The notes under the pieces: generated by a model | The model's input: only the letters and a program-made list of their open reading frames with translations | Told to the model about the DNA's origin: nothing | Database searches by the model: none | NCBI GenBank assembly: GCA_017467185.1 | Contig: JAFTSS010000085.1 | Coordinates: 1 to 64,000 of the forward strand | Reading direction: 5' to 3' | DNA length: 64,000 bases | Origin: Paludibacteraceae bacterium | GTDB taxonomy: Bacteria; Bacteroidota; Bacteroidia; Bacteroidales; Paludibacteraceae | Shown here: one piece after another, positions 1 to 64,000 of the stretch | Layout: every line of letters starts with the position of its first letter | Numbering within the stretch: the first letter of the stretch is position 1 | Program-made: the position numbers and the translations under genes

Positions 1-62
1 ATTGCTTATTAACTCTACATTTTACGCTCTTTGGGGGCTGCGCGCCCCCAGCCGCTTGGCAA

Positions 63-84
63 ACCCGCGGGTTTTTTCAAAGTT
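63..84 (+). terminator. GC-rich hairpin (CCCGCGGG palindrome) followed by a T6 run; putative intrinsic terminator of an off-window upstream gene
   Basis: Sequence caaacccgcgggttttttc is preceded by a second GC hairpin ggggctgcgcgcccc. It stands out against the AT-rich background. Confidence 0.4.
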
Positions 85-136
85 TGATTGACTGGCGTCA
101 ATATAAATCTAAAAATTTTGCACTTCGATTTTGAAT

Positions 137-676
137 TTACACTTTGTAAACTTTTGATAGTTCTATTTGTGTAAGAGAAATGTTTGCTACTTTGTCATAA
201 ATTGCTTTCATTGTTTTGTATGATTTATCTCCTAAATTTTCCCAGCGGTCTTTAACCAAAACATCTTCAATTGTAAGTGCATCTGAAGATAATATGCTTT
301 CAAGCACAGAATAATCAGGAGATATATCATGATCTAATTCGCTACCATTTGCATCAAGATAAGAAACTGTAAAGTTGCCAAAACGTGGTTCGTATTCAAA
401 GTCATCTCCTTTTAACTCTTTTGATGGAATTTCTGACCATATTTTTGTATTACCTATAGGTAAAATAGCACGGACATCCCATTTGTTATCTTCTTCATCT
501 ACGCAAACGAGCATAATTTTAATTGAATCAGATGCGATTGTGACCATGTTTTTGTGTTTTCCAGACATTTTGATTTCGCTAGATGGAATCATTTTTGTTT
601 CTTCTTGTTTACTTCCACATGAAGCTAACATGAATACAGCCAATAAGGCGATTACTAAAGCATTAATTTTTTTCAT
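137..676 (-). CDS. hypothetical lipoprotein
   Basis: 179-aa ORF with a signal peptide and lipobox (LASCGS). No recognisable domain. Confidence 0.5.
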   Translation of the reverse strand: MKKINALVIALLAVFMLASCGSKQEETKMIPSSEIKMSGKHKNMVTIASDSIKIMLVCVDEEDNKWDVRAILPIGNTKIWSEIPSKELKGDDFEYEPRFGNFTVSYLDANGSELDHDISPDYSVLESILSSDALTIEDVLVKDRWENLGDKSYKTMKAIYDKVANISLTQIELSKVYKV

Positions 677-952
677 AGATTAATTTGTTTTACGTCTGCC
701 CTTAACAGACATTAAGATTAATATAAATAGAGTGATTAGCATTTTTTATCTTGTTTTGACGATGCAAAATTAGTATGTTTAATTTGTTTGTGCAATAGGT
801 TAACTGGTTCATTTTGGTTCATTTGCATTTGGTGATTATTTGGACTTTACAAAGTAGTGGACGCACAACTCGTGCGTCCACTAAAAATGTTTAACTAAAA
901 AAATTTTTTTTGTGCCTACTTTTGTAATTTAGTACAGTTTAGTATAGTATTT

Positions 953-1050
953 TATGGAAAAATGACAAAATCAAGGAGAAAAAATTATAGAAAAATGACA
1001 GAATTAAGGTGGAAAAGTTATGGAAAAATGACAAAAGTTTGCATAATCCA
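953..1050 (+). repeat. three tandem ~33-bp direct repeats (tatggaaaaatgacaaaa...) upstream of the promoter of the AAA ATPase gene
   Basis: Direct inspection shows units starting near 953, 986 and 1019. Confidence 0.6.
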
Positions 1051-1061
1051 AATAAAATCAG

Positions 1062-1069
1062 TAACTTTG
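1062..1069 (+). promoter_or_regulatory. Bacteroides-type -7 box TAACTTTG
   Basis: TAnnTTTG motif about 22 nt upstream of the ATG at 1091. Confidence 0.45.
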
Positions 1070-1090
1070 CAGTGTAAAATATAAAATATT

Positions 1091-2446
1091 ATGATTGAAC
1101 GTAAATTTGAAAAGTATTTACAGCTTTTTTTGGAAGAAAAATCAGATAAAGTTATGCTATTGAATGGCGCACGACAAATAGGTAAATCGTTTATTATTCG
1201 TCATGTGGGTAGTAGGCTTTTTTCTCATTTCGTTGAAATTGATTTACGTGCTGATAAAGAGGGTGAAATGATATTTGCCAATGTGCGTAGCATTGAAGAC
1301 TTTTACTTGCAATTGGGTATTCGATATGGTGATAATTTGGGTGATTGGTCGAATACATTAGTTTTTTTAGATGAAATACAAGTATATCCACATCTCCTTA
1401 CAATGTTGAAGTTTTTGAATCAAGATAGGCGTTATCGTTATATTGCTAGCGGCTCTCAATTAGGGATAGCTCTAGCAAAAACTACGTCTGTGCCATTGGG
1501 GAGTATTGAGATTCAGCAGATGTATCCTATAGATTTTGAAGAGTTTTTAGGTGCGATGGGAGTCGGGAAGGATGCAATACAAGCGATGAGGCAAAGTTTT
1601 TTGGAGCGTCAATCCTTGTCACAAGAGACACATGATTATATTATGAAGTTGTTTCGCTATTATTTGCTTGTAGGGGGATTGCCTGATGCTGTAAATAAGT
1701 TTGTAGAGAGTAGAAATATGGTTGTTGTACGTACGATTCAGCGTGACGTGCACGAGCTTTATGGTATAGATGCGTCGCAATATGATGCTGAAAATAGTTT
1801 GAAAATCCGTAGGATATATGACCTTGTGCCGTCTAATTTAGAGAATAAAAAGAAAAGAGTTAGGGTCAAGGATATTGAAAATAAAAAAGGAAAACAATTT
1901 TCTGATTATGCTGATGAGTTTGAATATTTGATGCATTCAGGCATTAGTTTGGGAGTTTCGGCAATTAGTAATCCTCGTTTTCCATTGATAGAATCTTCAG
2001 TGAAGGATTTGTTGAAATTATATCTTAACGATGTAGGTATATTGACACATATATTATATGGTTTAAATGTGAATGCTATTCTTAATGATGAAAAAAGTAT
2101 CAATTTAGGAACGGTTTATGAGTCCGTTGTTGCGCAGGAATTGCATGCACATGGGTTTAGTAAGTTGTATTATTATGATAATAAACAGCGTGGAGAAGTC
2201 GATTTTTTAATTGACGATTATAATCGATTATCAGTGGTTCCAATAGAGGTTAAATCAGGCAAAGATTATACAATACATAGTGCATTATCTCATTTTATTT
2301 CAAATTCGGAGTATAATATTTGTGAGGGTGTGGTTTTTTCCAATGTGCGAGAGATAAGTCGAAAAGGAAAAATAATTTATCTGCCAATATATTATGTTAT
2401 GTTTATTGATAATCAGCAGAATATAGAAGAATTGATTTTAGAATAA
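1091..2446 (+). CDS. AAA+ superfamily ATPase with C-terminal DUF4143-type domain
   Basis: 451 aa with a Walker A-like NGARQIGKS. Length and architecture are typical of the AAA14/DUF4143 ATPases common in Bacteroidales accessory DNA. Confidence 0.75.
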   Translation: MIERKFEKYLQLFLEEKSDKVMLLNGARQIGKSFIIRHVGSRLFSHFVEIDLRADKEGEMIFANVRSIEDFYLQLGIRYGDNLGDWSNTLVFLDEIQVYPHLLTMLKFLNQDRRYRYIASGSQLGIALAKTTSVPLGSIEIQQMYPIDFEEFLGAMGVGKDAIQAMRQSFLERQSLSQETHDYIMKLFRYYLLVGGLPDAVNKFVESRNMVVVRTIQRDVHELYGIDASQYDAENSLKIRRIYDLVPSNLENKKKRVRVKDIENKKGKQFSDYADEFEYLMHSGISLGVSAISNPRFPLIESSVKDLLKLYLNDVGILTHILYGLNVNAILNDEKSINLGTVYESVVAQELHAHGFSKLYYYDNKQRGEVDFLIDDYNRLSVVPIEVKSGKDYTIHSALSHFISNSEYNICEGVVFSNVREISRKGKIIYLPIYYVMFIDNQQNIEELILE

Positions 2447-3211
2447 GAGTTTTTTGATATATGTGAGTTTTTTTGTTTGTTTGTCAAAAATTCTTGATTT
2501 TACGTTTTGGAGATTTGGAAGAGAAGGTCGGTGTCGAGGCTTTTGCGCTCGAAGATGTTATATACGTTGGGGCGTTCGCAACTGATTTTGCGGGCGAGTC
2601 ATGAGGGGGTGCGTTCTTGGGCTTCAAGTTCTTGCTTGATGAGTTTGTCTATATGTACCATAAAAAAACGTGGAGCTTTTGTTACTTGTCTCCACAGTTA
2701 AAGGCTCTCGCATTGCCCATCTAAGTCAGAGATCAAGCAATACAGAAGCCCACGTAGATATGAATATACTAACAAACGCTTTGTATGAATTGTCACACAA
2801 AGTATTTGACCGAAATATACACACCACGGAGACATCTATCTTGCTCAGTATTTTAACCTAGATTATGAATTTGCGAGATTCTTAACTGTTAAAGACTAAG
2901 GTCGTATAAACGTCCTATGTATGTTTTATAATGTATGTTTTAGTTTGTGTTTGGACTTAGATTTTTGGCATACCCCTCCGCCCTTTGGGCATCTCCCCTT
3001 ACTAAGGGGAGGAATATGAGGCATACTTTTGCGTCCCTACACTATGTAAAGGTACGTATTATTTTTTATTTGGCAAAAAAATATGATAAAAAAATAAGGC
3101 TAACCTTGTGGGGTTAGCCTTATTTGGGATATGCTATTAAATAATTTTTAGATATTAGTAGCGAGTAGCGAGATGTGAGACAACTCGCTTTGCTCGTTTC
3201 CTTATTTTTAA

Positions 3212-4297
3212 TTATTTGTTAGCAGCTTCGAATTCTTGCATGCAAGCTACGAGAGCTTTAACTGATTCAACTGGACATGCGTTGTAGATAGAAGCACGGA
3301 AGCCACCTACTGAACGGTGACCTTTGATACCTACCATACCGCGTTCTTTAGCGAATTCCATGAATGCTTTTTCTTTGTCTTCGTGACCTGGAGCCATTAC
3401 GAAGCAAACGTTCATGATTGAACGGTCTTCTTTAGCAGCAGTACCTACGAACATAGAGTTGCGGTCGATTTCGTTGTAAAGGAGGTCAGCTTTTTCAACG
3501 TTGATTTTGTTCATTGCTTCGAGACCACCGATTTTTTTCACCCATTTCAATGTTTCGTACATAACATAGATAGGGAATACAGGAGGAGTGTTGAACATAG
3601 AGATGTTGCGGTCTTCGTCAGCAGCATGAGTTTTGTAGTTAACCATTGTTTGAAGAGGACGATAGTTCTTTTCAAGAAGGTCGCGACGGATGATAACGAA
3701 AGTAACACCAGCAGGGCCTACGTTCTTTTGAGCACCACCGTAGATCATTGCGTATTTAGTAACGTCAACTGGACGGCTCATGATGTCTGATGACATATCT
3801 GCTACCAAGTCGATTGGGCAGTCCATATCGTAACGGATTTCAGTACCGTAGATAGTGTTGTTAGTTGTGATATGGAAATAGTCAGCATCTGTAGGGATTA
3901 CATAATCTTTAGGGATGTAAGAGTAAGTTTTGTCTTCAGATGAAGCAACAACTTCTACTTCGCCATAGAATTTAGCTTCTTTAGCAGCTTTTTTAGCCCA
4001 AACACCTGTTTGAAGATAAGCAGCTTTTTTGTTCAAAAGGTTAGCAGGTACGTGGAAGAATTGAGTTGAAGCACCACCACCGAGGAACAATACTTCGTAG
4101 TTGTCAGGAATATTCAAAAGATCGCGCCAGAGTTGACGAGTTTCAGCCATAACGCGTTCCCAACCTGGAGTACGGTGAGAAATTTCAAGAATACCGATAC
4201 CTGTGTTGTCAAAGTTACGGATTGCTTCGATAGCAGCTTCTACTGCTTCGCGTGGAAGTACGCAAGGACCTGCGTTGAAATTGTGCATTTGTTTCAT
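3212..4297 (-). CDS. serC: 3-phosphoserine aminotransferase
   Basis: 361 aa. The N-terminus [10 protein letters not shown] and overall similarity match the SerC class-V aminotransferase family. Confidence 0.9.
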
Positions 4298-4478
4298 AGT
4301 AAATTTTTTAATATGTTAAAAAACAGTTAGTTGTTGTTTTTGTGCGTAAAGTATAGTTTACGAGACAAAGGTAAGCATTAAATTGCTTATAAGCAAATTT
4401 TTGAGGAGGAATTTTTCAAAAATGTTTGTTTTTGTGTTTTGGGTAGTTTTTTTAGATATAATAACAGTTTTTTCTTTT

Positions 4479-4725
4479 AGACATAATGACATAAAGACAT
4501 AATTTTTTTTCTGCATACGCCTTGCTACATCTACGATGTATCTTGGCGGAAGAATGACAGACCTATCGGTATTAAAATCTGTCATTCTTTGGTTGAGATG
4601 AAACTTTGGTTTCAGCAAAGCTTATGTTAAGAGTGATAAATTTTGTCATTATGTCATTTTGTCTCAAAATTAATCTGTTTGAAATTAATTTTGAGTGAGT
4701 TTGCTACTATTTATAAGCTCTATTT
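4479..4725 (+). mobile_element. MITE-like element family A, copy 1 (terminal inverted repeats AGACATAATGACA / TGTCATTATGTCAT)
   Basis: Near-identical to copy 2 and similar to copy 3. It has an internal perfect hairpin aagaatgacaga...tctgtcattctt. Confidence 0.7.
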
Positions 4726-4730
4726 CTTTT

Positions 4731-4975
4731 AGACATAATGACATAAAGACATAATTTTTTTTTCTGCATACGCCTTGCTACATCTACGATGTATCTTGGC
4801 GGAAGAATGACAGACCTATCGGTATTAAAATCTGTCATTCTTTGGCTGAGATGAAACTTTGGTTTCAGCAAAGCTTGTGTTAAGAGTGATAAATTTTGTC
4901 ATTATGTCATTTTGTCTTAAAATTAATCTGTTTGAAATTAATTTTGAGTGAGTTTGCTACTATTTAACGTGAGTT
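4731..4975 (+). mobile_element. MITE-like element family A, copy 2 (tandem with copy 1)
   Basis: About 97% identical to 4479-4725. Confidence 0.7.
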
Positions 4976-5368
4976 CGATATAACTTTATAGCACACGGAA
5001 AACACGGATGACACAGAATTTGATTATTTATCTCCCACAGATTTTTTAACAAGATTATTGCTGTGCTCGGCAATTAGAGTAAACTCTATTGCTCTCGCTT
5101 ATCGCAATAATTCACAGATTTCTCAGATATTTTTCTTTCTTTACTATTCGATTTTTATCAAGATTTTGTTTATATTCAGCATAACCCAAATAAATTTGGC
5201 TTCTGCTCTCACTTATCACAAAATTCGCTCTTTTGCTACGCAAAAATAACTTCGTTGAAATTGCTTTCGTTCGGCAACTGAAGTAAACTTCGTTGCTCTC
5301 ACTTATTCGCAATTTTCGCTCTACTGATAACACGGATGCCATACGGCGTTTTATATCGAACGGACGTT
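4966..5368 (+). mobile_element. MITE-like element family B, copy 1 (18-bp TIR AACGTGAGTTCGATATAA / TTATATCGAACGGACGTT), enlarged by an internal duplication
   Basis: Its TIRs are shared with the copies at 14209 and 46690. The flanking hexamer TATTTA is duplicated. The right TIR supplies the last codons and stop of ispG. Confidence 0.65.
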
Positions 5369-6076
5369 ATTTATAAGCTCTAAAAGTTTTTCGATTGCTT
5401 CTTCTTCGGGGATGTTTTTCATTACGCATTCTTTGCCTTTGTAGAGTGAGACTTTACCCATTCCGGCTCCGATGTAGCCAAAGTCGGCATCTGCCATTTC
5501 GCCTGGTCCGTTGACGATACAGCCCATGACGGCGATTTTGAGGCCTACGAAACCTTGTGTGGCTTCTTTGACTTGACGGACTACACGTGGTAGGTCAAAT
5601 TTTGTACGCCCGCAAGATGGACATGAGGTGTATTCGGTTTTGCTGATGCGACAGCGTGATGATTGTAGGATTTCGAATGCTATGTCGTTGACTTGTTCGG
5701 CTGTGATGAATTCAGATTTGTTTGTGAGCCAAATGCCATCGATTAGGCCGTCGATTAGGTATGGTCCGAAGAAAGCTGCTGCGTGTATTTGAAGTGTTTC
5801 TAAATCGTCGAGTTCGAAGTGTTTTTTTAGGATTATTGGTTTGTCTGTTTTGAGTAATTCGTTGAAATTTGATAAATCTTCAACAATTGCAATATTTCCT
5901 TCTAAAGTCATAATCTCATCTGCAGTATAATCAGGTTTTAGTAGGGTGTTAAGTTGTTCGTTTGCTATTACAACTACGGGATTATTACCACCTATTTTGT
6001 CTATTGCAATGCTTTTGCGACGAGAATATTCAGTCTTTAATTTTGTGTTATCAATTTTGCATTTTGCATTTTGCAT
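5351..6076 (-). CDS. ispG: 4-hydroxy-3-methylbut-2-enyl diphosphate synthase, C-terminal segment (insert domain plus 4Fe-4S domain)
   Basis: 241 aa carrying the conserved C-terminal CPSCGRT...KIAVMGCIVNGPGE motif region of IspG/GcpE. It begins with its own ATG inside the heptamer tract. Confidence 0.8.
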   Translation of the reverse strand: MQNAKCKIDNTKLKTEYSRRKSIAIDKIGGNNPVVVIANEQLNTLLKPDYTADEIMTLEGNIAIVEDLSNFNELLKTDKPIILKKHFELDDLETLQIHAAAFFGPYLIDGLIDGIWLTNKSEFITAEQVNDIAFEILQSSRCRISKTEYTSCPSCGRTKFDLPRVVRQVKEATQGFVGLKIAVMGCIVNGPGEMADADFGYIGAGMGKVSLYKGKECVMKNIPEEEAIEKLLELINNVRSI

Positions 6077-6909
6077 TCTACATAGTCAACAAGTTTGCGA
6101 GCTACGGGGATTTCGGCTTCAGGGGCTTCGGATAGGGATACGCGGATTGTGTCGCCAATGCCGTCGTGGAGGAGAGTGCCGATGCCGACTGCTGATTTTA
6201 TGCGTCCTTCGTCGTCGCTGCCAGCTTCGGTTACGCCGAGATGAAGTGGATAGTTTTTGCCTTTGGCGTCCATCATTTGTACTAATAGGCGTACTGCGTA
6301 AATCATTACGCGTGTGTTAGAGGCTTTGACAGAGAGGATTAGGTTGGTAAAGCCTTCTTGCTCGCAGAGTTCGATGAACTCCATACATGAAGTGGCAAGT
6401 CCGAGAGGTGTGTTGCCGTAACGGCTCATGATGCGAGGAGAGAGTGAACCGTGGTTGACGCCGATGCGAATGGCTGTGCCTTTGTCTTTGCAGATAGAGA
6501 GCAGTGTGTGTAGTTTTTCGCGGATACGGCGTAGTTCGTCGTTCCATTCTTCATCGGTGTAGTCGCCATGCTTGCCAGTGACGAAGTTGCCGGGATTGAT
6601 GCGCACTTTTTCAACTAATTGTGCAGCGACCTCAGCTACGTTGGCGTTGAAGTGGATGTCGGCAACGAGGGGTAGGTCGATGCCTTCGGTGCGTAACGCT
6701 TCTTTTATTTTGCCGAGATTTTCGGCTTCTTTTGTGCCTTGTGTGGTGTAGCGGAGTAGTTCTGTGCCAGCTTCGAGACAGTGTTTTGCTTGAGCCACAG
6801 AGGCCTCGATATCGTTAGTGTCGGTGTTGGCCATTGTTTGTATGCGGATAGGGTTGTTGCCACCGATGCGCAAGTTGCCAACTTGAATTTCTTTTGTTTG
6901 TCGTCTCAT
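6037..6909 (-). CDS. ispG: 4-hydroxy-3-methylbut-2-enyl diphosphate synthase, N-terminal TIM-barrel segment (frame-separated from the C-terminal segment)
   Basis: 290 aa with N-terminus MRRQTKEIQVGNLRIGGNNPIRIQTMANTDT, typical of IspG. It ends 40 nt inside the next ORF in a different frame. Confidence 0.8.
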   Translation of the reverse strand: MRRQTKEIQVGNLRIGGNNPIRIQTMANTDTNDIEASVAQAKHCLEAGTELLRYTTQGTKEAENLGKIKEALRTEGIDLPLVADIHFNANVAEVAAQLVEKVRINPGNFVTGKHGDYTDEEWNDELRRIREKLHTLLSICKDKGTAIRIGVNHGSLSPRIMSRYGNTPLGLATSCMEFIELCEQEGFTNLILSVKASNTRVMIYAVRLLVQMMDAKGKNYPLHLGVTEAGSDDEGRIKSAVGIGTLLHDGIGDTIRVSLSEAPEAEIPVARKLVDYVECKMQNAKLITQN

Positions 6910-6959
6910 AATATTTAACTATATGGAAATTTTAACAGAAGTACAAATCTCTTATTTTT

Positions 6960-7190
6960 AGACATAATGACAGAAGAACATATTTTTTTTGTTTATATAT
7001 ACCTCGCTACATCAACGATGTATCTCGGTAAAACAATGACAAACCTACCGGTATCAAAATATGTCATTTTTTTGCCGAGATGAAACTTTAGGTTCAGCAA
7101 GGCATTTGCATATGAGTGATAAATTTTGTCATTATGTCATTCTGTCTGAAAAAATCATTCTGTTTAAAAGAATGAAAATTAAATCTGTAC
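6960..7190 (+). mobile_element. MITE-like element family A, copy 3
   Basis: Same TIRs (agacataatgaca ... tgtcattatgtcattctgtct), about 80% identical to copies 1 and 2. Confidence 0.6.
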
Positions 7191-7213
7191 TTATGTTAAA
7201 AAAGCAATAACTT

Positions 7214-9253
7214 TCAACTAATCTTCAATGGATTGTAGATGTCGTTATCTGTTCCGTCAGATGCAGTTTGTTGTGGGTATATCAATAAGAAGTTGTTGTC
7301 TGCAAAATATTTGTTGAGATAGTAAGGTATTTTTTCGAATAGGTTGTTGTATGATACAGTGGCTTTGCGGGCAGTGATTACGATTAGCGTGTCGCTGTGT
7401 TTTATCTCTTTTGAGATGATAAGGAAATCTTCCCATGACGCTAATTCGCGGAATGATACGTTGAGTGAACTATGTATTTCGCATTGTTTTTTTAGAGCCT
7501 CTGTGGTTGTTTTGTTGGCATAGAATACTATAGGTATGCTGAGTTGCGATGCTATATTTTTGACGCGATCGAACCAAAGGTCGAAACCTATCTCTAATTC
7601 AGCCATTTGTGGTACGGTTACGACTAATCGTTTAACTGAGTTTATAGGTCTTTTAGGACCATAAATTATAAGGTTTTGGTGTGATGTTCCGTTGATTAGG
7701 GCGGTGATTGTTCCTCCTAAGAAAGTATCGACGATGTTGGCTTTGTGGTGAATACCAACGATGAGGTCGGTTATTTTGTTGGCTTGTACGGTGTCGATGA
7801 TACAATTTGATATGTTCAAATCGCATTTCATGATTTGTACTAATTTGTTGTCGGTTGCTGAAGCCAATTTAGCTGCACTTTCTAAGAGTTTTGCGCCAGA
7901 TGTATCTTCTGGGTCGTTGTTGATTTTTAGAGCATAAAGGGTTTTGTTGTTGCGTTGTTTTATGAGGTTGCTTATGTCGAGCAACTGAGGCATGGTTTGA
8001 GGGTTTGATATAGGGATGAGAATGCGCTCGGTGCCAAGGCGTTGACGTTGTTCGTCTTGTTGAGTCTCTTCGATTGCGATTTTGCGGGCAGCGTGTTCGG
8101 TTGCAATTGACGAGATTGTACAGGTTACGAGAATCATTACGATTGTGCCATTGAGCACGTTTTCGTCGAGAAGTCCGATGTTGTAGCCAATCATTACTGC
8201 TGCAAGGGTAGCTGCTGCTTGTCCGTTGCTGAGACCGAAAATTAAGTCGCCTTCTACGCTACTGAGTTTTGATGTTACTTGCGATAATTTTGCTGCCATC
8301 CATTTGGTTACGGTTGCAACGATTGTCATTACCGCAGCGACTTTTACAGATTCAATGCTTGTTATAAAGGCACGTAGGTCGATTTGCATACCAATGCTGA
8401 GAAGGAAGAACGGTATAAATATGGCGTTGCCTACAAATTCGATGCGATTCATGAGTGGCGAAACGCTTGGAATCAATCGGTTGAGTATCAATCCGGCAAA
8501 GAATGCGCCAAGGATACCCTCGAGACCTGCGGCTTGGGCTAATAGCGAAGCGAAGAAGATTATAACCATTACAAAGATGTATTGCGCAACGCTGTCGTTG
8601 AATCGGCGGAGGAAATATTTTGATAGTTTGGGTAGTAGCCAAAATACTATTATGCTGAATATTAAGGTAGATACTCCGAACTTAATCCAATAGGCGCTAT
8701 TCATTTCGCCTTTTGTTGTGGCTACGATAACGGCAAGGATGAGCAAAGAGGCTGTAACTGTGATGATTGTACCTGCAATGGTGATACTTACAGCTCGGTT
8801 TTTTGATATACCCATTTTGCTGACAATAGGGTAGGCTATCAGTGTGTGAGAGGCATACATACTGGCTAACAGAGTGGCGCGTGTGAAGTCCATGTCTAAT
8901 AGCCACATGCCAGTGATGATACCGAAAACCATTGGTAGTATGAATGTATATATGCCGAATAGAATGCTCTTTGTGCTGTTTTGTTTGAAGGTGTTGAGGT
9001 CGATTTCCAAGCCAGCTTGGAACATTATGTATAGAATGCCGACTTTGCCAAATAGTTCGAAGCTGGCATCGTTTGATAGAATGTTAAGTCCGTGAGGGCC
9101 AAAGAGAGTACCTGCTAAAATCAATCCGATTATATGTGGAATTTTGAATCGATTTAGGATAGGTGCGCACAAGATTATCACGATAACCAAAAGAAATATG
9201 GCAATCGGGTCAGTTAAAGGAAACGTTGGTATTAAATCTTCGATATATTTCAT
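7214..9253 (-). CDS. monovalent cation:proton antiporter (CPA/Na+-H+ exchanger family) with C-terminal cytoplasmic domain
   Basis: 679 aa. It has 10-12 predicted TM helices at the N-terminus and a soluble C-terminal half, as in the NhaP/Kef-type exchanger family. Confidence 0.75.
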   Translation of the reverse strand: MKYIEDLIPTFPLTDPIAIFLLVIVIILCAPILNRFKIPHIIGLILAGTLFGPHGLNILSNDASFELFGKVGILYIMFQAGLEIDLNTFKQNSTKSILFGIYTFILPMVFGIITGMWLLDMDFTRATLLASMYASHTLIAYPIVSKMGISKNRAVSITIAGTIITVTASLLILAVIVATTKGEMNSAYWIKFGVSTLIFSIIVFWLLPKLSKYFLRRFNDSVAQYIFVMVIIFFASLLAQAAGLEGILGAFFAGLILNRLIPSVSPLMNRIEFVGNAIFIPFFLLSIGMQIDLRAFITSIESVKVAAVMTIVATVTKWMAAKLSQVTSKLSSVEGDLIFGLSNGQAAATLAAVMIGYNIGLLDENVLNGTIVMILVTCTISSIATEHAARKIAIEETQQDEQRQRLGTERILIPISNPQTMPQLLDISNLIKQRNNKTLYALKINNDPEDTSGAKLLESAAKLASATDNKLVQIMKCDLNISNCIIDTVQANKITDLIVGIHHKANIVDTFLGGTITALINGTSHQNLIIYGPKRPINSVKRLVVTVPQMAELEIGFDLWFDRVKNIASQLSIPIVFYANKTTTEALKKQCEIHSSLNVSFRELASWEDFLIISKEIKHSDTLIVITARKATVSYNNLFEKIPYYLNKYFADNNFLLIYPQQTASDGTDNDIYNPLKIS

Positions 9254-9256
9254 TTG

Positions 9257-9365
9257 GAGTGAGGAATTAGGAATTAGGAATTAGGAATGAGGAATTCGGA
9301 GTTAGGAATTGAATTTCTCAATTCTCAACTTTCAACTTTCAATTTTCAAATTTCAATTTTTTGTA
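9257..9365 (+). repeat. heptamer microsatellites (AGGAATT)n then (TCAACTT/TCAATTT)n immediately 5' of the antiporter start codon
   Basis: Direct inspection. Confidence 0.8.
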
Positions 9366-9726
9366 CGTTTCTGCAAAGTTAGTCATTTTTTTTTAATTGA
9401 GCAATAGTGCAAAACTTATGCCTGTGGCGGATTTTTATTAGTTTTGTTAAAAAATCTTGTGTTGTTTTATTGGATTTGTTAATAAATTACTGTGTTTTTG
9501 TTAAATTACGACTATTATTTGTAAAATATTTAGCATTTAGTGTTAAATTAACGTTAAATTTTAATTTTACGCTTGCTATTTTGTTAAAAAGTTGTACCTT
9601 TGCAGTGTCAAAACGAATTAACTTAGTTTTGGAGGTTTTTTTATAGATTATAGATTATAGATAATGTGGACAGAAGTTTTGCGTGAGCAAGGCTTCTGTT
9701 TTTTTTGTAAGGATATGGCAAAAAAA

Positions 9727-9754
9727 GTAGAGACGCAAAATTTTGCGTCTCCAC
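9727..9754. repeat. palindromic element gtagagacgcaaaattttgcgtctccac (family GAGACGCAA-N-TTGCGTCTC)
   Basis: Near-perfect inverted repeat in an intergenic region. Confidence 0.7.
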
Positions 9755-9854
9755 TAAAATTTTTTTCATAAAATTAGGGGGAGTGGTCGAAGACCGATGG
9801 GGTTAATACTTGTTATCTGTAATCTGTACTCTATTATCTGTTATTTGTATTATA

Positions 9855-11717
9855 TCAAAGTACTATCTTTTCCACCTCATCACCAACAGCAATCACATAC
9901 ACCCCACGTGGCAATGATAATTGAGCATCACGACCAGTATAAATTAATCGACCATTTACATCAAAGAGTTGATAATCTGCCGACAAACCATCCACATATA
10001 GCACACCGCCCACTGAATATATTGCAATATTTGCATTTTCGGTATTTTCGATTGAAGTATCTTCATCACTTTCTACTACATTGATAAATTCGCCCCAATA
10101 TTCATCATTTGCGTATGCCTCACGAGCTCCTTCTGGCACAATCACAGGGATATTTCTGTTCACATCGAAGAATGTTTTTGCAAAAATAGTTGGAGGCTCG
10201 ATAGCATTCACATTGATTTGTTTCATACGACTACAGAGTGCAAAACAGTTGTCGCCAATGCGTTGTGTAGTCGATGGCAAAGCGAGCGAATCGAGATAAG
10301 TACAACCATAGAATGCCGCATCACCCACTTCGGTTACACCCTCTGGAATTACAAGATTTTCCAACGCATGGCAGTTGTAGAATGCCCAGTTACCGATGCG
10401 TTGCAATGCCACATCGCCATCGGCTGCAGCACGTTTCATGCGCGATGCGAACGATTTAGCCTCAGCTTGACCACCAAATGTGATAGATTTGATAGAACGA
10501 CAATTCTCGAATGCTGCATCATTGATTTCTACCACCGAAGCAGGAATATTTATCTCTTTCAACTGATAGCACTCTGCCATAGCCTTAAATCCAATAGTTT
10601 CGAGATTGCCAGGCAACATCAAGTTCTCCAATTTATAGCAGTCGTAGAATGCCAAGTCGTTGATTGCAGTGTTTGTAGTACCAGCGAGGTCGATAGTATG
10701 AAGCGATTTTTTCGAGCGATTAATATAGTTAAAACCATTCTCATCCAACTCTCCATCAGTGATATGCACCTCAGTCAATTTATTAGAAAATTGGGTTTGA
10801 AATTCTTCCTTAATCGAATTAACCAATTTAGCAGGGCCTTGGAAATAACGAAGGTTTTTAGTTGCGTTAAGAGGATGCCATGTTTCGTCACTAGATTCAT
10901 AAAAATCAAGTTCTACATCATCCCCAAATTCACAAATCAAAGTATCAAGAGAAGAAACCATAGGAATCCATTCATCGCTTTCTTCATCATAAATATTATA
11001 ACAATAAAAAATGCTTTCACCAATATATTTAACTCCACTACCAATTTTTGCATACCTTAATTGCGCACAATCCCTAAAGACTCGTCCTCCAATACAAACT
11101 ACACTATTAGGAATTTCTATTGATGTAAGTCCAGAACATCCCCTAAATGCACTTTCTCCAATAAAAGTTACGCGATTGGGAATTGTGATTGATGTGAGAG
11201 CAGAATAATTATAAAATACATAATCCTTAATAGAGTCAACATCTTCTGGTACAACTACATCTGTTACTTTTTTATTATTTAAATATAAATTTTCTGCATA
11301 GTGTAGGGGGTTAGCAGTACTACAATTCTTAAATTCAATATCAAACCATGCGCCTACATCAAATATATATACATCAACAAGTGAATAACAAGCCAAAAAA
11401 GCATCTCCACCAATAGTTGTTACACTATTTGGGATTGTGATTGAAGTGAGAGATGAACATCTAGAAAATGCAAAATCCCCAATCTCAGTCACACTATATT
11501 CTACACCATTATAGGTTACTTTTTCAGGAATAACAATTTCTGATTGAATATATCCCGCACCATTATCATCCCATAAATACCCCCCATCATTCGTAACAGT
11601 AGCCGTCTTATTCTCATGGTCGAAATCGTAATAGATACCATCGATTTCGGCTTCATAGGCGAATGCCATTGTTGCACTACACAACAATGCAATCAATAAA
11701 AAGTAAATTTTCTTCAT
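9855..11717 (-). CDS. BspA-type leucine-rich-repeat surface protein with T9SS C-terminal sorting domain
   Basis: 620 aa with a signal peptide and repeated IPNSVTxIGxxAFxxCxxL modules (LRR_5/BspA type). The C-terminal approximately 80 aa resemble a Por secretion tail. Confidence 0.7.
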   Translation of the reverse strand: MKKIYFLLIALLCSATMAFAYEAEIDGIYYDFDHENKTATVTNDGGYLWDDNGAGYIQSEIVIPEKVTYNGVEYSVTEIGDFAFSRCSSLTSITIPNSVTTIGGDAFLACYSLVDVYIFDVGAWFDIEFKNCSTANPLHYAENLYLNNKKVTDVVVPEDVDSIKDYVFYNYSALTSITIPNRVTFIGESAFRGCSGLTSIEIPNSVVCIGGRVFRDCAQLRYAKIGSGVKYIGESIFYCYNIYDEESDEWIPMVSSLDTLICEFGDDVELDFYESSDETWHPLNATKNLRYFQGPAKLVNSIKEEFQTQFSNKLTEVHITDGELDENGFNYINRSKKSLHTIDLAGTTNTAINDLAFYDCYKLENLMLPGNLETIGFKAMAECYQLKEINIPASVVEINDAAFENCRSIKSITFGGQAEAKSFASRMKRAAADGDVALQRIGNWAFYNCHALENLVIPEGVTEVGDAAFYGCTYLDSLALPSTTQRIGDNCFALCSRMKQINVNAIEPPTIFAKTFFDVNRNIPVIVPEGAREAYANDEYWGEFINVVESDEDTSIENTENANIAIYSVGGVLYVDGLSADYQLFDVNGRLIYTGRDAQLSLPRGVYVIAVGDEVEKIVL

Positions 11718-12090
11718 AATAATTAAAGTTTTAGTGATTAATATAATTCGTTTTATAAAATAGAGACTATAGGTGAAATAGTAACTATAGGAGCAATAGA
11801 GACTATAGAAACTATAGTAGAGGGGAGATTAAACAGGCGTTAATTTAATATTAGGTGTATCAGGTGGTTATTAAAAATGTACAAATAAAGTGGATGACGG
11901 TTTTTTTCGGCAGAGGTTGTTTGCACCTTCGATAAGGGTAGGTTGTGGATTTAGTTGTACATTTTGACACAAAAAAAACGTGGAATTCGACTGTTGTCGT
12001 TCCACGAACTGAGGCTGTCGCATTGCCTTGAAGTCGGAACAGACAACGCGAAGCCCACGCTGAAATGTATGTATATTTATACCCCTACAG

Positions 12091-12112
12091 GAGACGCAAT
12101 ATATTGCGTCTC
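12091..12112. repeat. palindromic element gagacgcaatatattgcgtctc
   Basis: Perfect 10-bp arms. Confidence 0.7.
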
Positions 12113-12312
12113 TACAGGTATGTACAACATTCCCGTAGGACATCTAACGTTGCAATGCTCTTGACTTCATTAGAAACTGCGACATTTCAGTTCGTCAGAA
12201 CAAAGCGTCGATAAACGCCTATTTATTATTTATATCTTGCGATTCCCACCCGATTGCCCAATCAGCGTGAGTTTCACACCGCAAAGGTAGAAATTATTTT
12301 TGAAATATCCAA

Positions 12313-13251
12313 TTATTCCGAAATAATTTTTACGTTTTCGGCTATTATTGTTTTGTATTTTTCTTTTATTTCGTTTGGTAAGAACGATAGGTCTATCATT
12401 TCATACCATGCAGGAATAGTTTTATTGAATTTTTTGAATATATTGGCAATAGTTTTTTCTTCTAAACCTGAATTTTGCATTGCTATTTCGAAGTCTATTT
12501 TTTTTATCTTCCGTTTTTTGCTATTCAGATTCAATGCCAATTCTTCAGTGTCTTCTGGTAAAACTAATTGTGTTGATAAAAGGTTGTAAGCAGGAGATAA
12601 TATATGTCCGTATCCGATTGGTTTATATAGTGAAAAGTTCTTTAAATGCATATCGGAATTTCCAACTAACCACGAGAATAGAACTATTTCCCAAAATTTG
12701 ATGATGTCTAATTTTGGTACAGATGAATATTTGGCAATTAGTTTCGCTATTTGTTCGTATGACCCTTTATATTTATGCTCTGTTAATCTTTCTGATAATT
12801 GACACATATCTTCCATTGCAAGTTTGTATCCATTGTTTAATCTATCAATGCGACGAGTCAAATAGCAAAGGCGACCATCGGCAATTGGTATCAATGTATG
12901 AGGTACAACGTCAATACCAGATATTTCAGCCAAATGCATAGTTAAATCTTCGATTTCTGGTAGATTGGCATAAATGTCGGTTTGAGGTTTTAATATGTAT
13001 CGTCCCCATAAACCAACAATAGTGAATCTTTTTTCTTTGCTCTCTGTAGTGATATCTAACGAAAGTTTAGCTTGAACCCCAGTTAGTGTGGTTTGACTGC
13101 GAATGACTTCTTCTGCCAATTTGTTTAAATCAGCATGATGAAAATTGGCAATTGGGCACGTTGTATCGTTGAATATTTTTTTTGAACATGTGCGATGAAA
13201 CCCAATTTCGCCATTTTTTAATTCTTTGTAACAATAAAAACATTTAGCCAT
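12313..13251 (-). CDS. HipA-like serine/threonine kinase toxin (HipT-like: kinase core without the HipA N-terminal subdomain, with N-terminal CxxC...HxxC zinc ribbon)
   Basis: 312 aa. It carries the catalytic-loop motif VGNSDMHLKNFSL typical of the HipA family and an N-terminus CFYCYKEL...HRTC. Confidence 0.75.
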   Translation of the reverse strand: MAKCFYCYKELKNGEIGFHRTCSKKIFNDTTCPIANFHHADLNKLAEEVIRSQTTLTGVQAKLSLDITTESKEKRFTIVGLWGRYILKPQTDIYANLPEIEDLTMHLAEISGIDVVPHTLIPIADGRLCYLTRRIDRLNNGYKLAMEDMCQLSERLTEHKYKGSYEQIAKLIAKYSSVPKLDIIKFWEIVLFSWLVGNSDMHLKNFSLYKPIGYGHILSPAYNLLSTQLVLPEDTEELALNLNSKKRKIKKIDFEIAMQNSGLEEKTIANIFKKFNKTIPAWYEMIDLSFLPNEIKEKYKTIIAENVKIISE

Positions 13252-13255
13252 ATCT

Positions 13256-13582
13256 CTATTCTTCTTCTTTTATTTCAATGACACTAATAGCTCCTATGCA
13301 ATCACGGCAACAAGCTAATAATAGCGACATGCGGTCGCGATTGTTTATTTTCCAATTGCGCTCTGCTATATCAAGTAGCCAGCCTTCAGGTATTAAACCA
13401 TCAAAAAATGGGAATAACACTTTGTCGTGGTATGTTTCTTCTTGCAGTGGTAGTGTCAAACTAATTGGTTCGGCATCTGGTTGTACTAGATATTCTTTCT
13501 TGTACTGAAAAGAATAACCATTGTCTGTTTCTCGTAAAATGCCAACTTGTCTGTCTCGTAGATATATATATGCTTGTTTCAT
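13256..13582 (-). CDS. HipA N-terminal-domain protein (HipS-like third component)
   Basis: 108 aa. A 5-nt gap separates it from the kinase gene, and its start overlaps the hipB-like stop. Its length and position match HipS of the HipBST systems. Confidence 0.65.
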   Translation of the reverse strand: MKQAYIYLRDRQVGILRETDNGYSFQYKKEYLVQPDAEPISLTLPLQEETYHDKVLFPFFDGLIPEGWLLDIAERNWKINNRDRMSLLLACCRDCIGAISVIEIKEEE

Positions 13583-13785
13583 TATTTATCTCTATCTTGT
13601 TTGATTGGACCAACTTCGTAACCAAATAGATTTAATACTTGGTTCAATTTGTCAAGACGTAAAGTCTCTTTACCTTGTTCTAAATCACGAATAAAACGTA
13701 ATCCAACTCCTGATTTTTCGGATAAGTCAATTTGTGTTAGGTGATATTGCTTGCGCATTGTTTTTATAAATTCTGCAATTGTCAT
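13582..13785 (-). CDS. XRE-family helix-turn-helix antitoxin (HipB-like)
   Basis: 67 aa containing the HTH LTQIDLSEKSGVGLRFIRDLEQGK. Confidence 0.75.
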   Translation of the reverse strand: MTIAEFIKTMRKQYHLTQIDLSEKSGVGLRFIRDLEQGKETLRLDKLNQVLNLFGYEVGPIKQDRDK

Positions 13786-13806
13786 AGTTGTTTTTTTGTC
13801 GATTAT

Positions 13807-13906
13807 TATACCTTATAGGGTATAATTTATTGTTTAATTATTTATTTTATACCCGAAAAGGTATATTTTTGTTCTTATTTGGTGATATTATACCCGTTCG
13901 GGGTTA
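13807..13906. promoter_or_regulatory. three palindromic operator-like sites TATACC-N6-GGTATA upstream of the hipB-like gene
   Basis: tataccttatagggtata (13807-13824), tatacccgaaaaggtata (13848-13865) and the imperfect tatacccgttcggggtta (13889-13906). Confidence 0.5.
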
Positions 13907-14208
13907 TTTTGTGTTGCAAAGGTAGAAATTATTTTTTGAATATCCAATTATTCTAAAATATTTTTTTATTGGTGGTCTGGTAAAAAATAAAGCAATTATT
14001 CAAACTGTTAATAAACAAAGGGGAGATAAGATAATCTTATGAGAGGGGGAGTTTTTAGTTCGACGTTTTCAACGTCGTAGAGTGTGGGGAGTTTTCTTCT
14101 TCTGCAGGTAATTTTTGCGATATCGCTTCGCTTCTCGCAAAAATCACCCGCAGTTACGCATAATTCGACGTTTTCAACGTCGTTGTATCTTGAATTCTCC
14201 TTAATTTT

Positions 14209-14452
14209 AACGTGAGTTCGATATAACTTTATAGCACACGGAGCCAACGGTCTTGAGCCTTGGCGAAAATGCACAGATGACACGGAGATTTTTCATTACA
14301 TACCCCTCTGTTCAGCAGACATATTGAGCGGACGCACGAGCCGTGCGTCCCTACAATGAGGAGGATTTTTGCCGAATTCGCTCTTTTGCTACGCAAAAAA
14401 CGCTCTACGGATTGTACGGATGCCATACGGCATTTTATATCGAACTGACGTT
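14209..14452 (+). mobile_element. MITE-like element family B, copy 2 (244 bp, 18-bp TIRs, flanked by duplicated TTAATTTTA)
   Basis: TIRs aacgtgagttcgatataa / ttatatcgaactgacgtt. It contains an internal palindrome gacgcacgagccgtgcgtc. Confidence 0.7.
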
Positions 14453-14592
14453 AATTTTATTGTGAAATTATAAATATTTTAATTCGCATAGGTTATTTCG
14501 TTTATATGAATTATCATAATATAATTTTTAGCGGACAGTAATAATTTTTTAATGATGGATATTAGAACTTTGTTTTGAATTTATAGAAATCC

Positions 14593-14632
14593 TTTTACAT
14601 AAACAACGGCTGAACCGCATTGCGATTCAGCC
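14593..14632 (-). terminator. long perfect hairpin aaacaacggctgaa-loop-ttcagccgttgttt downstream of the ppiD-like gene
   Basis: 14-bp perfect stem. There is no strong U-tract, which is common in Bacteroidetes. Confidence 0.4.
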
Positions 14633-14658
14633 GTTGTTTATGTAGGATATTATTTTGA

Positions 14659-16761
14659 TTAATAGTATTTATAGCGCATATCTTCGATGTTAGCAGCTTC
14701 TTTGAGTGCTTCGATTGCGAGATATGGGTTCATGTAAGCTTCGCGAGTTTCGAGCATTACCATTTCTTCTTTTTCGTTGTAAGGTTTAGCAGCTTCTTCT
14801 TTGCTTATTACTTTGAAGATATAAGCTCCTGTGTTACCTTTGATAGGAGCCGATTCTTTATCAACTTCAGCACCTGCTACGCGAGCGAAGAGTGATGGTT
14901 CGTTACCGATTGAACCAGCATAAGTACTTGCGAAGTTGATGTTGCGAACTGTATCAACACGGAAACCTTCAGTTGCGAGTTGATCCATTGTTTTCTTATT
15001 CATTTCAGCAACAAGAATGTCTCCTTTTTTCTCTTTGCGGAGTTCTGATAAAAGTTGTGGACGTACGCTTTCGATTGAGCGATAGCCTTCTTCGTTGTGT
15101 TTGTCAACAGCAACTGCGATGATTTTGTCTTCAACTTCAAAGATGTCGCTGATAGCACCTTCTTTGTTTTCGAAAATCCAACGAACAACTTCGCGTGCTT
15201 TTTTCACGTTGTTGATTTCAGTAGCGTTGATGTCGAGGTTTTTAGCTGTCATCACAACGTAGCCATTGTTTGCAGCTTCAGCTTCGAGTTTTTCGATAGT
15301 GTTGTTATCAACGATAAATTGTTTCATTTTGTTGTAAAGTTCTGCGTGAGTGCGAGATGTAGCATCTACAGTGCGAGCAAGAACTGCAACTTTTGCTTTT
15401 GTAGTTTTTTGTCCAAGTTCGTTAACATAGAAGAGGTTGATGTCGTTGCCTTCTTTTACTTGGAACATATTTTTTGCAGGTGTAGAGAATGCAGGAGTAG
15501 CGATTTTCTTTTCTAAGCCCATTTCGCTTACCCAACCGATTTCGCCACCATTAGCTGCGTTTTGGAGAAGTGAGTGAGTTTTTGCTAATTCTGCGAAAGA
15601 TGCACCTTTTTTCACTGCATCCATAATGCTATCAGCTAAAGCTTGAGTAGCTTCGGCTGTTTCGCGGCGGAGATACATGTTGCTCAAATTAACAGAGTCA
15701 ACTGATGCGATGCCGTTTTCAACGATGCGAGCCATTTTGTATGTGTTGTCAACAAAAATAGGACCCATAACATCGCCTGCTTTGCCTGTAAATGCAAATT
15801 CTTGGAAGTCAGCATCAATTTGCTCTTTAACCAAGTTTTCGCCACGATATTGTACGTCAGAATTTGAGTTTACTACAGCTGCGATGTCTTCAGTTGCAGA
15901 GAATTCGTCTTTTAAATTGTTGATCCATTTTTCAACTTCAGCAAAATCTTCAGCCGATGGTTTGATGTCAACAACGATATATTTAACGTCAGCAGATTGT
16001 TTTTGTTTGAATTGTTCTTTTTTCTTATTGTAGAGAGCTTTGATTTCTGCATCAGATACGTTGATTGTTGAGTCAGCAATAGCGAAATAGTTTTTCATTG
16101 CATACACAGCATCAGCCGATACTTTTGCATTGTCGTAAGCATATTTAGCTTCTAATTGGTTTACAACCAAAGCTGCATTCAATAAGTTAGTGTATTTTTC
16201 TTGGAGACGATTAGTTTTGATTGCGTGCTCCCAATAACGCCAATAGTTACGATAGAGACGGAGTTGCTCGTAAGGGATGTTTTGAGTAGCTTCTTCGCTG
16301 TCGAGCATAGCGATGAATTGTTTTACTACATTAACATCGAATTGACCATTTTCGTTGAAGAACATTTGGTTGTTCATCATCATTGGGCTGATGTTGTTGC
16401 CAACGAGCATGTCAGCCAATTCGTTTTTAGTTACAGTCATACCGATATTTTCGCATTCGTCGCCAATAACTTTTTCGGTTACAGTGCTTTCCCATACCAT
16501 TTGACGGATTTGTTCTGTCATTTCGTCATTGATGTTGTTGCCATATTGCAATTTTACTACATCATTGAATTGGTCCATTGTTTCGGCATAGTCGCGAATT
16601 TTAACTTTGTCGCCATTGATAACAGCTACGTTTGCGCTGTTTTCTTGGAAATAAGTTGAACCTGAATTAACCAAGTCTCCTACGATGAAGACCACCAAAG
16701 CCAAACCTACTACAATTAAGAGTAAGAGACCTTTACTTCTAATTTTTTCTAATGTTGCCAT
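14659..16761 (-). CDS. ppiD: PpiD/SurA-like periplasmic chaperone, peptidyl-prolyl isomerase family
   Basis: 700 aa with an N-terminal membrane anchor followed by a large periplasmic region. This architecture is characteristic of Bacteroides PpiD. Confidence 0.7.
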   Translation of the reverse strand: MATLEKIRSKGLLLLIVVGLALVVFIVGDLVNSGSTYFQENSANVAVINGDKVKIRDYAETMDQFNDVVKLQYGNNINDEMTEQIRQMVWESTVTEKVIGDECENIGMTVTKNELADMLVGNNISPMMMNNQMFFNENGQFDVNVVKQFIAMLDSEEATQNIPYEQLRLYRNYWRYWEHAIKTNRLQEKYTNLLNAALVVNQLEAKYAYDNAKVSADAVYAMKNYFAIADSTINVSDAEIKALYNKKKEQFKQKQSADVKYIVVDIKPSAEDFAEVEKWINNLKDEFSATEDIAAVVNSNSDVQYRGENLVKEQIDADFQEFAFTGKAGDVMGPIFVDNTYKMARIVENGIASVDSVNLSNMYLRRETAEATQALADSIMDAVKKGASFAELAKTHSLLQNAANGGEIGWVSEMGLEKKIATPAFSTPAKNMFQVKEGNDINLFYVNELGQKTTKAKVAVLARTVDATSRTHAELYNKMKQFIVDNNTIEKLEAEAANNGYVVMTAKNLDINATEINNVKKAREVVRWIFENKEGAISDIFEVEDKIIAVAVDKHNEEGYRSIESVRPQLLSELRKEKKGDILVAEMNKKTMDQLATEGFRVDTVRNINFASTYAGSIGNEPSLFARVAGAEVDKESAPIKGNTGAYIFKVISKEEAAKPYNEKEEMVMLETREAYMNPYLAIEALKEAANIEDMRYKYY

Positions 16762-16960
16762 TTTTTTATTTATATTATTTGTTTTTTATTTTTGTTTTGT
16801 GTTTGTGTTATTGTGCTGATATATAGCAAAATATGTGCAAAATATGACCCATTTGTGCCCTATTTTACATGATAATTTTTCAAGATGCGAAGTTACGAAA
16901 AAAGTTTATATATACGAAATATTTTGTAATAAAATTTATAAAGTATTTATTGTTAGTGTA

Positions 16961-18226
16961 TTATGCTTTATTGTTAGTTATAAGTTTTACTAAATCAATA
17001 CGATTGTTGTGGGCTTGCATTATTTTGAATGTATAGTTTTCGATTTCGATAGTGTCGTTTAGTTTTGGGAATTTTTGATAGTGATGCAAGATATATCCTG
17101 CTATTGTAACATAGTTGTCTGATTCTGGAATATCGAAGTCGAATTTTGAATTAGCTGTATCTATCTCTAATCGTCCAGATAGGATGTATTCATTGTCTGC
17201 AATTTGGCGAGCTACCCATTCGCGGTTATCGTGTTCGTCTTCTATTTCGCCAAATATCTCTTCGATGATATCTTCGAGAGTAACAATACCAGCTGTACCT
17301 CCAAATTCGTCAACAACAACGGCAATACTTTTCTTTTCTTGCATGAATATGTCCATCAATTTGTTAGCAGCCATAGTTTCTGGAACGATAGGTAATGGAC
17401 GTATCTGTTTTTTCCAATCTTCAGGATTTTTGAATAGGTCGTTAGAGTGGAAATAACCTATGATATTGTCGATGCTTTCGCGATAGATTAGTATTTTTGA
17501 GTATCCTGTATTTGTAAATGTATTGCGAAGGTCTATTAACGTAGTTCCTTCTTCTGGTAGAGCTGTTATTTCGGTGCGAGGTATGGCGCAATCGCGAAGT
17601 TTTACTTCAGAGAAATCAAGTGCGTTTTGGAATATTTTCACATCGTGTTCAATCTCTTCTTGACTGTCAGAACCTTCTATAGACTCGTTGATTAAATAGT
17701 CGAGGTCAACTTTGCTGAGTTCGTGACTTTCTTGTTGAGGATTATAGAGTTTGAATAGGCGAAGTATGTTTTTAGAGAGGAATGTGGTAAATATTGTAAT
17801 AGGGTAGAGTAGTATATATATAATGTACATGATGGGTGAAAATACATTGAGCCATATATTAGGACGGCTTTTAAATATCATTTTAGGAATGAATTCGCCG
17901 GTGAAAAGTACAATGATTGTAGCAATGATTGTTTGTATAATCATTATTACAAAATCGGATGTAACGATATATTGTTTTATGATTCCAGTGAGCAGATTTG
18001 CCATTTGGATACTATAGACAACAAGGGCAATGTTGTTGCCTACGAGCATTGTAGATATATATTGTTCGCTATGGTGATAGAAGAAATCAACTATTTTGGA
18101 TGTTAGCGAATTGGATTTTTTGTCTATTTCAAAGCGTAGTTTATTGGATGAGACAAAAGCTATTTCCATTCCAGAAAATAGCGCAGAAAATATTAATGAT
18201 ATGGCTATAGCCCAATAATTGACCAT
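16961..18226 (-). CDS. CorC/HlyC-family transporter (DUF21-CBS pair-CorC_HlyC), GldE-like
   Basis: 421 aa with N-terminal TM helices (DUF21), CBS domains and a C-terminal transporter-associated domain. Confidence 0.8.
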   Translation of the reverse strand: MVNYWAIAISLIFSALFSGMEIAFVSSNKLRFEIDKKSNSLTSKIVDFFYHHSEQYISTMLVGNNIALVVYSIQMANLLTGIIKQYIVTSDFVIMIIQTIIATIIVLFTGEFIPKMIFKSRPNIWLNVFSPIMYIIYILLYPITIFTTFLSKNILRLFKLYNPQQESHELSKVDLDYLINESIEGSDSQEEIEHDVKIFQNALDFSEVKLRDCAIPRTEITALPEEGTTLIDLRNTFTNTGYSKILIYRESIDNIIGYFHSNDLFKNPEDWKKQIRPLPIVPETMAANKLMDIFMQEKKSIAVVVDEFGGTAGIVTLEDIIEEIFGEIEDEHDNREWVARQIADNEYILSGRLEIDTANSKFDFDIPESDNYVTIAGYILHHYQKFPKLNDTIEIENYTFKIMQAHNNRIDLVKLITNNKA

Positions 18227-18233
18227 TATTATT

Positions 18234-18690
18234 TAGTTTAGAGTTAAAAGTTTAGAGTTAAGAGTTAAGAGTTAAGAGTTTAGAGTTAAGAGTTAAGAGT
18301 TTAGTGTTTAGAGTTAAGAGTTAAGAGTTTAGTGTTTAGGGTTAAGAGTTTAGTGTTTAGAGTTAAGAGTTTAGTGTTTAGAGTTTAGTGTTTAGAGTTA
18401 AGAGTTTAGCGTTTAGAGTTAAGAGTTAAGAATTAAGAATTAAAAATTAAAACATTTAATTCCACATTCCACATTCCTCACTCCTCATTCCTCACTCCTC
18501 ATTCCTCATTCCTCATTCCCCATTCCTCATTCCCCATTCCTCATTCCCCATTCCTCATTCTCCATTCCTCATTCCCCATTCCTCATTCCACATTCCACAT
18601 TCCACATTCCTCATTCCTCATTCCCCATTCCTCATTCCACATTACTCATTCCACATTACTCATTCCACATTCCACATTCCTCATTCCTCA
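18234..18690 (+). repeat. two abutting heptamer microsatellite arrays, about 31 x (GAGTTAA/GAGTTTA/GTGTTTA) then about 33 x (CATTCCT/CATTCCA/CATTCCC)
   Basis: Direct inspection. The arrays fill the whole gap between the lptC-like stop and the gldE-like start. Confidence 0.9.
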
Positions 18691-19265
18691 ATAGGTATTG
18701 TGCCTTTTGGTTGGCGTATGCTGTATCGGCTGAAGGTTTGATTAGATTCGAACCCGATGCCGAGTATTTTTCTGTCTTTTTGGATGATTGTTATTGCAGA
18801 GTCGCTATATACGCGCTCTTCTTTTTGGTCCCAATATAGTTCATTGGTATAAAATTCCTCTTGGTTGAGATTTGTTGCCTCAATGTTGTCATTGAGTTTC
18901 CATAGTTCTAATTTGCTGTAATAAATTGCTTTATCGCATTCTATTTCAGCATCAATGTTGTAGTTTTCGTCGAAGCGTTCAAAACGTAATCCGTTTGGAA
19001 AATCCCAATATGGGGTATCGGCTTTTTCATAGACGTACCAATCTGGAGCTATAATTCTGTAACGGATTATACCAGAGTCGGATACGATGGTTGTTATTGA
19101 ATCGGCATACACCTGAGGTGTATGTTTTATATCAGTTATGGAAGATGTCATGTCGTGCTTTGTTTGGCACGAAAAAAATAATGCACAATGCAAAATGCAC
19201 AATGCACAAAAAAAATTAGATACGAGATGCGAGACACGAGATGCGAGACACGAGATGTGAGGCAT
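18681..19265 (-). CDS. hypothetical protein, possibly LptC-family periplasmic LPS-export protein. The start is uncertain (alternative ATG at 19151).
   Basis: 194 aa. The N-terminal 38 aa are encoded by an (ATGCACA)n heptamer tract. Conserved Bacteroides synteny (coaX - OMP - TPR - lptC - gldE - ppiD) supports the call. Confidence 0.35.
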   Translation of the reverse strand: MPHISCLASRVSHLVSNFFCALCILHCALFFSCQTKHDMTSSITDIKHTPQVYADSITTIVSDSGIIRYRIIAPDWYVYEKADTPYWDFPNGLRFERFDENYNIDAEIECDKAIYYSKLELWKLNDNIEATNLNQEEFYTNELYWDQKEERVYSDSAITIIQKDRKILGIGFESNQTFSRYSIRQPKGTIPIEE

Positions 19266-19288
19266 AAGTTGTTGAATAGTAAAAAATA

Positions 19289-19335
19289 GACACGAGACAC
19301 GAGAGCAAAAATCTTGTTTCTCGTGTCTTGTGTCT
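19289..19335 (-). terminator. hairpin built from inverted (GACACGA) heptamers, followed on the minus strand by a T-run; terminator of the TPR gene
   Basis: agacacgagacacgagagc-loop-ctcgtgtcttgtgtct, with atttttta downstream on the minus strand. Confidence 0.5.
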
Positions 19336-19349
19336 AATATCTAAAAAAG

Positions 19350-20660
19350 TTATTTGCTACGAACAGTAGTTGTTTCATTTACCCAACCGCCTACGTAGTG
19401 CGATTTGCCTTCTTCTACGTCAGGGTGCATGAATACCTCTTCTTTAGAAGGGAAATATGCGCTATATGTACGGATGAGTTTGTTAGCTTGTTCAATCATA
19501 TCTTCTGTTGGTTCTACACTTTTTGCTTTTGCAAATTGGTCAACTGATGCCCAATATACTGCTTTTTGGAGTGTTGGGTCGTCAGATACTTTTGCTTGTG
19601 CATAAACAAGACCAAGCATGATATGAGGTTGTCCTTGTGCAGGATTTTTAGCTAACGATTCTTTGCAATATTTACGTACATTTTGGTATTGCTCTTTTTT
19701 GTAATATACTTGAGCAATGCGGAACAAGTTGTCGGCAATATCTAAATCTTCAGTTGAAAGATTTACAGCTTCTTGATAATATTCAATAGCTTTGTCTAAA
19801 TCGCCTTTTACGTATGACATATTGCCAAGACCAGTAGCAGCTTCGGCAGATGGTGAAATTTTGTGAGCATATTCAGCCGCTTTGTAGTATGCTTCGTGTT
19901 CGATACATTTCAAGCGTTTGAACAATTTCATTACGCCTTCAAGATATTTGAGGTCAGCATTGTTACGTTCAACATTTGGCAAGAAGATTTCGTTCATTTT
20001 TGCGCAATCTGCAACGCCCGAAGCAGCAAAAAGTACATCAACAGCAGCTTTTACACTTGTATAGTCTTCGGCATTTTTGAGGTCAGCATTTTGACCATTT
20101 GCTGTTAAGATAGCATCAGCAAAAGTGTAGTCGCCGATAAATTGTTCAGCCAAAGTGTTGTCTGCTTTATAAAGATTAGCAGATGTAAATACAAAGAGTT
20201 GTAATTCGTTGGCTGCAGCGGCATTGCCCAAACCGTGAATAGCTTCTTTAATCCAAGGATAAATAGTTGCATTATCGTCTGGGAAGTATTTGTTATGCTT
20301 TGATGCTTTGTCTGCTAAAATTGCAGGACGAGGAGTTTTTTTGTCGTTTCCAAAATATTGGATGCGGTCATCATACAATTTCATCAATTGATTGAATGCA
20401 GCATTAAATTCATCTTGAGTTGTAGCTTGTTTGATTTTCCATTCGAGGATTCTAACACCGAGAGCATAGATGTTTTTTGATGCAGATGGACACTCAGTGT
20501 AAACTTTCATCCATGGCTCGTAAGCGTCGGCATAGTTTTTAACTTTTGCATACTCAGTGAAAAGTGAAAGGTTCACTTTGCATTCTTCTGACATTTGTGC
20601 CGCAATATTGCTTACAAACAACATCGCCACAAATAAAGCAGTTAATTTTAATGATTTCAT
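19350..20660 (-). CDS. tetratricopeptide-repeat lipoprotein/periplasmic protein
   Basis: 436 aa with a signal peptide and multiple TPR-like helical repeats (e.g. AIEYYQEAVNL). Confidence 0.55.
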   Translation of the reverse strand: MKSLKLTALFVAMLFVSNIAAQMSEECKVNLSLFTEYAKVKNYADAYEPWMKVYTECPSASKNIYALGVRILEWKIKQATTQDEFNAAFNQLMKLYDDRIQYFGNDKKTPRPAILADKASKHNKYFPDDNATIYPWIKEAIHGLGNAAAANELQLFVFTSANLYKADNTLAEQFIGDYTFADAILTANGQNADLKNAEDYTSVKAAVDVLFAASGVADCAKMNEIFLPNVERNNADLKYLEGVMKLFKRLKCIEHEAYYKAAEYAHKISPSAEAATGLGNMSYVKGDLDKAIEYYQEAVNLSTEDLDIADNLFRIAQVYYKKEQYQNVRKYCKESLAKNPAQGQPHIMLGLVYAQAKVSDDPTLQKAVYWASVDQFAKAKSVEPTEDMIEQANKLIRTYSAYFPSKEEVFMHPDVEEGKSHYVGGWVNETTTVRSK

Positions 20661-20732
20661 AGCTATTAATGATTAGTTATTAATGATTATTTATTAGTTA
20701 AAATGAACAACTCTCCAATTCGCAATTCTTCA

Positions 20733-21974
20733 TTATCTCACTTTCGCTTTGACAAACCAAGTTTCGTTAAGCGAGAAGTTTAAACCAAATTTGAAGTAGT
20801 TTTCTTTTAATATAGCATTCATGCCACCGGCATTGCCATATTCAAAATTGACATTGATTATAGTTCTTGATGTTCTAAGAGGTAAACCAACACCGCACGT
20901 AATGGCGAAATCTCCTGCTTGGCGTCCATTTATTTTTGCGTACGAATTGTTGTAGTTAGCACCAATTCTCCACGACATTCTATCAATGTATCTTCTGCCA
21001 CGTGGGTCGTGTGTATATTCTGCACCTAATGATATTTTCATTCGATTAGCAAGGGTATCGCGTTTGCCGTAGTAGAGGGCTTTGCTGTATTCTTGATAGG
21101 TGAAATCTGCACCAATCATCAATCTGTCATCGTAAGTGTACATCACACCTCCACCATAGAGTGATGGCATCTCGAATAATTCGTTTGAATTTACAACTAA
21201 AGTATCTGTACCTGTCGTAGTTTGCTCAAACTTGCCATTCATTCCTGAGCGGAATTCGTATATAGCACCAATATTCAATTTGTGTTTATCGCCAATAGTT
21301 TCGTGATATTGAAGACCAAATCTTGCGTTAAAACTACGAATGTATAGGTTGGCTTTCATTACAGTATTCGTAGTTGTCAATTCCGATTGACTATAACTTA
21401 CAGCTTTATAGTGGTTTATATTACCAAACATATAGTACCCATTCACACCGAGAGCTAAATGGTCAGCGATATCGAACGAGAGACCTAAATACACTTGACT
21501 GATACCTCCTGTGCCATAATATGTTTTGTCATAGACATTATTCCCTTCTTCCATTGGGATTTTTAGCGAGTCGGTATAGTTGTAGTTGTAGCCAACGTAC
21601 GAATAGGGTATCAAACCTGCTGACAAACCCATCCATTTTGTTATTGGTGATTGTAACGCAATGTAATCAAGATTGCCTGTAAAAGAGGTATTTTGAGTAT
21701 TTCCGCTACGGAAATTAGATAATAATCCCGAAACACCCATTTCGAATATAAAAGACGTCGAATCAATACTACTATACGAAGCCGGGTTGGTTGAGTTGAT
21801 AGCATTTTTTGTGCGCAAACCAATCGATGTACCACCCATTGCTTGTGAGCGAGAGAAACAATCGTCCTCCAACTGACCATAACCATAACGTGTATATGGC
21901 GAGTTAGTATTGTTCTGTGCCATCAACAACACCGAAACAACTAATCCCAATAATATATTTAGTCCTCTTTTCAT
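20733..21974 (-). CDS. outer-membrane beta-barrel protein (FadL/PorV-like family, tentative)
   Basis: 413 aa with a signal peptide, the N-terminal motif SPYTRYGYGQ and an alternating aromatic-rich beta-strand pattern. Confidence 0.45.
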   Translation of the reverse strand: MKRGLNILLGLVVSVLLMAQNNTNSPYTRYGYGQLEDDCFSRSQAMGGTSIGLRTKNAINSTNPASYSSIDSTSFIFEMGVSGLLSNFRSGNTQNTSFTGNLDYIALQSPITKWMGLSAGLIPYSYVGYNYNYTDSLKIPMEEGNNVYDKTYYGTGGISQVYLGLSFDIADHLALGVNGYYMFGNINHYKAVSYSQSELTTTNTVMKANLYIRSFNARFGLQYHETIGDKHKLNIGAIYEFRSGMNGKFEQTTTGTDTLVVNSNELFEMPSLYGGGVMYTYDDRLMIGADFTYQEYSKALYYGKRDTLANRMKISLGAEYTHDPRGRRYIDRMSWRIGANYNNSYAKINGRQAGDFAITCGVGLPLRTSRTIINVNFEYGNAGGMNAILKENYFKFGLNFSLNETWFVKAKVR

Positions 21975-22036
21975 TATAATTTACAATCAATAATCTGTTA
22001 TCCGTAATCTGTTATCTGTAATCTGTACTCTGTTAT

Positions 22037-22807
22037 CTATTTTGATATATTTTTCGCAATAAAGTTTAATCCCTTTGGCACAAGCATCGGTTCAAAAAAT
22101 AGCGAGGAGTGAGAAGTGAGGAGCGAGGAGTTATCTATAATGTTTAAATTAAAAAGTCCTCCAGTCAATATCACTTTTAAGTTATTATACTCCTTTAAAT
22201 ATTTTTCAATGTAGCCATTTATTTCGTTTATCACACCCCAATATGCCCCATTCAAAATTGCCTCACGGGTTGTTAAGCCCAATTGAGCATTGTGCATTTT
22301 TTGCTTTGGTTCAAAACCATTTTCTATTGAGCATTGTGGAAGTGCTGCCGTAAAATGATGCATAGCATCCAATCTCATTTGTATGCCAGGGGCAATATTA
22401 CCACCTACGAAATGACCATCAATCAACAAATCGTACGTATTGCATGTGCCACAATCAATTACCAAATAATTTCCCTTGCCAGCAATTGCGTATGCCCCAG
22501 CCAAAGCCGCAATCCTATCCTTGCCCAAAGTTTCAGGTGTTAAGTAATCAATTTCGAATGGTAGAGGTGATTTGTATGACAATAGATGATATTTTGCGTC
22601 TATTTCGTCTAATAATTGTGCAATTCTTCTCTCTTTTTCAGGATTAACACTCGACACGATAACATATTTGAGTAGGTCAAACCGAGAAAACAAATTAACT
22701 ATGTCTTCTTTATTAAATTGTTCAAATACAATATGTTCAACCAACCGTTCTCCATCGAAAACAGCTGCCTTTGTTTTAGTATTGCCTATGTCGATAGTCA
22801 GTACCAT
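22037..22807 (-). CDS. coaX: type III pantothenate kinase
   Basis: 256 aa with N-terminus MVLTIDIGNTKTKAAVFDG, characteristic of CoaX. Confidence 0.85.
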   Translation of the reverse strand: MVLTIDIGNTKTKAAVFDGERLVEHIVFEQFNKEDIVNLFSRFDLLKYVIVSSVNPEKERRIAQLLDEIDAKYHLLSYKSPLPFEIDYLTPETLGKDRIAALAGAYAIAGKGNYLVIDCGTCNTYDLLIDGHFVGGNIAPGIQMRLDAMHHFTAALPQCSIENGFEPKQKMHNAQLGLTTREAILNGAYWGVINEINGYIEKYLKEYNNLKVILTGGLFNLNIIDNSSLLTSHSSLFFEPMLVPKGLNFIAKNISK

Positions 22808-22965
22808 CCGTTTCTATATATTTAGTTGCAAAGTTACAAAAAAAAATCATAACAAACTAATGATTATTTATTAAAAAACAATAAAAAATTGTGTGATTGT
22901 TATTTGTTTGAAAGGAGTGTGATTTTTTTTTGTTTTATCTACTTTGATATGTTGAATAATTTTAT

Positions 22966-22973
22966 TAACTTTG
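22966..22973 (+). promoter_or_regulatory. Bacteroides-type -7 box TAACTTTG
   Basis: Lies 36 nt upstream of the likely mscS start at 23009. Confidence 0.45.
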
Positions 22974-23008
22974 CTAGTCGAAATAATAGATGTTTAATTT
23001 TTTTTATT

Positions 23009-24199
23009 ATGAATAAAACAATTTTAGGTTGGTTTCAGAGTATTGGCATTGTTGCCGATTCGCAATCGTGGCTTTATTGGGTAATTACACTTTCGTGTAT
23101 TGCTGTTGTTGTTTATGTTGTTTATTTAGTTTGTAGTAGGTTGATTATTCCAGCGTTGCGTCAATTGACACGTAGGACATCGTCTTCGTGGGATGATATT
23201 TTGTTTAATGATACATTATTAAAGGACATTTCGCGCCTTGTACCACCTATTCTTATTGCTGTACTTTTGCCGATAGTTTTTGTTGAAGGGAATGATACAC
23301 TTGATTTTCTTTTGCGTGTGGACTATATATACATGGTTGTTGTTGCAGCAAAATTGATGTGTACTTTTATTTCTGCGTTGTACGATTTATCGATGCACAA
23401 TGAACGGTTGAAAAATCATGCATTGCAGAGTGTTTATCAAATGCTAAAAGTGGTGGTTGTCTGTGTGGCATTGATTATTGTTGTCAGCATTCTTATAAAT
23501 AAAAATCCAGGTTATATACTTACTGCTCTTGGTGCTTCGGCTGCTGTTTTGATGTTGGTATTTAAGGATATGATTGTAGGTCTTGTGGCAGGTGTTCAGT
23601 TGTCGATGAATGATATGCTTCGTCCTGGTGATTGGATTGCTATGCCTAAATATGGTGCTGATGGTGATGTTGTTGAAGTTAGTCTTACTACGGTTAAAGT
23701 GCGAAATTGGGATAATACTATTACTACAATTCCTCCGTATGCTTTGGTGAGTGATTCGTTTCAGAATTGGCGAGGAATGCAAGAGAGTGGAGGTCGTCGA
23801 GTAAAGCGTGCTGTCTATATTGATATGCGTTCAATTCAATTTTGTACAGATGAACAGATGAAAGAGTTTGAAGTGAAAGGTTGGCTTGAGGGTGTGGAAC
23901 GTGTAGATGGTTTCCCTGTTAATTTGCATATTTTCCGTAATTATTTAGAGAAATATTTGCGCAATCATCCCCGTGTTAATAAGGGTATGACTATTATGGT
24001 GCGTCAGTTGCAACCTACGGCACAAGGACTTCCGCTTGAGCTCTATTTCTTTTCTGATGGTACGGCGTGGATTCCATACGAGCAATTACAAGCCGAAGTT
24101 TTTGAGCATGTCTTTGCTATGTTGCCTACTTTTGGTCTTCGTATATTCCAATCTCCGATGGGTATTGATTTTGCGGGTGAATCTTTTTCTATAAATTGA
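23009..24199 (+). CDS. MscS-family mechanosensitive channel
   Basis: TM helices followed by the conserved MscS beta-domain region (LVAGVQLSMNDMLRPGDWIAM...GDVVEVSLTTVKVRNWDNT). The ORF-track start at 22889 looks like a spurious extension. Confidence 0.8.
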   Translation: MNKTILGWFQSIGIVADSQSWLYWVITLSCIAVVVYVVYLVCSRLIIPALRQLTRRTSSSWDDILFNDTLLKDISRLVPPILIAVLLPIVFVEGNDTLDFLLRVDYIYMVVVAAKLMCTFISALYDLSMHNERLKNHALQSVYQMLKVVVVCVALIIVVSILINKNPGYILTALGASAAVLMLVFKDMIVGLVAGVQLSMNDMLRPGDWIAMPKYGADGDVVEVSLTTVKVRNWDNTITTIPPYALVSDSFQNWRGMQESGGRRVKRAVYIDMRSIQFCTDEQMKEFEVKGWLEGVERVDGFPVNLHIFRNYLEKYLRNHPRVNKGMTIMVRQLQPTAQGLPLELYFFSDGTAWIPYEQLQAEVFEHVFAMLPTFGLRIFQSPMGIDFAGESFSIN

Positions 24200-24234
24200 G
24201 TTGAAAAAAATTTGTTAGTTTAATTTTATTTGCA

Positions 24235-24242
24235 TAACTTTG
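24235..24242 (+). promoter_or_regulatory. Bacteroides-type -7 box TAACTTTG
   Basis: Lies 23 nt upstream of the ATG at 24265. Confidence 0.45.
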
Positions 24243-24264
24243 CAAAAATAAAAAAATATTTGTT

Positions 24265-24828
24265 ATGTTTGATAAATTTCTTGCTTTAGATGTTTATATG
24301 CAGGTGTTTTGGACGCTTGCTTTGTTGTCAAGTGTTATTTTTTTAATACAAATGGTTATGACATTTATGGGCCTTGACAGTGATACTGAAATGGGTTCGG
24401 GATTTGATGATGTAGAAATGGAAGGTGTGGGTGGATTTTTCTCGTTTCGTAATTTTGTGAATTTTTTGCTTGGATATGGTTGGGGTGGTGTGCTTTTGCA
24501 TGATGCTATTTCAAATATGGTGTGGTTGCAAGTGGCTGCTTTAGGTATAGGTTTTTTGCTTGTATTGATTTTTGTGTTTATTTTGCGTCAAGTGATGAAA
24601 TTGGCTACTGATAAAACGTTTCGTTTGGAAGAGGCTGTTGGTATAGTGGCAGATACTTATTTGCGTATTCCAGCGGCTAAACAAGGTTCGGGTAAAATAC
24701 TTGTCAGTGTGCGTGGTTCAGTCCATGAGTTAGAGGCTATGACCGAAGGTGAGGAGATACCGACAGGTAGCAAAGTGCGTGTAACTAAAGCAATAGGATC
24801 GGAACTAGTAGAAGTAGAAAGAATTTAG
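24265..24828 (+). CDS. NfeD/YqiJ-like membrane protein (OB-fold C-terminal domain), partner of the flotillin
   Basis: 187 aa with two TM segments plus a soluble C-terminal domain. It sits immediately upstream of an SPFH/flotillin gene, as in yqiJK. Confidence 0.55.
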   Translation: MFDKFLALDVYMQVFWTLALLSSVIFLIQMVMTFMGLDSDTEMGSGFDDVEMEGVGGFFSFRNFVNFLLGYGWGGVLLHDAISNMVWLQVAALGIGFLLVLIFVFILRQVMKLATDKTFRLEEAVGIVADTYLRIPAAKQGSGKILVSVRGSVHELEAMTEGEEIPTGSKVRVTKAIGSELVEVERI

Positions 24829-24868
24829 GGGGTGTTAGTTACTAGTTATTAGTTATTAGTTATTAGTT

Positions 24869-25037
24869 AGTAATTTTCAATTTTTGCGTTAAGCGAGAGC
24901 AATGAAAATTATTTCAATTGCCGAGTGGAGCAAAAATCACGACCGAAGGGAGTAATTCTCAATTTTTGCGATAAGCGAGAGCAATGAAAATTATTTCAAT
25001 TGCCGAGCGGAGCAAAAATCACGACCGAAGGGAGTAA
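24869..25037 (+). repeat. tandem duplication of an approximately 84-bp unit (aattttcaatttttgcgttaagcgagagcaatgaaaattatttcaattgccgag...gaagggagta)
   Basis: Two copies about 93% identical. They are flanked by (TAGTTAT)4 on the left and (AACACTC)n on the right. Confidence 0.8.
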
Positions 25038-25140
25038 CTCTCCAACTCTAAACACTCAACACTCAACATTCAACACTCAACACTCAACACTCAACACTCA
25101 ACTCTAAACACTAAACTCTCAACACTAAACTTTATATATT

Positions 25141-26514
25141 ATGGCTAATGTTGCTTTTATTTTTGTTATTCTTGTAGTTGTAGTTTTTATTACTATAGCT
25201 GCAGTGATACGTCGTTACAGACGTTGTCCTTCTGACAAAATTCTTGTCGTTTATGGTAAAACAGGCGGAGGTTCTGCTCGTTGTATTCATGGTGGTGGTA
25301 AATTTATTTGGCCAATCATTCAAGATTATGCCTATTTGAATCTTACACCGATTTCGATTGATGCTAATTTGACTAACGCACTTTCTCGTCAGAATATTCG
25401 CGTCGATGTTCCTTGTCGTTTTACCGTTGGTATTTCAACAGAGTCGGATTCGATGAATAATGCGGCTGAACGTCTTTTGGGTTTATCGTCAAACGAAATT
25501 CAAGAGTTGGCTCGTGATATTCTTTTTGGTCAATTGCGTTTGGTTATTGCCACTATGTCGATTGAAGAAATCAATAGCGACCGTGATAAATTCCTTGAAA
25601 ATATCTCTAAAAACGTTGAGGTCGAATTGAAAAAAATTGGTCTTCGCTTGATTAACGTCAATGTAACCGATATTAAAGACGAGTCTGGCTATATTGAGGC
25701 TTTAGGTAAAGAAGCTGCTGCTAAAGCTATCAACGAAGCTAAAGTTAGTGTGGCAGAACAAGATAAATTTGGTGAGATTGGTAAGGCTGAGGCAGTTCGT
25801 GATACTCGTATTAAGACCTCAGAGGCAAATGCTATCGCTGTAAAAGGTGAGAATAATGCTCAAATTGAGGTTGCAAATTCTAATGCATTCCGTCGTGAAA
25901 AAGAGGCTGAGGCTAATCGTTTGGCTATTGCAGCTGAAAAAGTTCAACAAGCAAAAGCGTTGCAAGAGGCTTATGCTGCTGAACGTGAGGCAGAGTTGGC
26001 TCGTGCTGAACGTGAACGTTCAACTCAACAAGCTAACGTGATTGTGCCTGAAGAGATTGAAAAACAACGTCGTATTATCGAGGCAGAAGCAGAAGCAGAA
26101 AAACTTCGTGTTAATGCAAAAGGTGAAGCTGATGCAATTTATGCTAAGATGGAGGCTGAGGCTAAAGGTCTTTATGAAATCCTTACAAAACAAGCTGCTG
26201 GTTACGATCGTATGGTGCAAGCGGCTGGTGGCGATGCTAACAAAGCATATATGTTGCTCTTGCTTGAAAAATTACCAGAATTGGTTAAGACTCAAGTTGA
26301 GGCGGTTAAAGGTGTTAATATCGATCATGTTACAGTGTGGGATTCTGGTAATAATGCAGATGGTAAAGGTTCAACCGCCAATTTCGTTTCAGGATTGATG
26401 AAATCAGTGCCACCGTTGAACGATTTGTTTGACCTTGCTGGTATGAATTTGCCAGAATATCTTGGTAAAAAACAAGAAGAACAACAAGAAACGGAAACTA
26501 AGAAAACTAAATAG
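25141..26514 (+). CDS. flotillin / SPFH (band 7) domain protein, YqiK-like
   Basis: 457 aa with an N-terminal TM segment, an SPFH domain and a long A/E/K-rich coiled coil. Confidence 0.85.
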   Translation: MANVAFIFVILVVVVFITIAAVIRRYRRCPSDKILVVYGKTGGGSARCIHGGGKFIWPIIQDYAYLNLTPISIDANLTNALSRQNIRVDVPCRFTVGISTESDSMNNAAERLLGLSSNEIQELARDILFGQLRLVIATMSIEEINSDRDKFLENISKNVEVELKKIGLRLINVNVTDIKDESGYIEALGKEAAAKAINEAKVSVAEQDKFGEIGKAEAVRDTRIKTSEANAIAVKGENNAQIEVANSNAFRREKEAEANRLAIAAEKVQQAKALQEAYAAEREAELARAERERSTQQANVIVPEEIEKQRRIIEAEAEAEKLRVNAKGEADAIYAKMEAEAKGLYEILTKQAAGYDRMVQAAGGDANKAYMLLLLEKLPELVKTQVEAVKGVNIDHVTVWDSGNNADGKGSTANFVSGLMKSVPPLNDLFDLAGMNLPEYLGKKQEEQQETETKKTK

Positions 26515-26562
26515 TTTTTGAAAAAAGAATGTTAAAAATTTGGTAGTTAGCAAAATAATTTG

Positions 26563-26570
26563 TAACTTTG
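26563..26570 (+). promoter_or_regulatory. Bacteroides-type -7 box TAACTTTG for the rimP-nusA-infB operon
   Basis: TAnnTTTG 60 nt upstream of the rimP ATG. Confidence 0.5.
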
Positions 26571-26585
26571 CACCGAATTTAAGAT

Positions 26586-26611
26586 ATTGAGGGGACGAGT
26601 AGTCCCCTCAA
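26586..26611 (+). promoter_or_regulatory. 5'-UTR hairpin ttgagggga-cgagtag-tcccctcaa between the promoter and rimP
   Basis: 9-bp perfect stem. It may be an attenuator or a processing/autoregulatory site of the nusA-infB operon. Confidence 0.35.
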
Positions 26612-26629
26612 TTCGTAGTATTAAGTGTT

Positions 26630-27094
26630 ATGATACAGAAAGATATTATTACTAATTTGGTTATCAGCAAATTAGCTGATACAAGATATTTTTTGGTTGA
26701 TGTTACAGTTTCGGCTGATAATGTGATAAAGGTAGAAATTGATGCCGAGGAGGGTGTTGATATTGACTTTTGTGTTGAACTAAATCGTTTTATTGAAGCT
26801 AACTTTGATCGTGAGGTGGAGGATTATGAGCTTGAAGTAGGTTCGGCAGGTCTTACATCTCCGTTTAAGGTGAAACGTCAATACGAAAAAAATCTAAACA
26901 AAGAGGTTGAAGTGTTAGAGGCGAATGGTATTAAGCATGAGGGCGTGTTGGTAGAGGTAGATGATGAAAAATTCGCTATTGACGAGACTAAAATGATACG
27001 TAAAGAAGGTGATAAGCGCAAAAAGCCTTATACAGAGCGTATAGAATTTAAGTATTCAGAAATAAAATATACAAAATATAAATTTAAAATTTAA
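26630..27094 (+). CDS. rimP: ribosome maturation factor RimP
   Basis: 154 aa in the conserved position before nusA. Confidence 0.8.
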   Translation: MIQKDIITNLVISKLADTRYFLVDVTVSADNVIKVEIDAEEGVDIDFCVELNRFIEANFDREVEDYELEVGSAGLTSPFKVKRQYEKNLNKEVEVLEANGIKHEGVLVEVDDEKFAIDETKMIRKEGDKRKKPYTERIEFKYSEIKYTKYKFKI

Positions 27095-27180
27095 TTTGAA
27101 ATTTTAAATTTGAAATTTTAAATCTTCGTTATGATTTTCAACTTTCAACTTTCAATTTTCAATTTTCAACTTTAAACGTA

Positions 27181-28431
27181 ATGGCTAAAAAAGAGAAAGT
27201 AAATCTTATTGAAACCTTTTCGGAATTCAAAGATTTGAAGGCGATTGATCGCTCTACATTGATTGCTATCTTGGAAGATTCGTTCCGTAGTGTGATTGCT
27301 AAAATGTATGGAACTGATGAAAACTATGATGTGATTATCAACCCTGAGACTGGCGACTGTGAAATTCTTCGTACACGTACTATCGTTGAAGATGATGAGT
27401 TGGAAAACGAAAGCATGGAAATTGCACTCTCAGCAGCTCAAGAAATAGATGAGGACTATGAAGTGGGAGAGGAAGTTGTCGATAAAGTAGAATTTTTGAG
27501 TTTTGGACGTCGTGCAGTTCTTAATCTTCGTCAAACTTTGGCTTCTCGTATCCTTGAACTTCAAAAAGAGGCTCTTTATGAAAAATATGCTGATATTATC
27601 GGTCAAGTAGTATCTGGCGATGTTTATCAAGTTTGGAAAAAAGAGGTGCTTTTGCTTGATGAAGATAAAAACGAAATGCTTCTTCCTAAACAAGAGCAAA
27701 TTCCTAACGATTTTTATCGTAAAGGTGAACCAGTACGTGCAGTAGTGCTTCGTGTTGATAATAAAAACAACAACCCTAAAATCTATCTTTCTCGTACTTC
27801 TCCTTTGTTCTTGGAACGTTTGTTTGAACAAGAAGTTCCTGAAATTCACGATGGTTTGATTACTATCAAAAAAGTAGTTCGTATTCCTGGTGAGCGTGCT
27901 AAAGTGGCTGTTGAATCTTTCGATGATCGTATCGACCCAGTAGGAGCATGCGTAGGTATGAAGGGTGCTCGTATTCATGGTATAGTTCGTGAATTGCGTA
28001 ATGAAAATATCGATGTTATCAACTATACAAATAACATTAGTTTGTATATTGCTCGTGCGCTTAGTCCTGCTAAAGTTCAAACTATCGAACTTGATGAGGA
28101 AAACAAAAAAGCAAATGTATATCTTCGTCCAGAAGAAATTTCACTTGCTATTGGTAAAAATGGTAATAATATTAAATTGGCAACAATGCTTACAGGTTAT
28201 ACAATCGATGTATTCCGTAATGACGTTGAAGTTGATGAAGAAGATATTTACCTTGATGAATTTAGCGATGAAATTGATGGTTGGATTATCGATGTATTGA
28301 AAAGCATTGGTTGTGATACAGCTAAAAATGTATTGGCACTTTCTCGTGAAGAATTGATTCAACGTTCTGACTTAGAAGAAGAAACAATCGACGAAGTATT
28401 GGCTATTTTGAAAGCCGAATTTGAAGACTAA
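27181..28431 (+). CDS. nusA: transcription termination/antitermination factor NusA
   Basis: 416 aa with NusA N-terminal, S1 and KH domains. Confidence 0.95.
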   Translation: MAKKEKVNLIETFSEFKDLKAIDRSTLIAILEDSFRSVIAKMYGTDENYDVIINPETGDCEILRTRTIVEDDELENESMEIALSAAQEIDEDYEVGEEVVDKVEFLSFGRRAVLNLRQTLASRILELQKEALYEKYADIIGQVVSGDVYQVWKKEVLLLDEDKNEMLLPKQEQIPNDFYRKGEPVRAVVLRVDNKNNNPKIYLSRTSPLFLERLFEQEVPEIHDGLITIKKVVRIPGERAKVAVESFDDRIDPVGACVGMKGARIHGIVRELRNENIDVINYTNNISLYIARALSPAKVQTIELDEENKKANVYLRPEEISLAIGKNGNNIKLATMLTGYTIDVFRNDVEVDEEDIYLDEFSDEIDGWIIDVLKSIGCDTAKNVLALSREELIQRSDLEEETIDEVLAILKAEFED

Positions 28432-28509
28432 AATAAATAGTTATGAATTAGTATTTTTTATCTCTAATTCGTTAATAACTAATAATTAGTAACTAATAAC
28501 TAAAAATAT

Positions 28510-31500
28510 ATGGCAAGATTAGGAAAATTAGTAAAAACATTAAAGATTGGTATTGGTACTGCAACAGACTTTTTGAAATCAAAAGGTTTCACTGTCGAGG
28601 AGGATTTTAATGCTAAAATTACAGGCGAGCAAGAAGCTTTACTTTTAAAAGAATTTGCTACACCTGAAATGTTGGCTGAATTTGAGGCTCAAAAGAAAGA
28701 GCCTAAAAAGGCAAAAGTAGAAGAATCTAAAAAAGAGGTTAAGGAATCGACTAAAGACCAGAAAAAAATAGAGGTGAAGGTAGAACCTCAATTTAATGTT
28801 GTAGGTAAAATAGATTTGGATGCTCTTAATAAGCCTAAAGTAGAGAAAAAAGAGGAGCCAAAAATTGAAACTCAAGCAGAATCTAAAACGATAGAGGCTC
28901 AAAAAGTCGTGCCTCAAACTGTTGAAGTGAAGAAAGAGAAACCTAAAAAAGAGGTTGCTCCGATTGCCCCTGAATCAAAACAAGAGGTAAAAAAAGAGGA
29001 ACCAAAGCCTAAAAAAGAGGAGAAAACAAAAGAACCAAAACCAGCTCAAAAAGAAAATCTTGCCAAAGAAAATAAAACAGAAAAAACTGCTGTGAAAGCA
29101 GAATCAAATGTGGGTACGCAACAAGTTACCTCTGTTAAAGCAGAACCTAAAAAAGCAGCAGAACCTAAGAAAGTAGAAGAACCAAAACCAGAAAAGAAAG
29201 AGGAAGAAATTTTCACTTTCCGTAAAGTTGAGTTTAAGAGCGATATTAAAGTTCTTGATAAAATTGACCTTTCTGCCATAAATAGTAATACTCGTCCTGC
29301 TAAAAAATCTAAAGAGGAATTACGTAAAGAGCGTATAGCTAAAGATCGTCAAGCTGCCGAAGCTCGTCGTAAAGCGCAAAAAGAGGCTAATAAAAAAGCT
29401 GCTAAAGAGGGTAAATCTGATGAAGTATTTAGTGTGGATAAGCCTAAATTGCAAGGACCTAATGTCGTTGATAAAATTGATTTGGGTTCACAAGGTAAAG
29501 GTGGTGAAAAAGGCGATAAGAAAAAACGTAAACGTATTGGAGGTGAACGCGTTGATGTAAGTAAAGCTATGCAAGGTGGTGGTCAACCACAAGCTGGCGG
29601 ACAAAAAGAGGGTAAGAAAAAGAATAAACATCAAAAAGCTATTCATACTCCTGTTGTTAGCGAAGAAGATGTTGCACGTCAAGTAAAAGAGACTTTAGCT
29701 CGTCTTACAGAGGGTAATAAAGGTGTTAAAAAAGGTGCAAAATATCGTAAAGAAAAACGTGAAGCCAATGCTCAACGCTTGCAGAATGAGCAAGAAATGG
29801 AACAACTCGAATCAAAAATTCTTAAACTTACCGAGTTTGTTACCGCTAACGAGTTGGCTGCTATGATGAATGTGCCTGTAACTCAAATTATTCAAACTTG
29901 TTTCAATCTTGGTTTGTTCGTTTCTATCAACCAGCGTCTTGATGCTGAAACTATCAATATTGTAGCAGACGAATTTGGTTTCCAAACAGAGTTTGTCTCT
30001 GCCGATGTAGTTAATGCTATTCAAGAAGAGGAAGATAACGAGGAAGACCTCCTCCCTCGTCCACCTATTGTTACCGTAATGGGTCACGTTGACCACGGTA
30101 AAACTTCGTTGCTCGACTATATCCGTAAGTCTAACGTTATTGCAGGTGAAGCTGGTGGTATCACTCAACATATTGGAGCGTACAACGTAACACTCGAAGA
30201 TGGTCGCCATATTACATTCCTCGATACTCCTGGTCACGAAGCATTTACTGCTATGCGTGCTCGTGGTGCTCAAGTTACCGATATTGCTATCATCATTGTG
30301 GCAGCCGATGATAATGTCATGCCTCAAACAGTCGAAGCTATCAATCACGCTTCAGCTGCAGGTGTACCTATTGTATTTGCAATCAATAAAGTAGATAAAC
30401 CAAGTGCTAACCCAGATAAGATTAAAGAATCGCTTGCAGCGATGAATTATCTTGTTGAAGAGTGGGGCGGTAAATATCAATCTCAAGACATCTCTGCTAA
30501 ACATGGTATGGGTGTCAATGAACTGCTTGAAAAAGTATTGCTCGAGGCCGAATTGCTTGATCTTAAGGCAAATCCTAATCGTAAAGCATCAGGTTCGGTT
30601 ATCGAATCTTCGCTTGATAAAGGTCGTGGCTATGTGGCAACTGTGCTTGTAAATAATGGTACGTTGCGAGTTGGTGATATTATGCTTGCTGGTACAGCAT
30701 ACGGACGTGTGAAAGCGATGTTTAACGAACGTAATCAACGTATTAAAGAGGCTGGCCCTGCAGAACCTGTTATTGTACTTGGTCTTAATGGAGCACCTCA
30801 AGCTGGTGATAATTTCAATATCTTCGATCAAGATCACGAAGCTCGCGATATTGCAAATAAACGTGAACAATTAGCTCGTGAACAAGGTCTTCGTACTTCT
30901 AAACATCTTACTCTCGAAGAGATTGGCCGTCGTATTGCTCTCGGCAACTTCCAAGAACTCAATCTTATTGTTAAAGGTGACGTGGATGGTTCTATCGAAG
31001 CACTTTCTGACTCGCTTTTGAAACTTTCTACCGAAGAAATTCAAGTTAATGTAATCCATAAAGCTGTAGGTCAAATCTCTGAAAGCGATGTTATGTTGGC
31101 TACTGCTTCTAACGCAATTATCGTAGGTTTCCAAGTGCGTCCTTCTATGGAGGCTCGCAAATTGGCAGAAAAAGAAGAAGTTGATATTCGTCTTTATTCA
31201 ATTATTTACGATGCAATCGAAGAGCTTAAAGCCGCTATGGAAGGTATGTTGGCTCCTGATATTAAAGAGGAAATCACTGCTACACTCGAAATTCGTGAGA
31301 CATTCAAAATCACTAAAGTTGGTACAATTGCAGGTTGTATGGTTAAAGAAGGTAAAATCAAACGTACCAATAAGATACGTCTCATTCGCGATGGTATCGT
31401 GATTTATACTGGCGAACTTGCATCCCTCAAACGTATGAAAGATGACGTTAAAGAGGTTAACTCTGGTTACGAATGTGGTCTTAATATTGCTAATTACAAT

Positions 31501-31563
31501 GATATTCGTATAGGTGATATTATCGAAGCATACGAAGAAGTAGAAGTTAAGAAAACACTTTAA
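28510..31563 (+). CDS. infB: translation initiation factor IF-2
   Basis: 1017 aa. It has a K/E-rich N-terminal region and a GTPase domain ([29 protein letters not shown]). Confidence 0.95.
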
Positions 31564-31579
31564 TTAGAAATAAAATAAT

Positions 31580-31625
31580 AGACACGAGATGTAAGACATA
31601 TTTGTCTTGTGTCTCGTGTCTTTTA
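31580..31625 (+). terminator. hairpin (agacacgagatgtaagaca / tgtcttgtgtctcgtgtct) plus TTTT after infB
   Basis: Inverted heptamer-family arms followed by a T-run. Confidence 0.55.
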
Positions 31626-31630
31626 GTAAT

Positions 31631-31700
31631 TAGTTTTTTTATAATTTCTATAGCCACTATAGCTACTATAGCCACTATAGTTTCTATAGCCACTATAACT
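31631..31700 (+). repeat. nonamer array (CTATAGCCA/CTATAGCTA)x~6 upstream of cvpA
   Basis: Direct inspection. The same family occurs at 47706-47790, 42141-42170 and 11745-11830. Confidence 0.8.
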
Positions 31701-31725
31701 CTCAACTTTTAATTCTTAACTATCA

Positions 31726-32271
31726 ATGAACTATCTTGATATAATTTTAATTATACCTCTTGCTTATGGGCTTGTTCAGGGGCTTCGTAAGGGCTTGGTA
31801 AAAGAAATTGCAGGTTTGCTTGCTGTTGTTTTAGGTATCTATTTAGCGCGTTATTGGTCATTGCCAGCATCGCAAGCTTTGACAGAAATGACAGGTTGGG
31901 CAACAAATATTTGTACTCCTTTGGCATACGCTTTAGTTTTTATAGTTGTTTCTTTATCAATTTCTGCATTGTCATATATGCTCAGTAAGATAATAGGTGC
32001 AATTATGCTTGGTTGGCTCAATCGTCTGTTAGGCGCAGCTTTTGGCGTTGTAAAAATGACTCTATTGTTGAGTGTTATACTCAATTTTGTAGCAATTATG
32101 AATCAGTTTATGCCAATTAAAGATAAACCTGTGGTACAGCAATCATTGCTATATTCACCCATCGAAAATGTGATGAGTGCAGTTTTGCCTTTATTGAATT
32201 TTGAAGATTTTACAACTGCAGTTCGTGAAGGTGTTGTTGAGCCTGCAACTAAAGTAATCGAAGAACTTTGA
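31726..32271 (+). CDS. cvpA: CvpA-family membrane protein
   Basis: 181 aa with 4 TM helices, in the conserved position after infB. Confidence 0.75.
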   Translation: MNYLDIILIIPLAYGLVQGLRKGLVKEIAGLLAVVLGIYLARYWSLPASQALTEMTGWATNICTPLAYALVFIVVSLSISALSYMLSKIIGAIMLGWLNRLLGAAFGVVKMTLLLSVILNFVAIMNQFMPIKDKPVVQQSLLYSPIENVMSAVLPLLNFEDFTTAVREGVVEPATKVIEEL

Positions 32272-32310
32272 TGTGATTTTTATAAAAATAAATGCTGATT
32301 AGCATTAATG

Positions 32311-33241
32311 CTAATCAGCGTTTTTCATATCTATTGAATATTTTAGTCCAATGCGAAATTCATGATATTGCCAATCTTTAATGCCGTATTGATAGGCGAC
32401 GTATGGTTCTAATCCGTATGGGCAAGGAATGCCAATTTTTGTTTTTAATGTCATAGGTTTATCTCCATTATTTTGCCAGCCTATATAACCTCCCCATTCT
32501 GTGATTAGTCGTAAATATAGAGCTTCAAATTCAGCCCTTAATCCATACATGTAGGCATCGTTTTGTTCTGCTCGTCCTGTTTGCCAGCAATAGAATCCGA
32601 TTGACCCAGAAAGACTAAATGATTTTGCCCATTTATTTTCCCAATTTATTTTTTCGGCGAGTGCTAAATCTAAGAAGTATCCTGGAGCATCAATGAATCT
32701 TTTATTCTCAAAATTTCCTCCCGATGCTGTTTTTATGCCTATTCTAACAACTGCCGAAGGTATATATGGTGATGATTTTTTGAACCATTGGTGGTGCAAG
32801 ACTTGAATATTAGTGCTTACATAAATATCTCCAGCAACATTATGCCAATTATTTCGTGTCTCGTATCTCGTATCTCGTGTCTCGTATCTCGTGTCTCATG
32901 TCTCGTGTCTTTTTTTTTGAATAAAAATCCATTACCGAATACCAAGCCTCCAAATTTACCCAACGTGTAAAAAGAGGTATATTCAATCGTAGATTTGGTG
33001 TAAAAGTATTGCTTTGGTCAAATCCTCTAAAGTAACTTCCTGATATTTCTACTGAAAATTTATCTGAAGTTTCTCCCGACGACATCTCTATCACTGGCAA
33101 CGCATTGGGCCCCCACGGCATCTCTTGTCCCCACCCAAACAACGAAAAAAACAAAGCGCAACCTACGAGGCATAACCTCATACATTGCGCTTTAATATTT
33201 AGTTTGTAAGTCATAAGATTATGAGTTAATTTAACTTTCAA
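32311..33241 (-). pseudogene. outer-membrane protein gene split into two frames at a (TGTCTCG)~7.5 heptamer array plus T9 tract (32857-32918); candidate phase-variable or disrupted gene
   Basis: The upstream ORF (33241-32849, with signal peptide) ends inside the array. The downstream ORF (32799-32311) is open through the array in the other frame. Confidence 0.5.
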
Positions 33242-33269
33242 CTCTCAACTTTCAACTTTCAACTCGTTT

Positions 33270-35057
33270 TTACATTCTTTCAGGCATTTCAATGCCGAGC
33301 AATCCCATACCCGAAGTGATAACTTTAGCCACATTAGCAGAAAGTAATAGACGTAAGTTTTTAATCTCTGCATTCTCTTCCTTCAATATTGGAGATGCTT
33401 GATAGAATTGATTATACTCTTTCACTAAGTCATATACATAGTTGGCAATCAATGCAGGCGAGAAATCTTCACCAGCTTGGCGCACTACGTTAGGGTAGTT
33501 TGTAAGCATTTGAATGAGAGTACGTTCTTTGTCAGTAATTTCCATAGCCTCATTTGCTGCTACTACATTGATACCTTGTTCTGCAGCCTTGCGGAGAACT
33601 GATTTGATACGGGCGTTTGTATATTGAATAAATGGACCTGTATTTCCGTTAAAATCAATAGATTCTTTAGGGTTGAAAGTCATATTTTTGCGTGGATCGA
33701 CTTTCAAAATAAAATATTTTAATGCACCAAGACCGACCATGCGGCAAATGTCATTGATTTCCTCTTCCGAGCAATTATCTAATTTGCCAAGTTCGTCAGA
33801 TGTTTCGCGCGCTTGTGCCACCATTTCGGCAATCAAGTCGTCGGCATCAACCACAGTACCTTCGCGGCTCTTCATCTTACCTTCAGGCAACTCAACCATA
33901 CCGTATGAGAAGTGTACTAACTCTTTACCCCATTCAAAACCGAGTTCGTCGAGCAATAATGAAAGTACTTGGAAGTGATAATTTTGTTCATTACCAACCA
34001 CATACACCATTTTGTTGATAGGGTAGTCTTGATAACGGAGTTTAGCTGTACCAATGTCTTGAGTCATATATACAGAAGTACCGTCTGTACGCAACAACAA
34101 TTTCTCGTCCAAGCCATCGGCTGTCAAGTTAGCCCAAACTGAATTATCAGGGCGGCGGTAGAAAATGCCTTTTTCAAGACCTTCTTCCACTTTCGATTTA
34201 CCTTCGAGGTATGTGTCTGACTCATAGTATATTTTATCGAAATCGACACCCATTTTTTTGTATGTTTCGTCGAAGCCAGCATATACCCATTCGTTCATTT
34301 CGCGCCACAAAGCACGTACTTCAGGGTCGTTTTGTTCCCATTTCAAAAGCATAGCTTGAGCTTCAACCATAAGTGGAGCTTTACGTTTTGCCTCATCTTC
34401 TTCCATGCCTTGAGCCATAAGTTCTTTGACTTCGGCTTTATAATGTTTGTCAAATTCTACATAGTATTTTCCTACAAGGTGGTCGCCTTTCATGCCACTT
34501 GATGCAGGAGTTTCGCCATTGCCATATTTCAACCATGCCAACATCGATTTGCAGATGTGGATACCGCGGTCGTTTACTATGTTAGTTTTTACAATTTTCC
34601 AGCCATTAGCCTCTTGAATACGTGAAATAGAGTAGCCGAGAAGGTTATTTCTAATATGTCCAAGGTGTAAAGGTTTGTTAGTATTAGGTGATGAATATTC
34701 AATCATCATCAATGGCGAATTTTCATTTGCACGAGTATGGCCAAAGTCAGCGTCTGCATTGATATTATTGAGCGTAGCTACCCAATGTTGTTGATTTATC
34801 GAAAGATTCAAAAAACCTTTTACAACATTAAATTTAACTACAAGAGCCTCATTAGCAACCAAATATTCACCAATTTCAGTACTTACTTGTTCAGGTGCTT
34901 TGCGCGCAGCTTTTACAAAAGGGAAGGTTAACAACGTAATATCGCCTTCAAACTCACTGCGAGTTTTTTGTAATTGCACTGCACTCTCTTCAACTTCAAG
35001 GCCATAAAGCGATTTTACGGCAGCAACAACAGCTTTCGATAATTTAGTTTCAATCAT
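33270..35057 (-). CDS. argS: arginine--tRNA ligase
   Basis: 595 aa with the class I HIGH-region motif PNTNKPLHLGHIRNN, the KMSKS-region motif GKMKSREG and C-terminus ...GIEMPERM. Confidence 0.95.
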   Translation of the reverse strand: MIETKLSKAVVAAVKSLYGLEVEESAVQLQKTRSEFEGDITLLTFPFVKAARKAPEQVSTEIGEYLVANEALVVKFNVVKGFLNLSINQQHWVATLNNINADADFGHTRANENSPLMMIEYSSPNTNKPLHLGHIRNNLLGYSISRIQEANGWKIVKTNIVNDRGIHICKSMLAWLKYGNGETPASSGMKGDHLVGKYYVEFDKHYKAEVKELMAQGMEEDEAKRKAPLMVEAQAMLLKWEQNDPEVRALWREMNEWVYAGFDETYKKMGVDFDKIYYESDTYLEGKSKVEEGLEKGIFYRRPDNSVWANLTADGLDEKLLLRTDGTSVYMTQDIGTAKLRYQDYPINKMVYVVGNEQNYHFQVLSLLLDELGFEWGKELVHFSYGMVELPEGKMKSREGTVVDADDLIAEMVAQARETSDELGKLDNCSEEEINDICRMVGLGALKYFILKVDPRKNMTFNPKESIDFNGNTGPFIQYTNARIKSVLRKAAEQGINVVAANEAMEITDKERTLIQMLTNYPNVVRQAGEDFSPALIANYVYDLVKEYNQFYQASPILKEENAEIKNLRLLLSANVAKVITSGMGLLGIEMPERM

Positions 35058-35060
35058 ATT

Positions 35061-35205
35061 ATAGATTTTTAGTAGCGAGTAGCGAGTAGCAAGACCTTTT
35101 GTACTCGGCTTCGCCTCGTTAGTCTTTATAGATTTTTAGTAGCGAGTAGCGAGTAGCAAGACCTTTTGCACTCGGCTTCGCCTTATTCGTATTATAGTAG
35201 CGATT
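35061..35205 (+). repeat. tandem duplication of an approximately 72-bp unit containing (TAGCGAG)3, immediately upstream of argS
   Basis: Units 35061-35133 and 35137-35205 are about 95% identical. Confidence 0.8.
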
Positions 35206-35313
35206 TTTTTTAGATTCACATTTTTGTTATTTACACTTACTTATAAAACGAATATTACAAGTTTATAGGCAAATAATTATGCATTATGCATTGTGAATTG
35301 AGCATTGATGTAT

Positions 35314-35386
35314 GAGCCACATTGGGGACTCGAACCCCAGACCTACTCATTACGAATGAGTTGCTCTACCAACTGAGCTAATGTGG
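35314..35386 (-). tRNA. tRNA-Thr (anticodon CGT)
   Basis: 73 nt. The cloverleaf folds manually (acceptor GCCACAT/ATGTGGC, D-arm GCTC-AGTTGGTA-GAGC, anticodon loop TTCGTAA, T-arm TGGGG-TTCGAGT-CCCCA). No CCA is encoded. Confidence 0.85.
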
Positions 35387-35396
35387 CAAGGTTATT

Positions 35397-36347
35397 TTAA
35401 AAACCTATATATAATATCGTTATTGCCGATACAACCGATATGATAATCCAAAGAATTATACCCAATAAAATAGGTCGGAAGCCCACTTGTTTTAAACTTT
35501 GCCATGATAATCCCGAGCCAATCAAAAACAACGTATAAATCATGCCATATCGTGCAATATCCACTGTTTTTTCATACAACTCAGCTCCTTGTGGTACGTA
35601 TGTTGCAATTACCATTGCAATCACATAAAGGAATATAAACCAAGGAATTGATATTTTGCCTTTACCGCCTTCCTCTTTGTTGTATTTATTGTAAACAACA
35701 GAAATAATCAATGTTAGAGGAATAATCCACAACGCACGAATCAATTTTGTTGTAGTTGCAATTTGTAGAGCTAATTCACTTCTTTCTGCTGCAGCACCAA
35801 CTACCGACGATGTATCATGTATCGCAATTGCACACCAATAGCCAAACTCTGTGTCATTCATTCCCAACCAATTACCGAGTGGCGGAAACACAAACAATGC
35901 AATTGCATTCAATGTGAAAATTGTGCCTAATGCCACAGTCATATCATTGTCCTTAGCTTTAATCACAGGCGCAATCGCAGCAATCGCACTACCTCCACAT
36001 ATTGCTGTACCTCCCGACACTAAAGTACGTGTTCCTGTATTAATCTTCAACAATTTACCAATCCATAAACCCAATCCCATCGTCAATGCAATTGAGAATA
36101 TTGTAAACACAAAACCTGTTTTTCCAGCCTCCATTGCTTCTGTCAAATTCATACCAAAACCTAATCCTACAACCGATGCTTGGAGCAATATTTTTGTAAA
36201 AATTTTATTGTGCTGAATAAACGGGTTTCCTATCGTAAATGCCACAATCAATCCCGACAACAATGCTGTAGCCGGTGTCAAAAACGGCACCAAAAATAGT
36301 AGAATTATAAATACTGTTTCACGTGTCTTTTGTGATAAATTAAGCAT
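35397..36347 (-). CDS. YeiH/UPF0324-family putative sulfate exporter membrane protein
   Basis: 316 aa with about 10 TM helices and family-typical N-terminal motifs. Confidence 0.7.
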   Translation of the reverse strand: MLNLSQKTRETVFIILLFLVPFLTPATALLSGLIVAFTIGNPFIQHNKIFTKILLQASVVGLGFGMNLTEAMEAGKTGFVFTIFSIALTMGLGLWIGKLLKINTGTRTLVSGGTAICGGSAIAAIAPVIKAKDNDMTVALGTIFTLNAIALFVFPPLGNWLGMNDTEFGYWCAIAIHDTSSVVGAAAERSELALQIATTTKLIRALWIIPLTLIISVVYNKYNKEEGGKGKISIPWFIFLYVIAMVIATYVPQGAELYEKTVDIARYGMIYTLFLIGSGLSWQSLKQVGFRPILLGIILWIIISVVSAITILYIGF

Positions 36348-36470
36348 AATTTAATAAGGTTTAAAATAAAATGCAAAGTTACTAAAAATAATTTATAAAA
36401 TTATCATTAGTTAAGATTTTTTTAGAGTAAAAAAATATCTGTTATGTATTGTATATTGTATATTTTTTAG

Positions 36471-36478
36471 TAATTTTG
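36471..36478 (+). promoter_or_regulatory. Bacteroides-type -7 box TAATTTTG
   Basis: Lies 21 nt upstream of the smpB ATG. Confidence 0.45.
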
Positions 36479-36498
36479 CAAAGATAAAAATATTAAAT

Positions 36499-36954
36499 AT
36501 GAAAACACAGCAACAAGTAAATATTAAGAATAAGAGGGCGAGTTTCGATTACGAATTAGTAGAACGTTTTACTGCGGGCATAGTCCTTTATGGAACTGAA
36601 ATTAAGTCAATTCGCGAAGGTAAAGCAAGTCTTGTTGATACCTATTGTCAATTCTCTGCTGGTGAACTTTGGGTGCGTAATATGCAAATCTCTGCCTATC
36701 GTTTGGGCTATTATTATAACCACGATGTTAAGCGCGAACGCAAACTTTTACTCAATAAGCGCGAACTTCGTAAACTCGAAAAAGCGACAAAAGAGACAGG
36801 TTACACTATTGTGCCAACAAAACTTTTCACTAACGAGAAAGGTCTTGCCAAACTCGAAATAGCCCTTGCTCGTGGTAAAAAAGCTTACGACAAGCGCGAA
36901 ACTCTAAAAGAAAAAGAAGACCGTCGCGATATGGACCGTGCAATGAAATTCTAA
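36499..36954 (+). CDS. smpB: SsrA-binding protein
   Basis: 151 aa with conserved SmpB motifs ([22 protein letters not shown]). Confidence 0.9.
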
Positions 36955-36997
36955 AATTAAAAAGCACACTTTCGGTGTGTATTAACCTTTCGAAATT

Positions 36998-37762
36998 ATG
37001 AAAAAAACACTTTTTGGTCTCATTTTTTTTGTGATAAGCATATCACTTTTTGCGCAAGAAAATTATCTTTACGGATCGTTTATTTCTAATGGTCATACAC
37101 TCCCATATCGTTATCTTGAGCCACAAAATATTAAGGTAAACAAAAAATACCCAGTTGTACTTTTTCTTCACGGCGCAGGCGAGCGAGGCATCGACAATGA
37201 ACAGCAACTTCTACATTGTTCAGGTCAATTTCTTAACCCCGACATTCGTGATAAATATCCCGCATACGTATTTTTTCCACAAGCTCCTACAGGTGCTTTT
37301 TGGTCTATTCCTGACCGACTTACAGAATTAAGTCAGGATATGTTTGCTGCCGTAAGTGAGCCAAGTTGGCAATTGCAAACTATCAAAGCAATGGTCGATT
37401 CAATTGCTCAGCTCCCAAATGTTGACCCTAAACGAATATACATAATGGGTATATCTATGGGCGCAATGGCAACATACGAACTTTGCTGGCGTTATCCTTA
37501 TCTGTTTGCTGCTGCAGTTCCTATTTGTGGCGGAGCAGACACCAATCGTTTAGTCAATGCTGCCGAAATACCTTGGCGCATATATCATGGCGATGCCGAT
37601 AAAGTAGTACCTGTAACATTCTCGCGTACAGCATATCGTGCGCTGAAAAATGCAGGAGCCAAAATTGTGTATCGCGAATTTGCAGGTTGTACCCACAACT
37701 CATGGAATCCCGCATTCAACGACCCTGACCTATTCCCATGGCTTTTTAAACAAAAAAAATAG
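36998..37762 (+). CDS. secreted alpha/beta-fold hydrolase (putative esterase)
   Basis: 254 aa with a signal peptide and a nucleophile elbow GISMG. It has the length and pattern of the phospholipase/carboxylesterase family. Confidence 0.65.
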   Translation: MKKTLFGLIFFVISISLFAQENYLYGSFISNGHTLPYRYLEPQNIKVNKKYPVVLFLHGAGERGIDNEQQLLHCSGQFLNPDIRDKYPAYVFFPQAPTGAFWSIPDRLTELSQDMFAAVSEPSWQLQTIKAMVDSIAQLPNVDPKRIYIMGISMGAMATYELCWRYPYLFAAAVPICGGADTNRLVNAAEIPWRIYHGDADKVVPVTFSRTAYRALKNAGAKIVYREFAGCTHNSWNPAFNDPDLFPWLFKQKK

Positions 37763-37766
37763 AAAA

Positions 37767-38987
37767 ATGAAATATTTCTTATACATATTGCTATTCTTTT
37801 GCTCATTCCCCATCGTAGCGCAAAATGCAGTAGGGACTGTCATTGACGAAGATGGAGAACCAATTCCATACGCATCAGTTTATGTAAAAAACGATCCGAT
37901 TGGAGGTACTATGACCGATATGGATGGGCGTTATAATTTGAAAATAGATTCTTTAATTGCATCCGACGATGAAGTTATATTCTCTTTCATCGGTTATCGT
38001 ACAGAGGAGTTTTCTGTAGCTTCAATAATTTCAGATTCCAATTTTACAGTTACTCTTGTCGAACAGCCAATTATGCTCGAAGGAGCAGTCGTAAAAGCCA
38101 AAATATCTCGTAAAGAGAGCACAAAACTAAAAAAAGAAGCCCTTAAAAAATTCGTAGAGCAGATGGCTAACGATTTTCCTAAACGGACAGCCGAATATCC
38201 TGTTTTTTCAATGTATAATGGTTCGCAAGACGAACGTCAGCTCATTCATCATGAGATTGTTGGCACAATAAAAGAATATCCTTTTGATAATAAACGAGGT
38301 GGTGATTCTGTAGCACTTGTTGTGAAATCAGTAAAAGAATTTACGACAGATGAGGCAAAAACAGCTTACGATATGTTTAATGAAATAGCAGACGAACGTA
38401 TCAATAATCCTAAAAAGAAGAAAAAGAAAAATAAACTCACCTACACTAAACGCGATTTAGATTATCAAGCACTTCGTATGCATCGTTTCCTTTGGGGTGG
38501 GCCTACAGGTTCGTTGATTGATATGTTGAACATCAAGAAACCTGCAAAATGGGATTATACTATGATTGGCGATGATGCTGTATTGACTTATACAGAAAAA
38601 GAAAACTATATGGGTATAGTAAAAGGTGAATTGCAACTACATTTTTATATCGACCCTGTTACTTTTCAGATAAATAAAATAGCCCAAAGTCTTTCTGGCG
38701 AATTGCATATACCATTTGGTTATAAACTTAAGGACGAAGAACTTGAATTTATCAATGCTCTTCAGTTTGGTCACGATACACTCGACCGTTACCGTGTTCG
38801 TCATGCCTATGTCGATGTACTTCGCAATGTTTTTTTTCGTCGCACACAAGAGGGTGATGTAGTTATTCGTGAAAAAAACCTTGAAGTTCGTGGCGATATA
38901 ATTGACACTAAAAAGAAAAAACTAAGTTATAGTGCCGAAGCAAAAGCAATAGTTTCTGGTACTCCAAAAATAACAAAAAATGATTAG
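37767..38987 (+). CDS. hypothetical secreted protein with N-terminal carboxypeptidase-regulatory-like (CarbopepD_reg) domain
   Basis: Signal peptide followed by VIDEDGEPIPYASVYV...DGRYNL. The ORF-track start at 37650 overlaps the preceding gene. Confidence 0.45.
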   Translation: MKYFLYILLFFCSFPIVAQNAVGTVIDEDGEPIPYASVYVKNDPIGGTMTDMDGRYNLKIDSLIASDDEVIFSFIGYRTEEFSVASIISDSNFTVTLVEQPIMLEGAVVKAKISRKESTKLKKEALKKFVEQMANDFPKRTAEYPVFSMYNGSQDERQLIHHEIVGTIKEYPFDNKRGGDSVALVVKSVKEFTTDEAKTAYDMFNEIADERINNPKKKKKKNKLTYTKRDLDYQALRMHRFLWGGPTGSLIDMLNIKKPAKWDYTMIGDDAVLTYTEKENYMGIVKGELQLHFYIDPVTFQINKIAQSLSGELHIPFGYKLKDEELEFINALQFGHDTLDRYRVRHAYVDVLRNVFFRRTQEGDVVIREKNLEVRGDIIDTKKKKLSYSAEAKAIVSGTPKITKND

Positions 38988-39055
38988 ATATTTTTTTTCG
39001 GTTTTTAGAAATTTTGTGTATCTTTGCACTATTAAAACCGCAAAAAATATCTTTT

Positions 39056-39538
39056 ATGAAAAAATTGTATTTATTATTGAATTTTGTCTTGGCATTCACT
39101 ATTATGGCGAAAGCCGAGACTTCTTTATTTATTGATTATCTTTCTGATGACGATGCCGAAATAGCATTAAATGTAATTGGTCGCATCGAAATTAAAGATG
39201 AAGTTTTCCGTCTTATTAGTGTTGAGGGAACCGAATTAGCCTCTTGTAATCTTTATGAAGTGAAAAAAATTTCATTTGTCAAAAACTCTACTGAGACTAA
39301 CCTTGTTGATAATAACTCTAATTCTATAGTTATTTTTCCTAATCCAACACAAGAAGTTTTATTTATCAATGGTTTAGAATCTAACGATAAGGTTCGTTTG
39401 TTCGACCTTCAAGGTAAATTGATTTTAACATCTGTTGCCGATACTGATGGTAATTTGCAAGTGTCAGTGTCGCAACTGCCTGACGGAGTTTATCTTCTTC
39501 AAGTAGGAGTAGAAATAATGAAATTTGTTAAACAGTAA
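39056..39538 (+). CDS. small secreted protein with T9SS C-terminal sorting domain
   Basis: Signal peptide, with a Por_Secre_tail-like C-terminus (VIFPNPTQEVLFI...GVYLLQV). Confidence 0.5.
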   Translation: MKKLYLLLNFVLAFTIMAKAETSLFIDYLSDDDAEIALNVIGRIEIKDEVFRLISVEGTELASCNLYEVKKISFVKNSTETNLVDNNSNSIVIFPNPTQEVLFINGLESNDKVRLFDLQGKLILTSVADTDGNLQVSVSQLPDGVYLLQVGVEIMKFVKQ

Positions 39539-39546
39539 AACTAATC

Positions 39547-40626
39547 TTGATTATGAAACGAATAACTACAATTATATCTTTTTTATTGCTTGCTTTTTTT
39601 AGCTACTCGCAAATGTATGTTTGGCAAAATGGCGCATTAGTTGGCGATTATGCTGAAGGAGTTATTGATAGTGTTAAATTTGTAAAACCAGAACCACAAG
39701 TGGAGACTCTTCGTAATGAGCCTACCGAAGGTGGATTGTTAAAAGCATTTTCTATAGCCGATGGTGCCACTGTTTTTTTCTCACAAGGCAATCTTCGTTA
39801 TAAACCATCAACTAAAGAGTGGGCTTTTGCTTCTGAGCAAACAAGTCGAGTAGGTGCGGGAAATGCATCTATCGCCGAAGAACATACAGGTTGGATCGAC
39901 CTTTTTGGTTGGGGTACAAGTGGTTATAACAACGTAGCGCCATACCTCTCAGTTCAAGACTATACTAAATACGCTAATGTGCAAAACATTGCAGGCACAA
40001 ATTACGATTGGGGCGTTTATAATAAGATTTCTAATGGTGGCAATGAAGCTGGTTTGTGGCGTACGCTTACTGCTGACGAGTGGTTATATCTTTTCTACTC
40101 TCGCGAAAATGCCGACTCTCTTTTTGCTTTTGGTGTTGTAAATAGTGTCAAGGGACTTATTCTTTTGCCTGATAATTGGCAACAACCAGAGGGTGTTGAT
40201 TTTTACCCAAGTACCACTAAAGGTTTGATGCCTGAAGGTAAATATTTTTGGAATATGGCTTCTGATAATTACGAGCATAATACATATACCAAAGCTCAAT
40301 GGACAAAAATGGAAGAGGCAGGAGCTGTTTTCCTTCCTGCAGCAGGTTATCGCAGAGGCACTGAGGTAGAAGAGCTTAACGAATATGGAGCTTATTGGAC
40401 TGCATCTGGTCGAACTGACAATTTTGCTTATCGTACTATTTTTTATTCTTCTATTCTTAGCCCTGGTGGTAGCAATATTACCTATTATTACGGCTATTCA
40501 GTTCGCCTTGTGCAAGACGCCGTGAAAGTTATTCAACCACAAGGCGAAATGATTGTTTATAAAACAAATTCCGAAATAGATAAATACTTTGTTAATCAAG
40601 TAGATAGTATTACATATAAAAAATAA
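39547..40626 (+). CDS. hypothetical secreted protein, FISUMP-like (Fibrobacter major paralogous) domain candidate
   Basis: Signal peptide plus the motifs GAYWTASG and GYSVRLVQD, resembling the TIGR02145 domain. Confidence 0.4.
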   Translation: MIMKRITTIISFLLLAFFSYSQMYVWQNGALVGDYAEGVIDSVKFVKPEPQVETLRNEPTEGGLLKAFSIADGATVFFSQGNLRYKPSTKEWAFASEQTSRVGAGNASIAEEHTGWIDLFGWGTSGYNNVAPYLSVQDYTKYANVQNIAGTNYDWGVYNKISNGGNEAGLWRTLTADEWLYLFYSRENADSLFAFGVVNSVKGLILLPDNWQQPEGVDFYPSTTKGLMPEGKYFWNMASDNYEHNTYTKAQWTKMEEAGAVFLPAAGYRRGTEVEELNEYGAYWTASGRTDNFAYRTIFYSSILSPGGSNITYYYGYSVRLVQDAVKVIQPQGEMIVYKTNSEIDKYFVNQVDSITYKK

Positions 40627-40687
40627 TTACTCATTCCTTAGGTTTTGGAGAGCAATGTAGCTTACTTTAGTTGCTGGTGAAAAATAA

Positions 40688-42142
40688 TTCCTCATTCATC
40701 ATTCCTCATTCCTCATTTTTAATATTTTTACCTTCATATTTTCAATCATTCTTCTCGTATTAGGCTATGTAGTATATGGTCGCATAGTCGCTCGAGTTTT
40801 TGGTGCAGACTCCAATCGTGTAACACCAGCCATAGCCAATCCCGATGGTGTTGACTATGTATCAATGCCATGGTGGAAAATTTTCCTTATTCAATTTCTT
40901 AATATTGCAGGGCTTGGACCTATTTTTGGCGCAATTATGGGAATCATGTTTGGTCCATCTGCATTTCTTTGGATTGTATTTGGCTCTATATTTGGTGGTG
41001 CTGTACATGATTATCTTTCGGGTATGTTGTCTATGCGACGCAATGGTGCATCATTGCCTGAATTAGTGGGTGAACAACTCGGTATGGGGGTTAAGCAATT
41101 TATGCGCGTTTTTTCGCTTTTGTTGATGGTGCTTGTTGGTGCTGTTTTTGTAAGCGGTCCTGCAGGTTTGCTTGCTGGTATGGTGAAATCTATTAGCGTT
41201 ACTTGGTGGATTGTAATTATTTTCGGCTATTATATGCTTGCAACTTTGCTCCCTATCGATAAACTCATTGGTAAAATCTATCCATTGTTCGGATTTGCTC
41301 TACTTTTTATGGCTGTAGGTATTTTGGTTTCTTTGTTTATTAACAACGCACCAATACCTGAAATTACATCTGGACTTGCAAGCCAACATCCACAAGGTTA
41401 TTCAATTTTTCCAATGATGTTTGTCTCTATTGCATGTGGGGCAGTCTCTGGTTTTCATGCTACTCAGTCGCCTATGATGGCACGCTGTATGACGAATGAA
41501 AAATATGGTCGTCCATGTTTTTATGGAGCTATGATTGCCGAAGGCATTGTTGCTCTTATTTGGGCAGCAGCAGCCTCTTCGTTCTTCGGTTCAGTTGGTG
41601 GATTGCAAGAGTATGTTGCCTCTTTACCTGCTACTGCAAACAAGGCTGCTGAGGTTGTTAATCTTATATCTAACACTTGGTTAGGTAAATTTGGTGGTAT
41701 TTTGGCCGTGTTGGGTGTTGTGGCTGCTCCTATTACTTCGGGCGATACAGCTCTCCGTTCAGCTCGCCTTATTGCTGCCGATTTTTTACATATTGATCAA
41801 AAACCAATTCTTAAGCGTCTTATGGTGGCAGTACCTCTTTTCGTGGGTACATTCATATTATTACAAATCAATTTTGATGTAATTTGGCGTTATTTTGCTT
41901 GGAGCAATCAAACACTTTCTGTCTTTACTTTTTGGGCATTGACAGTATATCTTTATAAGGAAAAACGTTGTTATTGGATAACTTTAATTCCTGCTCTATT
42001 TATGACTGCTGTATGTTCTGCCTATATTATGGTTGCCCCAGAAGGTTTCGGTCTCCCACTATATATAGGCTATATCGTCGCCGCAGTTGTTTGTATAGTT
42101 TTTACTCTTTTATTTATTCGTTTCACAAAAAATAAACTATAG
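40688..42142 (+). CDS. cstA: carbon starvation protein CstA; no canonical start, and the 5' end overlaps the (TTCCTCA)n array
   Basis: CstA homology (LGYVVYGRIVARVFGADSNRVTPAIANPDGVDYV...) starts upstream of the first ATG (40865) and runs back to the stop at 40685 inside the heptamer array. Confidence 0.7.
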   Translation, partial: FLIHHSSFLIFNIFTFIFSIILLVLGYVVYGRIVARVFGADSNRVTPAIANPDGVDYVSMPWWKIFLIQFLNIAGLGPIFGAIMGIMFGPSAFLWIVFGSIFGGAVHDYLSGMLSMRRNGASLPELVGEQLGMGVKQFMRVFSLLLMVLVGAVFVSGPAGLLAGMVKSISVTWWIVIIFGYYMLATLLPIDKLIGKIYPLFGFALLFMAVGILVSLFINNAPIPEITSGLASQHPQGYSIFPMMFVSIACGAVSGFHATQSPMMARCMTNEKYGRPCFYGAMIAEGIVALIWAAAASSFFGSVGGLQEYVASLPATANKAAEVVNLISNTWLGKFGGILAVLGVVAAPITSGDTALRSARLIAADFLHIDQKPILKRLMVAVPLFVGTFILLQINFDVIWRYFAWSNQTLSVFTFWALTVYLYKEKRCYWITLIPALFMTAVCSAYIMVAPEGFGLPLYIGYIVAAVVCIVFTLLFIRFTKNKL

Positions 42143-42214
42143 CTACTATAGTTCCTATAGGTTCTATAATTCCTCATTCCTCATTTCTCATTTCTCATTT
42201 CTCATTCCTCATTC
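42141..42214 (+). repeat. nonamer (CTATAGNNC) then heptamer (CATTCCT/CATTTCT)x7 array immediately 5' of the helicase start
   Basis: Direct inspection. Confidence 0.8.
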
Positions 42215-44728
42215 TTGATAATGTCTATTTACGAAATTGCCGAAGAATTTATTCAGTTGACTAATTGCTCTGTTTTCCTGACAGGTAAAGCTGGTACGGG
42301 TAAGACTACTATGCTTCGGCAGATTCGTGATGTGGCATTCAAGCAAACAGCCGTTGTTGCTCCTACTGGTGTGGCGGCTATCAATGCTGGTGGTACGACA
42401 ATTCATTCCTTTTTTCAACTCCCTTTTTCTCCATTTATACCTACTATTGAGGCAAAAAAATCGTTTATTGCAAAGCAACAGGTCAATAATGTTCGCCGTA
42501 AAATATATCGCGAGCTCGAATTGCTTATCATCGACGAGGTTTCTATGGTGCGTGCCGACGTACTTGATGCAATTGACACAGTATTACGTCATTATCGTTT
42601 CCGCCCAAATGAGCCATTTGGGGGAGTCCAAGTAGTTTTCATTGGCGACATGTACCAATTGCCTCCTGTCTGCGTGGGTGAAGAGTGGGATCTATTGCGT
42701 CGTTATTACGAAACACCATATTTCTTTCATTCTCAAGTCATTCGTCAAGATCCCCCGATATATATCGAACTTGATAAAATTTTTCGTCAAAGCAATCAGC
42801 AGTTTATCAATTTGCTTAACGAAGTTCGCAATAATCAGCTTACTCCCGACACTTTCCGCTTGCTGAATCATTGTTATCAGCCTAATTTTCGTAATGTTGA
42901 TGAATATATCACTCTCACAACGCATAATGCCTCTGCCGATGCAATCAACAATGACGAATTAGCAAAAATCGATGCACCATATTATAAATTTATGGCTCAT
43001 ATCGACCGCGATTTTCCTGAACGAATTTTCCCAACCGAGATAGAACTTATCCTTAAATTAGGCGCAAAAGTCATGTTCATTGCCAATGACATGGCTCAAC
43101 CTCGTCGTTATTATAATGGAAAAATTGGTGAAATCACCGAGATAAATAATAATGAAATTTGGGTTACATGTGAAGGTGAAACAGAGGCGATTAAAGTCTC
43201 GCTCGAAGTGTGGGAAAACAAGTCCTATACTATCGACCCTAAAACCAATCAGATAGAAGAAAAACTTTTGGGTACTTTTACTCAATATCCTCTGCGTTTG
43301 GCTTGGGCTATTACTATTCACAAAAGTCAAGGTCTTACATTTGATAGGGTAGTGATTGATGCTGCCGCAGCCTTTGCTTCTGGGCAGGTTTATGTCGCAT
43401 TATCGCGTTGTCGCTCATTAGATGGAATTGTTTTAACCTCTCAAATCAACCCTAATTCCCTTGCTGTTGACCCTCAAATTGTGCGGTATAGCGAGCAGCG
43501 TCTGCCTATTGTTGAGCTTGAGCGTCAAGTTGAATTATTTAAATCTCGTTATAGTATTCAACTTCTTGCTAAGTTGTTTAGCCTCGAAGATTTAATGTCG
43601 CATACATTCAGTTTTGTAAATTATATCAAAACTGTTTTAGATGATTTCAACGAAGATACTGCGCCTTATCTCGATGAAATATTAAAACGTGTGAATGATT
43701 TATATGCTGTAGCACAACGTTTTGTGGCACAACTTTTATCTTTCAATCCTAAATTAGACATAGTTCGTATTGCTGAACGTGTAAAAGCTGCTTCTGGCTA
43801 TTTTGTTCCTCAACTTGATGATTTATTGGTTCTTATAGAATCATCTCCTGCTATAACCGAAAGCAAAGTAGAGGCTCAAGATTATATTGATCGTTTACAA
43901 GCTGTGTTTGAAATTGCGTCACAACTTCGTCATATCATTGCGGGCATTGCCGATGATATCTCCGTAATTAACTATTTCGATGTAAAACAGTCATATAAAG
44001 TTCCGCCGTTTAAGGTGAAAGCCTACGTTGTAGAACGTGAAGTGAAGATGTTAAAGACCGAGCATCCAAAACTTTATAAAATGCTTGCTACTTGGCGTAA
44101 TGAGTATTGCAAAGAGAATAACATTCCTGCATTTCAAATGTTTAGCAATGCTACTTTGGTCGAAGTATCAAATCGTCTTCCTATCGAATTAGAGTCGCTA
44201 ATTAAAATTAAAGGTTTTGGAAAAATAAAAATCCAACGATTTGGTAAAGAGTGTGTTGATATTGTGCGAATTTATTGTCGTGAAAATGGTATCGATGCCT
44301 CATCTCAGTCTGATATTGCTTTTGAATCAGAGTCTGATTATGGTAATGCCGCAGAAGAAGGTAGAGACGCAATAAATTGCGTCTCAAAAAACAAGAAAAG
44401 TAGGCGCAAGGAAAAAGAAAAAATAGAAAAAATACCAACCAAAGAAATAACGTTATCTCTTATTAATCAGGGAAAAACGTTACAAGAAATTGCCGACGAA
44501 CGAAGTCTTGTTTTAAGTACGATCTACACTCATTTGGCAAAACTCATACATGCAAAAAAAATCGACATCGCTCAATATGTCGATATCGATTTATTGGATA
44601 GGGTTATGTTGGTTCTCAATGAAACCCCTGAAATTTCTAATTCTGAACTATTCGAACGCCTCGAAGGTTCTGTAACATACGATGAATTAAAACTTATTCG
44701 AGCTCATCAACTTTCAAGTAATAATTAG
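42215..44728 (+). CDS. Pif1/RecD-like SF1B DNA helicase with C-terminal HRDC-like and HTH domains
   Basis: Walker A LTGKAGTGKTT, with helicase motifs throughout the first 450 aa. An HRDC-like region lies at aa 640-700 and a C-terminal HTH follows. Confidence 0.7.
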   Translation: MIMSIYEIAEEFIQLTNCSVFLTGKAGTGKTTMLRQIRDVAFKQTAVVAPTGVAAINAGGTTIHSFFQLPFSPFIPTIEAKKSFIAKQQVNNVRRKIYRELELLIIDEVSMVRADVLDAIDTVLRHYRFRPNEPFGGVQVVFIGDMYQLPPVCVGEEWDLLRRYYETPYFFHSQVIRQDPPIYIELDKIFRQSNQQFINLLNEVRNNQLTPDTFRLLNHCYQPNFRNVDEYITLTTHNASADAINNDELAKIDAPYYKFMAHIDRDFPERIFPTEIELILKLGAKVMFIANDMAQPRRYYNGKIGEITEINNNEIWVTCEGETEAIKVSLEVWENKSYTIDPKTNQIEEKLLGTFTQYPLRLAWAITIHKSQGLTFDRVVIDAAAAFASGQVYVALSRCRSLDGIVLTSQINPNSLAVDPQIVRYSEQRLPIVELERQVELFKSRYSIQLLAKLFSLEDLMSHTFSFVNYIKTVLDDFNEDTAPYLDEILKRVNDLYAVAQRFVAQLLSFNPKLDIVRIAERVKAASGYFVPQLDDLLVLIESSPAITESKVEAQDYIDRLQAVFEIASQLRHIIAGIADDISVINYFDVKQSYKVPPFKVKAYVVEREVKMLKTEHPKLYKMLATWRNEYCKENNIPAFQMFSNATLVEVSNRLPIELESLIKIKGFGKIKIQRFGKECVDIVRIYCRENGIDASSQSDIAFESESDYGNAAEEGRDAINCVSKNKKSRRKEKEKIEKIPTKEITLSLINQGKTLQEIADERSLVLSTIYTHLAKLIHAKKIDIAQYVDIDLLDRVMLVLNETPEISNSELFERLEGSVTYDELKLIRAHQLSSNN
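44361..44385. repeat. palindromic element gtagagacgcaataaattgcgtctc embedded in-frame in the helicase gene (encodes GRDAINCVS)
   Basis: Perfect 10-bp arms located in an inter-domain linker. Confidence 0.7.
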
Positions 44729-44899
44729 TCTTTTGTCCTATCATATTCTCCCCCTGTTTTAGGGGGAACTGACGCAGGAGAGAGAGCAGGACCAAGCCCG
44801 CTTGAGTTATGCCGAGCGACAAGGAAGTCGCCGAAGGCAATACCCGAAGGGGGAGGGGGTTCGACTATTGACTATTGACTATTGACCATTGACTATAGA

Positions 44900-45502
44900 C
44901 TATAAACTATCGTCTGTCGCTCGTTTTTTCATCTCTTCATTGTAGCAATGGCGGCAAATAGGCTCATATTTGTCAGTTTCACCCAATAATACTTGAGATT
45001 CGCCGGCAACTAAACGATGTGAAACGTATGCTGGAGCGCCACAACGTACGCATACAGCATGTACCTTTTGTATGTCATCAGCAATAGCCATCAATGCAGG
45101 CATTGGTCCGAATGGAGTGCAACGGAAGTCCATATCCAATCCCGCAATAATCACGCGATAACCGCTTTCTGACAATTTGCGGCATACGTCAACAATTCCA
45201 TTATCAAAAAATTGGGCCTCATCAATGCCTATAACATCAACATCACCAGCCATCAATAAAATATTTTGCGACGATTCTACTGGTGTCGATTGTATTGCAT
45301 TATGGTCATGGCTAACAACTTCAGTCTCTGAATAGCGGGTATCTATACAAGGCTTAAATATTTCAACTCTTTGTTTTGCAAATTTTGCACGTTTCAATCT
45401 GCGGAGCAACTCTTCTGTTTTTCCTGAAAACATAGACCCACAAATTACTTCTATACTTCCACGATGAGGACAACTGCAGTTAGCTGATTCAAAAAAATAC
45501 AT
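44900..45502 (-). CDS. tdk: thymidine kinase
   Basis: 200 aa with the P-loop [11 protein letters not shown] and zinc-ribbon cysteines CVRCG...CRHC. Confidence 0.85.
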
Positions 45503-45651
45503 ATATTATTGTTTTTTATTCGTAAAAAATTCGTACCTTTGTATTTGTAAAAATGAAGTAAGCTCAATATTTAAATTATGTAGAGGAGACCCATTTTTGC
45601 CATGCAAAGTTACAAAATAAATTTTAATAAAAATCATATTTTTCTTACAAA

Positions 45652-46617
45652 ATGAACAAAGAAGTTTTAGTTGCACTTATAGCAAAGGATGTCAATGAAT
45701 TACAAACTCTCACTGAAGGTCTTGATCAAATGGAGACTATTCCAGCACCTTATCTTCGTCTTGCTTTGGATAAGTCAAAAGCATTGACTACGAATCTTGA
45801 TAATCTTATCAATTATTTGAATAATAAAGAATTAGAGGACGCTGCAGAAGCTCAACGTCAGGCTGAATTAGAGGCTGCAAGAGCCGAAGAAGAAGCACGT
45901 AAAGCCGAAGAAGAAGCACGTAGAGTCGAAGAAGAAGCACGTAGAGCAGAGGAAGAAGCACGCCAAGCCGAATTAGCACGTATTGCCGAAGAGCAAGAAG
46001 CTTTGCTTCGAGCTCAAGAACTCGAACGTGAGCGTCAAGCTGAGGAACGCCGTAAAGCTGAAGCTGAAATTGCTCGACAAGTTGCCGCACTTGAAGCTGC
46101 CCGTCAATTAGAACTTGAAGAAAAAAGTCGTGTCTGCAACGAGCAAAACGAAGCAGAAAATAAAATAACGATGGAAACTTCAGAGGAAAAATCTATAGCC
46201 TCTACAGAAAATATAGATTCTATAGCTCCTACAGCTCCTGTAGAAACTACTGCTCCCACAACCTCAATCGTTGGTGCCATAGCCGAAAATCAACCTCAAA
46301 CATTAGCAGAATCCATCGAAACATCAGAATCCTTAGCCGATAAACTTGCAAAAACTGCTGATGATACTCTTGCTGAAGTTATTAACAATAAAAAAATAAT
46401 AGATTTAAAATCATCTATAACTCTTGGCGACCGTTTCCGTTTCCAACGCGAATTATTTGGTGGTAATGGCGAAAAAATGAATAAAGCAATATCTGACTTT
46501 AATTCATTTGAAACTATGACCGAAGCTCAATCTTATATAGCTAAAAACTTCGATTGGCCATTAGACAACGATGCTGTATCTGATTTCATTCAACTCCTTC
46601 AACGCCGCTATTTGTAA
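45652..46617 (+). CDS. hypothetical coiled-coil protein with in-frame 24-bp (8-aa EEARRAEE) tandem repeats
   Basis: 321 aa. Four or five repeats of gaagaagaagcacgtaga-like units fall at 45890-45985. Confidence 0.4.
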   Translation: MNKEVLVALIAKDVNELQTLTEGLDQMETIPAPYLRLALDKSKALTTNLDNLINYLNNKELEDAAEAQRQAELEAARAEEEARKAEEEARRVEEEARRAEEEARQAELARIAEEQEALLRAQELERERQAEERRKAEAEIARQVAALEAARQLELEEKSRVCNEQNEAENKITMETSEEKSIASTENIDSIAPTAPVETTAPTTSIVGAIAENQPQTLAESIETSESLADKLAKTADDTLAEVINNKKIIDLKSSITLGDRFRFQRELFGGNGEKMNKAISDFNSFETMTEAQSYIAKNFDWPLDNDAVSDFIQLLQRRYL

Positions 46618-46689
46618 TAAATATTTCAGAACTAAAGTAGGGACACGGCATGCCGTGTCCGTTGTTAAATGGAATAAAAACACTTAATT

Positions 46690-46942
46690 ACGTCAGTTCG
46701 ATATAAAAATCCGTATGGTATCCGTGTAATCTGTAGAACTATTTTTGCGTAGTAAAAGAGCGAATTCAGCCAAAATCCTTCTCAACGTAGGGACGCACGG
46801 CTCGTGCGTCCGCTTAATATGTCTGTAGAACGGAGGGGTATGTGATAAAAAAATCGTGTTATCCGTGCATTTTTCGCCAAGGCTCAAGACCGTTGGTTCC
46901 GTGTGAGATAAAAGTTATATCGAACTCTCGTTAATTATGAAT
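46690..46942 (-). mobile_element. MITE-like element family B, copy 3 (inverted orientation, flanked by duplicated TTAATTA)
   Basis: About 85% identical to copy 2 over the whole length, with the same 18-bp TIRs. Confidence 0.7.
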
Positions 46943-46950
46943 TTTGAATT

Positions 46951-47715
46951 ATGAATTGTGCATTATATTTAGTTCCTACCCCTGTAGGCAATCTCGAAGA
47001 CATAACATATCGTGCCTTACGAATTCTAAAGGAGGTGAATCTTGTGCTTGCCGAAGATACTCGCACTACGGGTATCCTTTTCAAACATTTTGATATTCAC
47101 ACTCCTATGGCATCGCATCACAAATTCAACGAACATAAAACCATAGCACATTTTGCCGATCGCATTCTCGCTGGCGAATCCATAGCATTAGTTAGCGATG
47201 CTGGCACTCCTGCAATTTCTGACCCTGGTTTTATGCTTGTGCGTGAGTGCGTTGCTCGTGGCATTAGAGTAGAGTGCCTCCCTGGAGCTACAGCTTTTGT
47301 ACCCGCATTAGTCGATTCAGGCTTGCCAACCGATCGTTTCTGTTTCGAAGGATTCTTGCCACAGAAAAAAGGCAGACAAACCAAATTACAATTGCTTATT
47401 TCTGAAGATCGTACAATGATTTTCTACGAATCCCCATACCGACTTGTAAAAACACTCCAACAATTTGCTGAAGTCTTTGGCTCAGAACGTCAAGCATCAG
47501 TTTCACGCGAAATATCTAAAATGTTCGAAGATACACAACGTGGTACGCTACAACAGCTTATCGAACATTTTACAGCCATACCACCCAAAGGCGAAATCGT
47601 AATTGTAGTAGCTGGAGCTAGTAGAGACGCAATACATTGCGTCTCAACAGGCGAAGATAAAGATGAAGAACAAGACCTCGCAAAAATCCGAAAATCCAAA
47701 AAACATAGATTATAG
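46951..47715 (+). CDS. rsmI: 16S rRNA (cytidine1402-2'-O)-methyltransferase
   Basis: 254 aa with N-terminus LYLVPTPVGNLEDITYRALRIL. It carries a C-terminal in-frame palindromic-element insertion. Confidence 0.85.
   Translation: MNCALYLVPTPVGNLEDITYRALRILKEVNLVLAEDTRTTGILFKHFDIHTPMASHHKFNEHKTIAHFADRILAGESIALVSDAGTPAISDPGFMLVRECVARGIRVECLPGATAFVPALVDSGLPTDRFCFEGFLPQKKGRQTKLQLLISEDRTMIFYESPYRLVKTLQQFAEVFGSERQASVSREISKMFEDTQRGTLQQLIEHFTAIPPKGEIVIVVAGASRDAIHCVSTGEDKDEEQDLAKIRKSKKHRL
47621..47645. repeat. palindromic element gtagagacgcaatacattgcgtctc embedded in-frame near the 3' end of rsmI (encodes SRDAIHCVS)
   Basis: Perfect 10-bp arms. Confidence 0.7.
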
Positions 47716-47812
47716 CGGCTATAGCAACTATAGCAACTATAGCGGCTATAGCAACTATAGTAACTATAGCAACTATAGTTGCTAATTCCTAACTCCTCAT
47801 TCCTCATTCTCA
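47706..47812 (+). repeat. nonamer array (CTATAGCAA/CTATAGCGG)x~9 followed by (CATTCCT) heptamers, abutting the HAD-hydrolase start codon
   Basis: Direct inspection. Confidence 0.85.
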
Positions 47813-48508
47813 ATGTATTCTCACATCCTAATCGACCTTGACGACACCCTTTGGGATTTTAAAAAGAATTCCAAAATTGCCATGCAAGAAATATTTAACG
47901 ACTACGAATTAATCAAATATTACGATTCATTCGAGTCGTTTTACGATATATATATGGCAAAAAACCATCAACTTTGGGAGCAATATTCCAAAGGTGAAAT
48001 AACAAAAGACTTCCTTTCGTTAGAGCGTTTTCTCTATCCTTTACGTATAGCTGGTTGCGAAAACATCGAATTAGCAAAAACATTAGGCACCGATTTTCTA
48101 TATCGTACAACCCAACAAACCAACTTAGTCGAAGGAGCAATAGAATTATTAGAATATTTAAAAGAAAAAAAATACAATTTATCTATCATATCAAATGGTT
48201 TCATTGAAGTGCAATATACCAAATTGCGCCGTTCTGGACTATTACCATATTTTTCCAATATATTTTTATCTGAAGAGGTCGGTTATCAAAAACCGGACAT
48301 ACGATTTTTTCAAGCAGTTTTAGCAAAATTAAGTACAAAATCCACAGAATGCATTATTATTGGCGATAATATTCAAACTGATATTCAAGGAGCAAATAAT
48401 GCTAATATAGATGCTATTTTTTATAATAGAGAGGGTTGTGGATTGTTAAATGTTTCATTAGATGCTTGTATAGTTGACAAATTATTGCAAATAAATACCA
48501 TTTTGTGA
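47813..48508 (+). CDS. HAD-IA family hydrolase, YjjG-like pyrimidine 5'-nucleotidase
   Basis: 231 aa with the HAD motifs DLDDTLWDF, ISNG and GDNIQTD. Confidence 0.7.
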   Translation: MYSHILIDLDDTLWDFKKNSKIAMQEIFNDYELIKYYDSFESFYDIYMAKNHQLWEQYSKGEITKDFLSLERFLYPLRIAGCENIELAKTLGTDFLYRTTQQTNLVEGAIELLEYLKEKKYNLSIISNGFIEVQYTKLRRSGLLPYFSNIFLSEEVGYQKPDIRFFQAVLAKLSTKSTECIIIGDNIQTDIQGANNANIDAIFYNREGCGLLNVSLDACIVDKLLQINTIL

Positions 48509-48929
48509 TATTTTGTAATTGTATTTTTATTGGTTTATAAAATGGGAATAAGTTACTTTTTTCTTATATTTTTAGTACTTTTGACTGTAAAAAACATGTT
48601 TTACAACATAAAATGATTTTTTACCGTTTTTGTTGAAAAATATATCTTTTTTGTTGTTTTTGTTGTTTTTTTACCTTTAATTGATTGATATACAATAGCG
48701 TTTTTGCGTTTTTTTATTGCTTTTAATTTGAAAGCAAGAGATTGAATTTTTTGTAAAAAAAAAGAATAAAAAAGTTTTAATAAAAAAAGGTTAGATTTTT
48801 ATTTGCATGTTTGCAGATTATTGTGTAATTTTGCTGACTGAATTTGTGTGCCGTAATGCACACTTGTTTTCGTGGCAAAATTTATCGAAAACTAATTATT
48901 AACATTATTTATAACTAAAAAAAACATTT

Positions 48930-51900
48930 ATGAGAAAGTTAATTCTTTTGTTCTCGGCATTAGTACTTTGTATTGGTGTCGTATTTGGACAGGGAAAAAC
49001 TGTTTCGGGTCGCGTTATCGACGAAAATAACGAACCTGCAATCGGTGCCTCTATCCAGGTGAAAGGAGCGGAAACAGTAGGTACAATTTCCGATTTTGAT
49101 GGTAATTTTACTATTACTCTTCCTTCTGGTACAACTCATCTTATCGTTTCTTATGTGGGTTATACTACAGTTGAACAAGAAGCTGAAGATGGTATGGTTG
49201 TTCGTCTTACTACTGATGCTGAAGTTCTCGACGAAGTTATGGTTGTGGCTTATGGTACATCAACCAAAAAAGCTTTCGCAGGTTCTGCTACTGTGGTTAA
49301 ATCGGAGACTCTCGAAAAGAAAAACCCTACAGACGTATCTAAAGCTCTTGCTGGTGAGGTTGCTGGTGTGCAAGTGGTTTCATCTTCTGGTCAACCAGGT
49401 ACTTCTGCTACTATTCAAATTCGTGGTTTGGGTTCTATTAATGCAAGTTCTGCACCTCTTTATGTTGTCGATGGTGTGCCTTTCGATGGTGACGTTTCTG
49501 CTATTGACCCTTCGGATATAGCTTCTACAACAGTGTTGAAAGATGCTACAGCTACATCTCTTTATGGTTCTCGTGGTGCTAATGGTGTTATCTTGATTAC
49601 CACTAAAAAAGGTACTGCTGGTGATGCTGGTAAAATTGAAGTAGATGTTAAATATGGTGGTAACATGCGCTTAATTCCTTTGCATAATTCAATTACATCT
49701 CCTGAAAAATATATGGAACTTGCATGGGAGTCTATTTATAACCAATATTGGATTGATGGTAAAGCAAATCAAGAGATTGTTGGTAATGTAGGAGGTAAAG
49801 ATTTGACTCAATGGGTTGTTGATGGTATTCCAGCAGCACAGCTTGCTTCTCAAAAATTGTTTGGTAGCAAGGGAATTCCATTTGCTTATAATCGTTGGCA
49901 AAAACCAACTGATCCGCAAGCTGGGTCTCTTATTTATGATCAAAAATTTAAATATGATGACAATACTGGTATGTTGTTGGGTTATAACCCTGATTTTGGT
50001 AAATTCAATTATGCTTATAAACAATATCCAGGCTATGCAACAGATCCAGGTTGGGAAGATGCTCTTTTCCGTACAGGTCAAAAACTTGAGGCTAAAGTTA
50101 ATATTTCTGGTGGCTCTGAAAAGACTACATATTATACATCTTTTGGTTATTTGAGAGATCAAGGTTACTATATCGGTTCTGACTATAGTCGTGTTACAGG
50201 TCGTGTTAATGTTTCTCATGAAGCTAAAAAATGGTTGAAGGGTAGTATGAATATGAACTATTCTTATTCAACATTTGATAATCCAGGTCAAGATGGAGAT
50301 GGAGCTATGAATAATGGTTTCTTCTATGTGAACTCATGTCCTGCTATCTATCCAGTATTCTATTATGATGCAGAAGGTAATCGTATGGCAGACCCTCGTA
50401 TCGAAGGTGAAGATATGTATGACTATGGTGATGCTACTGGACGTACTTTTGGTTATGGTATCAACCCTGCTGGTGCTCTTAAATATGATAAACAACGCAC
50501 AGTTAGTCATCAAGTACTTGGTAATGCAACTTTGGAGGCTACTCTTTATAAGGGGCTTAAATTGAGTGCTAATGTTGGTTTCTTGTATCTTGGTAGTACT
50601 TATTCTAAATTGACAAATAACTATTATGGTGATGCTGCAAGTGTAGGTCGTATTTTGAAACAATCAAGTCATGGCTTTACTCTTAATGCTCTTCAACAAT
50701 TGTCTTATAATAACGATTTTGGTGGTGATCACGACTTTAGCGCTTTTGTTGCTCACGAAACTCGTTATACAAATTCGACAAACGTTTATGGTTACAAATC
50801 GTATATTACAAGACCTGATGGTCTTGAACTTGATAATGCCGTTGTGATGGATGATACTGGTTCTTCTACTTCTGAGCAAACTTTGGAATCTTATTTTGGA
50901 GAGGTTCGTTATCGTTATAAAGAACGTTATGGTATCCATGCTACTCTCCGTGCCGATGGTTCTTCTAAATTTGCTAAAGGTCACCGTTGGGGTACGTTTG
51001 GTGGTGTAGGTGTTACTTGGACTATCTCTAGTGAGGAGTTTATGCAAGGAGTTAACCTTCTTCGCGACCTCAAACTTAAAGCATCTTGGGGTATGCTTGG
51101 TAATCAAGGTATTAGTAGCTATCTTTACACAAATCGTTATTCTATCGTTAATGTTGGTGATATGCCAGGTATTTATCAATCGTTTGCAGGTACACCTGAT
51201 TTAACTTGGGAAAATTCTTCTATGGCTAACGTTGGTGTTGAATTTAATCTTGGTAAATATTTGACTGCAGAAATTGAGTATTATTATAAATATACTTCGG
51301 CTTTGTTGTTCCCTATTGCATTGGCTCCATCTACAGGTTTTTCAACTCGTTATGTAAATGACGCAATGATGGTTAACCAAGGTGTTGATTTCATGTTCAA
51401 TATTCATGCAGTTAATACTAACGCAGTTAAACTTGATATTCGTTTGACAGGTGGTCACGTTACTAATAAGATGACTAAAATGCCTAAAGATGCTCTTGGT
51501 ATAGAGATGGATATGAATGGTTCTATGGCTCTTGGTCACTCTATGCTTGACCTTTATATGCCACACTATTTAGGTGTTAGCAAAAATGGTGAAGCAACAT
51601 ACCAGATGTGGTATGATCCAATCTCTATTGAGGATGGTAGCAAAGTAACTAAAGAAATGGCGGATGCAGACCCTAATAGATATTCTATTTCTTCTGTGCA
51701 TCAATATATCTTGAACTATCATAAAAAGCACCCTAATTTCGATAAGTATATGAAGACGAGTGATCCTTCTTTAATACTTGAATCAACTTCAACAACAGAT
51801 GCTTCTAAAGCTTCAAGTTACTATATTGGAAAATCTCAACTTCCTAAGTTACAAGGTGGTTTCGGTTTTGATTTGTCTGTTTATGGCGTTGAACTTTCTG

Positions 51901-52361
51901 CTTCTTTCCAATATCAACTCGGTGGATATGGTTATGATAACATTTATGCAGGTTTGATGCATAGTGATCTTGTTGGTAAACAAAACTGGCACGAAGATAT
52001 GTACACAAATCGTTGGACAGAAGCTATCGGTGCTGAAATGAAAGAGGGAGAATTGCGTACAGATATTGCTCCTCGTTTGTCTAATGGTTCTGACTTTTAT
52101 GCAAATTCAGCATCTGATCGTTTTGTGATAACTACAAATTATTTATCTTTAGCTAATGTAAGTATTGGTTATTCTTTCCCTAAAAAATGGATGGAAAAAG
52201 CTAAATTAAACTCTTTGCGTTTGTCAGTTGCTGCTGATAACCTCTTCTGTTTGTCTGCTCGTCGTGGATTTATTCCAATGGCTTCTATGTATGGAACTTC
52301 TGATGTTTCGCAATATAGTCCGCTTTCTTCTATAATCGGTACTCTTAAAATTTCGTTCTAA
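48930..52361 (+). CDS. SusC/RagA-family TonB-dependent outer-membrane transporter
   Basis: 1143 aa with a signal peptide, a carboxypeptidase-regulatory-like N-domain, a TonB plug and a C-terminal beta-barrel ending in F. Confidence 0.9.
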   Translation: MRKLILLFSALVLCIGVVFGQGKTVSGRVIDENNEPAIGASIQVKGAETVGTISDFDGNFTITLPSGTTHLIVSYVGYTTVEQEAEDGMVVRLTTDAEVLDEVMVVAYGTSTKKAFAGSATVVKSETLEKKNPTDVSKALAGEVAGVQVVSSSGQPGTSATIQIRGLGSINASSAPLYVVDGVPFDGDVSAIDPSDIASTTVLKDATATSLYGSRGANGVILITTKKGTAGDAGKIEVDVKYGGNMRLIPLHNSITSPEKYMELAWESIYNQYWIDGKANQEIVGNVGGKDLTQWVVDGIPAAQLASQKLFGSKGIPFAYNRWQKPTDPQAGSLIYDQKFKYDDNTGMLLGYNPDFGKFNYAYKQYPGYATDPGWEDALFRTGQKLEAKVNISGGSEKTTYYTSFGYLRDQGYYIGSDYSRVTGRVNVSHEAKKWLKGSMNMNYSYSTFDNPGQDGDGAMNNGFFYVNSCPAIYPVFYYDAEGNRMADPRIEGEDMYDYGDATGRTFGYGINPAGALKYDKQRTVSHQVLGNATLEATLYKGLKLSANVGFLYLGSTYSKLTNNYYGDAASVGRILKQSSHGFTLNALQQLSYNNDFGGDHDFSAFVAHETRYTNSTNVYGYKSYITRPDGLELDNAVVMDDTGSSTSEQTLESYFGEVRYRYKERYGIHATLRADGSSKFAKGHRWGTFGGVGVTWTISSEEFMQGVNLLRDLKLKASWGMLGNQGISSYLYTNRYSIVNVGDMPGIYQSFAGTPDLTWENSSMANVGVEFNLGKYLTAEIEYYYKYTSALLFPIALAPSTGFSTRYVNDAMMVNQGVDFMFNIHAVNTNAVKLDIRLTGGHVTNKMTKMPKDALGIEMDMNGSMALGHSMLDLYMPHYLGVSKNGEATYQMWYDPISIEDGSKVTKEMADADPNRYSISSVHQYILNYHKKHPNFDKYMKTSDPSLILESTSTTDASKASSYYIGKSQLPKLQGGFGFDLSVYGVELSASFQYQLGGYGYDNIYAGLMHSDLVGKQNWHEDMYTNRWTEAIGAEMKEGELRTDIAPRLSNGSDFYANSASDRFVITTNYLSLANVSIGYSFPKKWMEKAKLNSLRLSVAADNLFCLSARRGFIPMASMYGTSDVSQYSPLSSIIGTLKISF

Positions 52362-52387
52362 TTTTAATAATTTAAATATTTGCTAAA

Positions 52388-54016
52388 ATGAAAACTATTA
52401 AAATATTCTTTTTAGGTTTGGCTTTAGTGCTTGGCCTCTCGGCTTGTTCTGACAAGTTTTTGGATACCGAGTTGACAGGTAGCAGTATTACACAAGAGGA
52501 ATTAGATGGTCTTGGTAATACTATGATTGAGCGTGTTCGTGGTTTGTATGCGCTTATGTTCCAATATGGTGGAGACCACCAATCTTTTGGTCAAAAATCT
52601 ATTGATATATCTACTGATATTTTGTCAGGAGATGTAGCTTTAACTAATCCAGGTTATGGCTATTGGTCTTCTTATGCTGCTCGTCTTGCTTATACAAGTG
52701 GAGGATATATTTGGAGTCATCATTATTTAATTGTAGCTAATGCTAATAATATTGTGCGATATTACAATGAATTAGATAGAGCTGATTGGACTTTAACTGA
52801 CTCTTTGTGTTATGCAGAAACACTTACTTTGCGTGCGTATAGTTATTTTAATTTGGGTCACTTCTTCTCTCCATCTCCATCAAATACTGATCCTCAAGTT
52901 TATTCTTCATTGATTACATGTGAAGATGCTACCCGTCGAGAAAATCCTAATGCGATTGTTAATAGACATGACTATTATGTAACTTGTCCTATTTACAAAG
53001 GTGACTCTACAGAGTATAATCCTGAAAATGGATTATTGTATCCTAAAGTGTTATCTGGTATTACTGATGTTTATTCTTTTGTTTTAGAAGACGTTGATGC
53101 TGCAATTGAGTATTTTGAATATTTAGAAACAAAAGCTATTAAACGTGAATCAAAATTGCATGTTAATAAAGAAGTTGCTAGTATTATTGGTGGATACACA
53201 GCCCTTCAATTGGGTCGTTACCATGATAATGCTGATTATTATGAACTTGCTTATAATTATGTTGCTCCTATTCTTGGAGGGGAGTTTGAATTGTTAGAAT
53301 ATGCTAAAGTTTTAGAGACTGGTTTTCATGATGTGACTGATAAGTCATGGATTTGGGGACTTGATGTTACTCGCGAAAATTCTACATCTTTGGCTTCATT
53401 CTGGGGACACATGGATATTCATACTTATTCATACGCAGCAGCTGGTGGTATTTTGGGTATTGATAAAAAACTTTATGAAGAAATTCCTGAAACTGATATT
53501 CGCAGACAATGGTTTAATGCAACAGGTGATTATAATTATTGTCCACAGAATAAATTCTATTTTGGAGATAGAGATACTCGTCATGACCCAATAGCAACTG
53601 GTACATTGAATGGAGTTGACCGTAACTGGTTAAGTGATATCGTTTATATGCGTATTGAAGAGGCTTATTTGCTTGCTGCAGAAGCTGCTTATCGCATGGG
53701 TAATAATGCTGAAGCTAAAAATGTTCTTTCTCAGCTTCTTGTAGAACGTGACCCTACTATTGCTTCTACTTTGACAGATGATAATCTTTTGAAACAACTT
53801 TATTTCAACTGGCGTGTAGAACTTTGGGGCGAAGGTCGTGGTTTATTAACATTTAAACGTTTTGGTTCTGATCTTCCTGATAAATTGCGTGGAGGTAATC
53901 ACTATTATTATCCAGAAAAAGAGATGTCTTATGCCGATCCAGAAGTTACATTTACACTTCCTTCTTCTGAATTTGCTTACAATAATGCTTTGCAACCAGA
54001 TTCTATTGCTAACTAA
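52388..54016 (+). CDS. SusD/RagB-family nutrient-binding lipoprotein
   Basis: 542 aa with a lipobox LSACSD, immediately downstream of the SusC-like gene. Confidence 0.85.
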   Translation: MKTIKIFFLGLALVLGLSACSDKFLDTELTGSSITQEELDGLGNTMIERVRGLYALMFQYGGDHQSFGQKSIDISTDILSGDVALTNPGYGYWSSYAARLAYTSGGYIWSHHYLIVANANNIVRYYNELDRADWTLTDSLCYAETLTLRAYSYFNLGHFFSPSPSNTDPQVYSSLITCEDATRRENPNAIVNRHDYYVTCPIYKGDSTEYNPENGLLYPKVLSGITDVYSFVLEDVDAAIEYFEYLETKAIKRESKLHVNKEVASIIGGYTALQLGRYHDNADYYELAYNYVAPILGGEFELLEYAKVLETGFHDVTDKSWIWGLDVTRENSTSLASFWGHMDIHTYSYAAAGGILGIDKKLYEEIPETDIRRQWFNATGDYNYCPQNKFYFGDRDTRHDPIATGTLNGVDRNWLSDIVYMRIEEAYLLAAEAAYRMGNNAEAKNVLSQLLVERDPTIASTLTDDNLLKQLYFNWRVELWGEGRGLLTFKRFGSDLPDKLRGGNHYYYPEKEMSYADPEVTFTLPSSEFAYNNALQPDSIAN

Positions 54017-54054
54017 TATAATTAATCTTTTATTAACTTAAAATTATTTGAATT

Positions 54055-55356
54055 ATGAAAAAGTTTTTGTTTTTCTTAATGTCTCTTGCTGTTTTTGCTT
54101 TTACAGCATGTGAGGAGCCAGGTTCTGGTAATGCAGGTGGTAATGGTAATGATACTACTAGTGTTTCTAAACCAGCAGAAATTGATCCTAATACAGTTTT
54201 GACTCTTTCTCCAGCAGAGTTTAGTATCACTCCTGGTGAGCAAAAACGTATTACTCCAAATTTGAACCCACAGCCAACAGGTTCTTTCAATATGATTTGG
54301 ACTTCAAGTGATAACAATGTTGCTACTGTAGCTGGTGCTGTTGTTACAGGTGTTGCTTCAGGTAAAGCTACTATTACAGCTCAAATTGAAGGTACAGATA
54401 TTAAAGCTTCTGTATCAGTTAAAGTTGGTACTCCTATAGAAAATGTTGAGTTCTCAAAAGTTCAAATTCTTGGTTATAAAGCAGATATGCTTCCTTTGTC
54501 TGTGAAAGGATTTGATTATGATGAAGAAGGAAATGTTATTAAAGATGAAAATGGTGACACTATTTGGAATGAAATAACTGATATTAATGATGATGGTACA
54601 GATGATTACTTTATTAAAGGTGTCGCTTATATTATGCCTTCTGGTATGACTTATGGTAGTGATGGATTATCTGGAACTTCTGATTATTTAGTTTTTGTTC
54701 AAACTTCTATTATCTTTGATGGTACTTATATTTATCCAGTATGGAATTATAAATTCTCAAGTAATCCGGAAGAATATTTGACTGAAGAAGTTAATGAAGA
54801 AGGTAAACAATGTATGAAATGGAGATATGCAACATATACTAATTTTAGTGAAGAACTTTATGGTAAATATTGGTATAGAGTTATTGCATCTAAAGGTGAC
54901 TGGCCATCTTCTCAAGAGGAATATGATGCATATATGGCAGAAAATTATTATATGGGTGATTTAGATTCTTATGTAGCTTATTTTGTTACACCAGATGATA
55001 AAGAAGCTTATGCAACAATTGGTGGTTTAGTTTCTGGCGGTAGTGGTTTTGGTACTGATCTTGTTGATGGAGAGCTTGTTTTGAGTTATTTGGATATTCA
55101 ATTGGATTTCTTTGATAATTTCGACTTTTATGGTTTAGCTATTGAAGGAGAAGGTGATCAAGCTTCATTTGTTCCAGTAGGAGAAGGTGAAAATGCATAT
55201 TTCAAAATGGCAGATATGATTACTCGTACATTCTCATTCGATAATAGAAGTGCAGCTTCAGCACCTAGAAAAGCTCTTGCTAAAGGTATGACAATGAAAC
55301 GTATGGAAGCTAATATTCTTACAAACCTTCCTATGGTACAAATGCTCCCTCGTTAA
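54055..55356 (+). CDS. surface lipoprotein with Big_2 (bacterial Ig-like) domain; SusE/F-position accessory protein
   Basis: 433 aa with a lipobox FTACEE. It has a Big_2-like segment (SSDNNVATVAGAVVTGVASGKATITAQ). Confidence 0.5.
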   Translation: MKKFLFFLMSLAVFAFTACEEPGSGNAGGNGNDTTSVSKPAEIDPNTVLTLSPAEFSITPGEQKRITPNLNPQPTGSFNMIWTSSDNNVATVAGAVVTGVASGKATITAQIEGTDIKASVSVKVGTPIENVEFSKVQILGYKADMLPLSVKGFDYDEEGNVIKDENGDTIWNEITDINDDGTDDYFIKGVAYIMPSGMTYGSDGLSGTSDYLVFVQTSIIFDGTYIYPVWNYKFSSNPEEYLTEEVNEEGKQCMKWRYATYTNFSEELYGKYWYRVIASKGDWPSSQEEYDAYMAENYYMGDLDSYVAYFVTPDDKEAYATIGGLVSGGSGFGTDLVDGELVLSYLDIQLDFFDNFDFYGLAIEGEGDQASFVPVGEGENAYFKMADMITRTFSFDNRSAASAPRKALAKGMTMKRMEANILTNLPMVQMLPR

Positions 55357-55524
55357 TAAAATAAGTTGTATTTTATTATAATTTAGTCCATCTACATTTG
55401 TAGATGGACTTTTTTTATAAAAAAACATTTTTATTGCTTGTGTAATATATTTTTTTTAATTATCTTTGCAAAATATTAGTATCTGTGTATAATATAAATT
55501 AAATCAATCTTATATCTATCAATT

Positions 55525-58455
55525 ATGAAAAAGTTATTTTCAAGTTTATTCTTGTTATTGTGCCTTTCTGTAATGGTTAAGGCTGTGCCAGCTTATCCTG
55601 GTTTATTAACAAAAACACAACCTGATGGTTCTGTTATTAATTATTATCTTCGAGGTGATGAGATTTTTAATTTCGCAATGTCAGAAGATGGTTATTTGAT
55701 GGTTGCTAATGAAAATGGAATTTTTGAATATGCTGAGTTAAATGACCAAATGGAGGTAGTTTCGGTTGGTATTAAAGTGTCGAATATTGATGATAGAACT
55801 TTAAGAGAGAAACGCTATTTGAAAAATGCCTCTAAAGTTGAGGAACTTGGAATAGAGCTTAATCAAGTAGCTTCAGTTGCACGTGCAAAAAAACAACAAC
55901 GTGCTAATGCTGAATCTAAAGCTCCGGTTAAACGTTATCCTTTGAAAGGTTCGCCTACAAGTTTGGTGATACTTGTTAATTTTACTGATGTTGCATTTAC
56001 TTCTCCAACAGCAAAAGAGGATTTTACTGCGTTGTTGAATCAAGAAAATTATTCTAAAAATGGTGCAACAGGGTCAGCTAAAGATTTCTTTAAAGCTTCT
56101 TCTAATGGTGTATTCCACCCTGATTTTATAGTTGTTGGACCTTATACTTTGCCTAAAGATATGGCTTATTATGGAACGGACTATGGTTCAGGTTCAGATC
56201 GTAATGAAAGTTATGCAGGACAAATGATTATTGATGCTTGTAAGGCTGCTGATGCTGATGTTGATTTTTTAGAGTATGATACTGATGGCAATGGTTATAT
56301 TGATAATGTTTTTGTCTATTATGCTGGATATAATCAAGCAGAAGGAGGTTCTAAAGATGCAGTTTGGCCTCATCGTTCTCAAATTATGGCAAAGCAAAAT
56401 TTTGATGGTGTTTTGCTTAGAGACTATGCTTGTACTTCAGAGTTGAAAGGAAATAGTGGTACAACTATGTGTGGAATTGGTACGTTCTGTCATGAATTTG
56501 GTCACGTGTTAAGTTTACCTGACTTCTATGTAACTGACTATGGTCATAGTGAGCCTACACTTGGAGCTTGGGATGCAATGGATCAAGGTCCTTATAATAA
56601 TGAGGGAAGAACTCCTCCATCATATTCTTCATACGAACGTTTTTTCTTAGGTTGGTTAGAACCTCAAATACTTGAACTCGGAGGTATGTATGAATTGCAA
56701 CCATTAGTGTCATCTAATACAGCCTATATATTGGCAAAAGAGAAACCTAACTTAAATGGTGCACGTCCAACCCCAAATGAGTTTTTTATGATTGAAAATC
56801 GTCAAAAAATAGGTTGGGATTCTGTTGGCCTACCTGGTACTGGCATGTTGGTTACTCATATTGACTGGGATGATAGTAAATGGCGTAGTAATATAGTTAA
56901 TAACACTCCTGATAATATGGGTGTTCAAATAGTTTGTGCTGCAGAAACAACAAGACGACCAGCATATAATACTTTTCCTGGTGATGGAGATGTTTCAACA
57001 TGTTATCTTTCAATGAAAGATGGTTATAAATTTGAAGAACCAATAACAGCAATACAGGAAAAAGAGGATGGAACTATTTCTTTTGTTTATGGGGAGGCTT
57101 TGGATGCTCCTTATATTTCAAAAGAAGGGGATGATATAAGTTATTTTGTGACAGACTATGAAACTGCAATTGTGAAACTTGTTAATTTTAAAGGTCATAA
57201 GTTAGCTCAAAATGTTAAATTTGAGTTAATGATTGGAACTAATTTTAAAATTAGAAAATATGGTGATGAGGATTTTAGGAAATCTGTAAATATTGAGCTT
57301 GCTTCAGATTCTGTGATGGACTTAGTTTTAGAAATTCAATTTAATCCTAAAAAAATTACAAGTGGAGATGATTTGTTAATTGATAGATTGTCTGTTACAA
57401 CTGATAATTATAGCATATTTTATGATATTAAAGGCAAGTCTAATAAGCCTATTAATGTAAAAAAACCAGTAGCATACGAGGCTAAGGATATTACAGAGTC
57501 ATCGTTTATTGCTCATTGGCAAGGACAGCCAAAGGCAACTTGTTATTATCTATCTGTTTATTCTTTGAATAATACTCCTACTTCAGAAACAGAAGAATTT
57601 GCAGTATTCTCAGAAAAAGAAAAACCAGAAGGTTGGGAGGCTAATTTTATTTCAACAAGCTCGTTATATAAATCATCTACTCCGATATCTGTATATTTTA
57701 AAACTGATGCAGATACATTGTGGTCTAAAGAATATTTCTCTAAGGTAGATAAAGTTACTTTGTGGTTACACTCTAATAATACAATTGGTACTTTCTATGT
57801 TGATGGTTTTGTTAATGGAAAATGGATTAATGTATATACAAAAGAGATAACAACATCAGTGAAACGTCAAACAGAATCGTTTGAATTGGGTGCTAATGCT
57901 TGTACTAAGTTTAGAATGTATTATAAGTCAACATCTAATTCTACTGGTGGTGTATGTTTAGATGATTTTGTTGCTGAAACTTATACTTCTCCAGAATTTG
58001 TTTACAATGGTGAGTATTTAGAGTTATATGATACTTTGTTAAATGTAAAAGGTTTGACTAATGATAGATTGTATTACTATAAATTGAGAGCATCAGATAA
58101 AGATTTGCAAGCTGTTTCGGATCCAGATGAACTTATTAGTTCTTATTCTAACGAAATAAAAGTTGATTTGGTTGGTGGTGTCGGTGTTGATAATATTTTT
58201 GGTGACATTTCAGAATTGGTTATTGAATATGCCACTGATGGTTCTGGTGATGTATTTGTTGATTTAGGTGAAACTCCAACTGATATGTCTCGATTGTATA
58301 TATATTCTATTGATGGTCGTTTGGTTAAGACTATTATTCCTGCTGAGCAAAGATTGAAAATCGAAGATCTTGTAGTTAATAATTTGTATATCGTTAAGTA
58401 TTCAAATCAAGGCTCATCGGATAAAACTACTAAAATAGGAAAAGTTGTATATTGA
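55525..58455 (+). CDS. T9SS-secreted zinc metalloprotease, M6 (immune inhibitor A)-like catalytic domain
   Basis: 976 aa with a signal peptide. The zinc-binding motif is HEFGHVLSLPDFY. It has a C-terminal Por secretion tail. Confidence 0.6.
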   Translation: MKKLFSSLFLLLCLSVMVKAVPAYPGLLTKTQPDGSVINYYLRGDEIFNFAMSEDGYLMVANENGIFEYAELNDQMEVVSVGIKVSNIDDRTLREKRYLKNASKVEELGIELNQVASVARAKKQQRANAESKAPVKRYPLKGSPTSLVILVNFTDVAFTSPTAKEDFTALLNQENYSKNGATGSAKDFFKASSNGVFHPDFIVVGPYTLPKDMAYYGTDYGSGSDRNESYAGQMIIDACKAADADVDFLEYDTDGNGYIDNVFVYYAGYNQAEGGSKDAVWPHRSQIMAKQNFDGVLLRDYACTSELKGNSGTTMCGIGTFCHEFGHVLSLPDFYVTDYGHSEPTLGAWDAMDQGPYNNEGRTPPSYSSYERFFLGWLEPQILELGGMYELQPLVSSNTAYILAKEKPNLNGARPTPNEFFMIENRQKIGWDSVGLPGTGMLVTHIDWDDSKWRSNIVNNTPDNMGVQIVCAAETTRRPAYNTFPGDGDVSTCYLSMKDGYKFEEPITAIQEKEDGTISFVYGEALDAPYISKEGDDISYFVTDYETAIVKLVNFKGHKLAQNVKFELMIGTNFKIRKYGDEDFRKSVNIELASDSVMDLVLEIQFNPKKITSGDDLLIDRLSVTTDNYSIFYDIKGKSNKPINVKKPVAYEAKDITESSFIAHWQGQPKATCYYLSVYSLNNTPTSETEEFAVFSEKEKPEGWEANFISTSSLYKSSTPISVYFKTDADTLWSKEYFSKVDKVTLWLHSNNTIGTFYVDGFVNGKWINVYTKEITTSVKRQTESFELGANACTKFRMYYKSTSNSTGGVCLDDFVAETYTSPEFVYNGEYLELYDTLLNVKGLTNDRLYYYKLRASDKDLQAVSDPDELISSYSNEIKVDLVGGVGVDNIFGDISELVIEYATDGSGDVFVDLGETPTDMSRLYIYSIDGRLVKTIIPAEQRLKIEDLVVNNLYIVKYSNQGSSDKTTKIGKVVY

Positions 58456-58525
58456 TTTTTTAGTATTTAAATAAATATGAAGGGGAACTTTTGTTTAAGG
58501 TTCCCCTTTATAAAATAATTGCTTT

Positions 58526-60955
58526 ATGAAAAAAATAGTGTCATTATTGCTAATTGTATTTTTGTCTTGTAATTTGTCTTATGCAGTAAAGGCTTATCCT
58601 GGATTGATTACTCATCAACAACCAGATGGTTCTCTTATAAAGTATTATCTTAAGGGTGATGAAAATTATAGTTATATGGTTTCAGAGGATGGCTATTTAT
58701 TAACATATAATGAAGATGGTTTCTTAGTTTATGGAGAGTTGTGTATTAAAAAAGGAATCGTAAAACCAGCAAAAAAAAGGGTTAAGGCTTTATCTGTTTC
58801 TCGTCAATTAGATAGTCTATTTAATTTGAATGTAGGAAAAGTATATTCTGCACAGAAAAGGGCATTTACTAATGTTGGTTATCCTCGTACAGGTTCTCCT
58901 AAAAGTTTGGTGATTTTGGTTAATTTTTCTGATGTGAAGTTTAAATCACCTACAGCAAATCAGGATTTTGTTGATTTGTTAAATAAGTATAATTATTCTC
59001 AAAATGGGGCTACTGGCTCGGCTCGTGATTATTTTCGTAATGCTTCGAATGGAGTGTTTGAACCAGAGTTTGTAGTTGTAGGACCATACGATCTACCTAA
59101 TGAAATGAAATTTTATGGAGAAGATACGGATGATCGTCACGATAAGTATGCTGGAAATATGATTGTTGATGCTTGTAAAGCTGCTGATGTAGATATTGAC
59201 TTTAATGATTTTGATGAAAATAAAGATGGCGCTATTGATAATGTCTTTGTTTATTATGCGGGTCATAATCAAGCAGAGGGCGCAGGTGTTAATACCGTTT
59301 GGCCACATCGTTCGTATATTTTGCCTAAAAATGATATTCGCTTTGATGGTGTATTGTTAGGTGATTATGCGTGTACTTCTGAACTTAAAGGTTCAAGTGG
59401 TAATTATATGTGTGGTATTGGTACTTTTGTGCATGAATTTGGTCATGTGTTGTCTTTGCCAGATTTGTATGATACTCAATATTCAGGGCATAAAACATTA
59501 GGCTCTTGGGATGTTATGGATAATGGTTCATATAATAATGGCGGTCGAACTCCGCCAACATATTCAGCATACGAACGATTTTATCTTGATTGGATGACTC
59601 CAAAGCAATTAACGAATGATATGAAAATTGAATTACAACCTATTTCAATAAGTAATACAGCTTATTTGGTTGCAGAATCAGAACATAACTTGGACGGAGC
59701 AAATCCTAATCCAACAGAATTTTTTATGTTGGAAAATCGTTGTCAAGTTAATAATGATGGAGTTTTGGCTAATGGCCTTTTGATAACACGAATTAGGTAT
59801 GGTAATGGAAAGAAATGGAGTAATAATGTTGTTAATAATAATCCTAATGATATGGGTGTTGTGATTTGTTGTGCTGCTGGAGATACAGATGAACCGCCAT
59901 TAAATATTTTCCCTGGGGGAAGACGTGTTACTGATTTTACTTTTAAAATGTGGGATGGTACTATTTTAGATAAAAAGTTATCGCAGATTTCGAAGGAAAG
60001 AGATAATTCTGTTTCTTTTGTTTATGGAGTCCCTCAAACTATACCTACAATTGAAATTCAAACAGATGGTGATTTAGATAATTTTGTCGCTATGTTGGGA
60101 GAAGAACAAATTCAGAGGGTTTCAATTTTGGGTAATGCTGTTGATGGTAATTTGGATGTAAATTTAGATGCAAATTGTTTTTCTGTGCGTTTGGCTGATA
60201 CTGATGATGATTTTGTTAAAAGTATCTCTTTAAAATCTAATGTTGATAGTATTGTTGATGCTACCATTGAGATAAAATATACACCTCAAGATTATACGTA
60301 TAGTAATTATTCTTTTGGAGTATTATCTTTAAATACCAATTGTTTTGAAAAAAATATTATTTTAAAGGCTCGTACACCTCGTCCTATTTATGTAGTACCA
60401 CCTGTGGCTTGTGATGCGGAAGAGGTTAGCCCTTATACTTTTACTGCGGTGTGGGATACTGTATTTGATGCTACGGAATATTTGTTGTCGGTTTATAATC
60501 TTGTGGGTAATGATACTTCGTTTGTTCTTAAAAATCATGTCGTGAAGGCTGATAAATTGAATAAAATGAGGTGTGAGGTTGCTAATTTGTTAGGTGGAAC
60601 GGATTATAAATATCGAGTTAAGGCTTCAGATAAAGACCCGTATGGTCGTTATGAGAATATAACTGATTATTCTAATGAGATATCGGTTACTACTTTGCCT
60701 GGTTATGGTGTTGAAAGTCGTAAATTGGATGTATTGAAAGATGGTGATAAATATATGATTTATTTGCCTGTTGTGGATGAAAATCATAGTATATTTGTTT
60801 ATTCACTTGAGGGACATTTGATTACTTCTGTGCCTGTTTTGTATAATATTGTTGAGTTGCCTGTGCTTGCATCAAATAGGGTATATATTTTGAAGTATGC
60901 ATCGAATGATGGTTTAAAACGTAAATCGAAGGTTATTAAGTTATATTACGAATAA
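58526..60955 (+). CDS. T9SS-secreted zinc metalloprotease, paralog of the preceding gene
   Basis: 809 aa. Its N-terminal region (AYPGLxTxxQPDGS) and HEFGHVLSLPDLY catalytic region match the preceding gene. It has a C-terminal sorting domain. Confidence 0.6.
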   Translation: MKKIVSLLLIVFLSCNLSYAVKAYPGLITHQQPDGSLIKYYLKGDENYSYMVSEDGYLLTYNEDGFLVYGELCIKKGIVKPAKKRVKALSVSRQLDSLFNLNVGKVYSAQKRAFTNVGYPRTGSPKSLVILVNFSDVKFKSPTANQDFVDLLNKYNYSQNGATGSARDYFRNASNGVFEPEFVVVGPYDLPNEMKFYGEDTDDRHDKYAGNMIVDACKAADVDIDFNDFDENKDGAIDNVFVYYAGHNQAEGAGVNTVWPHRSYILPKNDIRFDGVLLGDYACTSELKGSSGNYMCGIGTFVHEFGHVLSLPDLYDTQYSGHKTLGSWDVMDNGSYNNGGRTPPTYSAYERFYLDWMTPKQLTNDMKIELQPISISNTAYLVAESEHNLDGANPNPTEFFMLENRCQVNNDGVLANGLLITRIRYGNGKKWSNNVVNNNPNDMGVVICCAAGDTDEPPLNIFPGGRRVTDFTFKMWDGTILDKKLSQISKERDNSVSFVYGVPQTIPTIEIQTDGDLDNFVAMLGEEQIQRVSILGNAVDGNLDVNLDANCFSVRLADTDDDFVKSISLKSNVDSIVDATIEIKYTPQDYTYSNYSFGVLSLNTNCFEKNIILKARTPRPIYVVPPVACDAEEVSPYTFTAVWDTVFDATEYLLSVYNLVGNDTSFVLKNHVVKADKLNKMRCEVANLLGGTDYKYRVKASDKDPYGRYENITDYSNEISVTTLPGYGVESRKLDVLKDGDKYMIYLPVVDENHSIFVYSLEGHLITSVPVLYNIVELPVLASNRVYILKYASNDGLKRKSKVIKLYYE

Positions 60956-60988
60956 TAATAGATTTATATACTAAAAACGCTCACTTGA

Positions 60989-61594
60989 TTAAGTGAGCGT
61001 TTTTAGTATAAAGCCTTGTGCTTTTAGCCAAATTATTATGGTTTCTAATATTTGTAGGGTACGAGGAGCTGCTTTTATAGAGTCGTGCATTACTATGATT
61101 GAACCTTGGCGGGTGTAGTTTTTGACTACATCAAATACCTTGTCTGGCGAATGGTTGCTGTCCCAATCATAGGTAATTACATCCCATTGGATTATTTTGT
61201 AACCCTTATTGCGTAACATGCTGTTTTGTCGGGGTGTTATCAATCCATGTGGTGGGCGAAATAGGTTATTACCAACAAGGGCTGCACATTCGTCTATTTC
61301 GTTGATATAATCGTTTGTATTTGTGTAAAACCCTTTGGAGTGGTGCATCGTGTGGTTGCCTACTTGATGTCCTTCTGCTTTGATTTGTGCAAATAATTCG
61401 GGGTGTTTTAGTATATTGTCGCCAACGCAGAAAAATGTTGCTTTTACGTTGTGTTTGCGCAGTATATCTAAAATTATAGGTGTTGTTTCGGCACAAGGTC
61501 CATCATCAAATGTAAGATATACATTATGTCCAGCAGTAGGTATGTTATATACTGCTGGACATAATAGTTTTAATATTTTATTCGGTTGATACAA
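60989..61594 (-). CDS. polysaccharide deacetylase (NodB-homology, CE4 family)
   Basis: 201 aa with the motifs TFDDGP and HTMHH. Confidence 0.75.
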   Translation of the reverse strand: MYQPNKILKLLCPAVYNIPTAGHNVYLTFDDGPCAETTPIILDILRKHNVKATFFCVGDNILKHPELFAQIKAEGHQVGNHTMHHSKGFYTNTNDYINEIDECAALVGNNLFRPPHGLITPRQNSMLRNKGYKIIQWDVITYDWDSNHSPDKVFDVVKNYTRQGSIIVMHDSIKAAPRTLQILETIIIWLKAQGFILKTLT

Positions 61595-61605
61595 TTTTTA
61601 TTATT

Positions 61606-61842
61606 TTAAAGTTTCATGATGTCGGAAATGCTATAAAATACTTCTGGACGTTCAATAAAAGTGAAGAATTGGTCGTCTAATATGGTCCAACTATTTCGTT
61701 GTTTTGTATTTAATCGTTTAATGTCGGGGTAATTCCTTAGAGGAACAGATAAAACTCTACCATCTTCGAGGTAGAGAGTAAAGAACCCTCTACGTTCAAA
61801 GGATAGTTTTTTTATAGCTGTATTGATATTTGCTTTACACAT
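61606..61842 (-). CDS. DUF2442-family small protein
   Basis: 78 aa, paired with a DUF4160 gene at a 2-nt spacing. Confidence 0.5.
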   Translation of the reverse strand: MCKANINTAIKKLSFERRGFFTLYLEDGRVLSVPLRNYPDIKRLNTKQRNSWTILDDQFFTFIERPEVFYSISDIMKL

Positions 61843-61844
61843 AA

Positions 61845-62168
61845 TTATTTTAATTTTTTGATAATTTTGACTTTAGAACCATTGAAAACATTATCGGATT
61901 GTTTGATAATTTCAGAATAATTTTCATCTATAAATTCGCATATTTGTTTAATTTCTTTATTAGACAAACCATCATTATAGGCTATCTCAAAATTTTTATT
62001 ACCATTTTTTTCAATCCAAATTTTTGCAGAACAATTAGATTTATTTTTTGTTCGAGTTTTATACACATGTATATGTCTTCGTTCTCCTTTATCCGTAGGA
62101 ATAACTGACAAGAAAAAAGCAATTAGTTGAGCGATGATTCCAATTATTTTGTTTTTTTGTATGTGCAA
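61845..62168 (-). CDS. DUF4160-family small protein
   Basis: 107 aa. The core HIHVYK...AKIWIE resembles the DUF4160 signature. The N-terminus is possibly over-extended. Confidence 0.5.
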   Translation of the reverse strand: MHIQKNKIIGIIAQLIAFFLSVIPTDKGERRHIHVYKTRTKNKSNCSAKIWIEKNGNKNFEIAYNDGLSNKEIKQICEFIDENYSEIIKQSDNVFNGSKVKIIKKLK

Positions 62169-62226
62169 ATTGTGTGCAAAAAGGCATTAAAAGGACCTCT
62201 ATAATTTGATTTATAGGTGCTCGACT

Positions 62227-64000
62227 TTATTGATTTGCTAATGGATAATATTTTTGCAAGTTTTCTTCGAGTTCGGTTGTTAGACCAGAGTTATAGTTTC
62301 TTGCAGTCATCCAAAGATTTTGTATCAAGCCAACATTCTGACGTATTGATAATTCTTGTGATACACGTTTGCGTTTTTTTGTATCCAACGAATTTACCCA
62401 TTCTATTTTTTGAATGCAATCGTCGAGTAATGGGCGTGTTAAGTTGTCGGCTTTTTCAGTTTGACCGAGTTCGTAATAATATCCAGCCAACATAGCAGTA
62501 CTATAATCGGCAGGTACAGAGGTAGTAGGTATTACTTCCATACATTTGTCAAGTACAGCAAGAGCTTTTTCTGTTTGACCTTCATTGATTAAAGCTTCGG
62601 CTAATTGGCCAAACATCATACGCATTGTGCGTGACATACGGATATGTTGTTCGTCGAGATATACGTTAGGATCTGCGATGTTGCCCCATACGAATTTGTT
62701 CATCATATTGTCGTACATAGCTTCAGTATTTACACGTTCTGGGCGGCCTTTTACAGGTACAATACGATAGGCAAGACCTTCTAATTGCATATATTCTTGA
62801 AGAGCAGGGTAGTATTCGCTACCTACTGTTGCTGCCACATATATTGGGCGTTCCCAATTGTTAGAGTTGAGCATTTCAAGAACCATAAGTTGTGCTTTGC
62901 CTACAGAACGACCAAGTTTAATTTGCATTTGGTCAACAATGAGGTTGGTGTCTTTATCTGCAACTGCTCCAGATTTGATAACTTGTTGTTTGTCAACAGG
63001 AAGAATCATATTAGAACTAAAGAATGTACCAATACCATTATCGTCAATAGTTTTTGGATTTCGTACAAGGTCGAGGGCTTGACCGAGTTCCATACCATTT
63101 TTGAATTGTGGGTGGTCAGATACGCGACAAACATCAAGGTGTCCTGATACATAGTCTTTTTTCTCCCACGAGATTGGTAGTGGAGCAGAAGTATATGCTT
63201 CACGTTTCATTTGATCGATATACCAATCTGTGTTGAGATAAGAGAGGTTACATACGCGCATGTCGGTACGATTTTCTTCTACTTCTTGATTGTACCAAAG
63301 AGGGAATGTGTCGTTGTCTCCATTTGAGAAGATTATTGAATTAGGTGCGCAACTATTGAGGTAGTTAAGACCAAAATCGCGAGCGACACGGCGATTAGAG
63401 CGATCGTGGTCGTCCCAGTTTTGTTGAGCCATAAGGGCTGGAACACCGAGGCAGCAGATTGTTACTATAATTGCAGCCAAAGGTTTTGGCATGAATTTTT
63501 TAATGAGAGAGTAGAAGAACATCACACCAAGACCAATCCATATTGAGAATGCATAGAACGAAGCTGCGTATGCATAGTCGCGTTCGCGAGGTTGATATGG
63601 CGTTTGGTTGAGGTACATTACAATGGCAAGACCAGTCATAAAGAATAGAACAAAGACGAGCCAGAATTGCAAATTACCTTGTTTTTTGTTGCATAATTGC
63701 CATGCTATACCGAGTAAACCAAGTAACAATGGAAGCATGAAGTAACGGTTGCGACCTTTGTTGTTTTTGAGTGAATCAGGCAAAGAGTCTTGATCGCCGA
63801 GGCGTGCATTATCGAGGAATGATATACCTGAAATCCAGTTTCCTTTGTCTAATTCGCCATGACCTTGAATGTCGTTTTGGCGACCTGCAAAGTTCCACAT
63901 GAAGTAGCGCCAGTACATGAAGTTGACTTGATATGAGAAGAAGAAACGGAGGTTTTCGCCGAATGTAGGCATTACAAGAGTTTCTTGACGTCCGCAGCGG
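62227..64000 (-). CDS. DUF2723-family membrane protein (GT-C-like, putative protein O-mannosyltransferase-like); 5' end beyond the window
   Basis: The ORF stays open to the window edge. It has multiple TM helices followed by a large soluble C-terminal TPR-like region. Confidence 0.6.
   Translation of the reverse strand, partial: RCGRQETLVMPTFGENLRFFFSYQVNFMYWRYFMWNFAGRQNDIQGHGELDKGNWISGISFLDNARLGDQDSLPDSLKNNKGRNRYFMLPLLLGLLGIAWQLCNKKQGNLQFWLVFVLFFMTGLAIVMYLNQTPYQPRERDYAYAASFYAFSIWIGLGVMFFYSLIKKFMPKPLAAIIVTICCLGVPALMAQQNWDDHDRSNRRVARDFGLNYLNSCAPNSIIFSNGDNDTFPLWYNQEVEENRTDMRVCNLSYLNTDWYIDQMKREAYTSAPLPISWEKKDYVSGHLDVCRVSDHPQFKNGMELGQALDLVRNPKTIDDNGIGTFFSSNMILPVDKQQVIKSGAVADKDTNLIVDQMQIKLGRSVGKAQLMVLEMLNSNNWERPIYVAATVGSEYYPALQEYMQLEGLAYRIVPVKGRPERVNTEAMYDNMMNKFVWGNIADPNVYLDEQHIRMSRTMRMMFGQLAEALINEGQTEKALAVLDKCMEVIPTTSVPADYSTAMLAGYYYELGQTEKADNLTRPLLDDCIQKIEWVNSLDTKKRKRVSQELSIRQNVGLIQNLWMTARNYNSGLTTELEENLQKYYPLANQ

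What the first reader, a model, noticed from the sequence alone, without database searches (positions are those of the whole stretch)
18234..18690. 455-bp double heptamer array filling the whole lptC-like to gldE-like intergenic gap
About 31 units of GAGTTAA-type are followed directly by about 33 units of CATTCCT-type. The upstream gene stop codon lies in the last unit and the array ends 8 bp before the downstream gene start. This is an exceptionally long microsatellite inside what is a conserved operon-like arrangement in Bacteroides.
Basis: seen in the sequence. Interest (0 to 1): 0.5.

Follow-up and report, generated by a model that had tools for sequence, protein, structure and literature searches.

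The report
Hypervariable double heptamer microsatellite between genes
The 455-bp stretch is a real, fast-changing pair of 7-base tandem repeats that fills the untranslated spacer between two envelope genes of an uncultured gut Bacteroidales bacterium, and it is the longest local example of a known class of repeat that litters this lineage's intergenic DNA.

Summary
Window 18459-18690 holds about 33 units and 18235-18443 about 30 units, in one unbroken 7-nt register. Together they fill the 454-bp gap between an LptC-like and a GldE-like (CNNM/CBS/CorC) gene, both on the minus strand.

The array is not an assembly artefact. An independent assembly from another sample reproduces it nearly unit for unit, differing by one clean 28-bp (4-unit) indel and one substitution.

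It is not a one-off. The window has 17 period-7 arrays and none of period 4, 5, 6, 8 or 10. Every Candidatus Aphodosoma-clade relative fetched has them; 12 other Bacteroidales and Flavobacteriales loci have none.

The orthologous gap ranges from 24 to 454 bp. Within sub-lineages the lengths differ by exact multiples of 7. The two blocks appear to have grown from native seeds, namely the lptC stop-codon context and the G-poor gldE leader.

In mRNA sense, block 1 has no C and block 2 has one G. Each block alone folds to 0.0 kcal/mol, and the whole gap folds no better than shuffles. No promoter, inverted repeat or Rfam family was found.

Best reading: a slippage-driven heptanucleotide microsatellite, tolerated as a structure-free, untranslatable intercistronic spacer and leader. 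It is a new member of a known kind, and the reason for period 7 remains unexplained.

The parts
18459..18690 (-). Block 1 (next to the lptC stop). About 33 units of GGAATGN in mRNA sense (ATTCCTC/ATTCCAC/ATTCCCC on the + strand). It has no C, is 81% purine, and carries TGA stops in all three frames.
   Evidence: TRF 33.1 copies, 86% matches. Unit register. Composition A83 C0 G104 T45, identity at lag 7 = 0.86 and at lag 14 = 0.92. RNA MFE alone 0.0 kcal/mol.
18444..18458 (-). A/T-rich junction of degenerate heptamers that joins the two blocks without breaking the 7-nt register.
   Evidence: Read in register of 7 across the junction.
18235..18443 (-). Block 2 (next to the gldE start). About 30 units of CTTAACT/CTAAACT/CTAAACA in mRNA sense (AGTTAAG/AGTTTAG/TGTTTAG on the + strand). 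It has one G in 209 nt and a 28-bp higher-order repeat.
   Evidence: TRF 29.9 copies at period 7 and 7.3 copies at period 28. Composition A80 C57 G1 T71. RNA MFE alone 0.0 kcal/mol. A 28-bp block is present twice here and once in L027.
18227..18234 (-). Eight nt (AAATAATA in sense) between the last unit and the gldE ATG.
   Evidence: Sequence. The same context, CTAAACTAAATAAT..ATG, occurs in relatives.
18681..19265 (-). LptC-like lipoprotein gene. Its last codons plus stop (ATT GAG GAA TGA) are the first unit of block 1.
   Evidence: Pfam LptC E=1.7e-10. C-terminus PIEE* in all relatives. Signal peptide ..FFSC.
16961..18226 (-). GldE-like gene (CNNM transmembrane + CBS + CorC_HlyC domains) directly downstream of the array.
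   Evidence: Pfam CNNM 1.8e-32, CorC_HlyC 1.3e-21, CBS 3e-11.
22829..22836 (-). Nearest intergenic Bacteroidetes-type -7 promoter box on the minus strand (TAACTTTG), upstream of coaX. It is the inferred promoter of the coaX-hyp-TPR-lptC-gldE run.
   Evidence: TAnnTTTG scan. No other intergenic minus-strand site between 14000 and 23500.
19281..19336 (-). Hairpin built from AGACACG/CGTGTCT heptamers, followed by U6, between the TPR gene and lptC. It is terminator-like and part of the same repeat landscape.
   Evidence: RNA MFE -26.5 kcal/mol, z = -7.09. Sequence.

Best explanation
The feature is a pair of adjacent, hypermutable heptanucleotide microsatellites that together form the whole untranslated spacer between lptC and gldE.

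How each block arose (inferred). Each block grew by unit-wise slipped-strand mispairing or unequal exchange from the native sequence at its own end of the gap. Block 1 grew from the last codons plus stop codon of lptC (GAG GAA TGA). Block 2 grew from the G-poor leader of gldE (CTAAACT AAATAATA ATG).

Why it is tolerated (inferred). The spacer keeps the properties an intercistronic spacer needs in a phylum that starts translation without Shine-Dalgarno pairing. It has stop codons in all three frames. It has essentially no RNA secondary structure. A G-free A/C/U tract runs up to the start codon and can serve as an unstructured ribosome landing region.

Context (shown). The 455-bp size is one extreme allele of a strain-variable locus. 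The array belongs to a clade-wide proliferation of period-7 repeats in Candidatus Aphodosoma-like genomes.

Shown: the array is real, varies in 7n steps, is clade-specific, has the stated composition, and lacks structure, inverted repeats and a promoter box.

Inferred: origin by slippage from the seeds, co-transcription with lptC and gldE, a leader role for block 2, and any effect of length on gldE expression (for example through Rho-type polarity on a long untranslated G-free RNA).
For: Real and polymorphic. L024 is the window's own scaffold. The independent assembly L027 (lptC 100% and gldE 99.5% nt identical) has the same unit order minus one 28-bp block and with one substitution.

Strain and species variation. 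The same gap is 24-454 bp in 20 Aphodosoma-clade loci. Within sub-lineages the lengths differ by exact multiples of 7: 85/134/78, 194/131 and 454/426.

Seeds. GAGGAAT/GAATGAG units start at the lptC stop, and CTAAACT/CTAACCT units abut the gldE ATG, even in species whose gaps are only 34-90 bp.

Genome-wide habit. There are 17 period-7 arrays in 64 kb against 0 for periods 4, 5, 6, 8 and 10, and 0 in shuffles. They occur in all close relatives and in none of 12 other Bacteroidales or Flavobacteriales loci, including low-GC ones.

Spacer properties. There are 15-20 stops in each sense frame, block 1 has no C, and block 2 has one G. Each block alone folds to 0.0 kcal/mol. The whole gap gives -0.18 kcal/mol per nt against a background of -0.224 +/- 0.036, and z = -0.37 against shuffles. 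No inverted repeats were found and no Rfam family.

Leader role. Array-type leaders (n=11) have 4.1% G against 12.1% in other leaders. Their predicted structure around the start is weaker: mean -2.15 against -5.70 kcal/mol, Mann-Whitney p=0.002. Such arrays directly precede the essential genes nusA, infB and argS.

Literature. Bacteroidetes lack SD sequences and tune initiation by mRNA structure (abstracts of PMC3155529 and PMC6847099). Heptamer SSR over-representation and its attribution to polymerase slippage are reported in PMC4692102, citing Mrazek 2007.

Co-transcription. The only intergenic minus-strand TAnnTTTG box in 14-23.5 kb is upstream of coaX.
Against: There are no expression data, so transcription through the array, the leader role and any polarity effect are untested.

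A strong terminator-like hairpin lies just upstream of lptC, and no promoter box follows it. The transcript that carries the array is therefore not established.

The order 'purine-rich block, then G-free block' is unchanged by reverse complementation. It cannot prove a transcription-linked constraint and may simply reflect the seeds.

Some non-array start codons in my crude gene calls are probably wrong. That inflates the contrast.

Slippage alone does not explain two things: why only period 7 expands, and why a small vocabulary of units recurs at unlinked gaps (15 identical unit pairs against about 1-2 expected).

Block 1 carries 33 SD-like GAGG/AGGA motifs plus AUGs, which is odd for a phylum that avoids SD sequences.
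Confidence: 0.65

Rival explanations
1. Regulatory binding array. The heptamers are periodic binding sites on the mRNA for a single-stranded nucleic-acid-binding protein with a footprint of about 7 nt, such as a cold-shock-domain protein, ribosomal protein S1 or an RRM protein. Array length and unit type would then set translation or stability of the downstream gene, acting as an evolvable rheostat.
For: Period 7 is exclusive. The unit vocabulary is limited and recurs at unlinked gaps: 15 identical pairs against 1.1-1.8 expected, and ATTCCTC occurs at five gaps. The arrays are single-stranded as RNA and abut start codons. The same proposal was made for TAACTGA repeats in Beggiatoaceae (PMC4679880).
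Against: Many unrelated unit sequences coexist in one genome. The same gap carries entirely different unit families in strains whose flanking proteins are identical or more than 94% identical. Copy number runs from 2 to 33 with no sign of constraint. No candidate binder has been identified. Downstream gene functions show no pattern.
Confidence: 0.15
2. Polarity module. The long untranslated, C-containing, G-free, unstructured block 2 acts as a loading site for termination factor Rho. Expansion would then lower gldE transcription relative to lptC.
For: Block 2 has C57:G1 over 209 nt and 0.0 kcal/mol structure, and the gap is closed in all three frames. These are the sequence properties of Rho utilisation sites as established in E. 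coli (general knowledge).
Against: G-free heptamer blocks also precede essential genes inside conserved operons such as rimP-nusA-infB. Strong polarity there would be harmful, although those blocks are much shorter. Rho site rules for Bacteroidales are not established. No expression data are available.
Confidence: 0.1
3. Hairpin, attenuator or terminator. The purine-rich and pyrimidine-rich blocks pair with each other to form a long stem that terminates transcription or masks the gldE start.
For: Other gaps in the window do contain heptamer-built hairpins: AGACACG/CGTGTCT with z = -7.1 and -5.3, and TTTGAAA/TTTCAAC with z = -2.2. Sense RNA of the focal gap pairs better than antisense, -91 against -54 kcal/mol.
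Against: The focal gap folds no better than dinucleotide shuffles: -79.9 against -77.95 +/- 5.33, z = -0.37. It has no inverted repeats, is less structured per nt than the genomic background, and has no terminal U-run.
Confidence: 0.04
4. Assembly artefact. The array length was created by mis-assembly of short reads.
For: The source is a metagenome scaffold. Two small-k assemblies (L025, L026) break inside the array.
Against: An independent assembly of a different sample (L027, k141) reproduces 33 of 33 units of block 1 in order with one substitution, and 26 of 30 units of block 2. The interspersed unit variants make the tract largely resolvable.
Confidence: 0.04
5. Classical phase-variation (contingency) switch that turns a gene on or off through repeat-number change.
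For: Copy number is hypervariable between strains. The flanking genes are envelope-related.
Against: The array lies neither inside an ORF nor between promoter elements. Changes occur in 7n steps within a non-coding spacer and cannot shift a reading frame or promoter spacing.
Confidence: 0.02

Closest known systems
Heptanucleotide long simple sequence repeats of bacteria (Mrazek et al. 2007, as cited in PMC4692102); GGGAATC / GGGGA(T/C)T arrays of Xanthomonas and Nostoc (Rehm et al. 2015, PMC4692102)
   Same: These are tandem 7-nt units over-represented in intergenic DNA, while other long periods are not. Length and sequence vary extensively between close relatives at the same gene pairs. Arrays occur inside operons (26 units between pecE and pecF in Nostoc). 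Some occur as inverted pairs. Polymerase slippage has been proposed as the cause.
   Different: The units here are A/T-rich three-letter sequences with no G-quadruplex potential. The host is an uncultured gut Bacteroidales. The array has about 63-65 units in two abutting blocks, longer than the 26 units reported there.
TAACTGA and associated heptamer direct repeats of Beggiatoaceae, Cyanobacteria and five Bacteroidetes, including Paludibacter propionicigenes, Gramella forsetii and Aequorivita (MacGregor 2015, PMC4679880)
   Same: These are intergenic heptamer arrays, mostly in forward orientation within a few nt of a start codon that lacks an SD sequence. Arrays of mixed heptamers occur in Bacteroidetes, with up to 43 copies. 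Close relatives have shorter gaps at the same locus. Indels come in 7-nt steps. Downstream gene functions show no pattern.
   Different: There are no TAACTGA direct repeats in this window. The nearest unit, TAACTCT, matches 5 of 7. Here many unit families coexist, and the focal array is a two-block spacer inside an operon.
Cyanobacterial STRR (short tandemly repeated repetitive) heptamers of Calothrix/Nostoc (mentioned in PMC4692102; otherwise from general knowledge)
   Same: Heptamer period, dispersed arrays in non-coding DNA, restricted to a lineage.
   Different: The phylum and the unit sequences differ. No shared units were tested or found.

Membership tests
Simple sequence repeat / microsatellite (heptanucleotide long-SSR class) | Head-to-tail tandem copies of a short unit, far beyond chance | tested here: met
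   TRF finds 29.9 and 33.1 copies with 84-86% matches. Shuffles give 0 arrays.
Simple sequence repeat / microsatellite (heptanucleotide long-SSR class) | Copy-number polymorphism in whole units between close relatives | tested here: met
   There is a 28-bp indel between the window and L027. Differences of 7, 49/56 and 63 bp occur within sub-lineages.
Simple sequence repeat / microsatellite (heptanucleotide long-SSR class) | Period-7-specific enrichment in intergenic DNA of the genome | tested here: met
   There are 17 arrays of period 7 against 0 of periods 4-6, 8 and 10. Nearly all are intergenic. The same holds in the clade's other loci.
TAACTGA repeat family (MacGregor 2015) | Direct repeats of the unit TAACTGA | tested here: not met
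   The window has no TAACTGATAACTGA on either strand and only 10 singleton TAACTGA.
TAACTGA repeat family (MacGregor 2015) | Forward-oriented array within a few nt upstream of a start codon lacking SD | tested here: met
   Block 2 ends 8 nt before the gldE ATG. Ten other array-type leaders are listed.
Phase-variable contingency locus | Repeat inside an ORF or between promoter elements, so that unit changes switch expression on or off | tested here: not met
   The array lies between a stop and a start codon. No TAnnTTTG box flanks it. All sense frames are closed.
Intrinsic terminator / REP-like hairpin | Stable inverted-repeat stem (plus a U-run for terminators) | tested here: not met
   z = -0.37 against shuffles. 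There are 0 inverted repeats. No terminator-like site was reported in the gap.
Rho utilisation (rut)-like region | At least 70-80 nt of untranslated, unstructured RNA with C much greater than G | tested here: met
   Block 2 has C57 and G1 in 209 nt, MFE 0.0, and stops in all frames. These are sequence features only.
Rho utilisation (rut)-like region | Rho-dependent termination downstream | not testable with these tools
   This needs transcript mapping with and without Rho inhibition.
Known structured RNA family (Rfam) | Match to a curated covariance model | tested here: not met
   The only Rfam hit in the window is a tRNA at 35315-35387.

The most novel reading that the evidence does not exclude
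In the Aphodosoma clade, heptamer arrays may be more than slippage debris. They could be a modular, evolvable system for building structure-free leaders and intercistronic spacers, read with 7-nt periodicity by a single-strand-binding protein (cold-shock-domain or S1-like). Under that reading, strain-level expansion and contraction, such as 24 to 454 bp between lptC and gldE, would tune the expression ratios of envelope genes in the gut. The limited and recurring unit vocabulary, the exclusive period, and the three-letter alphabets would be the signatures of that recognition.
Probability: 0.12. Interest if true: 0.7.

Novelty: new member of a known kind. Interest (0 to 1): 0.35.

Why it matters
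This is a clean, independently reproduced example of how far a heptanucleotide microsatellite can expand: about 65 units, making up the whole spacer of a conserved envelope-gene pair, apparently without destroying the operon.

It also adds an uncultured gut Bacteroidales clade to the few lineages in which period-7 repeats colonise intergenic DNA. These are cyanobacteria, Xanthomonas, Beggiatoaceae and some Bacteroidetes.

Practical consequences:
- Such tracts break short-read assemblies, and two of the contigs found end inside the array.
- They can be mis-called as coding. Here they run in frame into a signal peptide and into coaX.
- They provide high-resolution strain markers.

Scientific consequences. 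The clade offers many alleles of one locus. That material could be used to test why only 7-nt units expand, and whether SD-independent translation in Bacteroidetes favours G-free repeat leaders.

Tried and rejected
1. Pairing of the two blocks into a hairpin or attenuator. Rejected for this locus: z = -0.37, no inverted repeats, and less structure than the genomic background.

2. Assembly artefact. Rejected by the independent assembly L027.

3. Internal promoter. The sigma-70-type scan is uninformative for Bacteroidetes and gave fewer hits than shuffles. A custom scan for the Bacteroidetes TAnnTTTG box found none in the gap.

4. Replication-strand mutational bias as the cause of block polarity. 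Not supported. GC skew is positive throughout the window, while the skew of the arrays flips inside each gap. I also realised that the purine-then-pyrimidine order is unchanged by reverse complementation. I therefore withdrew the claim that it proves a transcription-linked constraint.

5. A global 'gap length modulo 7' constraint across species. Not found: residues 1-6 all occur. Congruence holds only within sub-lineages.

6. Coding potential. All three sense frames are closed. The + strand of block 1 is open for 73-81 codons in all three frames (HSSFLIP-like), but only because the unit cannot spell a stop. No start-to-stop ORF is listed there.

7. Structured RNA family. No Rfam hit.

8. TAACTGA membership. 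Not met.

9. Functional pattern among genes preceded by arrays. None seen: Na/H exchanger, SPFH, NusA, IF-2, PIF1-like helicase, HAD hydrolase, ArgRS, PpiD-like and GldE-like.

10. The metagenome scan returned only 8 loci. They were useful for more alleles but too few for population statistics.

Full report
**1. What is there**

Tandem Repeats Finder reports 29.9 copies of a 7-nt unit at 18235-18443 (84% matches) and 33.1 copies at 18459-18690 (86% matches).

Read in register, the + strand shows AGTTAAG, AGTTTAG and TGTTTAG units, followed by ATTCCTC, ATTCCAC and ATTCCCC units. A few A/T-rich degenerate units join them, and the 7-nt phase never breaks.

Both flanking genes are on the minus strand.
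- The upstream gene (18681-19265) matches Pfam LptC.
- The downstream gene (16961-18226) has the CNNM + CBS + CorC_HlyC architecture of GldE-type proteins.
- The lptC stop codon (TGA, 18681-18683) lies inside the first unit in the direction of transcription.
- The gldE ATG (18224-18226) lies 8 nt after the last unit.
- The arrays therefore fill the 454-bp gap.

The two genes sit in a co-directional run: coaX, hypothetical, TPR, lptC, gldE, ppiD-like.

**2. Is it real?**

The window is part of an 84-kb metagenome scaffold, and L024 is identical to it.

A contig from a different sample and assembler (L027) has lptC 100% and gldE 99.5% identical at the nucleotide level. It carries the same array:
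- All 33 units of the first block are in the same order, with one substitution.
- 26 of the 30 units of the second block are present.
- The difference is a clean deletion of one copy of a duplicated 28-bp (4-unit) block.

Two small-k assemblies break inside the array, as expected for a repeat. Assembly artefact is therefore very unlikely, and the locus is polymorphic in whole units.

**3. Organism and comparative picture**

The GldE protein is 89-97% identical to those of a dozen species-level MAGs labelled Candidatus Aphodosoma or Paludibacteraceae from animal guts.

LptC directly upstream of GldE is conserved far more widely: 21 of 23 loci across Bacteroidales and Flavobacteriales.

In 20 Aphodosoma-clade loci the same gap measures 24 to 454 bp. 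Even short gaps are built from the same two unit families:
- GAGGAAT/GAATGAG begins at the lptC stop. The protein always ends PIEE*, encoded as ATT GAG GAA TAA or TGA.
- CTAAACT/CTAACCT runs up to the gldE ATG.

Within sub-lineages that share a unit family, the lengths differ by exact multiples of 7: 85/134/78, 194/131 and 454/426 bp. Across the whole clade every residue modulo 7 occurs.

Other alleles carry different heptamers:
- L026, with an identical GldE, has AATTCTT units.
- L028, with an identical LptC, has ATTTCAA units.
- L036 has ACAGATT units.
- L028 is mosaic. Its lptC is 99.1% identical but the 5' end of gldE only 91.3%, so a recombination breakpoint lies at or near the gap.

I infer that each block was amplified from the native sequence at its own end of the gap and has since expanded and contracted rapidly.

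**4. It is one case of a clade-wide habit**

The 64-kb window contains 17 arrays of period 7 by a simple detector. It contains none of periods 4, 5, 6, 8 or 10, three of period 9, and none in shuffled sequence. TRF lists about 30 period-7 arrays. Nearly all lie between genes.

Every Aphodosoma-clade locus fetched has period-7 arrays and no other period. Twelve other Bacteroidales and Flavobacteriales loci have none, including ones with similar G+C of 35-39%.

The unit vocabulary is small. There are 15 identical unit pairs among 32 arrays, against 1.1-1.8 expected and a maximum of 12 in 1000 randomisations. ATTCCTC occurs at five gaps.

Arrays directly precede essential genes inside conserved operons (rimP-nusA-infB, argS) and show no functional theme.

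**5. Properties of the focal spacer as RNA (minus-strand sense)**

- Block 1, (GGAAUGN)33, contains no C.
- Block 2, (CUUAACU/CUAAACU/CUAAACA)30, contains a single G.
- All three frames are closed by 15-20 stops.
- Each block alone has a predicted MFE of 0.0 kcal/mol over more than 200 nt.
- Together they give only a weak zipper of 3-5-bp helices: -0.18 kcal/mol per nt against -0.224 +/- 0.036 for random genomic windows.
- The gap folds no better than dinucleotide shuffles, z = -0.37.
- There are no inverted repeats, no terminator-like site and no Rfam match.
- The Bacteroidetes -7 promoter box TAnnTTTG is easy to see in promoter-bearing gaps of this window. It is absent from this gap. The nearest intergenic minus-strand box lies upstream of coaX at 22829-22836.

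I infer that the array is transcribed with its neighbours. One caveat: a strong terminator-like hairpin made of AGACACG/CGTGTCT heptamers plus U6 lies between the TPR gene and lptC (-26.5 kcal/mol, z = -7.1). How lptC and gldE are transcribed past it is open.

**6. A recurring layout**

Written in sense orientation, gaps with two blocks always show a G-containing, purine-rich block after the stop (or after a promoter). A G-free A/C/T block then abuts the ATG. This holds at 9254-9854, 18227-18680, 20661-20732, 24829-25140 and 27095-27180, and in several alleles in relatives.

The 40 nt upstream of the ATG have 4.1% G and 20.7% C in the 11 array-type leaders, against 12.1% and 13.6% in 32 other leaders. 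The 40 nt after stops have 20.3% G and 8.1% C in array-type cases.

Predicted structure from -40 to +20 around the start is weaker for array-type leaders: mean -2.15 against -5.70 kcal/mol, p = 0.002. Coding windows average -9.06.

GC skew is positive across the whole window, and the array skew flips inside each gap. A replication-strand mutation bias therefore cannot explain the pattern.

Two caveats apply. The purine-then-pyrimidine order is unchanged by reverse complementation, so on its own it does not show a transcription-linked constraint. My gene starts are crude. The simplest reading combines the seeds (purine-rich ORF ends, G-poor leaders) with a filter: only structure-free, G-poor repeats are tolerated next to start codons.

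This fits published work that Bacteroidetes lack Shine-Dalgarno sequences and tune initiation by mRNA structure near the start (abstracts of PMC3155529 and PMC6847099).

**7. Mechanism, with rivals**

Best supported (confidence about 0.65): a slippage-driven double heptanucleotide microsatellite that is tolerated, and perhaps mildly useful, as an untranslatable, structure-free intercistronic spacer and leader. The extreme length is one allele of a fast-evolving locus.

Rivals:
- A periodic binding array for a single-strand-binding protein with a footprint of about 7 nt, as MacGregor proposed for TAACTGA repeats. The exclusive period and the limited vocabulary speak for it. Wholesale replacement of unit families between near-identical strains speaks against a sequence-specific partner.
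- Rho-type polarity on the 209-nt G-free block. The sequence features are met, but the function cannot be tested here.
- An inter-block hairpin. Tested and not supported.
- A classical phase-variation switch. The defining position is not met.
- An assembly artefact. Contradicted by L027.

**8. Comparison with what is known**

Heptamer SSRs are already known to be over-represented among long SSRs in many bacteria and have been attributed to polymerase slippage (Mrazek 2007, as cited in PMC4692102).

GGGAATC-type arrays of up to 26 units occur in Xanthomonas and Nostoc, including inside the pec operon, and their length varies extensively between relatives.

TAACTGA and mixed heptamer arrays of up to 43 copies occur in Beggiatoaceae, cyanobacteria and five Bacteroidetes, including Paludibacter. 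They often sit just upstream of start codons without an SD sequence, and their indels come in 7-nt steps.

The present array fits this class in every tested respect except unit sequence: there are no TAACTGA repeats.

No paper in the searched library connects Aphodosoma with such repeats.

What is new here:
- the host clade
- the size, about 63-65 units
- the two-block, three-letter-alphabet construction traced to native seeds
- in-frame intrusion of heptamers into coding DNA

**9. Verdict**

This is a striking but explicable member of a known repeat class. What remains unexplained is why only 7-nt units expand and why a few units recur, and that is a question about the class as a whole. Interest 0.35; novelty: new member of a known kind.

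Noticed in passing
window 19180-19261 (-), within the LptC ORF 18681-19265: The LptC signal peptide is partly encoded by in-frame heptamer repeats. TGTGCAT x4 gives FCALCILHCALFF, just before the lipobox-like FFSC. CATCTCG/TGTCTCG x5 gives HISCLASRVSHLVS. Relatives L003, L004, L009, L011 and L031 share the repeat-encoded hydrophobic core. L001, L002, L006, L007, L033 and L036 have an ordinary one. A gene caller on the source scaffold started the gene after the repeats, giving 156 aa.
   Followed up: partly
window 22100-22131 (-), inside coaX (22037-22807): Four heptamer units (AACTCCT CGCTCCT CACTTCT CACTCCT) sit in frame inside the type III pantothenate kinase gene. They encode NSSLLTSHSS between the conserved LTGG and FEPML motifs.
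   Followed up: partly
window 19281-19336 (-) and 31585-31625 (+): These are strong hairpins built from AGACACG/CGTGTCT heptamers and followed by U-runs (-26.5 kcal/mol, z -7.1; -16 kcal/mol, z -5.3). They are terminator-like. One lies between the TPR gene and lptC, with no promoter box after it. The other follows infB.
   Followed up: partly
window 11758-11817, 31648-31697, 42136-42168, 47711-47778: Arrays of a 9-nt unit, CTATAGNNN. Each lies in a gap between co-directional genes and is followed by a short G-free heptamer block and the start codon.
   Followed up: no
window 24869-25042; several copies in 4298-5350; 4471-4966: A dispersed element of about 80 bp (..TTGCGATAAGCGAGAGCAAT..AATTGCCGAGCGGAGC..) is present as 2.1 tandem copies flanked by heptamer arrays, with further copies in another gap. 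There is also a 253-bp x2 repeat at 98% identity.
   Followed up: no
window gaps 677-1090, 13583-14658, 46618-46950: A second dispersed palindromic element (GGGACGCACGGCTCGTGCGTCC-like core, with conserved flanks such as CCGTATGGCATCCGT) recurs in long intergenic regions.
   Followed up: no
window-wide; ATTCCTC-type arrays at 9262-9310, 18459-18690, 40687-40717, 42169-42214, 47785-47809: The heptamer unit vocabulary is limited and recurs at unlinked gaps: 15 identical unit pairs among 32 arrays against about 1-2 expected. ATTCCTC lies next to start codons in its C-rich orientation and next to a stop codon in its G-rich orientation.
   Followed up: partly
L028 (ENA ERZ27316010 k141_824083) against window 18000-19350: This is a mosaic relative. 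Its lptC is 99.1% identical in nucleotides but the first 231 nt of gldE only 91.3%, and the 90-bp gap carries unrelated heptamers. A recombination breakpoint therefore lies at or next to the repeat gap.
   Followed up: partly
window 26630-31563 (+): The conserved rimP-nusA-infB operon has heptamer arrays in both of its intercistronic gaps, 27095-27180 and 28432-28509.
   Followed up: partly
window 12313-13582 (-): A HipA-like toxin gene (Pfam HipA_C, 1.9e-43) lies 4 bp downstream of a small 108-aa ORF, which looks like a toxin-antitoxin pair.
   Followed up: no
window 40627-40864: The CstA-like gene called at 40865-42142 matches the Pfam model only from position 54 onward. Its true start is probably upstream, close to the ATTCCTC array at 40687-40717.
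   Followed up: no

Follow-up and report, generated by a model that had tools for sequence, protein, structure and literature searches.

Translational phase variation by simple sequence repeats (SSR) within genes is known from the opa genes of Neisseria with their CTCTT pentamers, from the tetranucleotide loci of Haemophilus influenzae and from homopolymers in Campylobacter and Helicobacter. Classical contingency tracts are perfect, and interruptions reduce their slippage rates. Heptanucleotides are at work in hmw1A and hmw2A of non-typeable H. influenzae, where 7-bp tandem repeats are located upstream, in the promoter or leader, and grade expression. In gut Bacteroidales, to our knowledge, phase variation has been known almost only as the flipping of promoters by invertases. 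A recent review of phase variation mentions Bacteroides only for invertase-mediated systems (PMC11868660); by this measure, a switch based on repeats would be out of the ordinary for this order. Intergenic direct repeats of a heptamer, TAACTGA, have been reported from Beggiatoaceae, cyanobacteria and five Bacteroidetes including Paludibacter propionicigenes (MacGregor 2015, PMC4679880).

Here, we analysed a stretch of 64,000 nucleotides from a Paludibacteraceae bacterium, referred to as the window, and describe a gene for a predicted outer-membrane beta-barrel that is cut into two reading frames by nine adenines and eight imperfect heptamers. On balance, we favour the view, drawn from sequence comparison, that this tract is a functional mutational ON/OFF switch and the gene a candidate phase-variable locus. 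As in Neisseria opa and the Haemophilus contingency loci, the repeat is intragenic and resides in an outer-membrane gene, the frame is toggled by units, and ON as well as OFF alleles are found among relatives; in common with SSR systems as a class, both a homopolymer and a longer-unit repeat appear to act. Unlike in opa and the Haemophilus loci, the unit is an imperfect heptamer, which is rare among intragenic switches, and it encodes a loop in the middle of the protein instead of lying in the leader or at the 5′ end; a neighbouring homopolymer adds a further source of frame changes. The host, an uncultured gut member of the Bacteroidales, and the differing loop lengths of the ON alleles also set the locus apart from the classical SSR loci. 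With hmw1A/hmw2A it shares a heptanucleotide copy number that varies between strains and would affect expression of the protein (a surface protein there, a predicted barrel here), whereas its repeat is coding and would act by frameshift, with a separate heptamer array located 19 nt upstream of the ATG. Likeness to the cyanobacterial STRR and TAACTGA repeats (PMC4679880) lies in the many period-7 arrays per genome, which are mostly intergenic, composed of mixed units and lineage-specific. In contrast to these repeats, at least 15 unit families are present here, and the array under study is intragenic and changes the frame, which is not the role proposed for the former; the TAACTGA unit (search with TAACTGATAACTGA, up to one mismatch) has 0 matches in the window. 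The outcome, ON/OFF heterogeneity of the envelope in gut Bacteroidales, would be the same as for the invertase systems of Bacteroides that act on capsules and SusC/D-like proteins (PMC11868660), but those flip promoters by site-specific inversion, whereas a repeat-driven frameshift would be used here. The mechanism itself, frame switching by SSR, is already known; it is its occurrence in the Bacteroidales that is unusual.

A barrel gene divided by a repeat tract

The gene occupies positions 32311-33214 of the minus strand, which is the coding strand, so that the A run (32918-32910) is read before the eight heptamers (32909-32854). Together, they divide the gene into an N-terminal open reading frame (ORF) of 121 aa and a C-terminal frame. 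The features discussed below are as follows:

32311-33214, minus strand: whole gene, for a 12-stranded outer-membrane beta-barrel protein (fold predicted) of an unnamed family; 298 aa once one heptamer is removed
33128-33214, minus strand: part encoding the predicted signal peptide, residues 1-29, MTYKLNIKAQCMRLCLVGCALFFSLFGWG, with probable cleavage before the following Q
32849-33214, minus strand: N-terminal ORF, 121 aa, comprising signal peptide, strands 1-3 and a repeat-encoded tail; hypothetical protein IJY67_09495 in a public metagenome-assembled genome (MAG)
32910-32918, minus strand: A9 homopolymer (T9 on the plus strand), directly 5′ of the array; the second slippage-prone tract
32854-32909, minus strand: heptanucleotide array with the units GACACGA, GACATGA, GACACGA, GATACGA, GACACGA, GATACGA, GATACGA and GACACGA, out of frame with the A9 run upstream
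32896-32898, minus strand: TGA in the C-terminal frame, arising from the C-to-T variant in unit 2 (GACATGA)
32849-32851, minus strand: stop codon TAA of the N-terminal ORF, 3 nt past the last heptamer unit
32311-32895, minus strand: C-terminal frame with strands 4-12, which is open between unit 3 and TAG 32313-32311 and has no signal peptide
32294-32319, minus strand: terminator-like hairpin (GCTGATTAGCAT TAATGCTAATCAGC plus a T-run) that overlaps the stop codon and is common to the convergent cvpA
33233-33264, minus strand: second heptamer array, 4.6 copies of GAAAGTT (coding strand), located in the 55 nt that separate the argS stop from the ATG of the barrel gene and ending 19 nt before the ATG

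The sequence-only reading from which we started had proposed a heptamer array next to a T9 run, and this is what we found: Tandem Repeats Finder (TRF) reported a period-7 array at 32854-32910 with 8.1 copies, 88% matches and a score of 86, adjoining T9 at 32910-32918. The 14-mer double unit GACACGAGAYACGA, allowing up to one mismatch, occurs 11 times in the window as compared to 0 times in 100 shuffles. The eight units fall into three variants (GACACGA four times, GATACGA three times, GACATGA once). Thus, the array is not a perfect tract of the kind typical for contingency loci, the longest stretch without a mismatch being the 14-mer GACACGAGATACGA in two copies; the A9 run contains no interruption.

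The arithmetic of the frames was corrected in part. The N-terminal ORF, which ends in SKKKTRDMRHEIRDTRYEIRDTK, had been thought to terminate inside the array, whereas its TAA lies just beyond the last unit. The C-terminal frame had been regarded as open through the whole array, which applies from unit 3 onwards and fails upstream, where the TGA of unit 2 (32898-32896) interrupts it. The proposal that loss of one unit fuses both ORFs into a protein of about 300 aa proved correct for units 2-8: simulated deletion of any one of these yields a single ORF, with 298 aa if counted from ATG 33214 and 307 aa if counted from TTG 33241, while simulated deletion of unit 1 does not join the ORFs. A simulated two-unit duplication at positions 3-8 joins them as well (305 aa). 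A change of one base in the homopolymer, which had been put forward as a second way to fusion, has to be abandoned. Simulated changes from A9 to A8, A10 or A11 all hit stops (114, 141 and 115 aa, respectively, from TTG 33241) and leave the ORFs separate, because they meet either the TGA of unit 2 or a stop in the third frame (after IIGIMLLEIFM). As a consequence of the TGA in the C-terminal frame, there is no rescue via the homopolymer or via loss of unit 1. A peptide bridging the loop would, for example, extend from FYSKKKTRDMRHEIR to NWHNVAGDIYVSTN.

TTG 33241 is simply the start codon that comes first downstream of the preceding stop. The peptide LNIKAQCMR is kept in orthologues, which favours ATG 33214, and the N-terminal ORF thus probably starts there. 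Its predicted signal-peptide region consists of basic residues followed by a hydrophobic stretch, and in the AlphaFold2 (AF2) model a helix comprising residues 7-25 precedes the barrel. We considered a lipoprotein on account of the sequence LVGC and discarded this idea, since the hydrophobic stretch ahead of the cysteine is too short and the helix runs on to residue 25. The first start codon of the C-terminal frame is TTG 32799, giving an ORF of 162 aa that is annotated as IJY67_09490. The C-terminal frame is free of secondary lesions. Within 32150-33450, a region covering both ORFs, the hairpin at 32319-32294 is the sole terminator-like site, and the same scan revealed nothing promoter-like or terminator-like between the N-terminal and the C-terminal ORF.

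That a single gene is present, as had been suggested, is well borne out by its homologues. A search with the fused, repeat-free sequence retrieved 301 of them, the close ones being single proteins of 276-310 aa that cover 99-100% of the query. Assignment of the gene product to the outer-membrane beta-barrels is supported at the level of the fold: a predicted N-terminal signal peptide is followed in the structural model by a closed antiparallel barrel of 12 strands. Fold comparison gave figures of 19.3 for FapF, 19.0 for a COG4313 channel, 18.5 for NanC, 18.2 for KdgM and 16-18 for autotransporter barrels, although sequence identity to FapF, COG4313 channels, NanC/KdgM porins and autotransporter beta-domains amounts to only 7-14%. 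By sequence, the protein belongs to none of the FapF, KdgM/NanC, COG4313 or autotransporter families, and searches of Pfam, NCBIfam and PDB sequences yielded no family match; an Rfam search returned nothing informative. Many polar motifs are invariant (GPNALP, KTASGG, CWQT, QNDA), which suggests a specific function.

The array is positioned in the loop that connects strands 3 and 4; following the usual topology rule, this would be extracellular loop 2. Modelling of an ON protein with 10 units (P0002) again gave a barrel (pTM 0.73), with residues 99-127 as a loop of low confidence. Since the tract lies in a mid-protein loop, ON alleles also vary in loop length, in steps of 7 aa. The barrel has a second variable loop, after strand 4, which corresponds to about 32773-32799 in the window (HHQWFKKSSP) and is devoid of heptamers there; in other species it carries (CAACTCT)n-like inserts (QSTTSNSQLSILNSQLQ; L002, positions 3438-3471, and P0046, P0047 and P0061).

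Alleles at the tract

Among genome records, MAGs of the order Bacteroidales named Candidatus Aphodosoma sp. or Paludibacteraceae bacterium come closest. A metagenome scaffold with BioSample SAMN15829954 in its record name matches the window at 100% identity over 6.4 kb. In at least 4-5 assemblies of the window strain, the consensus is the OFF allele with eight units. Exact-sequence look-up of seven simulated ON revertants of this strain gave 0 hits in a collection of 15 billion proteins, which holds consensus gene calls only. One further scaffold of the same strain (L029, with SAMN15829957 in the record name) has a gap of 100 Ns exactly inside the array between flanks that are 100% identical to the window. 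This gap could stem from arrays of differing length in the sample, or simply from a break in the assembly.

We compared alleles within a species-level cluster (at least 90% protein identity) at the site between WYSVMDFY and NVAGDIY:

A9 + 10 units, ON: L012-L014, L033, P0123, P0131 and P0132
Interrupted A-run + 7 units, ON: L015-L018 and P0133
4 units, ON: P0126, P0128 and P0129
1 unit, ON: P0001 and P0003
A8 + 2 units, ON: P0124 and P0134
A9 + 8 units, OFF: the window; N-terminal ORF on 4-5 contigs, C-terminal ORF on 7-8
A8 + 10 units, OFF: L034 and L035, which come from two separate sample records
14-nt tandem duplication in a 1-unit allele, OFF: L032

Interrupted A-runs occur in the forms AAATATAAG, KNK and QKK. 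The comparison of orthologues that the sequence-only reading had named as a check thus revealed polymorphism in copy number and in homopolymer length, and both in-frame and out-of-frame states. Outside the cluster, an allele of the AATGCAC type (L020) lacks exactly one 7-nt unit and is OFF, which brings the OFF alleles that arose independently at this site to at least four (window, L034/L035, L032 and L020); P0139 is probably a further one. For three of them the nearest ON relative is 97-98.5% identical in the flanks, as compared to only 87% for L020. The window allele differs from its nearest ON counterpart (L033, flanks 98.5% identical) by one 14-nt indel, which removes both variant bases of the 10-unit array. 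Judged from this alignment, it would most simply be explained by a 14-nt deletion from 10 to 8 units, i.e., a change from ON to OFF.

By our own count, 13 of about 16 distinct allele types are in frame as compared to one-third expected without selection (P about 1e-4), and all 14 loci retrieved by DNA-based scans were in frame as well. The protein is thus selected to be made while the length of the tract keeps changing. The metagenome scan yielded only 5 loci, all of them in frame, and a search with the N-terminal part only 6 short proteins, numbers so small that the allele counts give no unbiased ON:OFF frequency. Four candidates were set aside: P0074/L019 has a 10-N scaffold gap in L019, L021 (with P0072) is a rearranged or chimeric contig, P0138 looks chimeric at the array, and P0137, 114 aa on a 1-kb contig and ending within the array, was left as ambiguous.

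In more distant species the loop is filled by a degenerate AATGCAC-type heptamer (MHNAQCT) that is fixed at 66 nt, by degenerate AGACACG-type inserts of 42-45 nt, or there is no array (21 nt). The degenerate arrays of fixed length in most other lineages look like frozen loop insertions.

The gene order PF03601-argS-[gene]-cvpA-infB is kept in most relatives whose flanks were read. The exceptions are L012-L014 and L034/L035 (gene 96-98% identical), where a tRNA-like sequence or yidC instead of cvpA-infB is located downstream. The 5′ and 3′ ends of the barrel gene are mosaic among relatives (e.g., C-terminus IDIKKS versus IDMKNAD), which, taken together with the changed downstream neighbours, suggests recombination around the locus. 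The GAAAGTT array upstream of the gene is shared by L012-L014, whereas L015-L018, which are 92% identical, have unrelated sequence in its place. The array could tune expression of the barrel gene independently of the coding switch.

Heptamer arrays across the window and the clade

The array in the barrel gene is one of many. Scattered over the window are about 30 blocks of period-7 arrays, which add up to 1.6 kb and belong to at least 15 unit families. They are mostly intergenic, and 15 of the 30 end no more than 30 nt upstream of an approximate start codon. Examples are found at 18235-18690, 25043-25130, 9262-9360, 27079-27173, 42169-42214, 47785-47809 and 28473-28503; in one adjacent pair, 30 copies of AGTTAAG are followed by 33 copies of ATTCCTC. 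Units are reused across loci (ATTCCTC at 5 loci), and the GACACGA family appears again at 19218-19335 and 31603-31621. With 3-7 heptamer arrays per 10 kb in the loci of relatives, the arrays are a trait of the whole clade, which weakens the inference that the repeat was selected at the barrel locus.

Heptamers have also entered a normally essential gene. In coaX for type III pantothenate kinase (22037-22807, minus strand), four in-frame copies of ACTCCTC are present near the C-terminus at 22104-22131 (NSSLLTSHSSL), in addition to an MHNAQ patch (two copies of AATGCAC) at about 22270. In a perfect heptamer array, each of the three frames encodes the same 7-aa repeat, and GACACGA, AATGCAC, ACTCCTC and CAACTCT contain no stop codon when read in the sense direction, which explains why heptamers are tolerated in loops.

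Some arrays are more complex. The spacer upstream of an LptC-like gene (19178-19335) contains 4.6 copies of AATGCAC, three copies of AGACACGAGATGCG and, after these, two AGACACG arrays in inverted orientation that are able to pair as a hairpin (AGACACGAGACACGAGAG with CTCGTGTCTTGTGTCT); the AATGCAC and AGACACG unit types are those that fill the loop of the barrel gene in different species. A second recurrent repeat family consists of nonamers with a TATAGC-containing unit (CTATAGCCA, TATAGCAAC), which are present in 4-8 copies at 31648-31697, 42136-42168 and 47711-47778, in intergenic positions adjoining heptamer arrays. At 4471-4966, a direct repeat of 253 nt occurs in two copies that are 98% identical and contain mini-arrays of an 8-mer (GACATAAT).

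Interpretation of the divided gene and its meaning

According to the mechanism that we propose, the loop between strands 3 and 4 would be encoded by a slippage-prone A9 run plus imperfect GACACGA heptamers, and gain or loss of units, singly or as a 14-nt double unit, as well as changes of single adenines would shift the downstream 60% of the gene into or out of frame. Slipped-strand mispairing is the presumed mutational process. With A9 and eight units, the strain studied here is out of frame (OFF), and only a stub of 121 aa with a signal peptide can be made; the C-terminal part is without an export signal and the barrel would thus be absent. Return to ON would be possible through loss of one unit (giving 7) or gain of two (giving 10), not through the homopolymer. 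In agreement with an SSR contingency locus, the repeat is intragenic, its copy number toggles between full-length and truncated protein, and the tract is polymorphic with independent ON and OFF changes. We infer from this pattern that the polymorphism is used as phase variation and not merely tolerated. Strictly, phase variation requires that a clone switches often and reversibly; the 100-N break inside the array of L029 and the undamaged C-terminal frame may be hints of this. The interrupted tract, the single OFF consensus across assemblies and the lack of an ON revertant on record speak against frequent switching.

The same three observations fit a one-off pseudogene, which we regard as possible, though rather unlikely: the array would be a by-product of the genome-wide spread of heptamers in a tolerant loop, and a slip would have killed a dispensable gene with no meaningful reversible switching. 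Such an origin would be in line with the abundance of heptamer blocks in the window, where nearly all are intergenic, and in every relative, and with the in-frame insertions in coaX and at the second barrel loop. In addition, two contigs (P0141 and P0142) have lesions in the gene that are unrelated to the array; these likewise speak against frequent switching, and loss of the gene may simply be tolerated. A single accident is, however, difficult to reconcile with frame changes that recur independently at least four times at the same tract among close relatives, via both heptamer and homopolymer. It is also at odds with the clean in-frame ladder of 1, 4, 7 and 10 units, which indicates that the length of the array keeps changing while the ORF stays under selection, and with a C-terminal frame that is still intact in the window.

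An artefact of assembly or sequencing that conceals an intact gene with 7 or 10 units is very unlikely. Tandem repeats do assemble poorly, as the same-strain scaffold with Ns in the array illustrates, and the split calls in L019 and L021 proved to be artefacts. Against this, the array spans just 56 nt, which is below short-read length and below the k = 141 of some of these assemblies, and the identical 8-unit sequence turns up both in the NCBI MAG and in at least 4-5 contigs, which stem from different sample records.

Even less probable is recoding, by which ribosomal frameshifting or transcriptional slippage at the A9 run would yield the full-length protein from unchanged DNA. Read in the N-terminal frame, the sequence A AAA AAG is a −1 slippery heptamer of the classic type, and runs of nine adenines are known substrates for transcriptional slippage, but every −1, +1 or +2 outcome at this site stops before the C-terminal part, and we rejected it as a programmed site for frameshifting or slippage. 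A −1 shift or one extra A leads to the third frame and a stop after HEIIGIMLLEIFM. If the shift is +1, or if the run has one A too few or two too many, the C-terminal frame is entered upstream of the TGA of unit 2 and translation ends after KKRHET. No slippery site is present downstream of that TGA. Two genuinely separate genes, as listed in the public MAG (IJY67_09495 and IJY67_09490), can practically be dismissed, given that all orthologues are single proteins, that the halves are strands 1-3 and 4-12 of one barrel, and that the C-terminal part is without a signal peptide, has only a TTG start and is preceded by no promoter- or terminator-like site between the ORFs.

If the mutational switch that we favour is the correct explanation, the NCBI MAG contains two hypothetical proteins, entered separately, where one switchable gene stands. 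A repeat-based frame switch in a barrel gene would point to a second, cheaper route to envelope heterogeneity, serving for example the escape from phages or host immunity. The host lineage is abundant in the gut of livestock and uncultured, and public metagenomes already contain a natural ladder of ON and OFF alleles. The barrel locus may also offer a handle on the poorly understood heptamer arrays of the clade. One could go further and imagine that heptamer microsatellites form a genome-wide contingency system in the Candidatus Aphodosoma/Paludibacteraceae clade, in which arrays upstream of start codons tune expression while those in envelope genes toggle the frame and vary loop length. This extension is doubtful at present; if it were true, repeats would be the basis of phase variation in this lineage, as invertases are in Bacteroides.

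Follow-up and report, generated by a model that had tools for sequence, protein, structure and literature searches.

The cstA gene and its 5′ end

The window, which is the whole stretch of 64,000 nt analysed here from a member of the Paludibacteraceae, harbors on its forward strand a cstA gene that is preceded by a gene for a hypothetical protein and followed by a helicase gene with its start codon at 42221. An identical copy of the hypothetical protein was found on 8 contigs, and the order of its gene relative to cstA is kept in all close relatives. The related loci L001, L002, and L164 share the gene order of a PF18962 protein, the 357-aa gene, cstA, and a PIF1-type helicase. The features around the 5′ end of cstA are compiled in Table 1.

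Table 1. Features at the cstA locus, with positions in the window
Feature	Position	Strand	Basis
Upstream neighbour gene, hypothetical protein of 357 aa	39553..40626	+	ORF list; stop codon TAA at 40624-40626
61-nt insert between the upstream stop codon and the array	40627..40687	+	Comparison with relatives
Heptamer array (TTCCTCA)4, putative untranslated leader	40688..40715	+	Tandem Repeats Finder
8-nt spacer TTTTTAAT between array and start codon, A at position -3	40716..40723	+	
Very probable true start-codon position of cstA, ATT here	40724..40726	+	Ortholog alignment, DNA of relatives
cstA CDS as predicted from orthologs, 472 codons plus stop	40724..42142	+	Pfam PF02554, homolog lengths
First in-frame canonical ATG, codon 48 of the ortholog-defined protein	40865..40867	+	ORF list
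Second array TTCCTCA/TTTCTCA, 6.6 copies, directly 3′ of cstA	42169..42214	+	

By direct reading, the cstA frame is open from 40688 to the stop codon ending at 42142, and a TAA (40685-40687) stands immediately 5′ of it. Neither ATG nor GTG nor TTG occurs in this frame between the TAA and the ATG at 40865. The first-pass annotation had reported a heptamer array at the 5′ end of cstA and no canonical start codon before 40865, and both points were confirmed; the stop codon that it placed inside the array immediately precedes it. A canonical start at the conserved N-terminus is absent from the cstA gene of the window, and the rest of the ORF is intact.

The open frame matches the Pfam family CstA (PF02554) with an E-value of 1.6e-57 and 196 bits against a cut-off of 27, the profile beginning at residue 15 of the frame. 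A search of ~5.8 billion proteins yielded P0001 as the best homolog (98% identity, 472 aa) and more than 60 further homologs with lengths of 470-473 aa. The predicted product is a CstA family transporter of the short Bacteroidales form. A sequence search of the PDB gave no solved structure of a CstA relative.

In all 17 aligned orthologs, the alignment column that contains residue 13 of the open frame, corresponding to the codon at 40724-40726, holds the Met with which these proteins begin. The distant ortholog P0078, which is called 6 aa longer and has a different extension, still shows Met in this column. According to a hydropathy scan, the first transmembrane helix (TM1) covers residues 13-31 of the open frame, equivalent to the conserved residues 1-19, and the conserved sequence FTFIFSIILLVLGYVVYG of this helix starts at 40727. 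The open frame comprises 59 codons upstream of 40865. CstA sequence accounts for 47 of these (40724-40864), and the remaining 12 (40688-40723) are made up of the array and the 8-nt spacer, with a counterpart in no ortholog; the translated array itself is matched in none of the 17 aligned sequences. The homology that had been described for about 60 codons upstream of 40865 is present, and the orthologs begin further upstream than this ATG, but the homology extends over 47 codons. The earlier proposal that the translated array forms a hydrophobic first transmembrane helix was not borne out: the helix is the conserved TM1. A helix encoded by the array was rejected on the basis of the N-termini of the orthologs and of the frame-breaking changes in copy number.

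According to the ortholog alignment and the DNA of relatives, cstA very probably starts at 40724-40726, with a non-coding array upstream and an ATT that represents a private difference of a single base. In the annotation, the cstA call should begin at 40724 rather than at 40865. The gene deserves the flag “start codon ATT”, with a base error or a recent mutation as the probable cause, and not that of a truncated or novel N-terminus.

The leader and the heptamer arrays

Tandem Repeats Finder detected a period-7 array at 40687-40717 with 4.4 copies and a score of 55. Its units are TTCCTCA (40688-40694), TTCATCA (40695-40701), and again TTCCTCA (40702-40708 and 40709-40715), the second unit resulting from a window-private C>A at 40698 where all other assemblies have C. 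Between strains, the cstA array comprises 2 (L001), 4 (L164, L167, L169, and L171), 5 (L003), 12 (L168 and L170), or 13 copies (L002) of this unit, whose length of 7 nt is not divisible by 3. The array ends 8 nt 5′ of the cstA ATG in all strains and the N-terminus of the protein is constant; in no strain is the repeat located inside the ORF, 3′ of the start codon. The spacer TTTTTAAT is identical in L002, L003, and L164-L171. Because the array lies upstream of the ATG and varies in copy number next to a constant N-terminus, it very probably represents an untranslated hypervariable repeat in a leader or intergenic spacer.

The 61-nt insert is found in the window, L003, L164, and L168-L171 and is missing from L001 and L002. 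It is flanked by an 8-nt direct repeat, AAAAATAA, and holds, in addition to the TAA at 40685-40687, a TTG at 40671 and a GTG at 40677 in a frame that differs from that of cstA. The insert aligns with elements of the window at 5040-5150 (minus strand), 24869-25042, and 44767-44838 and also with elements located upstream of cstA in L008, L010, and L084. In appearance it is a truncated and degenerate version of a hairpin element of ~60-80 nt that has copies at other places in the window. Manual inspection of the insert for the -33/-7 promoter motifs of Bacteroidetes (TTTG / TAnnTTTG) revealed TTTG at 40644-40647 and TACTTTAG at 40663-40670 with a spacing of 15 nt, which is a poor match. Rfam analysis of the 64-kb window gave only one tRNA and no match in the cstA leader. 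For this leader, a minimum free energy of -13.3 kcal/mol was calculated in comparison to a shuffle mean of -13.4 (z = 0.03), and the array is predicted to be unpaired. An A at position -3, as provided by the spacer, favours initiation in Bacteroidetes (PMC6847099).

The array at cstA is one of about 28 period-7 arrays with at least 2.9 copies in the window (4.4 per 10 kb), most of which are intergenic. Twelve of these arrays have a start codon at most 18 nt beyond their end and eight of them at most 10 nt, a gap of 3-10 nt being frequent, and 10 of the 12 are G-poor on the sense strand. Arrays of the TTCCTCA type abut four start codons, at 9253 (minus strand), 40724, 42221, and 47813; the second array in Table 1 ends 6 nt before the start codon of the helicase gene and shows the same architecture as the one at cstA. 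The doublet TTCCTCATTCCTCA, with up to two mismatches allowed, occurs 50 times in the window versus 0.49 by chance. Other Aphodosoma-like loci have 1.6 arrays per 10 kb, and a set of 70 loci drawn from more distant Bacteroidota and some other bacteria has 0.12 per 10 kb.

Bacteroidetes do without Shine-Dalgarno sequences and prefer unstructured initiation regions (PMC6847099). The G-poor arrays and the predicted unstructured leader of cstA fit this preference. As far as its sequence and position tell, the cstA array is of a known kind, a start-proximal heptamer simple-sequence repeat, and the high density of such arrays is the more interesting lead. This Aphodosoma-like lineage has unusually dense, strain-variable, and G-poor arrays closely before start codons in a phylum without Shine-Dalgarno use.

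Private differences and the origin of the ATT codon

At the position of the ATT in the window, ATG is present in 25 of 25 related DNA loci, which were obtained from contigs encoding the closest proteins, from species-level relatives among GTDB genomes, and from JGI metagenomes. Protein-guided scans of GTDB genomes and JGI metagenomes gave only relatives that are no more than 92% identical, and each of them has ATG. The string of the ATT allele is absent from all 185 fetched loci, and a pattern scan of JGI metagenome DNA across the start codon, with N at its third position, gave no match. A string similar to the ATT-containing sequence was found neither elsewhere in the window nor in the 185 loci, and another locus as its donor, by misassembly or conversion, was rejected on these grounds. 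The window-private codon changes in cstA comprise 13 synonymous ones and a single non-synonymous one, the start codon. Since the start codon is the sole non-synonymous private change, we see no gene decay in cstA.

Contigs of essentially the same strain from other samples were identified by exact look-ups of the window's neighbouring proteins. Across the cstA region, ERZ28653727, ERZ28654512, and ERZ27256817 are identical or nearly identical to the window, and in none of the three is the A at 40698 or the T at 40726 found. Scaffold_559 of ERZ28653727 equals the window over 37053-47228 and ERZ27256817 equals it over 40457-47228, both with the exception of 40698 (C>A, in the array) and 40726 (G>T, in the start codon), two bases that are 29 nt apart. 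A cstA call of 425 aa in L170 results from an N-gap in the scaffold, which explains the call, and L170 was rejected as a second start-codon mutant.

Over the full 64 kb, the window was compared with three or more other assemblies beyond 20.8 kb and with ERZ28018778, L182, and L183 for positions 1-19253. This comparison revealed eight differences that are private to the window, namely six substitutions (C>T at 25069, G>T at 27105, 27119, 27129, and 40726, and C>A at 40698) and two indels of seven bases (at 6053 and 24842). All eight are located in heptamer arrays or at most 12 nt away from them, the six substitutions falling within the 3.1% of the window that is no further than 12 nt from a period-7 array (P about 9e-10). 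Of these substitutions, five are of the type G:C>T:A, compared with 8% of the 219 natural differences to L002 (P about 2e-5). The indel at 6053 drops one GCAAAAT unit in ispG and causes a frameshift that splits the gene; three other assemblies have it intact as a single ORF of 521 aa. At the arrays, short-read scaffolds of the same strain are interrupted by N-runs. Private gene-breaking differences are also present in other assemblies of the strain, for instance in L173 with its three split genes, and an 8-nt deletion at 40444-40451 in L169 and L173 represents unit-sized slippage in a coding repeat. Private assembly differences in this organism cluster at heptamer arrays and can break genes, as seen for cstA and ispG. 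Because array-linked private differences can have this effect, calls of gene loss in such MAGs need checks at the read level.

We lean towards an explanation in which cstA would start at the codon 40724-40726, with the 61-nt insert, (TTCCTCA)4, and the 8-nt spacer as an untranslated intergenic leader, and in which a single G>T at 40726 would make the conserved ATG read ATT in the window assembly. The anatomy being settled, the part that we infer is the origin of this G>T, a consensus or assembly error in low-complexity sequence flanking the repeat; the organism itself would carry an ordinary ATG-initiated CstA of 472 aa. An artefact is favoured because the private differences are confined to the arrays, show an unnatural spectrum, and include the frameshift in ispG. 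The ispG gene is normally essential. Less probable, yet to be taken seriously, is a real and very recent G>T in the strain or in a sub-population, which would have made cstA an incipient pseudogene or a strong hypomorph. In that case, near-cognate AUU initiation, which in E. coli reaches ~0.1-3% of the AUG level (bioRxiv 10.1101/063800), would be the sole source of full-length CstA, and the arrays would be genuine local mutation hot spots. Several observations speak for such an event and against an artefact: the arrays are truly hypervariable between strains (2-13 copies at cstA), unit-sized slippage has also affected the coding repeat at 40444-40451, and the 7-nt indels at least could be real slippage as well. 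Spontaneous (oxidative) G:C>T:A mutations are likewise common in vivo, the gene-breaking differences in other assemblies such as L173 could reflect real heterogeneity within the population, and the window resolves arrays that are left as gaps elsewhere and may be the better assembly. In addition, AUU would keep the favourable A at -3 and the predicted unstructured leader, and the otherwise undamaged cstA ORF fits a very recent event. However, 64 kb without a substitution outside the arrays would require a more than 100-fold higher rate within them, while only two copy-number changes accompany it. Moreover, the excess of G:C>T:A is unlike natural divergence, and the frameshift in ispG is hard to accept in a viable dominant strain.

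The first-pass annotation had offered non-canonical initiation, a reading frame set by array copy number, and an indel error as explanations. The last of these gave way to the single substitution at 40726. Initiation at AUU is indeed the only route to full-length CstA from the sequence of the window, but the ATT is private and not evolved. An evolved, regulated AUU start, as in infC and pcnB of E. coli, conferring low expression or control by IF3, is highly improbable: a near-cognate codon in good context (A at -3, predicted unstructured leader) is all that speaks for it, and since the ATT is private to one assembly, with ATG in all related loci including assemblies that differ at just two bases, AUU would not be an evolved feature. 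We consider it very unlikely that the copy number of the array acts as a translational phase switch. In an in silico rebuild of the leader, the TTG and the GTG of the insert came into the cstA frame without an intervening stop at n = 2, 5, and 8 only, so that one slippage step from 4 to 5 copies would give cstA a canonical start again and add 20 aa to the N-terminus of CstA; the array is demonstrably variable in length, and L003, with its natural 5 copies, has the open extension. Against this, cstA has its own ATG after the array in every relative at any copy number and the N-terminus is the same. In strains with 4, 12, and 13 copies, TTG and GTG are not in the cstA frame and the gene is nevertheless intact, L001 and L002 are without the insert that bears these codons, the 20-aa extension is present in no retrieved homolog (the 6-aa extension of P0078 is a different one), and the frame coincidence has a chance of 1 in 3. 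A start at 40865 would make use of the first canonical in-frame ATG and give a shorter CstA of 425 aa, which is barely credible. This product would be devoid of TM1, the invariant GY, and the DGVDYV loop; the 47 upstream codons are conserved in all orthologs and, as the alignment reveals, contain the invariant residues G26, Y27, and G54-V58 (open-frame numbering). Private changes in these codons are synonymous only, an exact look-up of the 425-aa product found no record, and the one call of this length in a relative, L170, is the effect of the N-gap.

A very unlikely combination of these ideas takes the ATT as real and the array as a control element. The arrays would be hot spots for slippage and for flanking point mutations that switch genes off, and the start codon of cstA and the frameshift in ispG would be examples of genes switched off in this way. 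On the ATT background, a change from 4 to 5 copies would bring TTG and GTG in frame and turn cstA on again. If true, this would represent a two-layer repeat-driven phase switch of a nutrient transporter in an uncultured gut Bacteroidales, within a genome-wide set of start-proximal arrays. Returning to the reading that we favour, the anomaly flagged at cstA is real in the sequence and ordinary in cause, and the ATT is probably an artefact.

Comparison with known systems

In contingency loci such as opa of Neisseria with its CTCTT repeats, the repeat tract follows the start codon and precedes the body of the ORF. The cstA array resembles these loci in a unit that is not a multiple of 3, in its location close to the 5′ end of a gene for a membrane protein, and in its varying number of copies, but it lies upstream of the conserved start codon. 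The AUU start of infC is conserved and autoregulatory, whereas the AUU of cstA occurs in one assembly only, with AUG in all relatives. Together with pcnB, infC provides the two confirmed AUU starts of E. coli (bioRxiv 10.1101/063800). The likeness of cstA to both genes consists in an AUU at the initiation position of a conserved ORF.

In the 5′-UTR of hmw1A from H. influenzae, expression falls with a longer (ATCTTTC)n repeat via a hairpin cleaved by RNase III, and this mechanism requires a long hairpin in which the repeats are paired with a G-rich arm (PMC12721329). The array of cstA is likewise a pyrimidine-rich heptamer of variable copy number 5′ of a start codon. In contrast to hmw1A, the leader of cstA shows no significant predicted structure and holds no G-rich partner.

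Mrazek et al. reportedly dealt with long simple-sequence repeats in 2007, a study that MacGregor (2015) also cites, and the STRR heptamers of cyanobacteria are related repeats. TAACTGA repeats closely precede start codons in Beggiatoaceae, cyanobacteria, and a few Bacteroidetes, among them Paludibacter (MacGregor 2015, PMC4679880). Paludibacter, as listed there, belongs to the same family as the organism of the window. Like the TAACTGA repeats, the arrays of the window are tandem, 7 nt in period, overwhelmingly located between genes, and forward-oriented; they stop a few nucleotides short of start codons, accompany many unrelated genes, and vary from strain to strain in steps of 7 nt. Unlike them, the arrays do not share one heptamer but have varied units (TTCCTCA, CTTAACT, CAACACT, TTTCAAC, TAATAAC, and others), and TAACTGA itself is not the unit of the period-7 arrays in the window. 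They also differ in their density of ~4.4 per 10 kb and in their host, an uncultured gut Bacteroidales. Should the arrays tune translation, the class of start-proximal heptamer repeats, which is poorly understood, would gain the gut Bacteroidales as further hosts.

Period-7 arrays and other tandem repeats

About 28 period-7 tandem arrays, built from many different units, are distributed over the 64 kb of the window. They are almost all intergenic and are G-poor on their sense strand, and for many of them a start codon follows 3-10 nt past the array end. Their density is approximately 36 times the value for loci of more distantly related Bacteroidota and of a few further bacteria; relative to sister Aphodosoma-like species it is approximately 3 times as high. 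The intergenic space separating an LptC-like gene from a CNNM/CorC gene is taken up by two very long heptamer arrays lying back-to-back.

In a second repeat class the tandem unit is 9 nt long and follows the form CTATAGCNA; these repeats are placed immediately 3′ of stop codons and 5′ of heptamer arrays. The length of these repeats is also strain-variable, with indels at 42147 and 47734-47778.

Repeats, hairpin elements and the repeat-bearing gene ispG
Feature	Position	Strand	Details
Repeat	952-1036		33 nt, 2.6 copies
Direct repeat	4471-4966		253 nt, 2 copies, 98% identical, inner 8-mer repeats
Hairpin element	5040-5150	-
ispG/gcpE	5351-6909	-	521 aa when intact
Period-7 array (example)	9262-9360
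Period-7 arrays (example)	18235-18690
(AGTTAAG) array	18235-18443		~30 copies
(ATTCCTC) array	18459-18690		~33 copies
Hairpin element	24869-25042		two tandem copies
Period-7 array (example)	25043-25130
Period-7 array (example)	27080-27177
Period-7 array (example)	28473-28503
9-nt tandem repeat	31648-31697
Hairpin element	40627-40687		61-nt insert before cstA array, apparently a shortened copy
9-nt tandem repeat	42137-42174
Period-7 array (example)	42169-42214
Hairpin element	44767-44838
9-nt tandem repeat	47711-47778
Period-7 array (example)	47785-47809
Hairpin elements in relatives	L008, L010, L084 (related loci)		upstream of cstA

Differences between assemblies at short repeats

Within the coding region of ispG, a (GCAAAAT) array (6054-6077) comprises three copies in the window; three further assemblies of this strain each have four. 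With one unit fewer, the gene is frameshifted and divided into two ORFs (6037..6909 and 5351..6076). Each unit contains an ATG, and thus a restart codon is available to the downstream half of the split gene.

In the same-strain assembly ERZ28654512 (loci L169 and L173), the 357-aa gene preceding cstA carries an 8-nt deletion in a period-8 repeat (CTATTCTT, three copies) at the window equivalent of 40444-40451 and is thereby cut to 299 aa. Split MscS-like and ArgRS genes are found on the same contig. Among the assemblies of this organism, private differences that break genes at short repeats are thus a recurring finding.

Three window-private G>T substitutions (27105, 27119 and 27129) fall within a 25-nt stretch of the spacer 5′ of nusA (start 27181). 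Two of them convert AAATTTG units to AAATTTT and the third lies 6 nt beyond the array.

A family of imperfect-hairpin elements

A further family comprises imperfect hairpins of roughly 60-82 nt with the pattern TTTTTGCGATAAGCGAGAGCAAT...ATTGCCGAGCG.AGCAAAAAT, which adjoin heptamer arrays or sit inside them and whose presence or absence differs between strains. Their apical stem shows compensatory changes. A comparison with Rfam gave no match for these 60-82-nt elements; they may be elements akin to MITEs or REP sequences, or else a small RNA.

Follow-up and report, generated by a model that had tools for sequence, protein, structure and literature searches.

Why a SusC/SusD pair should be followed by two secreted metalloproteases, where glycoside hydrolases would be expected, is the question raised by a locus in the 64,000-nucleotide window of a Paludibacteraceae genome (a gut member of the Bacteroidales; the window being the whole stretch of DNA analysed). 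The answer favoured here, with a probability of roughly 0.6, is that the locus follows the Sus paradigm but serves the utilisation of protein (polypeptide). Such a protein-harvesting version of the sugar loci is considered most likely because the SusCD-protease pairing recurs in many related bacteria. The concept itself is already published (PMC6499787, PMC11467351, PMC5993710), and the present locus is a new example with a predicted function.

Protein fermentation by gut Bacteroidales affects nitrogen flow and metabolite production, and few genetic modules for it have been defined. The main worked example is RagAB with the gingipains of an oral pathogen, where the proteases are unlinked to the importer. 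The SusC-SusD-lipoprotein-protease cassette is compact and conserved, and numerous metagenome contigs of gut and rumen type carry it; it would offer a testable model of protein harvest by commensals, and also a simple annotation marker for protein-targeting Sus loci, which catalogues of polysaccharide utilisation loci (PULs) now list merely as peptidase-bearing, with the substrate unassigned.

Importer and protease genes

The sequence-only reading of this DNA had described SusC-like, SusD-like and Big_2 lipoprotein genes followed on one strand by two M6 paralogues, and the five open reading frames are indeed found on the + strand where it had placed them:

48930..52361, +: SusC/RagA-family TonB-dependent outer-membrane transporter, 1143 aa (TIGR04056, TIGR04057, PF07715, PF13715)
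52388..54016, +: SusD/RagB-family surface lipoprotein, 542 aa (PF07980; lipobox LSAC)
54055..55356, +: Big_2 lipoprotein, 433 aa (PF02368, 31 bits; lipobox FTAC)
55525..58455, +: M6-A, predicted secreted M6 (thuringilysin/InhA-type) zinc endopeptidase, 976 aa (TIGR03296, PF05547)
56491..56529, +: zinc-binding motif of M6-A, HEFGHVLSLPDFY, aa 323-335 (H323, E324, H327, D333)
57592..58029, +: jelly-roll insert in the FN3 region of M6-A, ~aa 690-835, not in M6-B
58207..58452, +: M6-A C-terminal domain, probably a diverged T9SS sorting domain of type A (TIGR04183 sub-threshold)
58526..60955, +: M6-B, predicted M6 paralogue without the jelly-roll insert, 809 aa (TIGR03296, PF05547)
59432-59470, +: zinc motif of M6-B in translation, HEFGHVLSLPDLY, aa 303-315
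~60713-60952, +: C-terminal sorting-like domain of M6-B (TIGR04183 and NF033708 below cut-off)

SusC matches TIGR04056 over its full length (686.7 bits, E 6.8e-206; cut-off 368.25) and the signature TIGR04057 (60.7 bits; cut-off 46.2), and carries a Plug domain (PF07715) and an N-terminal CarboxypepD_reg-like domain (PF13715); its predicted role would be to import an oligomeric substrate with the help of TonB. SusD, identical to NCBI MBQ8722371.1, scores 32.5 bits against PF07980 (cut-off 23.1) and matches the SusD-like structure 3lew (E 1e-12); PF14322, present in most SusD homologues, falls below cut-off in it. In the third protein Cys19 is followed by EE, a disordered linker, a Big_2 Ig-like domain (~45-125) and a beta-rich C-terminal domain of ~270 aa without recognisable relatives. 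Both lipoproteins would be exposed at the cell surface, the Big_2 protein presumably as a substrate-binding partner of SusCD.

The protease homology proposed earlier was upheld by profile searches, in which M6-A and M6-B are well above cut-off with TIGR03296 (190.8 and 188.5 bits, respectively; cut-off 110.8) and with PF05547 (69.5 and 62.7 bits; cut-off 22), and the M6 catalytic fold superposes on InhA2, as expected of family members. The two share 46.7% identity across 675 aa, and M6-B is identical to NCBI MBQ8722374.1. The zinc motif ascribed to both paralogues was located in each, and its H, E, H and D show no variation across 49 M6 homologues. The catalytic residues are intact, and both proteins are predicted endopeptidases. 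The M6 motif has been defined as HExxHxxGxxD, with Asp as the third ligand (PMC12237041); the Gly position (330 in M6-A) is Ser in both proteases, a residue found in 3 of the 49 family members (G in 36, E in 8, D in 2), and this substitution counts against the protein-utilisation reading. M6-A begins with a putative signal peptide (1-20) and a beta-domain with a long helix (21-135), possibly a prodomain, after which come the catalytic region (~140-525), an Ig-like domain (530-640), an FN3 domain with the inserted jelly-roll (~650-880) and a C-terminal beta-sandwich (895-976 in the predicted model). The insert belongs to the MAM/gingipain cleaved-adhesin/CBM-like fold class, its best structural match being the Kgp K1 cleaved-adhesin domain, and may hold the substrate. 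Since this fold is also found in carbohydrate-binding modules, that substrate could bear glycans.

Sec-type N-termini are seen by eye in both protease translations. The T9SS C-terminal domains claimed for both paralogues stand only in weakened form: TIGR04183 remains sub-threshold (20.2-20.4 bits in M6-A, 14.5 bits in M6-B; cut-off 23), as does the type-C model NF033708 in M6-B (19.5 bits), and none of the 49 M6 homologues matches PF18962, but 21 of 26 family C-termini do match TIGR04183 with E<=1, the best at 1.7e-5, and profile-profile alignment by hhalign places them in register with canonical C-terminal domains (CTDs; prob 39%, E 3e-4). They are probable sorting domains, although their falling short of curated thresholds counts against the protein-utilisation reading. 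No T9SS gene was seen among the window ORFs scanned; among relatives, components of the system or its canonical cargo do occur, as PF17116 in one locus (L003) and as PF18962 proteins in five (L019, L020, L042, L171 and L172).

That proteases stand in the place of glycoside hydrolases was also borne out. A Pfam domain scan of the window cluster returned no GH, PL or CBM, the latter being absent also from the accessory regions of its proteins, and no glycoside hydrolase or lyase occurs in the cluster of any Pfam-annotated relative. By the strict definition of a PUL, i.e. susCD with CAZymes, this locus has susCD and lacks CAZymes. The sole CAZy-type gene nearby lies beyond M6-B and is not retained beside the cluster in three relatives (L001, L089 and L090):

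60989-61594, opposite strand to the cluster: CE4-like Polysacc_deac_1

Transcription units and regulatory signals

Whether importer and proteases would be expressed together depends on the signals found around and between the genes:

48826..48833, +: TAATTTTG, candidate -7 box of a Bacteroidetes-type promoter (TAnnTTTG; consensus match only), ~97 nt 5' of susC
55385..55417, +: intrinsic terminator after the susC-susD-lipoprotein unit, 11-bp stem, 4-nt loop and T7 run
55461..55468, +: candidate Bacteroidetes -7 box TATCTTTG, 57 nt 5' of M6-A
58476..58512, +: RNA hairpin between M6-A and M6-B, 16 bp, with no clean U-tract

The gap from susC to susD, the next gene, is 26 nt. The terminator 3' of the lipoprotein gene (RNA fold -17.1 kcal/mol, z -7.5) has counterparts at the corresponding site: among 78 non-redundant relatives, 34 show a perfect hairpin with a T-run there, built from 29 distinct stems, against 1.65% of random windows; TAnnTTTG is found at -120..-25 in 62 of the 78, against 6% of random windows. 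Because the lipoprotein gene is followed by a terminator and M6-A is preceded by a -7 box, the two proteases probably form a transcription unit apart from susC-susD-lipoprotein. Within that unit, transcription probably continues through the intergenic hairpin (-22.2 kcal/mol, z -5.3) into M6-B, as just 13 nt are left before the M6-B start.

Co-transcription of the proteases with susC/susD, which the sequence-only reading had set as a test of its proposal, is therefore not what the DNA suggests, a strong terminator and a Bacteroidetes promoter box intervening here and recurring in relatives. With a terminator and a separate promoter between importer and proteases, co-expression is not guaranteed, and any co-regulation of the two units would be presumptive. 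This arrangement counts against the protein-utilisation reading, as does the absence of a regulator from the locus: no dedicated regulator (HTCS, ECF sigma/anti-sigma with STN-SusC, SusR) is encoded among the flanking genes, and a profile search of SusC returned no STN signalling domain.

Conserved linkage and its possible meanings

The linkage was assessed by anchoring independently on SusD homologues (32-81% identity) in metagenome loci, 37 of which had sufficient sequence 3' of susD. Of these 37, 34 have an M6 gene 0.14-1.8 kb downstream, after susD and the lipoprotein gene and in the same orientation, and the adjacency of SusCD and M6 is far above chance. The order SusCD-lipoprotein-protease persists to ~32% SusD identity and 29-31% M6 identity, and genomic contexts differ: TP_methylase and HAD lie upstream and the deacetylase downstream of the cluster in the window, while in L089 and L090 it is preceded by FeS-assembly and MazG genes, with a tRNA synthetase or GlgP on its downstream side. 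In distant versions of the cluster C10 and M16 peptidases are either added to M6 or found in its place: within the same SusCD clade, L171 and L172 encode a C10 peptidase with a PF18962 T9SS tail and another locus (L155) has two C10 genes, whereas in a Parabacteroides locus (L088) an M16 protein of 961 aa with a signal peptide follows SusD. The idea of a protein-targeting locus is sustained by this conserved linkage, by the lack of CAZymes and by the joining or replacement of M6 by other peptidases, and RagAB and the susCD loci of B. fragilis (below) offer precedents of function; co-transcription, however, is improbable and the T9SS tails are below threshold.

If the protein-utilisation reading is right, both M6 zinc endopeptidases would be exported by Sec and, most likely by type IX secretion, reach the cell surface or the medium, where they would cut extracellular proteins to oligopeptides. 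These would be caught at the surface by the SusD-like and Big_2 lipoproteins and brought into the periplasm by the SusC-like TonB-dependent barrel, importer and protease genes acting as two neighbouring units with a terminator and a promoter between them. A bolder version, to which we give a low probability, makes this locus the type example of a dedicated proteolytic utilisome that is widespread among gut and rumen Bacteroidales. T9SS-anchored endopeptidases (M6, and C10 in some lineages) would use their cleaved-adhesin/MAM-like and Ig/FN3 domains to dock onto a specialised complex of SusCD and lipoprotein, and the steps of capturing protein, cutting it and importing the peptides would be physically coupled. 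If true, glycan utilisomes would have a genetically encoded counterpart for protein, which could also mark proteolytic niches in gut metagenomes.

It is rather unlikely that the true substrate is a glycoprotein, with the proteases opening glycosylated host or dietary protein, SusCD taking up glycopeptides or glycans and the required glycosidases being encoded elsewhere, on the model of the M60-like peptidases in mucin PULs. Against it stand a cluster without CAZymes in every annotated relative, variable partner enzymes that are peptidases only (M6, C10, M16) across the clade, window proteins without a CBM Pfam domain, and a jelly-roll insert that best matches a gingipain cleaved-adhesin domain, a protein binder. 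Similarly improbable is that the proteases are independent factors, acting in InhA-like immune evasion or competition beside an unrelated SusCD, their adjacency being inherited synteny. Muribaculaceae M6 proteases have been interpreted as immune-related (PMC4936053), and this explanation would also accommodate the promoter and terminator upstream of M6-A, the synteny of upstream housekeeping genes (TP_methylase, HAD, PIF1) in close relatives and the M6 homologues (35-40% identity) that mostly stand alone in environmental Paludibacter genomes, the last of which counts against the protein-utilisation reading. However, the adjacency holds across altered flanks down to the lowest identities given above, and unrelated secreted peptidases fill the same slot; drift alone is therefore hard to credit. 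There is very little to recommend a SusCD devoted not to bulk nutrition but to a specific protein or peptide (a ButCD-like uptake of a signal or antimicrobial) or to export of the protease, like that of PopC by the Oar TBDT of Myxococcus, with the proteases processing the cargo: the ButCD locus, whose importer takes up a ubiquitin-like toxin, does include a zinc metalloprotease gene, and TBDT-dependent protease secretion has been described (PMC11467351, citing Gomez-Santos 2019), but the proteases here have signals of their own (Sec signal peptide and CTD-like tail), the ButC-like structures 8ypt and 8ypu (E 1e-49) are much more distant from this SusC than generic SusCs are, and a duplicated set of large, multidomain endopeptidases that includes an adhesin-like domain suits bulk degradation better.

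Relation to known systems

In Porphyromonas gingivalis, RagAB takes up peptides made by gingipains (10.1101/755678), combining, as the present locus may do, SusC/SusD-type peptide import with surface or secreted proteases bearing T9SS CTDs and cleaved-adhesin domains; the differences are that the window proteases are M6 metallopeptidases encoded beside the importer and that a Big_2 lipoprotein is added. Orthology was considered and rejected: the best PDB matches of SusC are a glycan SusC (8aa4, E 4e-96) and RagA (6sli, E 8e-91), the latter being no better, and RagB is not matched by SusD at E<=0.01. With no specific relationship to RagA or RagB, the window pair is taken as an analogue, by which RagAB identity, but not RagAB-like working, is weakened; in sequence terms this too counts against the protein-utilisation reading.

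Closer in gene content are the B. fragilis susCD loci with metallopeptidases, for which polypeptide transport has been proposed and where ButCD imports a 76-aa protein (PMC11467351); peptidase-bearing susCD loci are also counted in PULDB surveys (PMC6499787). Such Bacteroides loci share with the window metal-dependent peptidase genes and the lack of CAZymes, but in the ButCD type the peptidase is ZnMc rather than M6. Mucin O-glycan PULs (e.g. of B. thetaiotaomicron; PMC11992087) contain M60-like or other glycoprotein peptidases, and so have metallopeptidases inside Sus-like loci as well. Those PULs are rich in glycosidases and sulfatases too, and the peptidases in them are glycan-dependent gluzincins that carry CBMs, as opposed to the CAZyme-free M6 cluster studied here.

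The kin of the proteases themselves are InhA/thuringilysin (MEROPS M6; Bacillus InhA1/InhA2, Vibrio PrtV), with respect to which M6-A and M6-B add Bacteroidetes-type Ig, FN3, jelly-roll insert and CTD-like tail, carry Ser for the motif Gly and have a Sus-type genomic partner. InhA substrates include antimicrobial peptides and matrix proteins, which need not hold for the window proteases.

The classical PULs and outer-membrane utilisomes (Sus, levan, dextran) follow the logic proposed for this locus, encoding together an extracellular depolymerase, surface binding lipoproteins and a SusCD importer. In the window the depolymerases are peptidases instead of CAZymes, are not lipoproteins and probably form their own transcription unit, with no HTCS, ECF-anti-sigma or SusR in the locus. 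A PUL with T9SS-secreted enzymes is known in the chitin locus of F. johnsoniae.

The cassette and its chromosomal setting

The five same-strand open reading frames that the sequence-only reading had placed at 48930-60955 (+) were recovered with exactly the same coordinates, in a chromosomal stretch whose GC content is low (about 33-40% across the window). Proteins encoded in the window match entries of a Paludibacteraceae metagenome-assembled genome exactly (MBQ8722371.1, MBQ8722373.1 and MBQ8722374.1), the nearest relatives being Candidatus Aphodosoma, a genus of gut Bacteroidales. The cassette, in gene order, and the gene converging on it are as follows.

Products of the cassette and of the converging gene
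48930-60955 (+), gene 1: SusC-like TBDT, 1143 aa; TIGR04056 686.7 bits; Plug and CarboxypepD_reg-like N-terminus, no STN domain
48930-60955 (+), gene 2: SusD-like lipoprotein, 542 aa; PF07980 above cut-off; lipobox LSAC
48930-60955 (+), gene 3: Big_2 lipoprotein, 433 aa; Cys19 followed by EE
48930-60955 (+), genes 4 and 5: metalloproteases M6-A and M6-B, 976 and 809 aa; TIGR03296 190.8 and 188.5 bits (cut-off 110.8)
60989-61594 (-): polysaccharide deacetylase, CE4-type, 201 aa; converges on M6-B across a 33-nt gap

In the reading favoured here, the M6 endopeptidases, secreted or held at the surface, would cut extracellular protein, the cleavage products would be bound by SusD and the Big_2 lipoprotein, and SusC would take them up using TonB. 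A structure search with the Big_2 lipoprotein returned the Big_2 (Ig) domain as its sole match, and none for the C-terminal domain.

The deacetylase gene adjoins the cassette in close relatives (L085-L087 and L091; L numbers denote homologous loci in other genomes or metagenomes), but not in distant ones, and was ruled out as a CAZyme of the locus, being on the opposite strand and not conserved with the cassette. Also beside the cassette in close relatives stays a gene on the minus strand (62227-63972), which runs off the end of the window and encodes the C-terminal part of a membrane protein of about 1071 aa, TMEM260-like (protein O-mannosyltransferase-like) with TPR regions, an assignment taken from L085 and L091, where the locus is identical. 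Between these two genes, a DUF4160 protein (61845-62168, -) and, just downstream, an ORF of about 78 aa, called in L085-L087, form a pair resembling a small toxin-antitoxin-type module. A gene for CstA (40865-42142, +), of the carbon-starvation peptide/pyruvate transporter family, is found some 7 kb 5' of susC; in another Paludibacteraceae genome a stand-alone M6 homologue is followed by a GTPase gene and then by CstA (L003 14285-15733; L004 4545-5993). CstA might serve as the inner-membrane step in the uptake of peptides, or its position might be a coincidence.

Linkage of SusCD to peptidases

When homologous loci were collected with the protease as the anchor, some 28 of the 83 genome loci showed the order SusC-SusD-lipoprotein-M6(-M6), the M6 homologues of environmental Paludibacter being mostly stand-alone. 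This linkage is weak by itself, because upstream housekeeping genes are also syntenic in close relatives, and the search was therefore restarted from SusD. Among 79 metagenome loci with SusD homologues of 32-81% identity, 37 extend at least 3.5 kb downstream, and 34 of these carry an M6 gene on the same strand 0.14-1.8 kb past SusD (L122, flagged automatically as an exception, is counted among the positives: it has two susCD pairs in tandem, and its M6 gene follows the second). That the proteases are independent, and mere neighbours of SusCD, would suit the stand-alone homologues, and is improbable given the SusD-anchored count. The cassette is also found in differing surroundings, of which L089 and L090 are annotated examples.

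More tellingly for the pairing than these differing surroundings, other peptidases occupy the same slot. Between the genes for the lipoprotein and M6, L172 and L171 encode a C10 cysteine peptidase that has an I69 prodomain and ends in a canonical PF18962 tail; L155 has two C10 genes and no M6; and in Parabacteroides sp. PFB2-10 (L088) a 961-aa M16 peptidase with a signal peptide is encoded directly 3' of SusD. The M16 evidence is limited to this last protein: in 20 of the 29 distant loci (L089 5096-6325, L090 5188-6450 and 18 more metagenome loci) susC is immediately preceded by a gene for an M16 protein of about 410 aa, with a HYIEH motif, but, lacking a signal peptide and being absent from the window, this protein was left uncounted; its gene may be a housekeeping gene retained in synteny. 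In a variant of the cassette (L019 6869-9795, L020 6846-9814, L042 6770-9594, L024 and L081) two genes separate SusD from M6, one for a lipoprotein of 312-326 aa (with a Cleaved_Adhesin domain match in L042), the other for a protein of 616-649 aa with a canonical Por_Secre_tail and a weakly CBM_4_9-like N-terminus. As for the substrate, no CAZyme was found in the cassette wherever the neighbours were annotated, and a glycoprotein or glycopeptide is an unlikely target; a specific protein cargo, or a role in export, is very improbable.

Several bins of one project (L020, L032, L042, L059 and L061; isolates H07xxx-L1_cleanbin) carry Paludibacteraceae-like M6 or SusCD loci under the labels Segatella copri, Leyella stercorea, Flexilinea sp., Firmicutes bacterium CAG:95 and uncultured Clostridium, so that the labels look unreliable, or the bins contaminated.

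Protein degradation coupled to SusCD import in this way would follow the same logic as RagAB with the gingipains (10.1101/755678) and as the peptidase-bearing susCD loci of B. fragilis, proposed for polypeptide transport (PMC11467351), although the SusCD pair of the window is by sequence distinct from both RagAB and ButCD. CAZymes are lacking from about half of all susC/D loci, and 11% of those have sulfatases or peptidases (PMC6499787); peptidase-linked PULs of Prevotella were earlier interpreted as protein-degrading, according to work cited in PMC5993710, and M6 proteases have already been noted in Muribaculaceae (PMC4936053). A literature search for an M6-linked SusCD cassette, for a peptide/protein utilization locus and for immune inhibitor A with SusC found no relevant paper. 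The M6-linked cassette is, then, uncharacterised and has good comparative support, while the concept of peptidase-bearing susCD loci is already known.

Transcription units

The gaps within the cassette measure 26 nt (susC-susD), 38 nt (susD-lipoprotein) and 168 nt (lipoprotein-M6-A). The last contains a hairpin (55385-55417, -17.1 kcal/mol, z -7.5) with a GC-containing stem of 11 bp and a T7 run, and 3' of it TATCTTTG, which matches the Bacteroidetes -7 box TAnnTTTG. Both features recur: of 78 non-redundant syntenic loci, 34 show a perfect hairpin of 8 bp or more with a T-run within 300 nt 5' of the M6 start, with 29 different stem sequences (random windows, 1.65%), and TAnnTTTG lies at -120 to -25 in 62 of the 78 (random windows, 6%). 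Terminator hairpin, promoter box and their recurrence argue that importer and protease genes are most likely separate transcription units, with read-through into the M6 genes being possible. The sequence-only reading had made its proposal depend on co-transcription or co-regulation of the proteases with susC/susD; on co-transcription it probably has to be revised, a terminator hairpin and a candidate promoter box lying between the importer genes and M6-A. As to co-regulation, a search for an operator motif common to the upstream regions of susC, M6-A and M6-B gave AT-rich low-complexity matches alone, and hence did not point to a regulator site shared by the three, and no regulator gene was found among the flanking genes.

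Between M6-A and M6-B, a 16-bp RNA hairpin without a clean U-tract (58476-58512, -22.2 kcal/mol, z -5.3) ends just 13 nt from the M6-B start. Since it leaves no room for a promoter, the two genes probably share one transcript, and the hairpin could attenuate or stabilise it and set the A:B expression ratio. A hairpin in the susC leader (48846-48863) was discarded as not significant (z -1.75). The length of the region upstream of susC is itself uncertain, because so is the true start of the preceding HAD hydrolase (47813-48508, +): the ORF gives 231 aa from the first ATG, and on identical contigs (L084 and L087) gene callers choose a later start, giving 208 aa.

Protease fold and secretion route

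The zinc motif HEFGHVLSLPD(F/L)Y, as had been read from the sequence, is found in both M6-A and M6-B, which are 46.7% identical over 675 aa. H323, E324, H327 and D333 are invariant in all 49 homologues, and the motif of M6-A fits the metzincin consensus HExxHxxG/NxxH/D with Asp as the third ligand, as used by the thuringilysins (PMC12237041). At the Gly position of the motif both proteases have Ser, which is uncommon among the homologues (G 36, E 8, S 3, D 2). The M6 fold is genuine, and M6-B is no member of the T9SS-dependent M6-like inactivated metalloproteases (NF052323), as its score is 44 bits where the cut-off is 600 and its catalytic residues are intact. M6-A is made up, in order, of signal peptide, N-terminal beta-domain with a long helix (possibly a prodomain), catalytic domain, Ig-like domain, FN3 with inserted jelly-roll and C-terminal beta-sandwich; Pfam at E<=1 gave a weak fn3 match and nothing else for the accessory regions (N-terminal, Ig and FN3/insert, and the C-terminal region of the lipoprotein).

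The T9SS C-terminal sorting domains (CTDs) attributed to both proteases are probable. TIGR04183 scored 20.2-20.4 bits for M6-A and 14.5 bits for M6-B, below the cut-off of 23, and PF18962 matched none of the 49 homologues, whereas the tails of the family resemble CTDs: 21 of 26 C-termini matched TIGR04183 at E<=1, and the M6-family tail profile aligned in register with canonical CTDs of proteins encoded nearby in related loci (hhalign probability 39%, E 3e-4). T9SS cargo or components are clearly present in relatives, and routing of the M6 proteases via T9SS is likely. Elsewhere in the window, a BspA-type leucine-rich-repeat surface protein of 620 aa is encoded at 9855-11717 (-) (PF13306, E 7.5e-72); proteins of this type are often T9SS cargo in Bacteroidales.
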